Shown in pieces: positions 1-39,064 of a DNA stretch of 39,064 nucleotides. The stretch's first letter is position 1; each line of letters opens with the position of its first letter. The stretch is from contig CAKKPR010000313.1 in assembly GCA_919901705.1 (NCBI GenBank), positions 1-39,064 of the forward strand. The letters run 5' to 3'. Source of the DNA: Thermodesulfovibrionales bacterium (GTDB lineage Bacteria > Nitrospirota > Thermodesulfovibrionia > Thermodesulfovibrionales > UBA1546). The translations under genes and the position numbers were made by a program. The notes under the pieces were generated by a model. It was given only the letters and a program-made list of their open reading frames with translations. It did no database searches and was not told where the DNA came from.

Positions 1-50
1 TTTTTTACCCAAAAAATTAAAGTTTCTTTCCCATTTCATGTGGGTAATTT

Positions 51-78
51 CCCCTTAGGAAAGGGGGGGTAGGGGGTT
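51..78. repeat. C-run/G-run hairpin element, copy 1
   Basis: cccctt (51-56) pairs with aagggg (61-66) across an agga loop, followed by a second G-run at 72-76. The same aaggggg-N-ggggg-tt motif occurs at 179-208 (opposite orientation) and 29440-29483. Confidence 0.5.
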
Positions 79-178
79 GTCATACCTTGCATTCATACTG
101 CCCAGCAATTGGTATTATGAAGCAAAGCCTCTGATACTATTGCATATTTTAAGATTCTTTTATGCTAATTCTTTAAAC

Positions 179-208
179 AACCCCCTTGCTCCCCCTTTTT
201 TAAGGGGG
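179..208. repeat. C-run/G-run hairpin element, copy 2 (inverted relative to copy 1)
   Basis: Reads aaccccc-ttgct-ccccctt-tttt-aaggggg. The 7-bp stem is 191-197 / 202-208 with a tttt loop. Confidence 0.5.
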
Positions 209-295
209 AATTATTAAGCAGTTCTGCTTTGTTACCCACTCACTTTGAGAAAGAGCCAAATTAAAGTTTTCATTTATAAAGCCGATAATAATTAA

Positions 296-1870
296 ATGTT
301 GACGGCACAGCGGCCTAAAATCCTCGTGGTTGACGACAACCCGAGAAATGCAGCCCTGATTGAGGGTTATATCAAACCCCACTACGATGTAGTAAAAGCC
401 GGGAGCGGTGAAGAATGCCTCCTGCTTCTGGAAAAAGAAGACATAGCCCTTGTTATACTGGATATCATTCTTCCGGGAATTAACGGCTATGAAGTCTGCC
501 AAAAGATAAAGGCAAATAAGGCCACCAAAAAAATTCCTGTTATGCTGATACCTGCCTTACCAACCGGTCAGGAAAAAATAAGAAGCCTTCAGGCGGGAGC
601 AGAGGACTTCATAAGCAGGCCTTTCAGCATGAACGAAGTAGTTGCAAGAGTCCGGGCGCTGCTCAAAATAAAAGGCCTGTATACTGATTTAGAGAAGACA
701 AATGAGAATCTGGCTTCAATCATATCCTACACCTCAGGAATTCTCAAAGATTTTGACCCGATGACATTCAACAGCAAGGAATTTTACAAATCACTGCTTG
801 GCATGATCTTAAGAAAAAAACCTTACGAGAGGGAAAAACCTGTCCACGTCTTTCTGGGGAAAACAGACAGTGACAATATCAAAGGGAAAATATTCAGCAA
901 CGGGACAGAGCCCGTGGAGTGCATTATCCCTGAAAACTTTTATGCCCGGAAAGTCGGTACGACTCGTCCGCACCCAGGCGGACTCGCTGAGGAGAGCAAC
1001 CGAGATGAAGCAAAAAACAATGACGCCTGTGGAGTAATATATTCAAATCATACAGACGAAGAATCAGCATTAAAATATCAGGAACATTTCCATCATGCCA
1101 TAACAGAGGCTGTCGGGATGGTGGTAAATTTTGTTGCCTATATATCAAGACATGCCGTGATAATTGCATTTAACTATGGCCGCGCTGTAACCCTTTCTGA
1201 TGCGCAGGTTCTTAAAGGGCTTTCAATCCATATCCCATTTTTTAAATCCATATCCGGACAGATAAAAGAAACAGAAGATACCCTTTTCTACACAATAACT
1301 GCACTTTCAAAGGCTGCAGAGCTTAACGACGACAATACAGGGAACCACATTCTGAGACTCAACAAATATTCAATGGCACTAGCAAGAAAACTTGGATTAC
1401 CGGAAAAATTTGTGCACGATATAGGCCTCGCCGCCCAGATGCACGATGTAGGCAAGATTCAGGTTCATCCTGACATACTGAAAAAGCCGGGTCAACTGTC
1501 ATCAGCGGAATTTGAGACTATAAAACAGCATCCCCTTTATGGCGCAAGGATACTCGGTGAGCACCCCAGACTGAAGATGGCACAGACCATTGCGCTTACC
1601 CATCATGAGTGCTGGGACGGAAGCGGTTATCCTTACGGATTAAAGGGTGATATAATCCCCATCGAAGGCAGAATCCTTAATATAGCAGACCAGTATGACG
1701 CCCTGAGAAGTATACGGCCCTACAAGCCTGCCTACGGCCACGAAAAGACCTGCAGGATACTTACAGAAGGGGACGGTAAGACCTTACCCTATCACTTCGA
1801 CCCGCAGGTGCTGCAGGCATTTAAAGACATTGCAAATCAGTTAGAAAGCATTTACGAGGGATTACATTAG
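296..1870 (+). CDS. Response regulator: N-terminal REC domain, about 200 aa of uncharacterised middle region, C-terminal HD-GYP phosphodiesterase domain
   Basis: Receiver signature KILVVDDN...[18 protein letters not shown] signatures HDVGK and [14 protein letters not shown] are in the translation. Confidence 0.9.
953..996. repeat. GC-rich hairpin segment related to the gcgactcgc-core element family, inside the response-regulator gene
   Basis: Sequence gtcggtacgactcgtccgcacccaggcggactcgctgaggagag. The stem is gtccgc/gcggac. ggcggactcgctgaggagag resembles ggcgactcgcctgaggcgag of the murD/dac element, and gtcgRtacgactcg is shared with the murF 3' end. Confidence 0.35.
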
Positions 1871-2764
1871 AGACAGGTATCTTTCCGGGTTTTCAACTGC
1901 GGCCTCTATAATCTCTGCTTCAGGGATTCCTATATGTTTAAGTATTTTTATCGAATCTGCAAGCGTTATCCCGCTTCCTGCCAGAATCCCGGCTTTTTTA
2001 TAAACAGCAAGGCCCTTCCCACCCTTTACCCCGTTAGAAAAAAAGCCTCTTCCAGCTTTTCTAACGGGGCTTACAGAATCTGACACGAGCATTATCTTAT
2101 CAAGCCTCTTTTTAGAAAAAATAAGTTCAAGTGTCTTTGAATGCAAATGAACACCGTCAGCAATTACTTCTATATAAATATCCTCATCAAGAAGCCCGAA
2201 ACCTGCAAGCCCGGGTTCCCTGTGATGAAAAGGCCTCATGGCATTGAATATATGTGTAATCCCGGTTGCGCCTGCCTTTTTGCCTTCAACAGCCTGTCTG
2301 TATGTTGCATCGGAATGGCCCATATTAACCTTTATCCCGAATTCAACACATTTTTCTATAATCTTTAACGCTCCCTTAACTTCAGGCGCAACTGTTATTA
2401 TCCTTATTATGTCCTCGTATCCCGATATTAATTTTTTAAGGGAAGATGCGGACGGGCTGATGAATGACTTTTTATCCATTGCCCCGCACCTAAGCGGGTT
2501 TAAAAAAGGCCCCTCGAGATTTATGCCGATAATGGTTGCCGACTGAGATTTAAGACCGTATATCTGGGATTCCATCGCCTTCCTCACGGCTTCCATGTTC
2601 TTGCGCATTTCGGCAATTGATGCAGGATAAATAGTGGGCAGGATACCTCTTGTTCCTTTCCTCCCGTGAAGTTCGGCCATTTTAAGAATATCTTCAGGGT
2701 TATCGGTCCTTGTATCGAAATTTCCTATGCCATGAGTGTGGATGTCAATAAAATTATGGCTCAT
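1862..2764 (-). CDS. NagA-like amidohydrolase (N-acetylglucosamine-6-phosphate deacetylase family core, lacking the usual N-terminal beta-sandwich)
   Basis: NagA-like motifs [33 protein letters not shown] and ADGVHLH. The start lies 3 nt after the lpxI stop. The 3' end overlaps the convergent regulator gene by 9 nt. Confidence 0.7.
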
Positions 2765-2767
2765 AAG

Positions 2768-3577
2768 CTATTCTTTATACCCCACTATCGATATCCCGGC
2801 CTCATCAGCCTCTCTTATTATCTTTTCTCTCTGAAGGAGAATACTCCTGCCTGCCTCAACAGCCAGGACACGCGCGCTGACCTCTATCATGGATATCAAT
2901 GTCTTCATCCCGACAACAGGGACATCAAATCTCATATCCTGTTTTGGTTTGCTGACCTTGACAACAACAGCTCCTTTGCCTGCCAGCTTACCGCCTCTCA
3001 GTATCGCCTCATCTGTTCCTTCTATTGCCTCGATTGCCATAACTGCCTGGTCTTTCACGATAACTGTCTGGCCTATATCAAGGCGCCCTATTTCCTTTGC
3101 TATCTTCCAGCCAAAGGCTATATCTTTCCATTCGTTTTCTGAAAGGCTTTCTTCCGTAAGAAGCCCCTCAGGCGTCATTAGCCCTGAGCTGAAATCGGTT
3201 GTGTTAAGAAGCGTGATACCGTCTTTTTCGAGTTCTTTTGCTATTCCAAGAAGTATGGAATCGTCACTCTTGTCTTTCAGTGTGAAAAGGAGTTTTACTG
3301 CCCTCAGGTCGGGTATTATCTTGCTTTTATAAAGGAGGGATTTCGGAACCTTCCCTGCCATGACTGCTTCTTTTACCTTGCTCTTTTTTAAAGAGTCTAT
3401 TATCGCGCCCAGTTTCCCTACATTTACCCACTTTATCTCATCAACATACGAGCCGAGGTCTTTGTCGGCAACAGGCTCAAGCGCAACTGCCACCACCCTG
3501 TATCCTCTTGCTTTTGCATCTGCGGCAACGAGCTTTGGAAGCTCACCCATGCCGGCGATAAGTCCGAGTATTTTCAT
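2768..3577 (-). CDS. lpxI: UDP-2,3-diacylglucosamine pyrophosphatase LpxI (DUF1009 family)
   Basis: Family-typical N-terminus LGLIAGMGELPKLVAADAKARGYRVVAVAL and the SDDSILLGIAKELEKDGI segment. Located immediately downstream of lpxA. Confidence 0.82.
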   Translation of the reverse strand: MKILGLIAGMGELPKLVAADAKARGYRVVAVALEPVADKDLGSYVDEIKWVNVGKLGAIIDSLKKSKVKEAVMAGKVPKSLLYKSKIIPDLRAVKLLFTLKDKSDDSILLGIAKELEKDGITLLNTTDFSSGLMTPEGLLTEESLSENEWKDIAFGWKIAKEIGRLDIGQTVIVKDQAVMAIEAIEGTDEAILRGGKLAGKGAVVVKVSKPKQDMRFDVPVVGMKTLISMIEVSARVLAVEAGRSILLQREKIIREADEAGISIVGYKE

Positions 3578-3580
3578 CAG

Positions 3581-3692
3581 CGCAGAAGTGCAGATTCATC
3601 CTTCGCAGCGCTGCGGAGAACGGAAGTGCAGAAGTGCAGAAGCAGAGGAATTAACTTTTGAACTTTTGAACCTTTGAACTTTTGAACCTTCT
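3581..3692. repeat. Intergenic composite repeat: gaagtgca 8-mers flanking the palindrome cgcagcgctgcg, then aacYtttg 8-mers x4-5
   Basis: gaagtgca occurs at 3585-3592, 3623-3630 and 3631-3638. The 12-nt perfect palindrome is 3604-3615. aacttttg/aacctttg run in tandem from 3653 to 3692. The block fills most of the lpxA-lpxI spacer. Confidence 0.8.
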
Positions 3693-3695
3693 GTA

Positions 3696-4475
3696 TCACC
3701 TGCAGACGCCCCTTTTGTTTTTCTCGATAAATCCAACAAGGTACCTTATCTCTTTTGAATCAGGAAAATCCTTCTGCACCTTTTTAAGCGCTTCCTTTAA
3801 TGTAAGTTTTTCCCTGAAGAGAATCTTATATGCCTTCTTAAGCTCGTTTATTGTTGAATCAGGGAAACCATTCCTTTTGAGCCCCACTGAATTGAGGCCG
3901 AAGAGTTTTGCCCTTGGCCCGGACGCCATTGTGTACGGAGGTATATCCTGCCCTATGCCGCTGAAAGCGCCAACCATTGCATACGCTCCGATCCTTGTAA
4001 ATTGATGCACTCCGACAATGCCCCCTATCACTGCATAGTCTTCAACGGCCACATGTCCTGCAAGTCCTGCAGAATTTGCAATTACCACATTATTCCCTAT
4101 CTTGCAGTCATGTGCGATATGCACATAAGCCATAAGGAAATTATTATCTCCAACCGCAGTCATCCCGTCTCCTCCAACCGAGGCCCTATGAACGGATGCA
4201 TACTCTCTTATGACAGTATTGTTCCCTATTCTTACGCCGGTTTTTTCGCCTTTATATTTGATGTCCTGCGGCGGAAGCCCGATGCTCGCAAACGGATATA
4301 TCTGGCAGCCTTCTCCTATCTCTGTGTTGCCTTCGATTATCACATTCGACATAAGCCTCGCCCCTTTTTTAAGTTTAACGCCCTCGCCCACGATGCAGAA
4401 CGGGCCTATGAACACGTCTTCATCTATAACTGCATTAGGGTCTATAATTGCTGTCTTATGTATTTCAGTAGTCAT
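3696..4475 (-). CDS. lpxA: Acyl-ACP--UDP-GlcNAc O-acyltransferase
   Basis: Left-handed beta-helix hexapeptide repeats, N-terminus IHKTAIIDPNAVI, C-terminal helical domain. Its start overlaps the fabZ stop by 4 nt. Confidence 0.93.
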   Translation of the reverse strand: MTTEIHKTAIIDPNAVIDEDVFIGPFCIVGEGVKLKKGARLMSNVIIEGNTEIGEGCQIYPFASIGLPPQDIKYKGEKTGVRIGNNTVIREYASVHRASVGGDGMTAVGDNNFLMAYVHIAHDCKIGNNVVIANSAGLAGHVAVEDYAVIGGIVGVHQFTRIGAYAMVGAFSGIGQDIPPYTMASGPRAKLFGLNSVGLKRNGFPDSTINELKKAYKILFREKLTLKEALKKVQKDFPDSKEIRYLVGFIEKNKRGVCR

Positions 4476-4906
4476 TTCTGCTCCTTTGTAAGAACCATTG
4501 CCGTAAAGTCTGCTTCTGAAACAACCTTTTCATCTACCGTTGCAGTTCCCGAGAATTTCCATACATTCCCCCTCTGCTGAATCACCTTAATCTCCATCCT
4601 GAGCTGGTCCCCCGGCACTACGGGTTTTCTGAACTTTGCTTTTTCTATGCTCATAAAAAAAACTGCATTACCCTGAACCCCGGAGCCGAATGCAAGCACT
4701 CCGGCAATCTGTGCCATTGCCTCAACTATCAAGACCCCCGGCATTATCGGATTACCCGGGAAATGCCCCTGAAAGAAAGGCTCGTTAACAGTTACATTCT
4801 TTATCCCTACAGCCCTTGCGTTAGGTTCAAGTTCAGTAATCCTGTCAACCATAAGAAAAGGGTATCTGTGAGGAAGCAGCTTTTGTATCCCATTAATGTC
4901 TATCAT
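4472..4906 (-). CDS. fabZ: 3-hydroxyacyl-ACP dehydratase
   Basis: FabZ signatures [13 protein letters not shown] and [16 protein letters not shown]. Confidence 0.95.
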
Positions 4907-5925
4907 TTCTCCTGTCTCCTTTCGATGGTTTCTATCTTATCTTCAAGTTCCTTAATTTTTTTGTTAAGTTCAGGCAGCCTGGCAAATATCGCAACTGCCT
5001 TAAGCCAGTCTCTGTGAGGTATGACAGGCGAGCCTGAATAAACCCCTTTTTTAAGATGCCCCATTACCCCTGATTGCGCGCCTATCATACAGCCGTCATC
5101 TATCCTGGCATGGTCCGCAACTCCGACCTGGCCTCCTGTCATGACAAAACTTCCTATCTCTGCGCTCCCTGCAACTGCGCCCTGCGCCGTAATAATAGTG
5201 TTTTCCCCTATTTTCACATTGTGGGCAATATGAACAAGATTATCCAGCTTTGTGCCTTTGCCTATAACGGTATTGCCTGTCGTGGCCCTGTCGATTGTGA
5301 CATTGGCGCCTATCTCAACATCATCTCCGATAATAACTCCTCCGACCTGGGGAATCTTATAATGAATCCCTTTTTCAAAAACATAACCAAACCCGTCAGA
5401 GCCCAGCACCGCGCCCGGATGTATGATGACCCTGCGGCCTATCTTTATGTTCTCCCTTATTGTGACATTGGGATATATGATGCATTCATCGCCAATATGT
5501 GAATTTTCACCTATAAAGACTCCCGGATATATGACTGTTTTATCGCCTATTGCCGCATTGTCCGAGACAAAAACCATAGGGGATATTGTTACATCTTTGC
5601 CTGTCCGCGCCTTATCAGAGACATAAGCCCTGTCGCTTATGCCGGAGAGGATAAAAGGCTTCACATAAAAGTGCTCCAGAAGCTTTGCAAAGGCATAATG
5701 CGGATTTGCCGTCTTAACCTGCGGCTTCTTTATATCCGGTATCATATCCTTGACTATCACACATGATACCCTGCTCTCTGCGCATTCTTTAATAAACTTT
5801 GTATTGATTAAAAATGTTATATCGCCTTCTGATGCATCGGATATTCCCGCAACCCCCTTTATCTCTGTTTCAGGGTCTCCGATAACCTCTCCATCAATCA
5901 GCTTTGCAATTTCCCGTAATTTCAT
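4903..5925 (-). CDS. lpxD: UDP-3-O-acylglucosamine N-acyltransferase
   Basis: [14 protein letters not shown]...GDITFL N-domain followed by hexapeptide repeats. I prefer the ATG at 5925 to the track start at 6003, because the 26 extra N-terminal residues are hydrophobic and not LpxD-like. Confidence 0.9.
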
Positions 5926-6101
5926 TCTTGTTCTTTGAAAATCCTTTTTTTCTCCTGTGCTCCTAAAACTTTCAGACAGGAAACAATAGAAAAAGAATAC
6001 CATACAGAAGATTCCCTTGACAACAGATTAAAATACAAACCGATGTTAAGACGCCATCTCTTTTGTTGCATCAGGACATGTTTTTATGATAGCGTTTATC
6101 T

Positions 6102-6851
6102 ATGGAGGAAAAAAGACGCCATAAAAGGATCAAGGTAAAAGGTGTTTACGGCAAGATATACAAGACTCTTTCAGAGCTGAATATATTGAACCTGAGTTTA
6201 GGCGGAGCTGCAATAGAGGTCAAGAAAAGCCTTGTTGTCGGCAGGGAATATTCTATTATTATTGAGGATAAAGGCAGGCAGATAGAGCTGAAGGGAACTG
6301 TTATATGGGCTGTTCTAAAAAAAGCCCGGGAAGAAACTCTTACCGATGTTGAGCCTGTATATTATGTCGGCATAAAATTTGATGATATCCTTACCGATAA
6401 AGCAGCCCCTCTTATTGATTTCATGGATACACATAAAGTCACGGCAAGCAAAGAGAGGCTTATGGGCTTAAGGGTCAAGATTGCTGCTGAAAAAAATGCT
6501 GTCCTGCGTGACCCCTTCGGGTACAAGGTCAAGCTTATCAGCCCTTTTGGCATGCTCATAGAGACCATGCAGCCAATGAATCCGGAAGACAGAATTCCAA
6601 TGGAACTGTTCCTAAAAGACATAACACCTTTCCGGGGCCGGATGCAGGGAATGCCCGACGAAGGAGTACCAGCAGATATATACCTTAAGAACGGTAAGGC
6701 CATCAGGTTTCTTGGAAGAATTGTCTCCTGCACAGAGATAAATGAAAGCGAGCCCGGGTTATATGACATTGGAGTTGAATTTCTTGATATGCACGCAGAA
6801 GACTGGGCCAACCTTGCAGAATTCATCCGCTCCATCAGCACAGAAAAATAG
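6102..6851 (+). CDS. Tandem PilZ-domain protein (canonical N-terminal c-di-GMP-binding motifs, degenerate C-terminal domain)
   Basis: RRHKR followed by NLSLGGAAIEV matches RxxxR...(D/N)xSxxG. The second domain has ISPFGMLIE and a YDIGVEFLDM end. Confidence 0.8.
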   Translation: MEEKRRHKRIKVKGVYGKIYKTLSELNILNLSLGGAAIEVKKSLVVGREYSIIIEDKGRQIELKGTVIWAVLKKAREETLTDVEPVYYVGIKFDDILTDKAAPLIDFMDTHKVTASKERLMGLRVKIAAEKNAVLRDPFGYKVKLISPFGMLIETMQPMNPEDRIPMELFLKDITPFRGRMQGMPDEGVPADIYLKNGKAIRFLGRIVSCTEINESEPGLYDIGVEFLDMHAEDWANLAEFIRSISTEK

Positions 6852-6921
6852 CGCCCTTATTCTATTTTCCTTTTCCGGCTCAGACAATCACCCCGGCGCA
6901 TCAGGGCATAAAAAATTATGA

Positions 6922-6950
6922 TTGACTTTTTATAAGACTGCCTATATATT
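6922..6950 (+). promoter_or_regulatory. Sigma70-type promoter candidate for the cytochrome operon
   Basis: TTGACT (6922-6927), 17-nt spacer, TATATT (6945-6950). AGGAG at 6981-6985 lies 9 nt before the ATG at 6995. Confidence 0.5.
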
Positions 6951-6994
6951 TTAATTATAAGAAAACCTAAATCCAAAGAAAGGAGATAGCAAAA

Positions 6995-8824
6995 ATGTTC
7001 AGATTTTATGGCGGACAAGTCGTAAAAAAAGGAACTTACTGGAATCTGTCCAGCGGAGAGAGCATTGAATTAGAATATGAAAAAGTTCTCCCCGGCAACA
7101 GACAGGTAAGATACCTGAAGGTGCCAACCACAGGCATCTTCATCCTCGGCCCCATTTCAGGCCTGCTGTTTATATGCCTGCTCCCACTGATGTCTCTGCT
7201 CATCGTAATTACACTTCTCTCGCGCATAGCAGTAGCTTCTGATGCCCTGAAATCCGACGAGGCTGCAATGTGCATGGGCTGCCACTCAACCCAGGGCGTT
7301 GTCAAGACATTCAAGAACAAGGAAAAAGTTTCTGTCTACATTGAAGAAAGCCACTTCAAAAATACTGTACACGGCTTCCTGACCTGCACCAGCTGCCACA
7401 GCACAGTCTCTATGGACAACCACCCGTCAGCCCAGTATGCAAGCAAAAAAGAGTTTGCAACTCAGCTCTCAAAGGCTTGCAAGACATGCCATAGCAATGA
7501 ACAGGTTCTGGCAAGGCCAATACATAAGCAAGCCATAACCCGGGCCAATGCCCCGCCGTGTTCAGACTGCCATGGTTCCCACTCCATCAGCAAAGTCTCA
7601 GGAGGTAAAGAAACAGCGAGCAACTCTCAGTACTGTCTCACCTGTCACAAAAAAGACCTGAATCTCTCAATGAAAGGGGAAACTCTTTCTCTTACAATCG
7701 ATGAAACAATTCTAAGGAAATCGGTGCACGGCAACCACAACTGTTCCGATTGCCACACCCAGTTTTCCAAAAAAGAGCACCCGTTAAAGACTTTTGGGAG
7801 CAAACGCGAACTATCAATATCCGTAGCCGGGGTGTGCAAGGGGTGTCACCCTGAAAAATACAAACAGTATCAGGGAAGCATTCACTCCAATATGCTTATG
7901 CAGGGCAACCTTAACGCCCCTGTCTGCACAGATTGTCATGGCGCCCACTCTGTGGGACATAAGGAGCTGGTAGAAACAATAAGCGGGGTGCCATGCCGAA
8001 AATGTCATGAGGCTACATTTGAGGCCTACAAATCAAGCGTCCATGGCCAGGCAAAAATTAATGGCAAAAACAACGCGCCTATATGCTCTTCCTGCCATTC
8101 TGCACATGAGATGAGGCCTGCGCTTGCATCAAGATCCCCCAGGGCAACATGCATGGGGTGCCACAGGAATGCAGCGGAGCTCCACAAAGAGTGGCTTCCA
8201 AACTCAGGTATACATCTTGAGGCTGTAGCCTGCACTGCCTGTCACGTCCCTGATGCGGAACGCAGGGTTTACCTGCGCGTAACTGACAGTGATTCAGGCG
8301 AGAATATCTCCAAGGCCAGGGTAAAACAGTTCCTGGGAGCAAACTACGAAAGTTTAACACTAGCCAAGGCAAATGGCATTGAAGACCAGCAGCTCTGGGA
8401 TATGTATCAGAAGCTCGGCGATAGCGGCACAAAAATGAACCTTACGGGAACGCTCGGGCTTAATGACTGCAACCAGTCTCACATGCTGGCTCCAAAGGGC
8501 AAGGCGCTAAAGCAGTGCGACAAATGTCATGATGCCGATTCAAAGTCCTTCAAGGCAGTCAGCATGGCAATTATCACGCCAAACGGCCATGAAGAACGCT
8601 ACAATGTGAACCCGGCAGTGTTGGGCTCTATGTTTTCAATACTGCCTTTAAACCAGTTCTATGCGCTTGGCGGCACGCGGATAAAGATACTGGATATTAT
8701 CGGGATACTGATGGTCGTCGGCGGCATGTCAGTTCCGATAGTCCACATAACATTAAGGATTCTGACCTCGCCGATAAGAGAGGCCAGGAGACTTAACAAA
8801 CTGAGAAAGGAGGGCAGGAGATGA
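6995..8824 (+). CDS. Multihaem cytochrome c with 13 CxxCH motifs and predicted N- and C-terminal hydrophobic segments
   Basis: I counted 13 CxxCH motifs in the translation, many in the paired CxxCH...CxxCHGxH style. Hydrophobic segments are GIFILGPISGLLFICLLPLMSLLIVITLL and ILDIIGILMVVGGMSVPIV. Confidence 0.9.
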   Translation: MFRFYGGQVVKKGTYWNLSSGESIELEYEKVLPGNRQVRYLKVPTTGIFILGPISGLLFICLLPLMSLLIVITLLSRIAVASDALKSDEAAMCMGCHSTQGVVKTFKNKEKVSVYIEESHFKNTVHGFLTCTSCHSTVSMDNHPSAQYASKKEFATQLSKACKTCHSNEQVLARPIHKQAITRANAPPCSDCHGSHSISKVSGGKETASNSQYCLTCHKKDLNLSMKGETLSLTIDETILRKSVHGNHNCSDCHTQFSKKEHPLKTFGSKRELSISVAGVCKGCHPEKYKQYQGSIHSNMLMQGNLNAPVCTDCHGAHSVGHKELVETISGVPCRKCHEATFEAYKSSVHGQAKINGKNNAPICSSCHSAHEMRPALASRSPRATCMGCHRNAAELHKEWLPNSGIHLEAVACTACHVPDAERRVYLRVTDSDSGENISKARVKQFLGANYESLTLAKANGIEDQQLWDMYQKLGDSGTKMNLTGTLGLNDCNQSHMLAPKGKALKQCDKCHDADSKSFKAVSMAIITPNGHEERYNVNPAVLGSMFSILPLNQFYALGGTRIKILDIIGILMVVGGMSVPIVHITLRILTSPIREARRLNKLRKEGRR

Positions 8825-9456
8825 AAAAAATATACCTCCATCCACTGCCGGTAAGGGTATGGCACTGGATAAATGCATTAAGCTTTCTGTTATTGATAGT
8901 CACAGGGCTCCAGATAAGGTACCGCGATGTTTTTAAATTAACATCGTTCAAGACCGCTGTTGACATCCACAACATATTAGGGTTTGTTCTGCTCTTCAAC
9001 TTCTTTATCTGGCTGATTTACTATCTTGTCTCGGGCAAGTTCAATATCTATATCCCGGAATTCAGCCTCAGAAGCCTTATCGAGGGAAGCATACGACAGG
9101 CAAGGTATTATGGATACGGGATATTTGTTGGTGAGGAGAACCCGCACCACAGCACGCCGGATAATAAATTCAATCCCATGCAGCAGATGGCCTATCTGAA
9201 CATCATGGCGCTCTTCATCCCCATACAGATAGCAACAGGGCTTCTGATGTGGGATGTGAAAGGCTTCTCACAATGGACAAACCTTGCAGGAGGGATAAAG
9301 ATAGTGGACAGCGTCCATGTACTGCTGTTCCTGTTCTTCACCTCTTTCCTGTTTGTTCATGTCTATCTGGCAACGCTCGGACATTCGACCTTTGCGCATA
9401 TAAAGGCTATGTTCAGCGGGTATGAAGAAGAACCGGAGCACGGACCCAGTCACTGA
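8821..9456 (+). CDS. Membrane b-type cytochrome (PhsC / Ni-Fe hydrogenase cytochrome-b-like family)
   Basis: LHPLPVRVWHWINALSFLLLIVTGLQIR N-terminus, several hydrophobic segments, conserved His in WHWINA, DIHNILG, SVHVLLF and FVHVYLATLGH. ATGA overlap with the upstream cytochrome c gene. Confidence 0.85.
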   Translation: MKKIYLHPLPVRVWHWINALSFLLLIVTGLQIRYRDVFKLTSFKTAVDIHNILGFVLLFNFFIWLIYYLVSGKFNIYIPEFSLRSLIEGSIRQARYYGYGIFVGEENPHHSTPDNKFNPMQQMAYLNIMALFIPIQIATGLLMWDVKGFSQWTNLAGGIKIVDSVHVLLFLFFTSFLFVHVYLATLGHSTFAHIKAMFSGYEEEPEHGPSH

Positions 9457-9485
9457 TTAAATAAGTTTTTAAGTTGTTTCCCCAC

Positions 9486-9518
9486 AGAGGGGTGAGAGGC
9501 TTGTCCTCTCACCCCTCT
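9486..9518 (+). terminator. 14-bp GC-rich hairpin downstream of the cytochrome operon (no clear U-tract)
   Basis: agaggggtgagagg (9486-9499) pairs with cctctcacccctct (9505-9518) across the loop cttgt. Confidence 0.4.
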
Positions 9519-9581
9519 CCCCTTTAAATCCTTCATGGGATAAATCCCCGATTTATCATCGCCCGCGCCTAACGAGCCCTG

Positions 9582-9610
9582 CCAATTATAAAGTTGAACT
9601 TTATAATTGG
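9582..9610. promoter_or_regulatory. Perfect 14-bp-arm palindrome (operator or recombination-site candidate)
   Basis: ccaattataaagtt-g-aactttataattgg read directly; the arms are 9582-9595 and 9597-9610. Confidence 0.5.
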
Positions 9611-9672
9611 CACAGGACAAATTACCAATATTATACGAACTTAGCCTTTAGCCATTATTATCACAAAATACG

Positions 9673-9866
9673 AAATAGCATAAATTATCACCACCCCTAA
9701 AAGTTTTTACTCACTTTTCAAAAACTTCAAAATAGTGTAAGTTATTATCGGTAATCAACTATGGGGAAAGTCGAGTTTTATCTGACTAACATACAAATTC
9801 CGTTATTATCGGGGCGGTTTGCCTCTAATATCTGGCTGACTAACATCGGATTTCCGTTGTTAGTAC
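9673..9866. repeat. Cluster of imperfect direct repeats in an AT-rich non-coding region
   Basis: ctgactaacat-N-ttccgtt-N-tta occurs at 9782-9812 and 9836-9866. aaatagNNtaaNttat(t)atc occurs at 9673-9690 and 9730-9751. ttattatcgg occurs twice. There is an agttttt/aaaaact hairpin at 9702-9726. Confidence 0.55.
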
Positions 9867-9916
9867 CATTAATTATCTAATAACTGGTTAGCACAACAAT
9901 AATAAATGCATAAAAT

Positions 9917-10432
9917 ATGCACCTGAAAGCAACCATAAGAAAATGGCTGAAATTAATCGGCGGCGATTCACGCCAAGCAATTGTCGGGTATATTGTTGTT
10001 GCACTGATTCTTGCTAGTGGTGGCATACTCTCCCTATCCAAAACTGCGCTAAATATTTTCCTTCAGATAGTAAATATCCCGACGCCACTATGGGCAACCA
10101 CATTGCTTCTTCTCCTATGTGGTTTATATAGTTATTTAAAACAGCGTAAAAATCCTGAATCATATGAACCGCCAAATTATAAGTTGTGTTATTTCACTAT
10201 TGGTAATTACAAATGGGAAGTCAAAGTTTACAAAAGCGGGTATTTTAAGGTTAATGAATATCCTTTCTGTGTAAAGCATGACTTGCGCTTTATATTTGGC
10301 AGTAATGAAAAATACTGTCCCGGCACTGAAAATGAAAGATGCAATAATAATCTGCCCAAATATGATGAATTTAAGGTTTTTGAAGCAGCAAAGAGCATCA
10401 TCGAAAACAAAATTAGAAATAAGCAGTGCTAA
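9917..10432 (+). CDS. Hypothetical protein with two predicted hydrophobic segments and a Cys-containing C-terminal domain
   Basis: An ORF with an ATG start. Hydrophobic segments are AIVGYIVVALILASGGILSL and LWATTLLLLLCGLYSYL. The C-terminal domain has 5 Cys. It is visibly more AT-rich than its neighbours. I recognise no family. Confidence 0.5.
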   Translation: MHLKATIRKWLKLIGGDSRQAIVGYIVVALILASGGILSLSKTALNIFLQIVNIPTPLWATTLLLLLCGLYSYLKQRKNPESYEPPNYKLCYFTIGNYKWEVKVYKSGYFKVNEYPFCVKHDLRFIFGSNEKYCPGTENERCNNNLPKYDEFKVFEAAKSIIENKIRNKQC

Positions 10433-10749
10433 CAAAAAGGTCAAGGCGACAGAAAAAAATAAGTAGGGACAGCGACCGGTTTTTTCACATCCTTACGTTC
10501 CAACCCATAGACGACTCGCTTCACGCAAGATTCTGTCTTACTACACGTACTCGGCAAACAATACGGCTTTCTATAGCTGTTGACTTGCAGAAGAAGTATG
10601 CTTAAACGCTTGGAAATTAGAAAATAGGGTCAGCAACCATTTAATAAAGAATATCAAGGTATGAATGAAAACGCCCAGCCAGTCGCTCAAGAGAGACACG
10701 GCATAAAACAATCACGATACTCAACACCTCGTCAAATTAATTTTGTCGC

Positions 10750-10778
10750 TTGACAGCGGTTAGCATATTTGCTAACAT
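10750..10778 (+). promoter_or_regulatory. Promoter candidate with an operator palindrome in the spacer; predicts a leaderless or near-leaderless toxin-antitoxin mRNA
   Basis: TTGACA (10750-10755), 17-nt spacer, TAACAT (10773-10778). The palindrome gttagca-tatt-tgctaac is at 10759-10776. The ATG is at 10786. Confidence 0.45.
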
Positions 10779-10785
10779 TACTACA

Positions 10786-11115
10786 ATGAACTATACCATC
10801 GAGTATTTCCACGCTCGCGTCAAGGCCGAAATCGAAAGCTGGCCTGACGGCATATTGGCAGATTATGCACGGATAGTGGAACTACTGATGACGTTCGGCC
10901 CGAGCCTACGCATGCCGCACTCGCGTGCTCTGGGCAGCGGTCTTTTCGAGTTAAGGGCACGCGGTAGGGAAGGTATCGGGCGGGCGTTTTACTGTTTTGT
11001 CGTCGGTCAGCGCGTCGTGATACTCCACGCATTTGTGAAGAAAACACAAGATACCCCGGAGCAGGAGTTGAGAATTGCCCGGAAAAGGATGAAGGAGGTG
11101 CAGAAGAATGGCTGA
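10786..11115 (+). CDS. HigB-type toxin (RelE/ParE superfamily, phage Gp49-like/DUF891)
   Basis: MNYTIEYFHARVKAEIESWP...GLFELRARGREGIGRAFYCFVVGQRVVILHAFVKKTQ is typical of this family. I prefer the ATG at 10786 to the TTG at 10750. It overlaps the downstream HTH gene by 8 nt. Confidence 0.8.
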   Translation: MNYTIEYFHARVKAEIESWPDGILADYARIVELLMTFGPSLRMPHSRALGSGLFELRARGREGIGRAFYCFVVGQRVVILHAFVKKTQDTPEQELRIARKRMKEVQKNG

Positions 11116-11467
11116 TGTAAAATATAAACCGGTTTCCCATGACCATGAGGCTTTCCTCAAAAAAGCCTTAAAGCGGAAGGGATTCAGGAAAGCATACAAG
11201 GACTTGGAGGAAGAGTACACGCTTACCCGCGAAATGCTTACCGCTCGTTCCAATTTCGGCCTCACTCAGGAAGCGGTCGCGGAGTTGATGGGGACGACAA
11301 AAAGCGCGGTTTCACGTCTGGAGGCGGTGGGGAAGCATGCGCCATCCCTGACCACTCTCAAAAAATATGCTCAGGCGGTCGGCTGCCGCCTCGAAATCAA
11401 GCTGGTTCCGAATTCTCGCCTAACCAAGTGCTCAACACGGTCTGCCAAAAAACTGGCGACCGGTTAG
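11108..11467 (+). CDS. HTH (XRE-family) antitoxin, HigA-like
   Basis: HTH segment LTQEAVAELMGTTKSAVSRLE. The toxin-first gene order is typical of HigBA. Confidence 0.8.
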   Translation: MADVKYKPVSHDHEAFLKKALKRKGFRKAYKDLEEEYTLTREMLTARSNFGLTQEAVAELMGTTKSAVSRLEAVGKHAPSLTTLKKYAQAVGCRLEIKLVPNSRLTKCSTRSAKKLATG

Positions 11468-11549
11468 CTTGGCGTGGAATTCCGGGGACACTATACTTAA
11501 TTCCTGGCGCCGTAATTCATAATCCGCAGTATACCCGCAGCAAAAAATA

Positions 11550-11621
11550 CTATCCTATTTAAGAACCCTCAAAAAGTGCCTCAGGGATTGCCACGGGCTT
11601 TGCCCCCGCCTGAATGTCCAT
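11550..11621. repeat. Direct repeat copy A (partner at 13964-14035)
   Basis: ctatcctatt...ccctcaaaaagtgYctcagggattgccacgggctttg... aligns with the partner with about 7 mismatches over the first 59 nt. Similarity is weaker beyond that. Confidence 0.75.
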
Positions 11622-11758
11622 TACAAATAGAAAGGGATCAAGCAACCCATTCAACGTCCCTCAAGCAACAAAACCTTGAAAACCTTACAAGCCTTTTTAT
11701 ATCAACTCAAAAACCGGAATAAATTTTATTCGTGTCTACCTTATCCACTTCATAACAA

Positions 11759-13021
11759 TTATGCTTCTATACCAAAAAAGAACCCAAATGGCATCACAAG
11801 TGTATGTTTGTCCACCGCGACCATCTCTGTCCCGGGATAGAGGATGACCGACATTACATGCCTTCCCTTCAGGTCCCTGGCGCAGTCCTTAAGCCCTGAG
11901 CGGTCAATATCTTCCAGTTTGTGAGACCATTTGACCTCTATCGCCACGATCTTTTCTCCGTGCTCAATGATAAAATCAACTTCTTTCCCTGTATAGATGC
12001 GCCAGTAATAAAACTGATATCTCGCATCACCAAGCGCAATGAGTTTTTTCAGCTCAGAGGCCGCCCAGGTCTCCACCATGCTACCGGTTCTACCCTGCCG
12101 TTCAAGGGTCTGCCAGTCCTCTGCTGCTGAGAGGTGGCAGGCCATGCCGGTATCGCCAAAATAGAGCTTTGGCATCTTAATGAGCCTTTTGCCGATGTTC
12201 ACAAAATAGGGCCTTAGAAAATAAATCTGATATGTGACCTCAAGGATGTCCATATATCTCCTGAGTGTTGTAAACGGAAGCCCGAGTTCCCGTGATACCT
12301 CTGAAAAGTTGAGGACCTGCCCTGTCCTGAATGAAAGGAGGTTCAGTAGTCTGTTGAAATCAGGCAGATGTTGAATGGCTGCTATGTCCCGTATGTCTCT
12401 TTCTACATACGTCTGCCTGTATGAATCAAACCAGCGTCTCCGGGCCTTGGCAGAAGTCAACAAAGAAGGCGTGGGATAACCGCCTGCAATTATGAGCCCC
12501 TTTATTTCTTCCTTTCTATCGGGGAAAGAGTGTTTCTTCCATTTCTTGAGGAGCGCTGTTGCATCTCTTTCGCTGAAGAGGTCGGTCAGGATGGAGGAAA
12601 TCGCTTTTCCACGAATCTCAGACCACGTAAAAGGCTGCAACTCATGTAGCGCTACCCTGCCGGCAAGGGTCTCGGAGACCTTTGCAATGGTCATCAGGTT
12701 GGCGGAGCCTGTGAGGAGATATTGACCCGGCTTACGGTTCTTGTCCACTATGACCTTTATGGCGCGCATGAGGTCAGGAGCCCTCTGGACTTCGTCGATT
12801 ATCGCAGGGACAGGCGTGCCGCTTATGAAGCCGTCAGGGTCTTTCAGGGCAGCGTCAAGGACAACGCGGTTATCAAGCGTGTAGCAGGCAGCGCTCCATC
12901 CAACTCCGGATAATTCCTGAGCCAGGGTGGACTTGCCGACCTGTCTTGCCCCGGTAAGGAGAACAACAGGGAAGTGTTTCAGGGAATCAACTATATCCAA
13001 AGAGAGGTGCCGTTTTATCAC
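11759..13021 (-). CDS. AAA-superfamily ATPase with C-terminal DUF4143-type domain
   Basis: Walker A in LLTGARQVGKSTL. Overall layout matches AAA_14 plus DUF4143 proteins. Confidence 0.85.
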   Translation of the reverse strand: MIKRHLSLDIVDSLKHFPVVLLTGARQVGKSTLAQELSGVGWSAACYTLDNRVVLDAALKDPDGFISGTPVPAIIDEVQRAPDLMRAIKVIVDKNRKPGQYLLTGSANLMTIAKVSETLAGRVALHELQPFTWSEIRGKAISSILTDLFSERDATALLKKWKKHSFPDRKEEIKGLIIAGGYPTPSLLTSAKARRRWFDSYRQTYVERDIRDIAAIQHLPDFNRLLNLLSFRTGQVLNFSEVSRELGLPFTTLRRYMDILEVTYQIYFLRPYFVNIGKRLIKMPKLYFGDTGMACHLSAAEDWQTLERQGRTGSMVETWAASELKKLIALGDARYQFYYWRIYTGKEVDFIIEHGEKIVAIEVKWSHKLEDIDRSGLKDCARDLKGRHVMSVILYPGTEMVAVDKHTLVMPFGFFFGIEA

Positions 13022-13170
13022 GGTTACAATTTAACCATTTAGTGGTGAAATTGTCAATATAAAAATGATTATAAAGACTACGTTTGCTCTGGCTTCATGG
13101 GCAGCCTTGTTTCGGATTTGCCTGATTTAAAAGGGGTTTTGTGTCTCCGTGGCTTTATTGACATAATCGT

Positions 13171-13611
13171 CTAAAGACAGTTCTCGTAACTCCGAAGCTC
13201 GGAAAAGTATTTCCTGTAGATGCCTCTATCTCTTGTTATAATTGCATCACACTTTGTCAGCGCATAACCTCCGATATAAAAGTCCGACAAAACATGTTCT
13301 TTCATATCCAATAGTTGCCCGCACTGAGGACATTGAATCCTGGACTTTCTTTTTAAATATTTCATCCATCTCTGACCTGCTGTTGTAACTGACTCTATAT
13401 CCAGAGGTTCAATATTTATTCTGTGCTCCTTTAAAAAAGAGTTTAAGAGTTTAATATCAGCGTTAAATTGGGGCATAAGCTCTGCATAGATAACAGATGG
13501 AGCGAGAAGGGCTTCATTTTTTTTAATCGCTGCGTATAGACTTTCCTGACAATCCCGGAACTCATCCTTCAAGACATCAATCAGGATTGTAGTATCCACA
13601 CAAACCTTCAA
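13171..13611 (-). CDS. vapC: PIN-domain toxin VapC
   Basis: MKVCVDTTILIDVL N-terminal acidic PIN motif and a C-terminal ITRD motif. Its start overlaps the upstream antitoxin stop by 4 nt. Confidence 0.85.
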   Translation of the reverse strand: MKVCVDTTILIDVLKDEFRDCQESLYAAIKKNEALLAPSVIYAELMPQFNADIKLLNSFLKEHRINIEPLDIESVTTAGQRWMKYLKRKSRIQCPQCGQLLDMKEHVLSDFYIGGYALTKCDAIITRDRGIYRKYFSELRSYENCL

Positions 13612-13829
13612 GAGACCTTCCCCCTGACTTCATTTATGTATTCATCAGTCGTTTTACTGTTTTTGAATCTCCCACGCCACCTTTTTTTTAATTCATTAAT
13701 AGGCTCCAGGACAAGGATATACTTATCTCCTTTTCTGGCTATGTCAACTTCAGTTCCAGGGGTAATTTTGAGTTCTCTTCTGACTTCTCTTGGAATTGTG
13801 AGCTGATACTTTGCGGTAACCCTCGACAT
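13608..13829 (-). CDS. vapB: AbrB/MazE/SpoVT-fold antitoxin VapB
   Basis: MSRVTAKYQLTIPREVRRELKITPGTEVDI swapped-hairpin motif. I prefer the ATG at 13829, which is preceded by GGAGGTGA, to the track start at 13844. Confidence 0.8.
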   Translation of the reverse strand: MSRVTAKYQLTIPREVRRELKITPGTEVDIARKGDKYILVLEPINELKKRWRGRFKNSKTTDEYINEVRGKVS

Positions 13830-13847
13830 CTTAATCACCTCCATTGC

Positions 13848-13877
13848 GGTATACTATTAATCATAAAACAGTATACC
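13848..13877 (-). promoter_or_regulatory. Inverted repeat upstream of vapB (autoregulation operator candidate)
   Basis: ggtatact (13848-13855) and agtatacc (13870-13877), separated by a 14-nt AT-rich spacer. Confidence 0.5.
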
Positions 13878-13963
13878 CTCTTTGCATCTCCTCTGTCAAA
13901 CATCCTGCATCGGCTTAGTAACCCATGAGGGATCGCGAGCCTGTCCCTCAATTTCTAGAATTA

Positions 13964-14035
13964 CTATCCTATTCGAAAGCCCTCAAAAAGTGTCTCAGGG
14001 ATTGCCACGGGCTTTGTCCTCGCAATGACATCAAA
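13964..14035. repeat. Direct repeat copy B (partner at 11550-11621)
   Basis: See copy A. Together the two copies bracket the ATPase plus VapBC block. Confidence 0.75.
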
Positions 14036-14072
14036 ATGCTGTGCAGGTGAAATATTTTTTCAGGGAGGGGGA

Positions 14073-14098
14073 GGGGCTTCCAGGGGGGTGGAAGCCCC
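14073..14098 (-). terminator. 10-bp hairpin just downstream of ftsZ
   Basis: ggggcttcca (14073-14082) pairs with tggaagcccc (14089-14098) across a gggggg loop. It lies 19 nt after the ftsZ stop. There is no clean U-tract. Confidence 0.4.
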
Positions 14099-14116
14099 TT
14101 GTGGGGGGAAACAACT

Positions 14117-15277
14117 TTATAAACTACGCTGTGAAGCCTTTCTCATAAACGTCGGGATATCCAGCGGGTCTTCATACGGCATCAGGTCGCTGGCTGCTGC
14201 CGGGGCCACTGCGTACTCAGGCTTGAGATTTTTCGCAAGGATCCTGTCTGAGCCTTTAAATGTTATTGGCTCTTTTACAGGCATCCACTTCTTAATCTGC
14301 GGCAGCTCGACCTTTTCTTTCTTTTCCTCAAAGCCTGTTGCAATCACGGTAACCCTGACCTCGTCTTCAATATCAGGATTAATGACCGCGCCGAAAATTA
14401 TGTTCGCTTCATCATCTGCCATGTCATATATAAATGCAGCTGCCTCCTGAACAGAGCTTTGTGAAAGTTCAAGGCCGCCGGTAATATTGATAAGCATTTT
14501 CTTTGCGCCCTCAATGGAGGAATTTTCAAGTAGTGGATTTGAGATAGCCTTCTTGGCTGCCTCCAGAGCGCCATTTTCTCCTCTGCCAAGGCCCACTCCC
14601 ATGACAGCCCTTCCGGCATCTGCCATTATGGTCTTTATATCCGCAAAATCGAGGTTTATAAGGCCGGGGATAAAGATCAAATCCGATATGCCCTGAACAG
14701 CCTGCCTCAGCACATCGTTTGCCACGGCAAAGGACTTGAGCATCGGTGTGCCTTTTTCAACAACAAGGCCTATCCTGTCATTGGGTATAACAATCAAGGC
14801 ATCAACATATTTCTGAAGTTCTTTCATGCCAATATCCGCATTGATAGCCCTTTTTCTTCCTTCATAGAAAAATGGTTTTGTTACAATAGCGACTGTCAGA
14901 GCGCCAAGCTCCCTTGCAATGCCTGCGACAACCGGTGATGCTCCGGTGCCGGTGCCTCCGCCCATGCCTGCTGTTATAAAGACCATATCAGAACCCCTGA
15001 GGCATTCGGCAATAGCTTCTTTGTCTTCCAAGGCCGCCTCTTTTCCGATTTCGGGATTCGAGCCTGCTCCAAGGCCTTTTGTCAACTCCAGCCCTATCTG
15101 CACCTTTATTGGAGCAAGTGAAGTTTCAAGAACCTGGCTGTCTGTATTCACTGCTATAAATTCAACACCATGGAGATTAGAGGCTATCATGTTGTTAACG
15201 GCATTCCCTCCGGCGCCTCCAAGCCCTATAACCTTTATACTTGCTCCCTGCCCTCTTACTTCTTCCATTTCAAACAT
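14117..15277 (-). CDS. ftsZ: Cell division GTPase FtsZ
   Basis: GLGGAGGNAVN and GGGTGTGASPV tubulin signatures. C-terminal DIPTFMRK peptide. Confidence 0.97.
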   Translation of the reverse strand: MFEMEEVRGQGASIKVIGLGGAGGNAVNNMIASNLHGVEFIAVNTDSQVLETSLAPIKVQIGLELTKGLGAGSNPEIGKEAALEDKEAIAECLRGSDMVFITAGMGGGTGTGASPVVAGIARELGALTVAIVTKPFFYEGRKRAINADIGMKELQKYVDALIVIPNDRIGLVVEKGTPMLKSFAVANDVLRQAVQGISDLIFIPGLINLDFADIKTIMADAGRAVMGVGLGRGENGALEAAKKAISNPLLENSSIEGAKKMLINITGGLELSQSSVQEAAAFIYDMADDEANIIFGAVINPDIEDEVRVTVIATGFEEKKEKVELPQIKKWMPVKEPITFKGSDRILAKNLKPEYAVAPAAASDLMPYEDPLDIPTFMRKASQRSL

Positions 15278-15304
15278 AAAGCACCCCCTTTTTTATTTTT
15301 TACT

Positions 15305-16594
15305 TTAAACCCTCTGCTTCATAGTTACTGTTTTCCCTCTTAAATCATGCCCGTTAACTCCAAACAGATTCCCTACCCATTCCTTCATCCTGTCGAATAT
15401 CCCGTTAAACAAGTCTCCATAAAAAACCCTCTCGCTTCCGTTCATGGAGCCATGGAGAATAAGCCCTATGCCTGTTGAATACATTGGATTGTTCAAATTA
15501 TTCTCTCCGCCTGAGGCAGGCGGGATATAATTAGCCCTTATCCCTTCCGGCATTCCTATCCTTACCGAAAGTCCCAGATCTGCCTCCACCAGCCGGTCAA
15601 GCCCTTCAAGCAAAGAGGCGCCTCCAGTCAATACAGCCCCTGAAAGGCCAAGTTCTTTAGCTGAGACGCTTTCTATTTCCCTCTTTATAAGTTCCGTCAG
15701 TTCCTCACACCTTGGCTGTATAATTTCAGCAATATATTTTCTTGGAATCTTCCTCACCTGTTTGTCTGCTCCTGTAACGTCCATCTCCGCTGTTCCGTCA
15801 ACCATGCTTGTTATTGCACACCCGTATTTTTTCTTGACCCTCTCCGCTTCCAGCACAGGGATCCTCAGGCCGATACCAATGTCGCTTGTGAAATGATTGC
15901 CTCCTAGCGCAAGAACCGCAGTATGCCTCAGGCTTCCGTCCCTGTATATGGCAATGTCTGTTGTGCCTCCTCCGATGTCAATCAGGGCAACACCAAGGTC
16001 TTTCTCGTCGTCTGTAAGCACTGCCTCTGCAGATGCAATGGGCTCAAGCACAATATCAATAACTTCAAGCCCTGCCCTTTCACAGCATTTGAGCAGGTTC
16101 TGCACAGACGATACAGCTCCTGTAACTATATGCACCTTTACCTCAAGCCTTACGCCTGACATGCCCACAGGGTCTTTTATCCCGTCCTGGCCATCGAGCA
16201 TGAACTCGGTAGGGATTACATGAAGAACTTCCCTGTCTAATGGAACATATACAACGCTTGCGGAATCTATGGCGCGTTCAACATCCTGGGGCCTGACCTC
16301 CTTCCCCCTGATGCCTACCGCTCCATAACTCTCAAAACCCTTTATGTGTCTCCCGGCAATCCCGACATAAACAGACCTTATCTCAACTCCTGCTGTTGTT
16401 TCAGCCATTGCCACTGCCTTTTTTATTGAGTCAACTGTAGACTCTATGTTTATCACAACTCCTTTTCTCAGGCCTGTTGAAGGCGCTGATCCCATCCCGA
16501 GTATGTTAATTTTATTGTCCAGCACCTCGGCTACAAGGGCGCATATCTTTGTTGTGCCGACGTCAAGCCCTGTGATAATGTTGCCCCTTCTCAT
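15305..16594 (-). CDS. ftsA: Cell division protein FtsA
   Basis: Actin-fold motifs GLDVGTTKICALV and DIGGGTTDIAI. Position between ftsQ and ftsZ. Confidence 0.95.
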   Translation of the reverse strand: MRRGNIITGLDVGTTKICALVAEVLDNKINILGMGSAPSTGLRKGVVINIESTVDSIKKAVAMAETTAGVEIRSVYVGIAGRHIKGFESYGAVGIRGKEVRPQDVERAIDSASVVYVPLDREVLHVIPTEFMLDGQDGIKDPVGMSGVRLEVKVHIVTGAVSSVQNLLKCCERAGLEVIDIVLEPIASAEAVLTDDEKDLGVALIDIGGGTTDIAIYRDGSLRHTAVLALGGNHFTSDIGIGLRIPVLEAERVKKKYGCAITSMVDGTAEMDVTGADKQVRKIPRKYIAEIIQPRCEELTELIKREIESVSAKELGLSGAVLTGGASLLEGLDRLVEADLGLSVRIGMPEGIRANYIPPASGGENNLNNPMYSTGIGLILHGSMNGSERVFYGDLFNGIFDRMKEWVGNLFGVNGHDLRGKTVTMKQRV

Positions 16595-17367
16595 CTTATG
16601 ACCTCACTTATTGGTTTAACGACAACCCTGTTGGCAAACCTGAGGTCAATATAATCAACAGGGATGCCTCTCTTTCTTATCTCATCTTCGAGTTCAATAA
16701 GCCTTCCGAGCTTTTCCTCGTATTCTCCATACCCGACTTTTACCAGCGTGCCGTCAACCTGCATGGAGATATCTTCAGACCCTGCGCCCTTTGGCATAAT
16801 GACCTCCACACGGCCCTTCATATTGATAAAACCCTTCCCCTTCATCGCCTTTACGAGATTCAATGCCTCTGAAAAGGTCTCGCTGTTTTTAAAGGGATCT
16901 CCTGAGATTACCGGCAGGAAAGGAACTGAACCGCCTTTTATCTCCTCCAGCAGATTGCCCCTGTCATCAACAAAGAATGTGCGGCCGTTCATTTCGAGAA
17001 GGGCATAGGGCGCAGACTCTTCTATCCTGACCAGAAGCCTATGGGGAAAATCTTTTCTGAAACTGACAGACCTGACCCATGCAGATTTCAAAAGTTTTGC
17101 CGAAAGGTCCCTGCTCGATATTCCTATCAGCCCCTCATTTTCTTTAAGCCCCATTATTGCCTTTAGTTCATTGTCTGTAAGATGTTTGTTACCTGAAAAA
17201 ATAATCTCTTTCACCGGGAACATTGTATGGCTTACAACATTAAATACATACCTTCCGCCGAAATATATGCCTCCAACCAATAAAATCAGCATTCCCAGCT
17301 TCAACGGCCAGCGCCTCTTTCCTGTCTTCTGTGCTGATGATTGTTTATTTATCTTTTTTGTTCTCAT
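16591..17367 (-). CDS. ftsQ: Cell division protein FtsQ
   Basis: Single N-terminal predicted TM segment followed by POTRA-like and FtsQ-type domains. Conserved dcw position with 4-nt overlaps on both sides. Confidence 0.85.
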
Positions 17368-18314
17368 ATCTTTGTCCTGCTGTCTCTGTTAATCGCATCT
17401 TTAAGCATCTCCTCTATGAGCATCGGGAAATCGAGGCCTGCCAGCCTTGCAATCTTCGGGAGAAGGCTCGTCTCGGTCATACCTGGAATGGTATTCACCT
17501 CAAGGACATAAGGGTTTCCACTCTTGCCTATAATCAGGTCAACCCTTGTCGCGCCGCTGCAGCCCAGAGCTTTATGAGAAGAGAGAGCAACATCTTTTGC
17601 CTTCTTGTAGGTCCTTTCGCTTATCCCAGGAGGAAGGATATATTCAGTAAGCCCCGGAGTATACTTTGCCTCATAGTTATAAAACTCAAGAGACGGCCTG
17701 ACCTCAACTCCGCCCAGGCTCTTATCATTAAGGATTCCTATCTGGACCTCTTTGCCCTTGATATATTTCTCCACGATTATCTCCCTGCCATACTCAAAAC
17801 ATTTCTCAAGGGCAGCCTTGACCTGTTTTTTGTTTTTAATAATACTCACGCCCACACTTGAACCCTCGGATGCAGGCTTTACAACCCAGGGCAGGCTGAA
17901 ACCAACAGCTGAGAGCTGAGAGCTGAGAGCTTTTCTGCTGATAACTGCAAAAGGAGGAACAGGGATTTTGTGATAGAGAAATATTTTTTTGGATGCCTCT
18001 TTGTTCATTGCAAGCGCAGACGCAAGCACGCCGGAGCCTGTATATGGAATGCCCATCACATCCAGAAGCCCCTGTATTGAACCATCCTCGCCCCAGCCTC
18101 CGTGAAGAACAAGAAACGCCATCTCAATGCGCTCTCTTTTTAACTCCTCGCACACATTTGATGAAACATCCATTGAAACAACGTTGTATCCGAGATTTTT
18201 CAGGGCATTAAAAACAGCCTTCCCGCTTCTGAGAGAAACCTCCCTCTCAGCTGACACACCGCCCATCAGGACCCCTATTTTTTTATTTGTTAACAAAATA
18301 TCCCTCGCATTCAT
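17364..18314 (-). CDS. ddl: D-alanine--D-alanine ligase
   Basis: Motifs [30 protein letters not shown] and EVNTIPGMT. Confidence 0.95.
17907..17927. repeat. Tandem heptamer agctgag x3 inside ddl
   Basis: Read directly. The 21 nt encode part of [10 protein letters not shown]. Confidence 0.9.
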
Positions 18315-19255
18315 TCTCTCCCCACAATCTTTATCTCAGTCTCAAGCTCCACACCAAAGGTTGCCAGCACCTTGGCCCTCACCGCATCCATAAGCTTTAT
18401 AAAATCAGCTGCGCTTGCATTGCCTTTATTAATCAAAAAATTGGCATGAACAGCGCTAACCTCTGCATCTCCAATCCTCATCCCCTTGCACCCTGCTTCA
18501 TCTATCAATTTCCCGGCCGACGTGCCCTCAGGATTCTTGAACACGCATCCTGCCGACAGCTCGGATAAGGGCTGCCTCTCCCGTTTTTCCTTTAGAAAAC
18601 CTTCGCCCCTCTTTGCAATGTCTTCTTTTATATCTTTTCTCAGTCTTATGTTAGCGCTCAGCATGATAGAGCCTGCCGGTATATTTGACTTCCTGTATTC
18701 AAGTCCGAGTTCTTCAGCGCCCAGTTTGGCAAGCCTGCCGTCAGCGTGCATCACTGTGGCCGAAACAATCACGTTCTTCATTGAATAACCGTATGCCCCT
18801 GCATTGCCGGCAATTGCGCCGCCGGCAGAACCAGGTATTCCAACAAGCCCTTCAAGGCCGGAGAATCCATTTTCCCTTGCAAAGCTCACAAGCTTCTGTA
18901 AAGGCACTCCTGATTCCACAAAAAGCGAGACCAGATCCTTTGCGTCGTCTACAATCTCAATGCGTCTGCAATCCCTGAGAGAAACCACCACACCTTCTAT
19001 GCCCCCATCCCTTACAAGAAGGTTAGTGCCTCCTCCAACCGGCATAAACGGAATATTTTTCTTTTTTAATGCAACAATACTATTTTTCAGAGAAATCACT
19101 TCCTGCGGAAATACAAAAACGTCGGCAGGGCCTCCTATTTTGAGTGACGTATGCCTCTTCATCATTTCCCCGAACATAACCTCTCCTGAAAAACTGTCAG
19201 GAGAGATTATCTCCTGCCATAAATGCTCGTCTGCAATGATTGACATTTTATCCAC
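18311..19255 (-). CDS. murB: UDP-N-acetylenolpyruvoylglucosamine reductase
   Basis: MurB FAD-binding motif [14 protein letters not shown], plus GGGTNLLV and a C-terminal MurB domain. Confidence 0.93.
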
Positions 19256-20672
19256 CCGCCTTTAATCTCAACCTTTTCAATATCTCTTCTCCGGCCTTCC
19301 AGACATCTCCGGCTCCCAGTGTAAAAACCACATCTCCCTGCCTCAATCTCAATAAAAGATTTTCCATTAGTTTTTCTCTAACGGAAAAATAAACAGCGCC
19401 CTCATGCCCTGCCTTTTTTATCCTGTCGATCAAAACATTGGAATTAATGCCGTCTATTGGTTTTTCGCCTGCAGGATATATGTCCATCAGATAAAGCACA
19501 TCAGCATCAGCAAAACATCCGGAAAACTCATCTATGAGGTCCCTTGTCCTTGTATACCTGTGGGGCTGAAATACGACAAACAATCTTCCGCCGTTTGTCT
19601 GCTCTCTGCGCTCTGCGCTCTGCGCTTTGTCAATCAGCCCTTCCTTTGCTGCCCTGAGCGTTGCCTTTATCTCTGTCGGATGATGTCCGTAGTCGTCAAA
19701 GACCTTCACCCCTTTTTCATCACCCTTTAATTCAAATCTCCGCTGTATTCCGCTGAACTTGTTCAAGGCCTCTTTGACCTTGCCGGTTTCCATCTTCAGT
19801 TCCATTGCAACTGCTATGCACGCAAGGCTGTTAAGGACATTGTGCAGGCCGGGCACGGGAATACTGAAATTCCCGAGATTTTTGCCCTTATGCATCACAT
19901 CAAAACTCACCGACATGAAACCTTTATTTATATCAACTGCATATATATCGGCATCAGATGAAAGTCCGTATGTTATGCACCTCCTGTGTACAGAGGGGAC
20001 AAGTCTCCGGATCTCCTCATTCTCAATGCAGACTATTGCTGCGCCATAAAATGGAACCTTGTTCATAAATGACAGAAATGCCTCTCTTAATGAATCCATC
20101 GTCTTGAAAAAATCCATATGCTCCCTGTCTATATTTGTAACAACTGCAATTGTCGGGGAAAGTTTCAGAAATGAGCCGTCACTCTCATCAGCCTCCGCAA
20201 TGAGGAAATCTCCCTGCCCCAGCCTTGCATTGCTCCCTGTAGCCATAAGCCTGCCGCCGATAACAACTGTGGGATCAAGGCCTCCATGGGCAAGCACTGT
20301 TGAGATTAAGGATGTAGTCGTTGTCTTGCCGTGAGCGCCTGCAATAAGCACACCGTATTTCATCCTTGCCAGTTCTGCAAGCATCTCAGCGCGTGGGATT
20401 ACAGGTATTGATTTCTCTTTTGCCGCAACCACCTCCGGGTTGTCTTTGGAAACAGCAGAAGAGATAACAACAACATGGGCATCATCAACATTTTCTGCCT
20501 TATGGCCGATGTATATCTTTATCCCGAGGCTGTGGAGCCTGTTAGTGGTATCGGAATCTTTGATATCTGACCCTGTTACCTCATAGCCAAGATTATGCAG
20601 GACCTCTGCGATCCCGCTCATCCCTATTCCTCCGATACCGACAAAATGGATTATCCTGTACTGTTCAAACAT
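19248..20672 (-). CDS. murC: UDP-N-acetylmuramate--L-alanine ligase
   Basis: Motifs IHFVGIGGIGMSGIAEVL, GAHGKTTTTS and FQPHRYTRT. Confidence 0.95.
   Translation of the reverse strand: MFEQYRIIHFVGIGGIGMSGIAEVLHNLGYEVTGSDIKDSDTTNRLHSLGIKIYIGHKAENVDDAHVVVISSAVSKDNPEVVAAKEKSIPVIPRAEMLAELARMKYGVLIAGAHGKTTTTSLISTVLAHGGLDPTVVIGGRLMATGSNARLGQGDFLIAEADESDGSFLKLSPTIAVVTNIDREHMDFFKTMDSLREAFLSFMNKVPFYGAAIVCIENEEIRRLVPSVHRRCITYGLSSDADIYAVDINKGFMSVSFDVMHKGKNLGNFSIPVPGLHNVLNSLACIAVAMELKMETGKVKEALNKFSGIQRRFELKGDEKGVKVFDDYGHHPTEIKATLRAAKEGLIDKAQSAERREQTNGGRLFVVFQPHRYTRTRDLIDEFSGCFADADVLYLMDIYPAGEKPIDGINSNVLIDRIKKAGHEGAVYFSVREKLMENLLLRLRQGDVVFTLGAGDVWKAGEEILKRLRLKAGG
19598..19625. repeat. Tandem heptamers tctgctc + tctgcgc x3 inside murC
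   Basis: Read directly. They encode AQSAERREQT, just upstream of the conserved FQPHRYTRT. Confidence 0.9.
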
Positions 20673-20701
20673 GCAAACTCACCTCTCCGTCCATTCTGAA
20701 A

Positions 20702-21799
20702 TCACCTGTTCTTTACAAGACTCATTGCTATATCTACTACCCTCTGAGCAGCATCAGGCCTGCCGACTGTCCTGCTCTGCTTTTCCATCTCAGACCTCAA
20801 CTCTTCATTCGCATACAGCTCCCTGATATTTTCCGCAAGTATATCTCCTCTCAGTTCATGGTCCAGTATCATCCGCGCAGCCTTCATCTCAAGAAGTTTG
20901 CCTGCATTAAGCTCCTGATGATGGCCCGCTGCATACGGATAAGGAATCAGTATCGCAGGTTTTCCGATAGCAGTAAGCTCAGCAAGTGTTGTCGCGCCTG
21001 CCCTCGAAATAACGATATCCGCAACAGCATACGCCTCTGCCATCTGGTATATAAAAGGCGCTACGGTTCCTTTAAACCCCCACTTCCTGTAAGACTCCCT
21101 GACATATTCATAGTCACGCTCGCCTGTCTGGTGCAAAAATTGAACATTCTCTTTAAGGTCCGGCATATGATTAAAGGCATCCACCATTGCACGGTTTATA
21201 CTCTTTGCGCCTGAACTGCCGCCAAAAATGAATACTGTAAATTTGTCTTTCTCAAGTGAAAAAATATTATGGGCTGCGTCTTTACTGCCCTTGAGGATCC
21301 GCATCCTTATTGGATTCCCTGTAAGAAATGTCTTTGTATTCGGAAAAAACGGTATGCTTTCCTGATATGTAACCCCAACAGCGCCTGCAAATTTCCCAAG
21401 CACTTTATTTGCAAGCCCCGGCACAGAATTCTGCTCTACTATCATCGTTGGCGCAGATGCAAGAAATGCCGTAAACACAGGGCCGACAGACGCATAACCG
21501 CCAACACCTATCACAATATCAGGCCTTACAGCCCGGATAATGCTGTAAGAATCAGCTATCGAAAAAAACATTTTCAACACCGCCCTGAATTTTCTCAATA
21601 TGGACACCCCTGCCACGCCTTCTGCTCTCAAAAATTTTATCGGATATCCCTCACGGGGAATAATCCTCGCCTCAATACCGTGCTCGGTGCCCACAAATAT
21701 CACCTCTGTCTTTTCATCCCTTCTCTTGAGTTCTTCTGCTATTGCCAGCCCGGGGAACAAATGCCCGCCTGTTCCTCCACCCGCAATTATCACCCTCAT
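20702..21799 (-). CDS. murG: Lipid II synthase, UDP-GlcNAc transferase MurG
   Basis: GGTGGHLFPGLAIAEEL N-terminal motif and the C-terminal GT28 domain segment SRAGATTLAEL. Confidence 0.95.
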   Translation of the reverse strand: MRVIIAGGGTGGHLFPGLAIAEELKRRDEKTEVIFVGTEHGIEARIIPREGYPIKFLRAEGVAGVSILRKFRAVLKMFFSIADSYSIIRAVRPDIVIGVGGYASVGPVFTAFLASAPTMIVEQNSVPGLANKVLGKFAGAVGVTYQESIPFFPNTKTFLTGNPIRMRILKGSKDAAHNIFSLEKDKFTVFIFGGSSGAKSINRAMVDAFNHMPDLKENVQFLHQTGERDYEYVRESYRKWGFKGTVAPFIYQMAEAYAVADIVISRAGATTLAELTAIGKPAILIPYPYAAGHHQELNAGKLLEMKAARMILDHELRGDILAENIRELYANEELRSEMEKQSRTVGRPDAAQRVVDIAMSLVKNR

Positions 21800-21807
21800 A
21801 AAACTTC

Positions 21808-21873
21808 CAGTGAACAGTGAACAGTGAACAGTAAACAGTAATTACTGACACCGGCACTGACTACTGACACTGA
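21808..21873. repeat. Intergenic heptamer arrays: cagtgaa x3 plus cagtaaa/cagtaat, then ctgacNN units
   Basis: The arrays fill almost the whole murG-ftsW spacer (21800-21874). Read directly. Confidence 0.85.
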
Positions 21874-21874
21874 T

Positions 21875-23044
21875 TTAACTTCTATTCCCATACACCGCCC
21901 TCAATGCCTTTTTCCTGATCACCATATCCCTGGTCCTGTCAATCACCTTTCTTTCATCTTCTCCTTTTGAAAGCTTAAGCAGAATGCCCACTGCCGCCAT
22001 ATTCATAAGCAAAGATGAACCCCCATAGCTTATAAAAGGCAATGGGAGCCCTTTCGTCGGAATCATGCCTGTCACGACAAAGAAATTTATTAATGCCTGA
22101 AGCGCGATCATTATTGAAAGACCGAAAGACAGGTAATATACAAAACTGTCTTTGGCCTTGTTAGTGATGGAAATCCCCTTGATAAACAGCACAAGGAATA
22201 ATGCAATGACTACCGTGGCGCCTACAAGACCAAGTTCTTCACCAACTAATGAAAAAATAAAATCAGTATGTGTTTCGGGAAGGAACATCAATTTCTGTTT
22301 GCTCTCGCCAAGACCTACTCCCTTAAGTCCTCCGCTGCCTAAAGCGATAAATGACTGTATAAGCTGGAAACCGCTTCCCTGAGGGTCATCCCATGGGTTA
22401 AGGAAAGATGTTATGCGCTTCCAGCGGTATGGTTCTTTAACAAGTTTTATTATTAAAGGTACGGCCAACACAGTCAGGGATAACAGATACCTGAGTCTCA
22501 TCCCTGAGAGAAAAAGCATCGAAAGCGTCAGGATCCCCAGGCTTACAGTTGCGCCAAAATCAGGCTGTTTAAGAAATATAACCTGGAATACGGCCATGAT
22601 TCCGATAGGTTTTATAAATGATACAAAACTGTCAGTCCTGTAGTCCTGCATTGACATATATTTTGCAAGAAATATAACCATCGAAAGCTTAACCAGTTCC
22701 GAAGGTTGAAACGTTGAAGGCCAGAGCCTTATCCATCTTCTTGCGCCGCCTGCGGATATCCCTATACCTGGGATAAAAACGAGAATAAGGAGCAAAAAAG
22801 AAAATATAAGCAGAGGCAGTGCAAGTTTTTTTATGGTTTCAGGCTTCAGTCTATAGGCAGCAAACATGATTCCAAAACCAAGGAACATTGTAAAAAAGTG
22901 CTTCTTAAAATAAAAAAACTGGGTAATATTTTTTTTAGCCAGCGACGGGGTTACAACCGATGTCGAACTGTATATCATGAGAGAGCCAAAGCCCACAAGT
23001 AAAACTGTTATCAGCAAAAGCCACCTGTCATACATTTTATTCAT
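21875..23044 (-). CDS. ftsW: SEDS-family peptidoglycan polymerase FtsW
   Basis: Highly hydrophobic, apparently polytopic protein with the SEDS motifs QPSELVK and PLPFISYGGSS. Conserved dcw position. Confidence 0.92.
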   Translation of the reverse strand: MNKMYDRWLLLITVLLVGFGSLMIYSSTSVVTPSLAKKNITQFFYFKKHFFTMFLGFGIMFAAYRLKPETIKKLALPLLIFSFLLLILVFIPGIGISAGGARRWIRLWPSTFQPSELVKLSMVIFLAKYMSMQDYRTDSFVSFIKPIGIMAVFQVIFLKQPDFGATVSLGILTLSMLFLSGMRLRYLLSLTVLAVPLIIKLVKEPYRWKRITSFLNPWDDPQGSGFQLIQSFIALGSGGLKGVGLGESKQKLMFLPETHTDFIFSLVGEELGLVGATVVIALFLVLFIKGISITNKAKDSFVYYLSFGLSIMIALQALINFFVVTGMIPTKGLPLPFISYGGSSLLMNMAAVGILLKLSKGEDERKVIDRTRDMVIRKKALRAVYGNRS

Positions 23045-23045
23045 C

Positions 23046-24521
23046 TCAGGACAAACCCCTCACAAATTCCTTAAACTGTCTGCCCCTGTCCTCAAAATCC
23101 CTGAACATATCAAAGCTTGCGCACGCAGGCGAAAGCAGCACCACATCCCCTCTCGATGCACACCTTCTGGAAATCATTACAGCCTCTTTAAAGTCATCAG
23201 CAAATCTGGTTTCAGTCAGGTCTCCCAAAGCCTTATTTATTTTTTCCCTTGCCTCTCCGATAAGGACAAGGGCTTTTACCCTTTCTTTTACGAGAGGCCT
23301 GAGGATAGAAAAATCGCCTGCCTTATCTCTGCCTCCTGCAATCAGGATTACAGGCTCTGAAAAACTCTCAAGTGACTTTATCACTGCTCCGACATTTGTG
23401 CCCTTTGAGTCATTGATATAATCCACGCCGTCAAGGTCCCTGACAAATTCAAGCCTGTGTTCAAGCCCCGGGAACTCCTTCAGGGTTTTAACAATTGCAT
23501 CAACGGGACATTTTGCAAGGAGAGCCATGGCCGAAGCAGCCATGGCATTCTCCAGGTTGTGAACACCTTTGATTCTTATTTCATCAGCCCTGATGAGTTG
23601 AGAGTCAGTGATACCTGAACAGACTGAACCATCTTTGAGATAAACACCTTTTACTTCCTTTTGCCGGCTGAAGAAATATACATCAGGCAATCCTGAATCT
23701 TGAAGCTTGTCTCCTCGGCGACTCGCCTGAGGCGAGAATCTTGAATCGTATAACCTCATGACTTCAGGATCATCCGCATTAAGCACAAGAAAATCCTCTT
23801 TCTTCTGATTCAAAAATACCTGCGCCTTTGCATCCCTGTATTCATCCATGGAATGGTATCTATCGAGATGGTCAGGCGTGATATTAAGAATGGTCGCGCC
23901 ATTGGGCCTGAACTCATCTATTGACTCAAGCTGAAAGCTTGATACCTCTGCGACAATATAAGCAATAGATGCATGATTCATGATGCATGATTCACGATGC
24001 ACGTTATCCTGTATCTTGTATCCTGCATCCTGCATCAGTTTCCCTATCTCCTCTGTCAGCGCATTCCCTATGTTTCCGCCAAGGATAGCCTTAAACCCAC
24101 TATTTTTAATCATCTCATAAAGCAAGGTTGTAGTAGTTGATTTTCCGTTTGTGCCAGTTACGGCTAAAAACTCTGTGCGCTCTGCTCTCTGCCCTTTGCT
24201 CTCTCTTATAATCTGATATGCAAGCTCGAGTTCACCGATAATCTTTATGCCTGCATCTTTTGCCTTTTTCAAAGGCGGAATATCTAACGGAACGCCCGGG
24301 CTTATCACTATCAAATCCGTATTCTTAAATATCCCGTCAGGATGGCCGCCCAGGGCAAGCCTCACAGAGGGCAAAAGCCTCTCAACAAATTCTATTAATT
24401 CCCCTTTTGATTTCTTATCAGTAACTGTCACTTCTGCGCCACTACGAGCAAGCAGATTGGCCGCCCCCGCCCCGCTCCTTGCCAGGCCGAATATGAGTAT
24501 TTTCTTGCCTTTTATTTCCAT
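23046..24521 (-). CDS. murD: UDP-N-acetylmuramoylalanine--D-glutamate ligase
   Basis: Motifs ILIFGLARSG, VTGTNGKSTT and SSFQLE. It carries three repeat-encoded segments (listed as separate features). Confidence 0.93.
   Translation of the reverse strand: MEIKGKKILIFGLARSGAGAANLLARSGAEVTVTDKKSKGELIEFVERLLPSVRLALGGHPDGIFKNTDLIVISPGVPLDIPPLKKAKDAGIKIIGELELAYQIIRESKGQRAERTEFLAVTGTNGKSTTTTLLYEMIKNSGFKAILGGNIGNALTEEIGKLMQDAGYKIQDNVHRESCIMNHASIAYIVAEVSSFQLESIDEFRPNGATILNITPDHLDRYHSMDEYRDAKAQVFLNQKKEDFLVLNADDPEVMRLYDSRFSPQASRRGDKLQDSGLPDVYFFSRQKEVKGVYLKDGSVCSGITDSQLIRADEIRIKGVHNLENAMAASAMALLAKCPVDAIVKTLKEFPGLEHRLEFVRDLDGVDYINDSKGTNVGAVIKSLESFSEPVILIAGGRDKAGDFSILRPLVKERVKALVLIGEAREKINKALGDLTETRFADDFKEAVMISRRCASRGDVVLLSPACASFDMFRDFEDRGRQFKEFVRGLS
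23690..23745. repeat. GC-rich quasi-palindromic mini-element with heptamer flanks, in-frame in murD
   Basis: The core cttgtctcctcggcgactcgcctgaggcgagaa (23706-23738) is identical to 25607-25639. It is flanked by atcttga-type heptamers on both sides. Confidence 0.85.
23968..24037. repeat. Two abutting heptamer arrays in murD: gatKcaY x5, then tgYatcY x4
   Basis: Units read directly: gatgcat gattcat gatgcat gattcac gatgcac, then gttatcc tgtatct tgtatcc tgcatcc tgcatca. The two unit types are approximate reverse complements. Confidence 0.85.
24171..24207. repeat. Degenerate ctctgcN heptamer run in murD
   Basis: ctctgtg cg ctctgct ctctgcc ctttgct ctctctt. It encodes SKGQRAERTE, just before the P-loop VTGTNGKSTT. 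The unit is related to the murC array. Confidence 0.6.
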
Positions 24522-24525
24522 ATCC

Positions 24526-25665
24526 TTAACTGAAAAGTCCGGAAGCGCTGAAGGCCTCCGCCCTTATGCTTTTCTGTTCTCCTTTTTTCCCGATCTTCTT
24601 AGCTTCCGCGCCTTTACGTTTCCGGCCTTCCACCACTGTTGCCTGAGCCTTTTTTGATTTTTTCTTTGCTAAGGCCTTTGCATACTTTGATTTCTTACCC
24701 CTGGAATTTTTTTTGTATGCTGCCTTCCCGGCAGGCTTCGTGTAATCCGCTTTTGTAAAGTAAATAACCGGCTGCCCGTCGCGTGCTATAACATCAAAAC
24801 CTTTTCCCTCCAGTTGTTCTGCCTCATCCCATAGCATCTTTCTGCTTGGCGCTCCCAGAATAGCAACGATTACTGTCTCGCCTTCTCTTTTCCCTGCATA
24901 TACAAAGCAATGCCTTGCTAATCTTGTGTATCCTGTCTTGCCGCCAACTGCTCCTTCATCAGACCACAAAAGCTTGTTCGTATTCTCAAGTGAGATTGTC
25001 CTGCCCTCAGATGTTGATATATCTGCTTCTCTGGTGCCGATAATCTCCCTTATCACCGGATATTTGAGGGCGTGCCTGAGTATTTTCGCAAGGTCGTATG
25101 CTGTTATCTGCTGCCCTTTTCCAGGAAGCCCTGTTGCATTTATAAACTTTGTGTCAGACGCGCCAATCGCAGCAATTTTCCTGTTCATAAGTTCCACGAA
25201 CTTTTCTTCTGAGCCGGCAACATGTTCTGCAAGCGCGAAGGCAGCGCCATTGGCTGACCTCAGAAGCGCAGCATAAAGCAGTGTCTCGACAGTCACGGTC
25301 TCGCCTGGCTTAAACCTGGTCCCTTTTATCGAGGGCACTTCTGCCGCCATCTCGCTTATTGTTACAGTCTCATTCAGCCGGGCCCTGTCAAGCACAACCA
25401 TTGCTGTCACAAGTTTTGTTGTGCTTGCAGGAGGCAGTCTTAGATTGGGATTTTTCGCAAAAAGGACCCTGCCGGTAGAAGCCTCCATTGCCAGCGCAGC
25501 CTTTGATTTTATTTCATCAGCAGAGACAAAAGTTGCAAACTGCAAGCTGCAAGCTGCAAGCAAAAACAAAATAAGTTTACCCGCATTTCTGGCTTGAAAC
25601 TTGAAACTTGTCTCCTCGGCGACTCGCCTGAGGCGAGAAACTTGAAACCTTCTTTTCATAATCAC
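24526..25665 (-). CDS. D-alanyl-D-alanine carboxypeptidase (S11, PBP5/6-like) with a Lys-rich C-terminal tail
   Basis: SxxK (ASTTK), SxN (SAN) and KTG (GGKTGYT) motifs, plus a signal-peptide-like [19 protein letters not shown]. The last ~70 aa are strongly K/R-rich. Confidence 0.85.
25534..25561. repeat. Tandem heptamers tgcaaac + tgcaagc x3 inside the carboxypeptidase signal-peptide region
   Basis: Read directly. They encode [10 protein letters not shown]. Confidence 0.9.
25591..25647. repeat. GC-rich quasi-palindromic mini-element with heptamer flanks, in-frame at the carboxypeptidase N-terminus
   Basis: Layout is cttgaaa x2, a core identical to the murD copy (25607-25639), then cttgaaa. 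It is read in a different frame from the murD copy. Confidence 0.85.
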
Positions 25666-26744
25666 CTCAATTTCAAGGTTGCAAGGCTCAAAAGAGCCAG
25701 CATTATCCCCACTATCCAGAATCTGACTATAACCTTCGGTTCAGGCCATCCCTTCAGTTCAAAGTGGTGGTGTATCGGAGCCATCCTGAATATCCTTTTG
25801 CCTGTAAGTTTAAATGACGAAACCTGAAGCACAACTGAAAGTGTCTCTATAACGAATATTCCTCCGACAACCGCAAGCACTATTTCATGTTTTGTTATTA
25901 CAGCAAGCGTCCCGAGCGAACCGCCGAGCGAGAGTGAACCCACATCTCCCATGAACACATCGGCAGGGTATGAGTTATACCAGAGAAAACCGAGGGATGC
26001 TCCGAGCATGGCGCCGCAAAGCACGGTCAACTCTCCTGTGCCCGGAAGATACAGAACCTGCAGATATTGTGAGAACTTAAAATTACCCGAGATATAAACG
26101 AGAATGCCTGTTGCCAGCACTGCAATCCCGACAAGCCCTATGGCAAGGCCGTCAATGCCGTCAGTGAGATTAACCGCATTAGATGACCCTACAATAACAA
26201 CGACAGAAAAAGGGATATAAAACCACCCCAGGTCAAAAAGCCATTTTTTGAAGAAAGGGACGCTCAGTACAGCGCTGAAAGGGTCCTTTGGATTCATATA
26301 AAGGAACATGCCTATCATTAAGGCAAGCGATATCTGCGCCCCGAACTTATAGCAGGCGCGTAAACCTTTGGAATCCTTTTTTATAATCTTGAGATAATCA
26401 TCAATAAACCCTATTGCGCCAAAGCCCACGATGGAGAAGGCCATCACCCATATATATGCATTCGTAAGGTCGCCCCATAATAAAATAGTGATGAGTATGG
26501 AGATTATTATAAGCACGCCGCCCATAGTCGGCGTTCCTGTCTTCCCTAAATGTGTCTGCGGGCCATCATCTCTTATATGCTGGGTAACACTGAACCTCCT
26601 GAGCCTTTTTATAATACTGGGGCCGAGTATAAATGTGATAAGCATTGCCGTAATCACAGCAAGGGCGGTCCTGAATGTTATGTACCTGAAAACATTCAGA
26701 GGAGAAAACCAGTCATGTAATTTATAAAGAAGGCTATACAGCAT
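25662..26744 (-). CDS. mraY: Phospho-N-acetylmuramoyl-pentapeptide transferase
   Basis: Motifs [25 protein letters not shown] and APIHHHFE. Confidence 0.96.
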
Positions 26745-28143
26745 TTCCCGTCCCTCGGTTGCGAGTCGTATCGACTTTATTTGTTTCTAAAACCTTTTCC
26801 ATGCCCATTCCCCTTGAGCCCTTAACAAGCACCGTGTCATCCTCCCTGCAAATACCAATAAGTATTTCCCCTGCCTCCAATGCCGTAGCTGCACGAAAGG
26901 ACTGCCCTCCCTTTTTAGCAAACAGGGATTCTGCCTCTGCCATCAGGGGGCCAACTGCAATAAAAATATCTATCGGAAGCTTTGACATCCATTCTCCAAG
27001 CTTTCTGTGCGCCTCTTCAGCATAGGAACCCAATTCAAGCATATCTCCAAGAACAGCAATAGCCCTGACCTTTCTCAGCCTTACAAGTTCCTTTACTGCC
27101 TCTTCCATGGATGCAGGGTTTGCATTATACACATCGCTTATCACTGTTGCCCCGAACAGCTCTTTAATCTCAAGCCTCATCGGAACGCCTTTAAACGATT
27201 CAATGCCGGCCTTTATGGACTGCAGGTCAATCTTGAATATATCTCCCACGGATGCAGCGGCAAGCGCATTATAGATATTAAATGTCCCGGGTATTTTCAG
27301 GTTTATTTCTACCTGGCGCTCTGCGCCAAAGCACAGCAGGAAATCAGAGCCCCTGTCCCTGATATTAATATCCCTTGCAAATACATCAGCCTTATTTTCT
27401 ATACCGAATGTAACAACCTTCCCGTGATACATGGAAAGACCCTGCATAAGAAATGCATCATCTGCGCTTACTGCAACCCCCTTCACAGTATCCAGAAGCT
27501 CAAGCTTTGTGTTTCTCACAGCCTCAATGCTCCCGAACCCTTCAAGATGCCCCGGGCCTATGTTTGTCACAACCCCATAATCAGGCACAGCAATCCCGCA
27601 CAACTCTTTTATGTCTCCCTGAGCGCTTGCACCCATCTCAAGAACAATCATTTCATCCTCGTCACCAAGTTTTGTCAGGCTCAATGGAAGACCGATATGG
27701 TTATTAAGATTCCCTGTATTCTTAAGAACCCTGTATCTCGTGCCCAGAATAGATGCGATTAATTCCTTTGTCGTTGTCTTGCCGTTTGTGCCTGTTATGC
27801 CGATAACAGGTATGTTGCTTCTCATGCGCATATAGTGCGCAATATCCTGAAGCGCATTCAGGGTGTTTTTTACATAGATTATTATCTTTCCCCTCAGAGG
27901 TTCTGCAGGAGGAAAATTCACCAGTGCGCCGCTTCCTTTTTCAAGGGCCTTATAAAGAAAATCGTGGCCGTCATATTTTGAGCCCCTCAGTGCAATAAAT
28001 AGTTCGCCCTCCCTTATCGCCCTGGAATCTATGGACACACCTGTAAAGGCATGGGAATTACCGTTGCCGTAAACAACCTTCCCGCCTGTGGCCTTAATGA
28101 TATCTTCTATTGTTAAAGTTCCCATAACCTCTGTCTCAAACAT
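26734..28143 (-). CDS. murF: UDP-MurNAc-tripeptide--D-Ala-D-Ala ligase
   Basis: [13 protein letters not shown]-loop, Mur ligase middle and C-terminal domains, conserved dcw position. Confidence 0.92.
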
Positions 28144-29704
28144 TTTTAGTTCTGTCTCTTATGGCGTCTTCAAGCGCTTCCCTGTCGCTGAATTTATGCC
28201 TTATGCCCTTTATCTCCTGATAATCCTCATGTCCCTTCCCGGCAAGAAGCAATATATCCCCTGCCTCAGCGAGTTTTACAGCTTTTCTTATGGCCTCTCT
28301 CCTATCCGGTTCAATGACATAGTTCCTTCGTGAGGCCCCTGCCTCTATCTCCTTTATTATCTCCACCGGATCTTCATCTCTGGGATTGTCAGAAGTAATA
28401 ACAACATAATCGCTGAGACTTGTTGCTATCTTCCCCATTATGGGTCTTTTCCCCTTGTCCCTGTTTCCGCCGCAACCAAAAACAGTGATTATGCGTTGTT
28501 GTCTGACTTCTGACTTCCCGCCTCGGCGGGTCGCCGAAGGAGACTGACTTCTGACTTCTGAACTTTTCATGAGCTCCCTTGCCGTGTATATCAGCCTTTC
28601 GAGCGCATCTTCTGTATGCGCATAATCAACTATGCACAGGAAGTCCTGGCCTGCATCAACCTTTTCAAATCTGCCTTTCACGGAACTCATTTTTCTTATG
28701 CCGTCAATTATCACATCCCATGGGACATTGAGGCTGACGGCAGCGCCTGCCGCAGAAAGTATATTGTAGACATTGTGCATGCCTATCAGGGAAGACTTGA
28801 CGCCATGGACTCTGTCTCTAAATTTAATATCAATAACAAGCCCTTCAAAGGAGTCTTTTATATTCACCGCAGCCATGTCTGCGCCCGTTTCGAGCCCGTA
28901 TGTAAGGACCTTCCCGCTGATATCCCCGATTAATTTTCTTCCCCAGACATCATCATAATTTATTACAGAAGTCCCCTCTTTTGAGAGAATCTCTTTGAAT
29001 AATCTTTCTTTTGCCCTGAAATAATCCTCCATTGTCGCGTGAAAATCCAGATGGTCTCTAGTCAGATTTGTAAAAACTGCCACATCAAAATTAGTATAAT
29101 CAACCCGCCGTTGTGCAAGGGCATGTGATGACACCTCTGTTACAACATGACTGCATCCCGATAAAAGCATCTCACTCAGCATCGCCTGGAATTCAGGGGC
29201 TTCAGGCGTGGTATGAGGCGCATCATAATGTCTGCCTTTCACAATGTAACTGATTGTGCCTATGAGGCCAACCTCTTTCCCCCATGCTTCCAATATTGAT
29301 TTAAGCAGATAGGTCGTCGTTGTTTTGCCATTTGTGCCTGTGACACCTATTATTGCCAGTTCATCAGAAGGCCTTTCATAAAAATTATTGGAAATGTATG
29401 CCAAAGCCTTTCTGCTGTCATTGACACGGATGAAAACCACCCCCCCTTCAATCCCCCCCTTACTAAGGGGGGGCTGTGGGGGGTACTGACTGCTTACTGC
29501 TTTTTCATACACTACCGCAGACGCCCCTTTTTTGATCGCATCATTGATAAAACTATGGCCGTCAACTTTTTCCCCTTTCACCGCGATAAAAACATCTCCC
29601 TGTTTAACCTTCCTTGAATCATAGGCAACCCCTATGACATCAACATCAGCGCTGCCTGTCATCTCTTTTATCTCCATATCTTTTATAAGCATCTTCAATT
29701 TCAT
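28136..29704 (-). CDS. murE: UDP-MurNAc-L-Ala-D-Glu--2,6-diaminopimelate ligase
   Basis: Motifs [23 protein letters not shown] and DNPR. It carries two repeat-encoded segments. Confidence 0.93.
   Translation of the reverse strand: MKLKMLIKDMEIKEMTGSADVDVIGVAYDSRKVKQGDVFIAVKGEKVDGHSFINDAIKKGASAVVYEKAVSSQYPPQPPLSKGGIEGGVVFIRVNDSRKALAYISNNFYERPSDELAIIGVTGTNGKTTTTYLLKSILEAWGKEVGLIGTISYIVKGRHYDAPHTTPEAPEFQAMLSEMLLSGCSHVVTEVSSHALAQRRVDYTNFDVAVFTNLTRDHLDFHATMEDYFRAKERLFKEILSKEGTSVINYDDVWGRKLIGDISGKVLTYGLETGADMAAVNIKDSFEGLVIDIKFRDRVHGVKSSLIGMHNVYNILSAAGAAVSLNVPWDVIIDGIRKMSSVKGRFEKVDAGQDFLCIVDYAHTEDALERLIYTARELMKSSEVRSQSPSATRRGGKSEVRQQRIITVFGCGGNRDKGKRPIMGKIATSLSDYVVITSDNPRDEDPVEIIKEIEAGASRRNYVIEPDRREAIRKAVKLAEAGDILLLAGKGHEDYQEIKGIRHKFSDREALEDAIRDRTKNV
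28503..28564. repeat. GC-rich quasi-palindromic mini-element with ctgactt heptamer flanks, in-frame in murE
   Basis: Layout is ctgactt x2, core cccgcctcggcgggtcgccgaaggaga (28517-28543), ctgactt x2, then ctgaact. The core aligns best with the murD/dac core in reverse complement. Confidence 0.8.
29440..29483. repeat. Nested C-run/G-run hairpin element in-frame in murE
   Basis: Inner stem ccccccctt (29453-29461) / aaggggggg (29465-29473) with loop act. An outer C-run (29440-29446) faces a G-run (29478-29483). The element encodes YPPQPPLSKGGIEGGV. Confidence 0.8.
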
Positions 29705-29722
29705 CTATCCTGCCTCTCCACC

Positions 29723-31426
29723 CTATCTCCTCTCAACAACCAAAACATTTTTCTCATTTGTATCCTCTCTCGGCACATTAAGATAAGAGAGAGATTGTTT
29801 TGCGATTTCCTTAAAGACAGGCGCTGCAACAACACCGCCGTAAATCTGTCCCCTCGGCTCATAAACAACCACAATCATTGCTATCATGGGATTATCTGCC
29901 GGAACAAACCCCACAAATGAACTTACATATTTTTCCTTGGAATATCTTCTTGTCTTCGGGTCTATGATCTGTGCAGTGCCTGTCTTGCCTGCAACCTGAT
30001 TTCCTTCAACAGAGGCGCTTTTGCCTGTTCCGCCCTCCTCTGTTACCGTCTTTAAGATGTCTTTGAATATATCCGCTGTCTGCCTGGAGATGGCCGCCTT
30101 GTTCCCTGCGGGTGTAAATGAATATATGAGAGTTCCGTCCGGTGACCTTATCTCTGACACAACATGGGGTTTGATAAGAATACCTCCATTTGCTATTGCC
30201 GAGTAGGCCCTCAGTATCTGCAACGGGGTAACTGCAACCTCTTGCCCGATGGCTATCGTGCCAAGCGACATACCTGACCATTTTTCAGGGGGTCTTATCC
30301 AGCCGGATACCTCACCGGGCAGGTCTATGCCTGTCTTCTCTCCAAATCCGAAACGCTTTGCGTACTTATAAAGCCTCTCTTTGCCAAGCTGCATCCCTAA
30401 CATCGCAGAACCGACATTTGATGATTTCTGTATAACCTCTTTAAAGGTAAGCACGCCATGTTTGTGCTCATCGTGTATAACGGCATTTCCAACCGATATT
30501 GCCCCTTTGCTGCAGTCAAACCTGGTATTAAGATTGACCTCTTTCTCTTCAATGACAGCTGCGCCCACAATTATCTTGAAGGTAGAACCGGGCTCATAGC
30601 AATCTGTAATGGCCCTGTTCCTTTTTTCAAAGTCCTTTGCATTCATGGAATTGTTTGAATCATAGGCCGGCCTGTTTGCAAGGGCCAATATCTCTCCTGT
30701 AAAAGGGTTCATCATTATTACAGTCGCAGCAGATGCCTGCCAGCGCAGCATTGCGTTATCCAGCCCTTTCTCTACGATATACTGCAGCCCCTCATCTATT
30801 GTCAGGACTATATTATTGCCCTTTGATTCCATGTCCTCACCCTTAGAAAGCGTCCTGCCTGTTGCGTCACGCGTAACCAATATCTTACCGCCGGGTGTTT
30901 TCAGGAATTTATCATACTTGAGCTCAACGCCCTCCAATGCCTGGTTGTCTATACCTACGGCGCCGATGATATGGGATGCCAGCCTTCCCTTCGGATAAAA
31001 TCTCTTTGCGTCAGACATGAAGCCGAGCCCTTTTATGCCCATCTTCTTTATTCTCTCCGCAGCCTCAAGATTAAGCTTTCTTTCCACCCACACAAATTTT
31101 CCTTTTGAAGAAAATTTCGCAAGTATTGCATCCGCTCTCCTGCCGGTTATCCTTGAAATGTCATACGCGGCAGTCTGCGGAGACGCAACTGCATCAGGAT
31201 TGCAATACAACGATTCCACCTCAAGATTCACTCCGAGTTCCCTCCCCCGCCTGTCAAATATAAAACCCCGTCTCACCTGTATGTCTTCCTGTTTGAGCTG
31301 CTGTATATTGGCCCTTTCAGAGAGCCTTCCGTGGTTAAGAACCATCAGGTCTACGAGACGTAAAAATACCGCAACAAAACCGAAGATTATTGCGGTATTA
31401 AGAATTATCGCTCTCTTCCTCATCAA
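29723..31426 (-). CDS. ftsI: Division-specific class B penicillin-binding protein (PBP3)
   Basis: N-terminal predicted TM segment, PBP dimerisation domain, and the transpeptidase motifs STFK, SSN and KTGTA. Confidence 0.92.
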   Translation of the reverse strand: MMRKRAIILNTAIIFGFVAVFLRLVDLMVLNHGRLSERANIQQLKQEDIQVRRGFIFDRRGRELGVNLEVESLYCNPDAVASPQTAAYDISRITGRRADAILAKFSSKGKFVWVERKLNLEAAERIKKMGIKGLGFMSDAKRFYPKGRLASHIIGAVGIDNQALEGVELKYDKFLKTPGGKILVTRDATGRTLSKGEDMESKGNNIVLTIDEGLQYIVEKGLDNAMLRWQASAATVIMMNPFTGEILALANRPAYDSNNSMNAKDFEKRNRAITDCYEPGSTFKIIVGAAVIEEKEVNLNTRFDCSKGAISVGNAVIHDEHKHGVLTFKEVIQKSSNVGSAMLGMQLGKERLYKYAKRFGFGEKTGIDLPGEVSGWIRPPEKWSGMSLGTIAIGQEVAVTPLQILRAYSAIANGGILIKPHVVSEIRSPDGTLIYSFTPAGNKAAISRQTADIFKDILKTVTEEGGTGKSASVEGNQVAGKTGTAQIIDPKTRRYSKEKYVSSFVGFVPADNPMIAMIVVVYEPRGQIYGGVVAAPVFKEIAKQSLSYLNVPREDTNEKNVLVVERR

Positions 31427-31444
31427 TACCTTTTCCCGCTATTT

Positions 31445-31816
31445 TTAGGGTTCAGATAACCGCCTCCCATCTCGTTGCGAGTCGCTTCCGACAAGAGACG
31501 CTTTATATGGTGTAACTCCCTTTTCCTTCTTTACATAAATCACTTTTACCCTGTCGGGAAAAACCAATCCGACTTTCCCATCCCCGGTATCTTTGACATT
31601 CTGGATAGACAGCAGGCTTGCCTTCTCTGCCATAAGCATCTTTCTCTCTTTAAGGGTTTCCATCCTCTTATTATCAAGCTGGGCAATGCTGTACTCGACT
31701 GTCCTTACGCTTGACCTGAGCCATACAATCGAGAAAATTCCGAATAAAAGAAGCGCCACTGCCAAAGGGATTAAGACAAAAGAAAAAATACCTCTGTGAC
31801 GATGCGCATGGGTCAT
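31445..31816 (-). CDS. ftsL: Cell division protein FtsL (by position and architecture)
   Basis: Small bitopic protein (IFSFVLIPLAVALLLFGIFSIVWL) with a coiled-coil-like segment. It sits between rsmH and ftsI with an ATGA overlap with rsmH. Confidence 0.7.
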   Translation of the reverse strand: MTHAHRHRGIFSFVLIPLAVALLLFGIFSIVWLRSSVRTVEYSIAQLDNKRMETLKERKMLMAEKASLLSIQNVKDTGDGKVGLVFPDRVKVIYVKKEKGVTPYKASLVGSDSQRDGRRLSEP

Positions 31817-32694
31817 TTTTTTTCTGCTCCTCTCAGTTTTGCGCTCCTTGCTGAAGGATTAAGCCTGACTTCCTCATATGCAGGAACCAGCGGTTTTTTT
31901 GTTAGTACATTAAATACTCCCAGCTTCTGATTATCCCTGATAAAGTTCTTTACTATCCTGTCCTCGAGGGAATGGTATGAAATGACACAGAGCCTTCCTC
32001 CGCTTTTTAGAATTCCCAGTGACGCGTCAAGCCCTTTTTTAAGTTCATTCATCTCATCATTCACGGCAATCCTCAAGGCCTGAAACGTCTTTGTTGCGGG
32101 ATGAAGTTTTCCCCGCCCTTTATAAACACTGCAAACAATATCTGACAGCTCAGCGCATGTGCCTATCTTTTTCTTGGCCCTGCAATCCACTATGGCCCTT
32201 GCTATCTTGCGGGAGAGCCGCTCTTCTCCGTATTCCCACAAAATTCTGTCTATATCCTTTTCAGAATATCTATTGACAATGTATGCTGCCGTTAAATCCT
32301 GCGACCTGTCCATCCTCATATCCAGTGGTTCTTCAGAAAGAAAACTGAATCCCCTTTCAGCAGTTTTTAAATGGAACATGGAAGTGCCGATATCAAATAA
32401 AATACCGTCAACCTCTGTGACTCCTGTCTCTGCAACCAGCCGGCCAACCTCGGAAAATATTCCCTTTTTCAAGACAACCCTGTTGTCTGCGAGCCTGCTT
32501 CTTGCCATATTCAAGGCCTCGTCATCCCTGTCAATGCCGATAAGCATGCCGCTGCCGATATGTTTGAGTATCTCTTCTGAGTGGCCGCCAAGCCCAACTG
32601 TTGCATCAACATATATCCCCCCGGACTCTGGTTTAAGCAACACTATCACCTCCCTCAGCATAACAGGGAGATGAATCACCTTCACAGCAAACAA
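31813..32694 (-). CDS. rsmH: 16S rRNA (cytosine1402-N4)-methyltransferase
   Basis: Motifs HLPVMLREV, YVDATVGLGGHS, SYHSLEDRIVK and NPSARSAKLR. Confidence 0.93.
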   Translation of the reverse strand: MFAVKVIHLPVMLREVIVLLKPESGGIYVDATVGLGGHSEEILKHIGSGMLIGIDRDDEALNMARSRLADNRVVLKKGIFSEVGRLVAETGVTEVDGILFDIGTSMFHLKTAERGFSFLSEEPLDMRMDRSQDLTAAYIVNRYSEKDIDRILWEYGEERLSRKIARAIVDCRAKKKIGTCAELSDIVCSVYKGRGKLHPATKTFQALRIAVNDEMNELKKGLDASLGILKSGGRLCVISYHSLEDRIVKNFIRDNQKLGVFNVLTKKPLVPAYEEVRLNPSARSAKLRGAEKK

Positions 32695-32697
32695 CCT

Positions 32698-33150
32698 CTA
32701 AAGCCCGTAACTAACGAGCCGTTCTTCAACAGCCTTTTTATCTATCCTTGCCGGGTCTATCATTGCATCCCACTCTTTCCTGTCCCACAGCTCTATCTTT
32801 TCTATCTGCCCGACAATAACAATATCCCCATTTATTGCAGCGTCTCCTCTGTGGGCCACAGGTATGAGAACCCTGCCCTGCTTATCCAGTTCAGATTCAA
32901 CAGCAGATGCAATAACCCTTCTCATAAAAAATTTCACTGCCTCATCCATCTTCGGCATAGCCCTTACCCTATCCTCGATCTTTCCCCATTCCTCCGAGGG
33001 ATATATATGAAGGCACTTGTCAAATGCAGCATTAACGATATAAAGCTTTGAACTATAATTAGAAGAAATGATTTCCCTGAAAGGAGCAGGTATAATGATT
33101 CTGCCCTTTGTATCTACTGTGTAGTAATATTTACCTGAAAAAGAAGGCAC
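32698..33150 (-). CDS. mraZ: Transcriptional regulator MraZ
   Basis: Two SpoVT/AbrB-like halves (DTKGRIIIPAPFR and DKQGRVLIP). I prefer the GTG at 33150 (MPSFSGKYYYTVDTKGR) to the track GTG at 33171, which lies inside the operator repeats and near the predicted transcription start. Confidence 0.88.
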   Translation of the reverse strand: MPSFSGKYYYTVDTKGRIIIPAPFREIISSNYSSKLYIVNAAFDKCLHIYPSEEWGKIEDRVRAMPKMDEAVKFFMRRVIASAVESELDKQGRVLIPVAHRGDAAINGDIVIVGQIEKIELWDRKEWDAMIDPARIDKKAVEERLVSYGL

Positions 33151-33157
33151 TTTCCCT

Positions 33158-33182
33158 CCACTTCCTACCACTTTTTACCACT
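33158..33182 (-). promoter_or_regulatory. MraZ-box-like direct repeats: AGTGG x3 at 10-nt period
   Basis: The minus strand reads AGTGG-taaaa-AGTGG-tagga-AGTGG (plus-strand ccact at 33158, 33168 and 33178). A degenerate AGTGC follows. The repeats lie immediately downstream of the -10 element. Confidence 0.6.
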
Positions 33183-33211
33183 AATATAGGAGTTAAGGGG
33201 GGTCTTGTCAA
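33183..33211 (-). promoter_or_regulatory. dcw (Pmra) sigma70-type promoter candidate
   Basis: On the minus strand: TTGACA (33206-33211), 17-nt spacer, TATATT (33183-33188). Confidence 0.6.
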
Positions 33212-33291
33212 GAAAAAAATTAATAAAATTGAAGGGTTAACTATATTTTGTGGCTGCTGGAGGAAACAACCACTATATACAGGCATGGGGC

Positions 33292-33321
33292 AATAGAGGC
33301 AGGCTCAGTCCTGCCTCTATT
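33292..33321. terminator. Perfect 12-bp hairpin between the accessory island and the dcw promoter
   Basis: aatagaggcagg (33292-33303) pairs with cctgcctctatt (33310-33321) across the loop ctcagt. Confidence 0.4.
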
Positions 33322-33656
33322 ATTCATCCTAAGAAGGCTTGTTCATTTTTCTGAGCGCTCTCACCTCCTTATTGCGTTTTTTATATTCTCTCATAGAAGC
33401 AATCCTGATACCAGAATAAAAACCATTCAATTTCACAGTGTCCGGAAAATTAAATTCTTGTTTCAGGAAAGCACTTTCTTGTTTGGGAATATAATTGAAA
33501 TAATCACCTGAAAAGGTTTAATATTTTAGCAAGAATATGCGCAGGACTGCTTATGATGAGAGGTTTAAGGGGATGGGGGAGAATTTTCATTTCCTTGATA
33601 ATGCGGGGGGCGGGAGGCTGAGGAGAAAGTAAGAAATATGGTAGTGCTGATAGTGA

Positions 33657-33914
33657 TTACCGTCGCGGACAGCGAAATTCGCCGGGCATGCAAGATTCAA
33701 GACACGACCAGACGACCCACGCACAATACCTAATTTCACCCAACAATTTCTTGAGATCTTGGATAGGATCAATAAAAAATTTAGATACTATTTGGCCCAT
33801 AACAAAAACAATCACACCACCAATAATCGTAACAGAGGCTGTCAGAACAAGCTTAGTACACTCTTCCATAATTTCCTTCCGCACCAGCCTATCAGCCTGA
33901 TCCTGATTTTTCAA
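33657..33914 (-). CDS. Small protein with one predicted TM segment, possibly 3'-truncated or frameshifted
   Basis: Hydrophobic segment LVLTASVTIIGGVIVFVMGQIV. The last ~25 aa are Cys/Trp-rich and look non-native. It lies directly downstream of the 233-aa gene. Confidence 0.4.
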   Translation of the reverse strand: MKNQDQADRLVRKEIMEECTKLVLTASVTIIGGVIVFVMGQIVSKFFIDPIQDLKKLLGEIRYCAWVVWSCLESCMPGEFRCPRR

Positions 33915-33976
33915 TTATGCACAATGGGTTCAGGTTTACAACCTGAACCCGCCAAAAATTGTCGGGTTTGTTTTGC

Positions 33977-34678
33977 TTAAGCCAACCGGCCTTTATTATA
34001 TTCATCAATAAATATTAGAATTTTTTCTGCAAGTATGGTTCGTTTTTGATACCATTCGTTTGTCGTGGGAATCCATAGACCAACCTCATCCAGCATAACA
34101 CCTGTCCATATGCTTATTGAGTATGCAGATGCCCTGAAGCGTTCATTCTCGTATGTTGTTCCAAAATGAATAGAAGTCTCGCCTGGAACAAAAGTGTTTG
34201 ATATTAGAGGAAGCAATCCTGCAGCGTGAGGATGAGCGAAACAACAGAGCACGTTATACCAGTCTTTCTTTTGTCTTTTAAGGAAGTCGTCATCACCAAG
34301 TTCATCGAGCATCACAGAGTGGCAAGGGAGTCGTTTGTTAATCCTCCCATCCAGCAAAACACGCGCCTTTTCCGGCTTCTTAATCAAGTAGTGGAAGGCA
34401 ATCCAGTTTTCATAAACGTAACGGAGAAGGTTCATTGACTGCAAATAATAACCTCGAAGAGCTAAATCCACAGCACATTTCAAAGTATTAAAGTTCTGGC
34501 TAAGCAAGCCCATCTTAGCCTTGTTCACATCCGTTGTGTCCGAGTTGTTTGCAATTAAAAAGCCATCAGCAAATAATCCAACAGCATCTTGAAGCAACTG
34601 GACACGCTCAAGTAATTGTGCCTTTGTAAAGCTTTCGACTGTTCTTGCTTCACGGTCAAAATCTTCCCATGTGTCCAT
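33977..34678 (-). CDS. Hypothetical 233-aa protein, probably all-alpha, family not securely recognised
   Basis: Good SD (GGGAGG) 9 nt before the ATG, and no overlapping alternative ORF. I see a faint resemblance to DUF5677/AbiV-type proteins around LALRGYYLQSMNLLRYVYENWIAFHYL, but I cannot verify it. Confidence 0.55.
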   Translation of the reverse strand: MDTWEDFDREARTVESFTKAQLLERVQLLQDAVGLFADGFLIANNSDTTDVNKAKMGLLSQNFNTLKCAVDLALRGYYLQSMNLLRYVYENWIAFHYLIKKPEKARVLLDGRINKRLPCHSVMLDELGDDDFLKRQKKDWYNVLCCFAHPHAAGLLPLISNTFVPGETSIHFGTTYENERFRASAYSISIWTGVMLDEVGLWIPTTNEWYQKRTILAEKILIFIDEYNKGRLA

Positions 34679-34767
34679 AAAGTTTTACCTCCCTTCTTGC
34701 CACATTCAAATTCAGAAGTCTATCTTTTGAATAGCTCTCCTCATAAGTCCCAGCGTAGACGGCACAG

Positions 34768-34842
34768 GGATAGGTCTTGTTTCTATCATTCCGCATTTTT
34801 CAGTCAAATCAACTCCTTCCCATTTGACACTCACTGCTCCCC
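34768..34842. repeat. Island repeat, copy 1 (about 75 nt)
   Basis: gggataggtcttgtttctatcattccgcatttttcagtcaaatcaactccttcccatttgacactcactgctcccc aligns with 36146-36211 and 39017-39064. Confidence 0.85.
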
Positions 34843-34861
34843 TTCCCTCGCCGCTTTTTTC

Positions 34862-35056
34862 CTACTCATCCAGTGAGGTTTTGTCTATCAAGCGCCTGCC
34901 ATGAACAACAGTAACAATTTTTATCTTGTCAGCGGCAAGTTTCTCAAAGAATCCGGGTGGTAGTTTGGTCAATATCTCCGCAGGAATATCCTTTTGCTCA
35001 TTAATGCACTCGGGTAATAATTGCAGGTCTTCAGGGCTTAAATCGATATTAGCCAT
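34862..35056 (-). CDS. Hypothetical 64-aa protein; the last ~20 aa resemble a ParE/RelE C-terminus
   Basis: SD AAGGGAG lies 5 nt before the ATG. The C-terminal FFEKLAADKIKIVTVVHGRRL is similar to the terminal strand-HGxR motif of ParE-type toxins. The rest is unrecognised. Confidence 0.4.
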   Translation of the reverse strand: MANIDLSPEDLQLLPECINEQKDIPAEILTKLPPGFFEKLAADKIKIVTVVHGRRLIDKTSLDE

Positions 35057-35065
35057 AACGCTCCC

Positions 35066-36103
35066 TTATTTCAATTCCTCTCGTATCGGTAATTTTAATG
35101 CATTAGCGTCCGGAAGTTTTCCTATCAGATATTTTGGTAATTTATTGGTAAGATAGTATTCCGCAACCCCGACAGGCTTTTTTACGCTGCGCAAAGCATA
35201 TTCTACTACGATGTTGTCCTTATCCGCGCACAAAATAATACCGATAGAAGGGTTCTCGTCTTTCAACCGCACCTGTTCGTCCAGTAAATTAAGATAAAAA
35301 TCCATTTTACCTGCATATTCCGGCTCAAACTTGCCGGTCTTAAGCTCAATCGCCACAAGGCATTTCAGAACACGGTTAAAAAACAGAAGGTCAACAAAAT
35401 ATTCGTTATTCCCCAACGTAAGCCGATGCTGATTCCCTATAAAAGAAAACCCCTTACCCAACTCAAGCATAAACCGCTTTATCTTTTCAATGAGGCGGCG
35501 TTCCAATTCCCGCTCAATAACGGGTTTTTTAATATCAAGAAAATCAAGGTTATAAACGCTTTTAATGGCTTCCTGAGTTTGCTCAGTTAAATGAACCGGC
35601 AAAGCGCGCTCAAAATTGTGTTGCTTCTGTTTTTGGCTCATTTGATACGCGCCGGCTTTAATCTGATTTAATAAAACATTACGGCTCCAACCCATTTCAA
35701 CTGACGCTTTCAAATAGTACGCTCTTTCTTTTTTGTTTTTGACTTGAGAAAAGATTAGGATATTATGTCCCCAAGGCAATTCTCCAACAAGCTGTTGGAG
35801 AATTGCGTCGTCTTTATATTCAAGGTAAAACTGACGCATATACCAGAGGTTTTGGACCGAAAAACCAAAAGTGCTCTTAAAATCTTCTTTCAAATCATTA
35901 GCGAGCTTCTCAACTACCGCGTCGCCCCACTTATATTTTTCCTGCCGCTCAATAATGCTTCTTCCGATATCCCAGTATAATTTTATAAGCTCCTTATTGA
36001 CCGACCGAACTGCCTTAATCCGCGCTGAAATAATGCGCGATTTAATTTCATTCAAGAACCTAATATATTCTTTGCCGATTATGTTTTTCATCCTAATGTG
36101 CAC
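35066..36103 (-). CDS. yhcG: YhcG-family PDDEXK nuclease-domain protein (DUF1016)
   Basis: N-terminal DUF1016-type region (WDIGRSIIERQ...WGDAVVEKLANDL...FSVQNLWYMRQFY...LPWGHNILI) and a C-terminal nuclease core (FVDLLFFNRVLKCLVAIELKTGKF). Confidence 0.88.
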   Translation of the reverse strand: MHIRMKNIIGKEYIRFLNEIKSRIISARIKAVRSVNKELIKLYWDIGRSIIERQEKYKWGDAVVEKLANDLKEDFKSTFGFSVQNLWYMRQFYLEYKDDAILQQLVGELPWGHNILIFSQVKNKKERAYYLKASVEMGWSRNVLLNQIKAGAYQMSQKQKQHNFERALPVHLTEQTQEAIKSVYNLDFLDIKKPVIERELERRLIEKIKRFMLELGKGFSFIGNQHRLTLGNNEYFVDLLFFNRVLKCLVAIELKTGKFEPEYAGKMDFYLNLLDEQVRLKDENPSIGIILCADKDNIVVEYALRSVKKPVGVAEYYLTNKLPKYLIGKLPDANALKLPIREELK

Positions 36104-36145
36104 CCATTGTCAGGCTTGACTATTGATATTTGAGAACGCCTAAAT

Positions 36146-36211
36146 GGCCCGATTCTTGTTTCTTGCATCCCACATTTTCCAGTCAAATCAATTTGTCCCT
36201 CACTGCTCCCC
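36146..36211. repeat. Island repeat, copy 2 (about 66 nt)
   Basis: ggcccgattcttgtttcttgcatcccacattttccagtcaaatcaatttgtccctcactgctcccc. It lacks about 9 nt relative to copy 1. Confidence 0.85.
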
Positions 36212-36212
36212 A

Positions 36213-36269
36213 TTATCCACTTTCCTCAATGTCTGCTATTGCTCTTTCGCTCCAAATTAGTTCTGCCAT
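36213..36269 (-). pseudogene. 5' stub (18 codons) of a ParE/RelE-type toxin gene, cut at the repeat boundary
   Basis: The ATG overlaps the antitoxin 3' end. MAELIWSERAIADIEESG matches the typical ParE N-terminus. The stop falls 2 nt from the edge of island repeat copy 2. Confidence 0.55.
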
Positions 36270-36454
36270 TTCCCTGATAATCTCTTCATGGCTTCGGAGT
36301 GCGAAAATGTACGCCCTTCGCGGATATCAGCCTCTCCACTTTGAATTTTCTGAAGCAAATACAGGCGGTACATCATTTCTTCGACATCCACCTCATCAGG
36401 CAGCTCTTTAAGTATTTTTTCAATCTCAGACTTTGAAACTTGCTTTGTTAACAT
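36257..36454 (-). CDS. Small antitoxin-like protein (partner type for a ParE/RelE toxin)
   Basis: The ATG at 36454 is preceded by GAAGGAGG. EEMMYRLYLLQKIQSGEADIREGRTFSHSEAMKRL is typical of a widespread small antitoxin family. The track start at 36481 is a TTG. Confidence 0.6.
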   Translation of the reverse strand: MLTKQVSKSEIEKILKELPDEVDVEEMMYRLYLLQKIQSGEADIREGRTFSHSEAMKRLSGKWQN

Positions 36455-36600
36455 ATCCCAACCTCCTTCTCGTTCCGGCAAGCGACAATCTCATTGTATA
36501 CATTCAGTAACCCTTTATTCATCTTATATAAATAATAGGTAATGCCAGGTCATTATTGCAAGATAATATCTTTAAACAAGACCCTTGGGGACATAAATAG

Positions 36601-36699
36601 TCATACTCCGTGTTTCCTCAAATCCCTCTTCGACAATCCAAAATAATGTCCAACCTCATGGACAAGATGAAGGAAAACAGAACTCCCATTTAACTTCAT
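36601..36699 (-). pseudogene. C-terminal remnant of a small zincin-like metallopeptidase (HExxH)
   Basis: The 32-codon ORF MKLNGSSVFLHLVHEVGHYFGLSKRDLRKHGV contains an HEVGH-YFGLS motif, as in the C-terminus of minimal zincin proteins. The N-terminal ~80 aa are absent. Confidence 0.4.
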
Positions 36700-36731
36700 T
36701 TATATTCCTATATTCTTCTCTCTACCTGCAA

Positions 36732-37268
36732 TTAATCTTCATACGGCCCAAGGAACCGCTCGCCGTTGAAATGAATAAGATGCGTCGGGGATTCGGCAAC
36801 CCAGACTTCCGTCTCCCACGAGATATCGTTAAGATACTTGATCATCGCTCGCCGTTCGAGAAACGCCGTCACAAATACCAACCCGATCTTTGATCCGGCA
36901 AAAAGCTCCTTTAGCTCCTGCCTGCGCTTAGGATTTACGGGGCCGTGACTGGTCACCGCTTCGATGAGAACAAGCCAGCCTTTTTCTACATGATGCACAA
37001 CAACATCCGGCATCTTTCCATGTTCCTCAATTTCAACTCCAATCGACCTTAGAGCGTTGGGATCAAAATATGACCATTTGTCCTTAGTATTGCTAACATA
37101 AAGTACACGCCCGGACGGGGTATACAGTGAGCACAAATCATCAAGGATCTTCTTTATCAATACACTCTGCCTGCCCGGCAAAAGTTTGATCTCCTCACCG
37201 TTCGACAACGCAACTGGAAGCCTCCGCATCTCACGCTCTTGCCCATAACGCTTTTCCAAAGTCTTCAT
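36732..37268 (-). CDS. BsuBI/PstI-family restriction endonuclease, C-terminal domain only (probably a truncated gene)
   Basis: HGKMPDVVVHHVEKGWLVLIEAVTSHGPVNPKRRQELKELFAGSKIGLVFVTAF...ISWETEVWVAESPTHLIHFNG matches my recollection of that family's C-terminal domain. The ~150-aa N-terminal domain is missing, and the upstream DNA is non-coding. Confidence 0.6.
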   Translation of the reverse strand: MKTLEKRYGQEREMRRLPVALSNGEEIKLLPGRQSVLIKKILDDLCSLYTPSGRVLYVSNTKDKWSYFDPNALRSIGVEIEEHGKMPDVVVHHVEKGWLVLIEAVTSHGPVNPKRRQELKELFAGSKIGLVFVTAFLERRAMIKYLNDISWETEVWVAESPTHLIHFNGERFLGPYED

Positions 37269-37342
37269 GGCTTGCCTATACTATCACTCTTGGCTTATTC
37301 AATACAAACACAAAATGATTTGTTACAGTAGAACCTTAATAT

Positions 37343-37378
37343 CCCAAATTGGGTTTATCGCGCACCATGTGGTATAAA
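37343..37378 (+). promoter_or_regulatory. Palindrome plus extended -10 promoter upstream of the HTH gene; predicts a leaderless mRNA
   Basis: cccaa-a-ttggg at 37343-37353. TGgTATAAA at 37370-37378 lies 8 nt before the GTG start at 37387. Confidence 0.45.
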
Positions 37379-37386
37379 GTGAGTTA

Positions 37387-37674
37387 GTGAAAAATTCGCC
37401 CTACAATATTGCCTACCTTGAATTACGTCGGATCCTTAAGGACTTACGAGAAGCGAAACATTTGACCCAAGCACAACTATCTCGTAAACTTTCGGTTCCC
37501 CAAAGCTTTGTCAGCAAGTATGAGACTGGCGAACGGCGGATAGATGTTATAGAAACCGCTCAGATTTGCCAAGCACTCGAAACGTCAATGACCCAGTTAT
37601 TATCTAAACTTTCGAAGCGGCTCAAACATACTGTTAAAATTAATCCAAAAAACTCAACAAATAGGGGGACATAA
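37387..37674 (+). CDS. XRE-family HTH protein (controller-protein-like or antitoxin-like)
   Basis: HTH segment LTQAQLSRKLSVPQSFVSKYETGERRID. Its stop overlaps the next gene's start (TAATG). Confidence 0.8.
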   Translation: MKNSPYNIAYLELRRILKDLREAKHLTQAQLSRKLSVPQSFVSKYETGERRIDVIETAQICQALETSMTQLLSKLSKRLKHTVKINPKNSTNRGT

Positions 37675-38201
37675 TGGCCGTCAAAACGATAAAAAAATCG
37701 GCGATTTCGCATACTCCCGAATTGACTACCCCAGCAATGACTGGGCTAGTGGAGAAAATAAGAGTTGGCAATGCAACGGCGCGCCGTGCGGCGCAAATCC
37801 TTGTAGAAAAGCAACTTGGCTTTACTCTGCCCACACCTAAACAGAAAAAAAATATTGTTGTTGCCTTTGTGAAGAGAGACATGATCGTCTACGGTCGCGC
37901 TTTTGACATTATTAAGCTTCTTGCACCTGTCGAACTCGACGATCTATCAGAAGTTGAAGAAAAAATAAATATGATTCAGCTTTTCGAGATCAAATCGACA
38001 AACAAAGATAAAATCAGCGACAACTTTCGAGGATATTTTTTTGGACTTACTGCCGCTGAAGTTCTTGTTGCCCAAAGTCTAAAACAACAGTTCAAATTTG
38101 CCTTGGTTAACACTCTTACAAAACACCACATCGAGCTCAGCTTGAGCGAGCTGTTCGGTCGAGCCAAAGGCATCTATCCCACTTGGAGCATTCTGTTCTA
38201 A
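37674..38201 (+). CDS. Hypothetical 175-aa protein with a possible PD-(D/E)xK nuclease motif
   Basis: Translationally coupled to the HTH gene. AFDIIKL followed ~27 aa later by LFEIKST fits a D...ExK pattern. I recognise no family. Confidence 0.45.
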   Translation: MAVKTIKKSAISHTPELTTPAMTGLVEKIRVGNATARRAAQILVEKQLGFTLPTPKQKKNIVVAFVKRDMIVYGRAFDIIKLLAPVELDDLSEVEEKINMIQLFEIKSTNKDKISDNFRGYFFGLTAAEVLVAQSLKQQFKFALVNTLTKHHIELSLSELFGRAKGIYPTWSILF

Positions 38202-38240
38202 TTAAATCTATCGTCCTTTGATGCCCCCCCTCCGGCCCCG

Positions 38241-38382
38241 CCTGTTCAAATAGCGACGCCATATTTCGCGCTATCATGGCGGGAGTAAAGAACTGGCCAA
38301 TCTTCGACCGTTCACGCCGAGAGGTAGCGCCGTTCAAAGACTTACGAACGATATCCATGGTATTTGATAGCTCAACTGTCAT
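38241..38382 (-). pseudogene. N-terminal fragment of an N6-adenine DNA methyltransferase
   Basis: MTVELSNTMDIVRKSLNGATSRRERSKIGQFFTPAMIARNMASLFEQ contains the GQFFTP..IA motif found near the N-terminus of gamma-class N6-adenine MTases. Similarity is lost about 40 nt from the end of the convergent 175-aa gene. A TATAAT at 38426-38431 (minus strand) lies upstream. Confidence 0.5.
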
Positions 38383-38544
38383 GAAATGATCAGATTCCTT
38401 TCGCCCTTGTCCGCATTGTACAAATATTATAGACATTACAAGTATAACAAATAGTTTTGTTCATTATGTTACTTCATATACTCCTTCTTAATCTCATCCT
38501 TCTCCATCCTTTTTTCAACAACATCCAGGGATATCAGGCATGGG

Positions 38545-38919
38545 TTACGCTTTTTTGATCAACTCCACAAGTTTTTCGAGCTTCTTTTCCGAAATCTTCT
38601 GCCCCCGCAGCGTTCTGAACAGGATAGGCAGACTCGCTGCAACAGACTCGTTTTTAAGCAGTGCCTCGGGGATTCGGCCTGCCTCAATCCGGGCAAGGTC
38701 GAAAAAAGTGTACCAGTCGTCCGAGCCCTTCTTGATGCCTAAAAAACGGGCATACTCCTCAAGCTTGTCGCTCCCCTGCGGCGGCTGCATAAGCCCTCGT
38801 TCCAGTCTGCTGATGTTGCCGGGATCAAGCTTATTTTCAGCGCAGAACTGACGCAAAGTCTTCCTAAGGGAAATTCGCTTCTCTTTAAAGAACTCACCAA
38901 AGGTTAGTTTGGCATCCAT
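38545..38919 (-). CDS. XRE-family HTH transcriptional regulator
   Basis: FGEFFKEKRISLRKTLRQFCAENKLDPGNISRLERG HTH region. The SD-like GGGGTGA lies 6 nt before the ATG. Confidence 0.8.
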   Translation of the reverse strand: MDAKLTFGEFFKEKRISLRKTLRQFCAENKLDPGNISRLERGLMQPPQGSDKLEEYARFLGIKKGSDDWYTFFDLARIEAGRIPEALLKNESVAASLPILFRTLRGQKISEKKLEKLVELIKKA

Positions 38920-38951
38920 TGAATGTCACCCCTTTCAGTATTGTTGTATTA

Positions 38952-38981
38952 ATATTACAACGGACGGGCTGTTGTTGTCAA
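38952..38981 (-). promoter_or_regulatory. Promoter candidate for the 38919 HTH gene
   Basis: On the minus strand: TTGACA (38976-38981), 18-nt spacer, TAATAT (38952-38957). A ttgta-N7-tacaa inverted repeat overlaps the -10 region. Confidence 0.4.
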
Positions 38982-39016
38982 GACAGCAGGAAATTTTGCA
39001 GCGCAGAGAAATTTTT

Positions 39017-39064
39017 AGGGCCAGGTCTTGTTTCTTGCATCCTACATTTTTCAGTCAAATCAAT
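39017..39064. repeat. Island repeat, copy 3 (truncated by the window end)
   Basis: gggccaggtcttgtttcttgcatcctacatttttcagtcaaatcaat aligns with copies 1 and 2 over all 48 visible nt. Confidence 0.85.

What the first reader, a model, noticed from the sequence alone, without database searches (positions are those of the whole stretch)
23690..28564. GC-rich quasi-palindromic mini-element with tandem heptamer flanks sits in-frame inside murD, the dcw carboxypeptidase and murE
Seen in the sequence:
- The 33-nt string cttgtctcctcggcgactcgcctgaggcgagaa is identical at 23706-23738 (murD) and 25607-25639 (carboxypeptidase N-terminus).
- With the cttgaa-type heptamers on both sides, about 57 nt align at roughly 87 percent identity.
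- The two copies are translated in different frames ([10 protein letters not shown] in Mur[12 protein letters not shown] in the carboxypeptidase), so the conservation is at the DNA level, not the protein level.
- murE 28503-28564 has the same architecture: ctgactt x2, core cccgcctcggcgggtcgccgaaggaga, then ctgactt x2-3.
- The murE core aligns best to the others in reverse complement. Because the core is quasi-palindromic, orientation is ambiguous, and the peptide (SPSATRRGGK) is similar either way.
- Every core can fold around ggcga-c-tcgcc or tcggcg-ggt-cgccga.

From my recollection of E. coli Mur ligases, the MurE copy adds about 20 residues just before the conserved FGCGG(N/D)RDKGKRP motif.

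Inference: this is a small mobile or recombinogenic palindromic element that is tolerated in-frame in essential genes, comparable in principle to the Rickettsia palindromic elements. A hairpin bracketed by direct repeats also recalls translational bypass elements (T4 gene 60, yeast mitochondrial byps). The frames stay open here, so bypass is not required.
Basis: partly seen in the sequence, partly recalled or inferred. Interest (0 to 1): 0.8.

Follow-up and report, generated by a model that had tools for sequence, protein, structure and literature searches.

The report
27-base mobile hairpin inside essential genes
A 27-base hairpin-forming DNA element that lands inside runs of 7-base repeats has inserted in-frame into three cell-wall genes of a Nitrospirota bacterium; it is the first counterpart outside cyanobacteria of their "very small mobile repeats", so the unknown enzyme that moves such elements can now be sought by comparing two phyla.

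Summary
An exactly 27-nt GC-rich element (TCTCCTCGGCGACTCGCCTGAGGCGAG and close variants) lies at 23710-23736 in murD, 25611-25637 in the S11 peptidase and 28517-28543 in murE (opposite strand). Each copy splits a short tandem heptamer array.

It belongs to a dispersed family. I found 78 copies in genome contigs from about 25 Thermodesulfovibrionia/Nitrospirota MAGs and 96 more in metagenome contigs. None turned up in cyanobacteria or viral contigs.

Nearly every copy is exactly 27 nt, follows a G and usually precedes an A. About half sit in 7- or 8-nt arrays with many different units; the rest sit in loops of other palindromic repeats.

Relatives 93-96% identical in DNA have clean empty sites at all three window positions. 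They differ by exactly 27 nt, with no target-site duplication. Across genes the element is read in all six frames, and it lies in poorly modelled loops of housekeeping enzymes.

The best reading is a selfish, non-autonomous mini mobile element that is translated, not bypassed. Its architecture matches the small dispersed repeats (SDRs) of Nostocaceae and resembles Rickettsia palindromic elements in outcome. The mobilising enzyme is unknown. I class it as a new member of a known kind, of moderate to high interest.

The parts
23710..23736 (+). Element copy A, 27 nt (TCTCCTCGGCGACTCGCCTGAGGCGAG), antisense to murD. It is read as SPQASRRGD, MurD residues 263-271.
   Evidence: (51.6 bits). The empty orthologous site is in L071 and the filled site is in L072 and L073.
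23691..23756 (-). Host heptamer array in murD. The coding-strand unit is ATTCAAG, giving RLYDSRF...KLQDSG. Copy A splits it between ATT and CAAG.
   Evidence: L071 carries four uninterrupted ATTCAAG units at the same place.
25611..25637 (+). Element copy B, 27 nt and identical to copy A, antisense to the S11 peptidase gene. It is read as RLRRVAEET, residues 9-17, in the n-region of the signal peptide.
   Evidence: The site is empty in L078 and filled in L077.
25593..25649 (-). Host heptamer array at the peptidase N-terminus. The coding-strand unit is GTTTCAA. Copy B splits it between GTTT and CAAG.
28517..28543 (-). Element copy C, 27 nt variant (TCTCCTTCGGCGACCCGCCGAGGCGGG), in the sense orientation in murE. 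It is read as SPSATRRGG, residues 388-396.
   Evidence: (48.4 bits). The site is empty in L075 and in proteins P0123 and P0124.
28496..28567 (-). Host heptamer array in murE. The coding-strand unit is AAGTCAG, giving KSSEVRSQ...KSEVRQQ. It lies just before the FGCGG motif.
23046..24521 (-). murD, the host gene. It has three lineage-specific loop insertions.
24526..25659 (-). S11 D-Ala-D-Ala carboxypeptidase, a host gene. NCBI annotates the start at MKRR.
28136..29704 (-). murE, a host gene.

Best explanation
The feature is a family of ultra-small, non-autonomous mobile DNA elements, each exactly 27 nt long and forming a bulged GC-rich hairpin.

Shown:
- A copy is inserted as a clean 27-nt block between a G and, usually, an A, with no target-site duplication.
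- Preferred targets are short tandem arrays of 7- or 8-nt units (consensus AAKYYWG, cut G^A) and the loops of other palindromic repeats.
- Because 27 is a multiple of three and five of its six frames lack stop codons, copies that land in tolerant surface loops, interdomain linkers or N-terminal regions survive. They are simply translated as a 9-residue hydrophilic insert.
- Presence or absence differs between genomes that are 93-96% identical.

Inferred:
- The three window copies are such survivors. Homologous recombination between lineages also moves whole array-plus-element segments.
- Movement is catalysed in trans by an enzyme not encoded in the window. I think a hairpin-recognising single-strand DNA enzyme of the HUH/Y1 type, acting like IS200/IS605 or RAYT proteins, is most likely. 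An RNA-mediated route, as proposed for the cyanobacterial elements, is the alternative.
- The element has no host function.
For: Family and specificity:
- 78 copies occur in window plus loci L001-L075, and 96 non-redundant copies in metagenome contigs.
- 171 of these 174 are exactly 27 nt. Two of the three exceptions look like chance matches in GC-rich DNA.
- The left flank is G in 77/78 and 96/96 copies. The right flank is A in 61/78 and 84/96.

Targets:
- After removing the 27 nt, the 7- or 8-nt periodicity runs straight across the junction in 37-45 of 78 copies. More than 20 different array units are involved.
- The remaining copies lie at loops of other hairpin repeats, with nesting three layers deep.

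Empty versus filled sites, each differing by exactly 27 nt:
- murD: L071 versus L072, L073 and the window.
- murE: L075 versus the window, 93.4% identity over 15 kb.
- Peptidase: L078 versus L077 and the window, about 96% identity.

No protein-level function:
- All six reading frames are used across genes.
- The same DNA is read as RLRRVAEET in the window and SPQASRRGD in L077, because of a 1-nt indel upstream.

Tolerated positions:
- The residues have no counterpart in solved MurD or MurE.
- In the AlphaFold MurD model, pLDDT averages 56-60 over residues 261-280 and falls below 50 at 267-275. The element peptide is 263-271.
- Other copies lie in a P-type ATPase, Dxs, AroA, UbiD, GuaA and a TrpE-like enzyme, mostly between or at the edge of Pfam domains.

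Other points:
- Hairpin: -12.8 kcal/mol as RNA, z = -2.2. One covarying pair shows UA 14, CG 8, UG 1.
- No Rfam family matches the window, and the copies are not terminator-like.
Against: - No transposase, HUH enzyme or reverse transcriptase is in the window. None was linked to the family, so the catalytic step is pure inference.
- Copy number is modest, 1-10 exact copies per MAG. Very few diverged copies exist. This could also fit a constrained functional motif.
- At the murD site the element sits in the same unit of the array in four lineages that are only about 70% identical in protein. That needs shared ancestry plus precise loss, recombination, or an unexplained unit preference.
- The murD segment of the window is a recombination mosaic. 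Some of the spread is therefore not transposition.
- Structural covariation rests on a single base pair.
Confidence: 0.8

Rival explanations
1. The element is not independently mobile. It arose once and spreads only as a passenger of homologous recombination or gene conversion that exchanges whole array-bearing segments (loop cassettes) between genes and lineages.
For: - Copies A and B share 52 nt at 94%, including their heptamer flanks.
- MurD and MurE loop cassettes are distributed against the gene phylogeny.
- The window and L078 are 96% identical, yet a segment of about 190 nt in murD is replaced by one resembling a clade of 72% identity.
Against: - The same 27-mer sits in arrays with more than 20 different units and in unrelated genes. 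There is no flanking homology beyond G and A.
- Empty and filled sites differ by exactly the 27 nt, while the flanks are 93-100% identical.
- Copies are also nested in the loops of other repeats.
Confidence: 0.1
2. The hairpin is a selected cis-acting signal in the dcw operon and elsewhere. Possible roles are an RNA stabiliser or processing site, a translation pause site, or a protein-binding site.
For: - The sequence is almost invariant across species whose MurD proteins are only 60-75% identical.
- The hairpin is stable.
- Three copies cluster within 5 kb of one operon.
Against: - Presence varies among relatives of 93-96% identity.
- Both orientations occur relative to transcription, and all six frames are used.
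- The element is not conserved at orthologous positions.
- No Rfam family matches, and there is no terminator-like tail.
- A diverged copy persists at the same murD site in L074.
Confidence: 0.06
3. It is a translational bypass or recoding element. The hairpin, bracketed by direct repeats, is skipped by ribosomes as in T4 gene 60.
For: The direct heptamer repeats flanking a stable hairpin look superficially like matched take-off and landing sites.
Against: - All coding copies are open and keep the frame, because 27 nt is a multiple of three.
- No stop codon follows a take-off codon.
- The element is read in six frames in different genes.
- Relatives lacking the element have the same flanks joined directly.
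Confidence: 0.02
4. It is an assembly or chimeric-read artefact that created identical strings in neighbouring genes.
For: The window comes from a metagenome-assembled genome. Identical 33-mers lie 1.9 kb apart.
Against: - The same insertions occur in independent assemblies from NCBI, ENA and JGI samples.
- In total 174 copies were found across two collections.
Confidence: 0.01

Closest known systems
Small dispersed repeats (SDR1-8) of Nostoc punctiforme and other Nostocaceae (Elhai et al. 2008, Genome Res 18:1484). The paper is not held here. I rely on my recollection of its abstract and on its description in PMC5861425 and PMC3116915.
   Same: - Size is in the 21-27 nt range.
- The family is dispersed and multi-copy.
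- Copies are embedded in tandem heptamer arrays and nested within other repeats.
- Copies have a predicted hairpin.
- Presence or absence differs between related genomes, which is taken as evidence of recent mobility.
- A second, 21-nt family is present in this window too.
   Different: - The phylum differs: Nitrospirota/Thermodesulfovibrionia rather than Nostocaceae.
- A scan of all GTDB species genomes with the pattern found no cyanobacterial copy. PMC5861425 states that SDR-like repeats were not found outside Nostocaceae.
- The sequences of SDR1-8 were not available for comparison.
- Copy number per genome looks lower here.
- Occupation of essential-gene loops is very prominent here.
Rickettsia palindromic elements (RPEs; Ogata et al. 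2000, summarised in PMC10969869)
   Same: These are selfish palindromic repeats inserted in-frame into unrelated housekeeping genes. They are tolerated at positions compatible with the protein fold.
   Different: - RPEs are about 100-150 bp and encode a conserved peptide in a preferred frame.
- The element here is 27 nt and is read in all six frames.
- It targets heptamer arrays.
- It occurs in a free-living anaerobe lineage.
REP/REPIN elements with RAYT (TnpA-like HUH Y1) proteins, and IS200/IS605 'peel and paste' transposition
   Same: - These are short imperfect palindromes with bulges, presumably recognised as single-strand hairpins.
- There is no target-site duplication.
- Insertion occurs next to a short target sequence.
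- Seamless empty sites are found.
   Different: - REPs are extragenic and carry a conserved GTAG head.
- REPINs are doublets.
- No RAYT or TnpA gene was found or linked here.
- The target here is only G^A in arrays and loops.
Tandem heptamer arrays of cyanobacteria (STRR) and the TAACTGA arrays of Beggiatoaceae, Cyanobacteria and Bacteroidetes (PMC4679880)
   Same: Short tandem arrays of 2-6 heptamer units are abundant. There are 150 period-7 arrays in 579 kb here against 7 in shuffled sequence.
   Different: - Here 86 different units occur.
- Many arrays are inside coding sequences, including a signal peptide.
- The arrays serve as landing pads for mini-elements.
- The TAACTGA arrays are mostly intergenic, and a regulatory role was proposed for them.

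Membership tests
Cyanobacterial small dispersed repeats (SDR) | Unit length 21-27 nt | tested here: met
   171 of 174 copies are exactly 27 nt. The second family is 21 nt.
Cyanobacterial small dispersed repeats (SDR) | Embedded within tandemly repeated heptamers | tested here: met
   37-45 of 78 genome copies and 44 of 96 metagenome copies interrupt 7- or 8-nt arrays in phase.
Cyanobacterial small dispersed repeats (SDR) | Nested insertions within other copies or other small repeats | tested here: met
   Copies lie at the loop edge of the repeat TTCGCCTCGGCG^AATCCGCCTGAGTGCGGAA. That repeat is itself nested in CCCCTCTTT...AAAGAGGGG. Tandem copies occur in L009.
Cyanobacterial small dispersed repeats (SDR) | Common hairpin supported by compensatory changes | tested here: inconclusive
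   Two alternative hairpins are 97-99% paired. Only one pair covaries: UA 14, CG 8, UG 1, with 0 of 500 shuffles reaching the score.
Cyanobacterial small dispersed repeats (SDR) | Recent mobility shown by presence or absence at orthologous sites | tested here: met
   Three sites have exact 27-nt differences between genomes of 93-96% identity.
Cyanobacterial small dispersed repeats (SDR) | Sequence belongs to one of SDR1-8, and the host is in the Nostocaceae subgroup | tested here: not met
   All hits are in Nitrospirota-type MAGs and none in Cyanobacteria. The first 50 kb of N. punctiforme pNPUN01 has heptamer arrays but no such insert. The SDR1-8 sequences themselves were not available.
Rickettsia palindromic elements | In-frame insertion in unrelated housekeeping genes | tested here: met
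   Hosts are MurD, MurE, an S11 peptidase, a P-type ATPase, Dxs, AroA, UbiD, GuaA and a TrpE-like enzyme.
Rickettsia palindromic elements | About 100-150 bp, encoding one conserved peptide | tested here: not met
   The element is 27 nt, and six different peptides arise from six frames.
REP/REPIN with RAYT | Extragenic location, GTAG head, linked RAYT gene | tested here: not met
   About half the copies lie inside long ORFs and there is no GTAG. No such gene is in the window. The genomes as a whole were not searched.
MITE | Terminal inverted repeats plus target-site duplication; derived from an IS | tested here: not met
   There is no duplication at three empty/filled pairs, only a 1-nt boundary ambiguity. 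No parent IS was identified.
Translational bypass element (T4 gene 60 type) | Matched take-off and landing codons, a stop after take-off, and a non-translated gap | tested here: not met
   Every coding copy has an open frame and no stop. The gap is a multiple of three and is read in different frames in near-identical relatives.
IS200/IS605-like single-strand transposition (mechanistic analogy only) | A Y1 HUH transposase acting on subterminal hairpins | not testable with these tools
   The hairpin, the lack of duplication and the seamless empty sites fit. No enzyme could be sought genome-wide.

The most novel reading that the evidence does not exclude
The heptamer arrays and the mini-elements are both products of one dedicated, still unknown enzymatic system. 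It would be shared, or exchanged, between Thermodesulfovibrionia and Nostocaceae.

This system would continually rewrite tolerant loops, linkers and even signal peptides of essential proteins. The effect would be a DNA-level cassette diversification mechanism rather than mere junk insertion.

Three observations are consistent with this reading but do not show it:
- Array units change in concert at one site: ATTCAAG becomes ATTCAAA in every unit of L074.
- Signal-peptide cores are coded by different arrays in genomes of 96% identity.
- Identical cassettes appear at the same loop in distant lineages.
Probability: 0.12. Interest if true: 0.85.

Novelty: new member of a known kind. Interest (0 to 1): 0.6.

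Why it matters
Very small mobile repeats that target heptamer arrays were known only from one cyanobacterial family. Their mechanism has been open since 2008.

A second, unrelated phylum with the same architecture makes the question tractable:
- Genes shared by carriers in both phyla but absent from non-carriers are candidates for the mobilising enzyme.
- The exact 27-nt substrate and its G^A target can be tested in vitro.

The finding also has practical and evolutionary consequences:
- Essential cell-wall enzymes in this lineage carry fast-turnover DNA-level insertions. These affect gene calling, orthology, alignment and protein-length statistics for Nitrospirota MAGs.
- It is a natural experiment on which protein loops tolerate random 9-residue inserts.

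Tried and rejected
- **Rfam:** a scan of the window at gathering thresholds gave no match.
- **Viral contigs:** the element pattern gave no hit.
- **Elhai 2008:** the paper could not be retrieved by DOI or PMC id. Comparison with SDR1-8 therefore rests on memory and on citing papers.
- **Nitrospirota literature:** searches for prior descriptions of heptamer arrays or palindromic in-frame elements in Nitrospirota or Thermodesulfovibrio found nothing. One badly framed search was wasted.
- **Nostoc punctiforme plasmid pNPUN01:** the first 50 kb has heptamer arrays, including GGAGTCA-type units like some here, but no interrupted array. I did not fetch the rest.
- **Intrinsic terminator reading:** rejected, because the 27-mers are not called by the terminator scan.
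- **"Orientation ambiguous" reading:** rejected by covariance-model scores.
- **Strand bias:** the side of the bulge correlates only weakly with local GC skew and is confounded with coding strand. I draw no conclusion from it.
- **Technical failures:** a neighbour-joining tree timed out and was replaced by average-linkage clustering. One Pfam call failed on wrong coordinates.
Full report
**1. The observation**

Reading the three places confirms the finding.
- The 33-nt string CTTGTCTCCTCGGCGACTCGCCTGAGGCGAGAA is identical at 23706-23738 and 25607-25639.
- The repeat finder extends this to 52 nt at 94% (D5).
- The 19-nt core occurs twice in the window against 0.01 expected from dinucleotide shuffles.
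- The third copy lies at 28517-28543 on the other strand, between CTGACTT units.

All the genes are on the minus strand:
- murD: 23046-24521
- an S11 D-Ala-D-Ala carboxypeptidase: 24526-25659
- mraY: 25662-26744
- murF: 26734-28143
- murE: 28136-29704

The element-coded peptides are SPQASRRGD (MurD 263-271), RLRRVAEET (peptidase 9-17) and SPSATRRGG (MurE 388-396).

**2. It is a dispersed family**

I scanned one genome for each of 185,579 species with the pattern TCTCCT N0-1 CGGCGACYCGCC N0-1 GAGGCG.
- The scan returned 70 loci. Nearly all come from about 25 Nitrospirae/Thermodesulfovibrionales MAGs, with 1-10 loci per MAG.
- One 'Nitrospinota' MAG carries proteins about 80% identical to those of a Nitrospirae MAG at the same kind of locus. 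One 1.7-kb 'Ignavibacteriaceae' contig also matched. There were no cyanobacteria.
- The same pattern found 115 stretches in metagenome contigs and none in viral contigs.
- A covariance model built from the variants finds only the three copies in the window. They score 51.6, 51.6 and 48.4 bits, against about 9 bits in reverse orientation.
- The model finds only about seven additional diverged copies in 518 kb of loci. The family is therefore strikingly homogeneous.

**3. Anatomy**

- Of 174 copies, 171 are exactly 27 nt.
- The pattern allowed 26-28 nt in total. In practice exactly one of the two optional positions is filled. The hairpin CCTCGGCG-ACY-CGCC(N)GAGG therefore always carries one bulged base, on either its 5' or its 3' arm.
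- The base before the element is G in 77/78 and 96/96 copies. The base after is A in 61/78 and 84/96.
- The 27-mer folds at -12.8 kcal/mol as RNA, with z = -2.2.
- An alternative 3' hairpin, CYCGCC-NGA-GGCGRG, is the only one with a covarying pair: UA 14, CG 8, UG 1 among 25 distinct sequences, with 0 of 500 shuffles reaching the score. The long hairpin is 99% paired but invariant. Structural support is therefore modest.

**4. Targets**

- When the 27 nt are removed, a 7- or 8-nt periodicity runs across the junction in 37-45 of 78 genome copies and 44 of 96 metagenome copies.
- The host units differ from locus to locus: AAGTCAG, AATCTTG, TATCCTG, AGTTCGG, AGTTTGG, ACCCTTTG, AAGCGCGG and others.
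- They share the form A-A-K-Y-Y-W-G. Positions 4 and 5 are pyrimidines in 30/30 arrays, and G is last in 30/30.
- The other copies sit at the 5' edge of the loop of another GC-rich hairpin repeat, TTCGCCTCGGCG^AATCCGCCTGAGTGCGGAA. In several loci that repeat lies in the loop of a CCCCTCTTT...AAAGAGGGG palindrome.
- Heptamer arrays are hugely enriched in this lineage: 150 period-7 and 60 period-8 arrays in 579 kb, against 7 and 13 after shuffling. There are 86 different heptamer units and 2-6 copies per array. The loci were chosen around element copies, so roughly a third of the arrays are there by ascertainment.

**5. Empty and filled sites**

*murD.* On the coding strand, L071 reads GATTCAAGATT^CAAGATTCAAGATTCAAGATTA. 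L072, L073 and the window carry CTCGCCTCAGGCGAGTCGCCGAGGAGA at the caret. L071 and L072 are 93-100% identical around the site.

*murE.* L075 is 93.4% identical to the window over 15 kb. It has an uninterrupted AAGTCAG array and lacks exactly 27 nt. Proteins P0123 and P0124 read MKSSEARSQ-KSEARQQ, where the window has the extra SPSATRRGG. Distant relatives have a minimal loop, ARGLTKGK-IITVFGCGG.

*Peptidase.* L078 reads GTTTCAAGTTT^CAAGTTTCAGG. L077 and the window are filled. The three genomes are about 96% identical.

None of these sites has a target-site duplication. The boundary is defined to within one base, a G.

A 1-nt indel upstream makes the same DNA read as RLRRVAEET in the window and SPQASRRGD in L077. 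Across 22 ORFs examined, all three frames in both orientations are used.

**6. Tolerance in proteins**

- Alignment to solved MurD (3lk7) leaves gaps at three window segments. One of them is the element with its array.
- In MurE, residues 379-398 fall between two aligned blocks that abut in the PDB chain.
- An AlphaFold model of the window MurD has mean pLDDT 82. It has pLDDT below 50 at residues 167-182, which are heptamer-coded, and 267-275, which overlap the element peptide.
- Elsewhere the element lies in a P-type ATPase nucleotide-binding domain, between the transketolase-like domains of Dxs, in AroA, UbiD and the GuaA amidotransferase domain, and between the two domains of a TrpE-like enzyme.

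**7. Dynamics**

- Between the window and its relatives of 93-96% identity, essentially every indel of 6 nt or more in the dcw cluster falls in a heptamer array or a mini-element.
- Loop contents of MurD and MurE are distributed against the gene tree. P0002 is 95% identical to the window, yet has a different MurD hotspot-2 cassette that it shares with distant clades.
- The window shares its murD array-plus-element segment with a clade of about 72% protein identity. Local DNA identity there is 0.86-0.91, against about 0.75 elsewhere.
- Homologous recombination therefore also moves these segments.
- L074 has a diverged 27-mer at the same murD and peptidase positions. There every array unit has changed from ATTCAAG to ATTCAAA, which points to concerted evolution of the array.

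**8. Mechanism**

Shown:
- The insertion is precise and independent of flanking sequence.
- It lies at G^A in arrays and loops, with no duplication.
- Turnover is recent.
- Frames stay open.

Inferred:
- The element is non-autonomous and moved in trans. The window holds no transposase.
- The bulged hairpin, the absence of duplication and the seamless empty sites are what IS200/IS605 and REP/RAYT systems produce on single-stranded DNA. That is my preferred guess.
- By my recollection, an RNA intermediate was proposed for the cyanobacterial SDRs. It cannot be excluded.
- I found no evidence for a host function. The elements are not terminator-like, match no Rfam family, occur in both orientations, and are not conserved at orthologous sites.

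**9. Comparison with known systems**

- The closest match is the small dispersed repeats of Nostocaceae. These are 21-27 nt, sit in heptamer arrays, are nested, form hairpins and are recently mobile. This rests on my recollection of Elhai et al. 2008. PMC5861425 states that no SDR-like repeats were found outside Nostocaceae.
- The present family meets the architectural criteria but is in another phylum, and no cyanobacterial copy exists. It is an analogue, or a new family of the same kind, rather than a member of SDR1-8.
- Rickettsia palindromic elements (PMC10969869) share the outcome of in-frame insertion in housekeeping genes. They do not share the size, the single reading frame or the target.
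- Heptamer arrays themselves are known from cyanobacteria and Beggiatoaceae (PMC4679880).
- I found no prior description for Nitrospirota.

**10. Verdict**

I class the finding as a new member of a known kind. Interest is about 0.6: a specialist would be surprised to see the cyanobacterial heptamer-array and mini-element system in Thermodesulfovibrionia, sitting in murD, murE, murF, an ftsL-like ORF and a PBP signal peptide. It also offers a comparative route to the unknown mobilising machinery.

Noticed in passing
window 31472-31492 (-) and 26756-26776 (-): A second mini-element family, 21 nt long (GTCG-N3-4-CGACTCGCAAC(C)GA), is inserted in the ftsL-like ORF and at the 3' end of murF. L075, the only close relative covering the ftsL-like site, lacks that copy; L075, L077 and L078 (93-96% identical) all lack the murF copy. 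Eight copies occur in window plus loci, and none is flanked by heptamers.
   Followed up: partly
window 29465-29491 (-): A 27-nt C-rich insert (AGTCAGTACCCCCCACAGCCCCCCCTT) gives MurE the residues PPQPPLSKGG. It is absent from L075 and from proteins P0248 and P0249. It belongs to the CCCCC...GGGGG palindrome type that yields 'PPLxKGG' peptides in many relatives' MurD and MurE loops.
   Followed up: partly
window 17907-17931, 19598-19626, 23958-24035, 24171-24206, 25530-25561, 21808-21873, 3623-3687: Tandem heptamer arrays without any element lie inside ddl, murC and murD (two sites). One also lies in the hydrophobic core of the peptidase signal peptide (GCTTGCA x4 gives LAACSLQFA). Intergenic arrays lie between murG and ftsW, and octamer arrays between lpxI and lpxA. 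Relatives of 96% identity encode the same signal-peptide core with different arrays: CACTGTT or ACTTGTC.
   Followed up: partly
window about 23570-23760, and MurD/MurE loops in general: Loop cassettes are shuffled relative to the gene phylogeny. The window's murD segment resembles a clade of about 72% protein identity, while genome L078, 96% identical overall, has a different cassette there. This looks like a recombination mosaic or cassette exchange.
   Followed up: partly
L074:2979-4454 and L074:1784-2974: A distant relative has diverged 27-mers at the same murD and peptidase positions. Every unit of the murD array has changed from ATTCAAG to ATTCAAA, which suggests concerted evolution of an array inside a coding sequence.
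   Followed up: partly
window 11545-11609 and 13959-14023: Direct repeats of 65 nt (88% identical) bracket a 2.4-kb module encoding a DUF4143 AAA ATPase and a PIN-domain protein, next to ftsZ. This may be an inserted mobile or toxin-antitoxin module.
   Followed up: no
window 34766-34812, 36145-36191, 39017-39063: A conserved box of about 45 nt (GGTCTTGTTTCTTGCATCCCACATTTTTCAGTCAAATCAA) lies 40-140 nt upstream of three consecutive minus-strand genes: a DUF5677 protein, a YhcG PD-(D/E)XK nuclease and an unknown. It could be a shared promoter or operator, or a cassette boundary.
   Followed up: no
window 51-80 and 177-206: An inverted repeat of the CCCCCTT...AAGGGGG type has 96 nt between its arms, at the start of the window. 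It is the same palindrome type that hosts nested elements in other loci.
   Followed up: no
L077, at the position orthologous to window about 19597 (murC): A 57-nt palindromic element (GGGAACTGTCCC...GGGACTGTCCCC) is inserted in the TCTGCGC heptamer array of murC in a relative of 96% identity. Arrays therefore receive several kinds of element.
   Followed up: no
all element copies (window, L001-L075): The side of the hairpin bulge correlates weakly with local GC skew. The 3'-bulge form is 42:18 on the C-rich strand and the 5'-bulge form is 8:12. This is confounded with coding strand and stop-codon avoidance.
   Followed up: partly
cluster members P0241-P0245 (sibling contigs of the window's murD): In other assemblies of the same population murD is called as 2-3 fragments of 143-211 aa. 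One fragment pair breaks near YFFSRQKEVKG and another fragment ends near DRYH. This could be frameshift errors or real frameshift variants.
   Followed up: no
L076 (N. punctiforme pNPUN01) 933-2001 versus L011:3137-3165: The Nostoc plasmid carries GGAGTCA/AGTCAGA heptamer arrays whose sequence (GAGTCAGGAGTCAGGAGTCAGAAT) is identical to the array flanking the element in a Thermodesulfovibrionales MAG. This may be a coincidence or a shared heptamer repertoire.
   Followed up: no

What the first reader, a model, noticed from the sequence alone, without database searches (positions are those of the whole stretch)
34768..39064. A conserved 65-75-nt repeat (3 copies) partitions the right-hand island into gene cassettes
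Seen in the sequence:
- Copies lie at 34768-34842, 36146-36211 and 39017-39064 (the last cut by the window end), all in the same orientation.
- They share ggtcttgtttct-N2-cat-N-cc-N-catttt-N-cagtcaaatcaa...tttg-N-c-N-ctcactgctcccc, with few mismatches.
- Copy 1 can form a gtcaaat/atttgac stem. Copy 2 has a 9-nt deletion there.
- Each copy lies in the spacer between a minus-strand gene end and the next gene's own promoter and RBS region, so the repeat is not itself the promoter.
- The segments they delimit differ in content: yhcG plus a small ORF in one, and TA remnants, R-M remnants and an HTH-nuclease cassette in the other.
- An inverted 10-nt match to the repeat's 5' end (aaacaagacc, 36574-36583) may be a fourth, decayed copy.

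Inference: these are junction or recombination sites of a cassette-accumulating system, or the ends of a repeated insertion. I could not match them to integron attC, dif or any known IS termini.
Basis: partly seen in the sequence, partly recalled or inferred. Interest (0 to 1): 0.7.

Follow-up and report, generated by a model that had tools for sequence, protein, structure and literature searches.

The report
Conserved junction repeat between accessory-gene modules
A conserved non-coding sequence with a 40-47-base core (about 60-145 bases with its variable 5' part) sits three times between unrelated toxin-antitoxin, restriction and nuclease gene fragments upstream of mraZ in a groundwater Nitrospirota genome, and once each in a few related genomes. 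It is probably the carried-along end of small mobile gene modules, but no recombination enzyme or active movement could be shown.

Summary
The repeat ("E") is real. Three direct copies lie on the gene (minus) strand at 34766-34864, 36145-36230 and 39017-39064+. The 19-nt core gives 3 hits against 0.14 expected by chance.

A related contig completes copy 3 and shows the whole island, about 14 kb from tatC to mraZ. No recombinase turned up among the domain hits.

E has a 40-47-nt core (TTGATTTGACTGrAAAATG-variable 8 nt-AGAAaCAAGACCTGrCCC). Its 3' edge is fixed and its 5' ends are nested. It occurs once each in five other Thermodesulfovibrionales/Nitrospirota contigs, always co-oriented with the flanking genes, beside accessory genes, with unrelated flanks.

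It is not an integron attC, not dif-like, and has no inverted partner. It matches no Rfam family, has no conserved fold and no sigma-70 promoter, and is not coding-like.

Sequence similarity continues upstream only. E1 and E2 both follow a parE 3' flank. Half-copies break in the variable centre.

Against a working cassette system:
- strain breakpoints do not fall at E (33534/33535);
- the yhcG block homologous to other genomes ends elsewhere (36091-34929);
- no presence/absence polymorphism was seen at E.

Best reading, at about 0.37 confidence: E is the terminal junction segment of small mobile modules, joined by an unknown activity acting in trans. The inverted "fourth copy" is a chance-level 10-mer.

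The parts
34766..34864 (-). Repeat copy E1. The core is 34812->34773 and the outer tip reaches 34766. The 5' part (34813-34864) matches the 3' flank of a parE gene.
   Evidence: 5' part resembles the parE flank of L095 (read by eye)
36145..36230 (-). Repeat copy E2. The core is 36191->36152. It has a 10-nt gap relative to E1, and its tip is mutated (AAGAATCGGGCC).
39017..39064 (-). Repeat copy E3, cut by the window end. It is complete in L002 at about 7750-7845.
36213..36269 (-). N-terminal remnant of a ParE toxin gene (MAELIWSERAIADIEESG*). Homology to intact parE stops at 36223, where the 5' part of E2 begins.
36257..36454 (-). 65-aa antitoxin partner of ParE. Homologues sit next to intact ParE_toxin genes in L091, L094 and L095.
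35066..36091 (-). yhcG (DUF1016/PD-(D/E)XK). It belongs to a 1163-nt block (36091-34929) that is about 92% identical to R-M loci of other genomes. Those loci lack the repeat.
34862..35056 (-). Chimeric 64-aa ORF. Its first 42 codons match the N-terminus of the ORF after yhcG in L088/L090 (read as a methyltransferase start), to 34932. These are fused to the last 23 codons of ParE (34931-34862).
33977..34678 (-). 233-aa gene downstream of E1. It has a weak DUF5677 match, below the Pfam cut-off.
38545..38919 (-). 124-aa HTH gene downstream of E3, with its own TTGACA-18-TAATAT promoter at 38981-38952.
36519..36651 (-). Second junction repeat 'Z/P': the 3' end of a Zincin_1 gene plus a promoter (-35 at 36561, -10 ending at 36532).
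38473..38549 (-). Third junction repeat 'X': a 24-codon gene 3' end. It is 90% identical to L002 7649-7725, and the two copies bracket E3 plus the HTH gene.
36732..37268 (-). BsuBI/PstI restriction endonuclease domain ORF (178 aa; a remnant).
33534..33535 (.). Synteny breakpoint between co-occurring strains with identical MraZ. It lies just upstream of the mraZ promoter and marks the island edge. No repeat copy is present here.

Best explanation
E is the conserved terminal segment of small accessory-gene modules (toxin-antitoxin pairs, ORF6N genes and the like) that circulate among Thermodesulfovibrionales. It consists of a variable 5' part, an invariant asymmetric core of about 45 nt, and a fixed outer edge (...AAGACCTGrCCC).

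A module carries E at its downstream (3') end. When modules are joined head to tail in a hotspot, such as the region upstream of mraZ, each E ends up between one module's last gene and the next module's first gene, so the island looks partitioned.

Shown:
- the repeat and its fixed 3' edge with nested 5' ends;
- its linkage to upstream rather than downstream sequence;
- its presence in other species with unrelated flanks;
- half-copies broken in the variable centre;
- the absence of a fold, of dyad symmetry and of a promoter.

Inferred:
- joins are made at or within E;
- the joining is done either by a recombinase or transposase supplied in trans (none was identified in the island) or by short-homology recombination between E copies;
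- later deletions produced the gene remnants now seen.
For: 1. Non-chance repeat: 3 hits against 0.14 expected.
2. The same core occurs in five other Nitrospirota/Thermodesulfovibrionales contigs, next to different accessory genes: DUF4268/PD-(D/E)XK, a radical-SAM SPL-like gene, a UvrD-like helicase and a PD-(D/E)XK+RNaseH-like gene.
3. The window copies differ from each other by 4-7 of 40 nt. That is as much as they differ from copies in other species. L036, L057 and L013 have identical cores in different contexts. The copies therefore arrived or persisted separately and are not a recent local duplication.
4. Similarity stops sharply after the tip but continues upstream for 20-100 nt. It spans 145 nt between L045 and L057 and 98 nt between L045 and L036. 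E1 and E2 share GGGGAGCAGTGAG, which matches the native 3' flank of parE in L095.
5. E follows toxin-antitoxin or ORF6N genes in six of eight cases: ParE remnants for E1 and E2, an AbiEii-like gene for E3, HicAB in L057, and ORF6N in L031 and L036.
6. The core is bipartite, with invariant blocks flanking a variable stretch at positions 20-28. Three half-copies in L013, L057 and L045 break there. No half-copy occurs in 325 kb of control loci.
7. E lies in a strain-variable hotspot. In L031, L036 and L045 it lies at the edge between core genes and accessory genes.
8. The same architecture occurs with a different repeat in L081. There, three direct copies of a creatininase gene 3' end partition ORF6N and other cassettes.
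Against: - None of the domain hits in the 39-kb window or the 9.8-kb extension is a recombinase or transposase. Several ORFs gave no hit.
- No inverted partner or dyad symmetry exceeds shuffles, and there are no attC-type core pairs. E therefore does not resemble any simple tyrosine-recombinase site or a TIR.
- Co-occurring strains differ at 33534/33535, not at E.
- All contigs with the 233-aa gene show the same order.
- The yhcG block shared with other genomes ends at its start codon and inside the next ORF, not at E2 or E1, and lacks E elsewhere.
- Intact parE homologues lack E.
- ORF6N homologues at 91% identity lack E.
- Only 8 full copies are known. Four of them were found with an 18-mer, which inflates apparent invariance.
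- The genome-wide copy number in the source organism could not be measured.
Confidence: 0.37

Rival explanations
1. Passive portable homology. E has no dedicated function. It is a stretch of intergenic DNA, originally the 3' flank of a parE-type or ORF6N-type gene, that hitch-hikes with fragments. Homologous or illegitimate recombination then reuses it as an anchor, producing direct repeats around inserted DNA (Campbell-type insertion-duplication).
For: - The island holds two other direct-repeat families that are plainly gene 3' ends: Z/P (133 nt, 94%) and X (77 nt, 90%).
- The left-hand island has its own 65-nt flank repeat.
- L081 shows the same pattern with a creatininase 3' end.
- The 5' part of E1/E2 matches a parE 3' flank.
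- The purine-rich lead-in of E resembles the sequence just after the ORF6N stop codon, where a breakpoint also lies.
- No recombinase was found and E has no site-like symmetry.
Against: - A functionless 45-nt stretch should not stay 85-100% identical across species while everything around it is replaced.
- The same fixed 3' edge recurs in 8 different contexts.
- Half-copies break at one place in the core.
Confidence: 0.27
2. Cis-regulatory element. E is an operator, leader or RNA-level linear motif that controls or insulates the downstream accessory gene, and is kept by selection while the neighbouring genes are exchanged.
For: - E has the same orientation as the next ORF in all seven copies whose downstream ORF is held, and lies 43-170 nt upstream of its start; in L057 none is held.
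- In L031 it fills most of the 105-nt ORF6N-DUF4268 spacer.
- An invariant TTGACT hexamer lies in the core.
- The neighbouring Z/P repeat is a reused promoter module.
- Several HTH genes lie in the island.
Against: - No sigma-70 promoter is predicted in E. The hexamer 16-18 nt after TTGACT is AAGAAA, AGAAAC or GAAACA (spacing read directly from the sequence).
- By hand, sigma-54 spacing does not fit.
- There is no conserved RNA structure and no covariation, and no Rfam match.
- The gene after E3 has its own strong promoter between E and its start codon.
- The downstream genes are functionally unrelated.
- Sequence linkage is to the upstream side.
Confidence: 0.2
3. Solo end of a transposon. 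E is one terminal repeat (about 45 bp, tip GGGGTCAGGTC... on the other strand) of a transposon whose transposase and other end lie elsewhere or are lost, for example through one-ended or decayed insertions.
For: - The conserved core is asymmetric, of a length typical of Tn3-type ends, with a fixed outer edge and conserved interior side.
- Toxin-antitoxin genes lie next to it.
- The resemblance to the Tn3-type GGGG tip is recalled from memory only and was not tested.
Against: - No inverted partner was found within 1.5 kb upstream of any copy.
- Across 185,579 representative genomes, no stretch holds two copies of the 18-mer.
- There were no hits in the plasmid, phage or viral collections.
- No transposase was found in any of the loci.
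- The GGGG tip is intact only in the L036, L057 and L045 copies.
Confidence: 0.1
4. Small protein or leader peptide. E encodes part of a short ORF (..IDLTgKCxMQETRPxP..) that is open in all copies.
For: - Frame 2 is open across the core in every copy.
- A 3-nt insertion in L045 keeps the frame.
- In E2 and L031 the ORF overlaps the next gene's start codon.
Against: - Substitutions are mostly non-synonymous and fall at all codon positions.
- Start codons are not conserved: E3 has none upstream, and L045 has ATA at the internal Met.
- Four of the six frames are open across the core anyway.
- ORF lengths beyond the core match random expectation.
Confidence: 0.04

Closest known systems
Integron cassette arrays and CALINs (attC sites)
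   Same: A direct repeat follows each gene module. The modules are co-oriented. Toxin-antitoxin modules with their own promoters are common cargo. The repeat travels with the upstream gene. CALIN arrays, like this one, lack a nearby integrase.
   Different: E has no imperfect palindrome, no R''/R' core pair and no single-strand hairpin. The repeat is conserved in sequence rather than in structure. No intI or attI was found. The segments between repeats are multi-gene mosaics of remnants, not single promoterless ORFs.
Tandem islands partitioned by att-type direct repeats (e.g. SCC composite islands with integration-site repeats at rlmH; tandem tRNA-gene islands)
   Same: Direct repeats separate successive inserts in one hotspot next to a conserved gene. 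Some inserts lack their own recombinase. The inserts decay into remnants.
   Different: No target gene whose end is duplicated was identified for E. In L081, by contrast, the repeat is a creatininase gene 3' end. No recombinase was found. The island edge at 33534 carries no E copy.
pdif modules (XerC/XerD sites flanking modules on Acinetobacter plasmids)
   Same: Short conserved sites bracket small modules, including toxin-antitoxin pairs, and the recombinase acts in trans.
   Different: pdif sites are 28-bp 11-6-11 imperfect palindromes in alternating orientation. E is about 45 nt, shows no dyad symmetry above chance, and all copies are direct.
Minimal mobile elements and core-gene-flanked defence hotspots (cassette exchange by homologous recombination)
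   Same: Strains with identical flanking core genes (mraZ) carry different accessory genes at the same place.
   Different: Those models need no internal repeat. Here a conserved internal repeat recurs between modules and in other species.
REP/BIME, Correia and other intergenic repeats
   Same: A short non-coding repeat lying between genes.
   Different: E is low-copy: one 8-kb stretch in each of the four representative genomes that carry it. It is not palindromic and is restricted to accessory regions.

Membership tests
Integron attC | Inverted core sites R'' (RYYYAAC) and R' (GTTRRRY), 40-150 nt apart | tested here: not met
   No such pair on either strand in any of 7 copies with 70-nt flanks.
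Integron attC | Imperfect palindrome that folds as single-stranded DNA | tested here: not met
   Only copy 1 has a 7-bp stem. For copy 2 the fold z-scores are -0.49 and +0.17 on the two strands. There is no conserved pairing across copies.
Integron attC | Integron integrase (intI) and attI at one end of the array (not required for a CALIN) | tested here: not met
   None of the domain hits in the window or in L002 beyond the array is a tyrosine recombinase.
Xer dif / pdif site | 28-30-bp site with two roughly 11-bp inverted arms around a 6-8-bp spacer | tested here: not met
   The best dyad (arms 9-13, spacer 4-10) covers 0.56-0.67 of arm positions. 149-200 of 200 shuffles do as well.
IS / MITE / Tn3-type terminal inverted repeat | An inverted copy of the end at the other terminus | tested here: not met
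   The reverse-complemented tip was aligned against 1.5 kb upstream of each copy. Scores fall within shuffles. A profile search found no minus-orientation copy.
IS / MITE / Tn3-type terminal inverted repeat | A transposase gene within or near the element, or elsewhere in the genome | tested here: inconclusive
   None was found in the loci held. The rest of the genomes could not be scanned.
REP-like or terminator-like generic intergenic repeat | Many copies genome-wide, in ordinary intergenic regions; palindromic | tested here: not met
   There are 3 copies in 39 kb, all in the island. Each of the four representative MAGs that carry it has one 8-kb stretch with the motif. It is not palindromic. 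The full genome of the source organism was not available.
Known structured RNA (Rfam) | A match to a covariance model, or a conserved structure with covariation | tested here: not met
   No gathering-score hit in the window. The only E-value hit is sR38 at 14 bits, against a threshold of 50. RNAalifold gives 8 pairs, -0.3 to -0.5 kcal/mol and no compensatory change.
Sigma-70 promoter | -35 and -10 hexamers spaced 16-18 nt apart | tested here: not met
   None of the 16 predicted sites in 33400-39064 lies in a repeat copy.
CRISPR array | 24-48-nt repeats with regular 25-75-nt spacers | tested here: not met
   The spacings are 1379 and 2872 nt and contain genes.

The most novel reading that the evidence does not exclude
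E is the recombination site of a previously undescribed cassette system in Nitrospirota that is unrelated to integrons. In this reading a sequence-specific, non-palindromic, bipartite site of about 45 bp is carried at the 3' end of small toxin-antitoxin or defence modules. An unidentified enzyme acting in trans crosses over in the variable centre of the site and stacks modules in hotspots next to core genes.
Probability: 0.15. Interest if true: 0.75.

Novelty: new variant of a known kind. Interest (0 to 1): 0.38.

Why it matters
How small defence and toxin-antitoxin modules that carry no mobility genes move between genomes and pile up in hotspots is poorly understood outside integrons. A conserved, portable end sequence shared by unrelated modules in an uncultured groundwater lineage would give a concrete way to look for the enzyme and the intermediates. 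If it is only hitch-hiking homology, it still illustrates how gene 3' ends and spacers are reused as junctions when such 'junkyard' islands are assembled.

Tried and rejected
- **Integron attC:** no R''/R' pairs and no hairpin.
- **dif- or lox-like site:** no dyad symmetry above shuffles.
- **Tn3-type IR, IS6-type IR and MuA-site resemblances:** recalled from memory only. The motifs fall in the variable centre or in the wrong orientation, so they were not pursued.
- **Structured RNA, riboswitch or sRNA:** nothing found.
- **Sigma-70 promoter:** none in E. Sigma-54 and ECF spacing, checked by hand, do not fit.
- **Solitary CRISPR-like repeat** (the core resembles GTTG...AGAAAC): rejected, because conservation continues beyond it and the spacing is in kilobases.
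- **Small ORF:** the substitution pattern is not coding-like.
- **E as part of the yhcG cassette:** rejected.
- **E as an obligate partner of ORF6N or of parE:** rejected.
- **Phage, plasmid and viral collections:** no homologue.
- **Metagenome scan:** only the source contig, the L036 contig and L057.
- **Literature search** for integrons or attC in Nitrospirae and for cassette hotspots: nothing relevant. The RptR operator repeats are 9-bp palindrome-containing sites and are unrelated.
- **NCBIfam:** added no annotation for the unknown island proteins.

Full report
**Observation**

- The 19-nt core occurs three times and nowhere else in the window, against 0.14 expected from dinucleotide-preserving shuffles.
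- The block CTCACTGCTCCCC is shared by copies 1 and 2.
- Nearly all island genes lie on the minus strand, so I describe the element ("E") in gene orientation.
- A profile built from six copies gives envelopes of 34767-34864 (E1), 36146-36230 (E2) and 39018-39064 (E3, cut).
- The GTCAAAT/ATTTGAC stem exists only in E1. E2 lacks 10 nt there.

**Context**

The island lies upstream of mraZ-rsmH-ftsL-ftsI. The window comes from Hainich groundwater metagenomes. Contig L002 extends 7.8 kb past the window end. Read in gene orientation, the island runs:
- tatABC (tatC truncated), DUF559, nitroreductase, a TPR protein, Zincin_1;
- an AbiEii-like nucleotidyltransferase plus a 58-aa ORF, then E3;
- the HTH124 gene, a possible methylase remnant, an HTH_3/175-aa pair on the other strand, and a BsuBI/PstI endonuclease fragment;
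- a Zincin_1 3' remnant, a 65-aa antitoxin and a ParE N-terminal remnant, then E2;
- yhcG and a 64-aa chimeric ORF, then E1;
- a 233-aa gene, then mraZ.

None of the domain hits is a recombinase, and the array does not continue beyond E3.

**Anatomy of E**

The eight full copies are three from the window plus L013, L031, L036, L045 and L057.
- They share the core TTGATTTGACTG-r-AAAATG, then a variable stretch at positions 20-28, then AGAAaCAAGACC, then TGrCCC.
- After that point similarity stops in every pair. The exception is a few further bases shared by L036, L013 and L057.
- Upstream, similarity decays in nested fashion. It spans 145 nt between L045 and L057 and 98 nt between L045 and L036. 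It extends about 35-40 nt above the core between E2 and that group, and about 30 nt for E1, E3 and L031.
- E therefore has a common 3' end and variable 5' ends. It is linked to what lies upstream of it, not to what lies downstream.

**What it is not**

- No Rfam family matches.
- RNAalifold finds eight weak pairs, about -0.3 to -0.5 kcal/mol, with no compensatory change.
- Single-strand DNA folds are unremarkable except for the private stem of E1.
- There are no attC R''/R' pairs and no dyad symmetry above shuffles.
- No inverted partner lies within 1.5 kb.
- The 10-mer at 36574-36583 is a chance-level match. It lies inside another repeat, Z/P (window 36651-36519 against L002 6832-6964, 94%). 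Z/P consists of a Zincin_1 3' end plus a TTGCAA-18-TATTAT promoter.
- None of the predicted sigma-70 sites lies in E.
- A short ORF is open across the core in all copies, but the substitutions are not coding-like and the start codons are not conserved.

**Distribution**

- An exact 18-mer scan of 185,579 representative genomes gave 49 stretches. Only four are true homologues, with the rest of the core conserved. All four are Nitrospirota or Thermodesulfovibrionales MAGs, and each has one copy in the stretch held.
- A different 22-base pattern scanned against metagenome contigs returned only the source contig, the L036 contig and L057.
- The viral, phage and plasmid collections gave nothing.
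- E is therefore rare and restricted to this lineage. It is not a genome-wide REP-type repeat, although the full source genome could not be examined.
- The invariance of the 18-mer in four copies is partly an artefact of how those copies were found.

**Neighbours in other genomes**

| Contig | Upstream of E | Downstream of E |
|---|---|---|
| L031 | lpxK, then ORF6N | DUF4268/PD-(D/E)XK |
| L036 | histidine kinase, then an ORF6N remnant | radical-SAM SPL-like gene |
| L045 | truA | UvrD-like helicase, MazEF, HigBA |
| L013 | not held | PD-(D/E)XK+RNaseH-like gene, ImmA/IrrE-type gene, PIN |
| L057 | ORF6N remnant, then HicAB | not held |

E always has the orientation of the flanking genes. It lies in accessory DNA, several times right at the edge between core and accessory genes.

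**Relationships among copies**

The window copies differ from one another by 4-7 of 40 core positions. That is the same as their distance to copies in other species. L036, L057 and L013 have identical cores in unrelated contexts. The window copies are therefore not a recent local triplication.

**Junction evidence**

- E1 follows the last 23 codons of a parE gene.
- E2 follows the first 16 or so codons of a parE gene.
- Intact antitoxin-parE homologues (L091, L094, L095) show that 36222-34932 (E2, yhcG and 42 codons of the following ORF, read as a methyltransferase start) sits where the middle of parE should be.
- The 5' parts of E1 and E2 (GCGGCGAGG..GGGGAGCAGTGAG) resemble the native 3' flank of parE in L095, which has no E core (read by eye).
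- In L031 the core starts 12 nt after the ORF6N stop codon. In 91%-identical ORF6N loci a different sequence starts 10 nt after the stop, two bases before that point.
- Half-copies lie near full ones: left halves in L013 and L057, and a right half in L045. They break in the variable centre. No half-copy was found in 325 kb of unrelated control loci.

**Evidence against an active cassette system**

- Co-occurring strains with identical MraZ diverge at 33534/33535, just upstream of the mraZ promoter. They carry MNT/HepT or other genes and no E.
- 12 contigs carry the 233-aa gene. The 10 places shown, and 2 similar ones not shown, have the same yhcG-64aa-233aa order.
- The yhcG block is about 92% identical to R-M loci in other genomes exactly from its ATG (36091) to 34929. 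Those loci, and a 97%-identical YhcG locus, lack E.
- E therefore does not delimit the unit in which yhcG travels.

**A wider pattern**

- The island has two further direct-repeat families made of gene 3' ends, Z/P and X.
- The left-hand island of the window (HigBA, a DUF4143 ATPase and a PIN gene, downstream of ftsZ) is bracketed by its own 65-nt repeat.
- In L081, three copies of a creatininase gene 3' end partition an ORF6N cassette and another cassette.
- Direct repeats that carry along the end of the preceding unit are therefore a common scar of how these islands are assembled.

**Interpretation**

- I favour E as the conserved terminal (3') junction segment of small accessory modules. 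Joins would be made at or in its core by an activity not encoded in the island, or by short-homology recombination (confidence about 0.37).
- The main rivals are functionless portable homology (0.27) and a cis-regulatory element for the downstream gene (0.20).
- Less likely are a solo transposon end (0.10) and a small ORF (0.04).
- E works somewhat like an attC or an att-type direct repeat, but it fails every tested defining feature of attC, dif/pdif, TIR elements, REP elements and known RNAs.

**Verdict**

E is a new variant of a known kind (junction repeats in cassette-like islands) and of moderate interest.

Noticed in passing
window 36519-36651 (-) and L002 6832-6964: A 133-nt direct repeat (94% identical) made of the last codons of a Zincin_1 gene (HExGH..HGV*) plus a TTGCAA-18-TATTAT promoter. 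The same promoter module precedes two different toxin-antitoxin-type modules: an AbiEii-like gene and the antitoxin/ParE pair.
   Followed up: partly
window 38473-38549 (-) and L002 7649-7725: A 77-89-nt repeat that starts at the stop codon of two unrelated genes and encodes the same 24-residue C-terminal peptide (..DVVEKRMEKDGIKKKYMK*). Its changes are synonymous-type (AAG CGA versus AAA AGG; AAA TGA versus AAG TAA). Both copies are preceded by an A-run. It may be a gene-end relic or a frameshift extension.
   Followed up: partly
window 34862-35056 (-) and 36213-36269 (-): The 64-aa ORF is a chimera. Its first 42 codons match the start of the ORF that follows yhcG in L088 and L090, and its last 23 codons are the end of ParE. 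The ParE start (16 codons) lies 1.3 kb upstream, after the antitoxin, so parE is split by E2, yhcG and the remnant of that ORF.
   Followed up: yes
window 33534/33535; loci L059-L067: Strains with identical MraZ carry entirely different DNA upstream of this point, such as MNT/HepT toxin-antitoxin genes or a restriction endonuclease with ResIII. The region upstream of the mraZ promoter is a strain-variable hotspot.
   Followed up: yes
window 9466-14122; repeats at 11545-11609 and 13959-14023: A second small island lies between the cytochrome b gene and ftsZ, holding HigB(Gp49)/HigA, a DUF4143 AAA ATPase and a PIN gene. A 65-nt direct repeat (88% identical) with sharp edges brackets the ATPase-PIN segment. 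The island ends coincide with two inverted hairpin-containing arms (9466-9492 and 14096-14122).
   Followed up: partly
window 23694-23745 and 25595-25646: A 52-nt palindromic element (94% identical; ..CTCCTCGGCGACTCGCCTGAGGCGAG..) lies inside two coding regions: murD codons 259-276 and codons 7-24 of the D-Ala-D-Ala carboxypeptidase gene. The two copies are in different reading frames.
   Followed up: partly
L081 336-621, 2118-2315, 3457-3741 (also L080, L083, L084): Three direct copies of the 3' end of a creatininase-family gene partition a 313-aa gene and an ORF6N cassette. The architecture matches the finding but uses a different repeat, and it lies next to a CBASS-type operon in L080.
   Followed up: partly
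protein search of L031 1752-2267 (ORF6N): This 171-aa ORF6N protein has thousands of relatives. The best 120 are 75-100% identical (Nitrospirae/Nitrospirota, one Nitrospinae). That is unusually abundant and conserved for a small accessory gene. A recombination breakpoint lies 10-12 nt after its stop codon.
   Followed up: partly
L002 3986-4294: The tatC gene at the far edge of the island is called at only 102 aa, which is truncated. It is followed by a hairpin-rich spacer and a DUF559 endonuclease-like gene.
   Followed up: no
L036 (gene orientation) just after the E tip; L045; L013: The tip of E shows slippage-type changes: a perfect 14-nt tandem duplication (TGACCCCGCGTCGA x2) in L036, a CTG duplication in L045, and a 5-nt deletion between GACC repeats in L013.
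   Followed up: no
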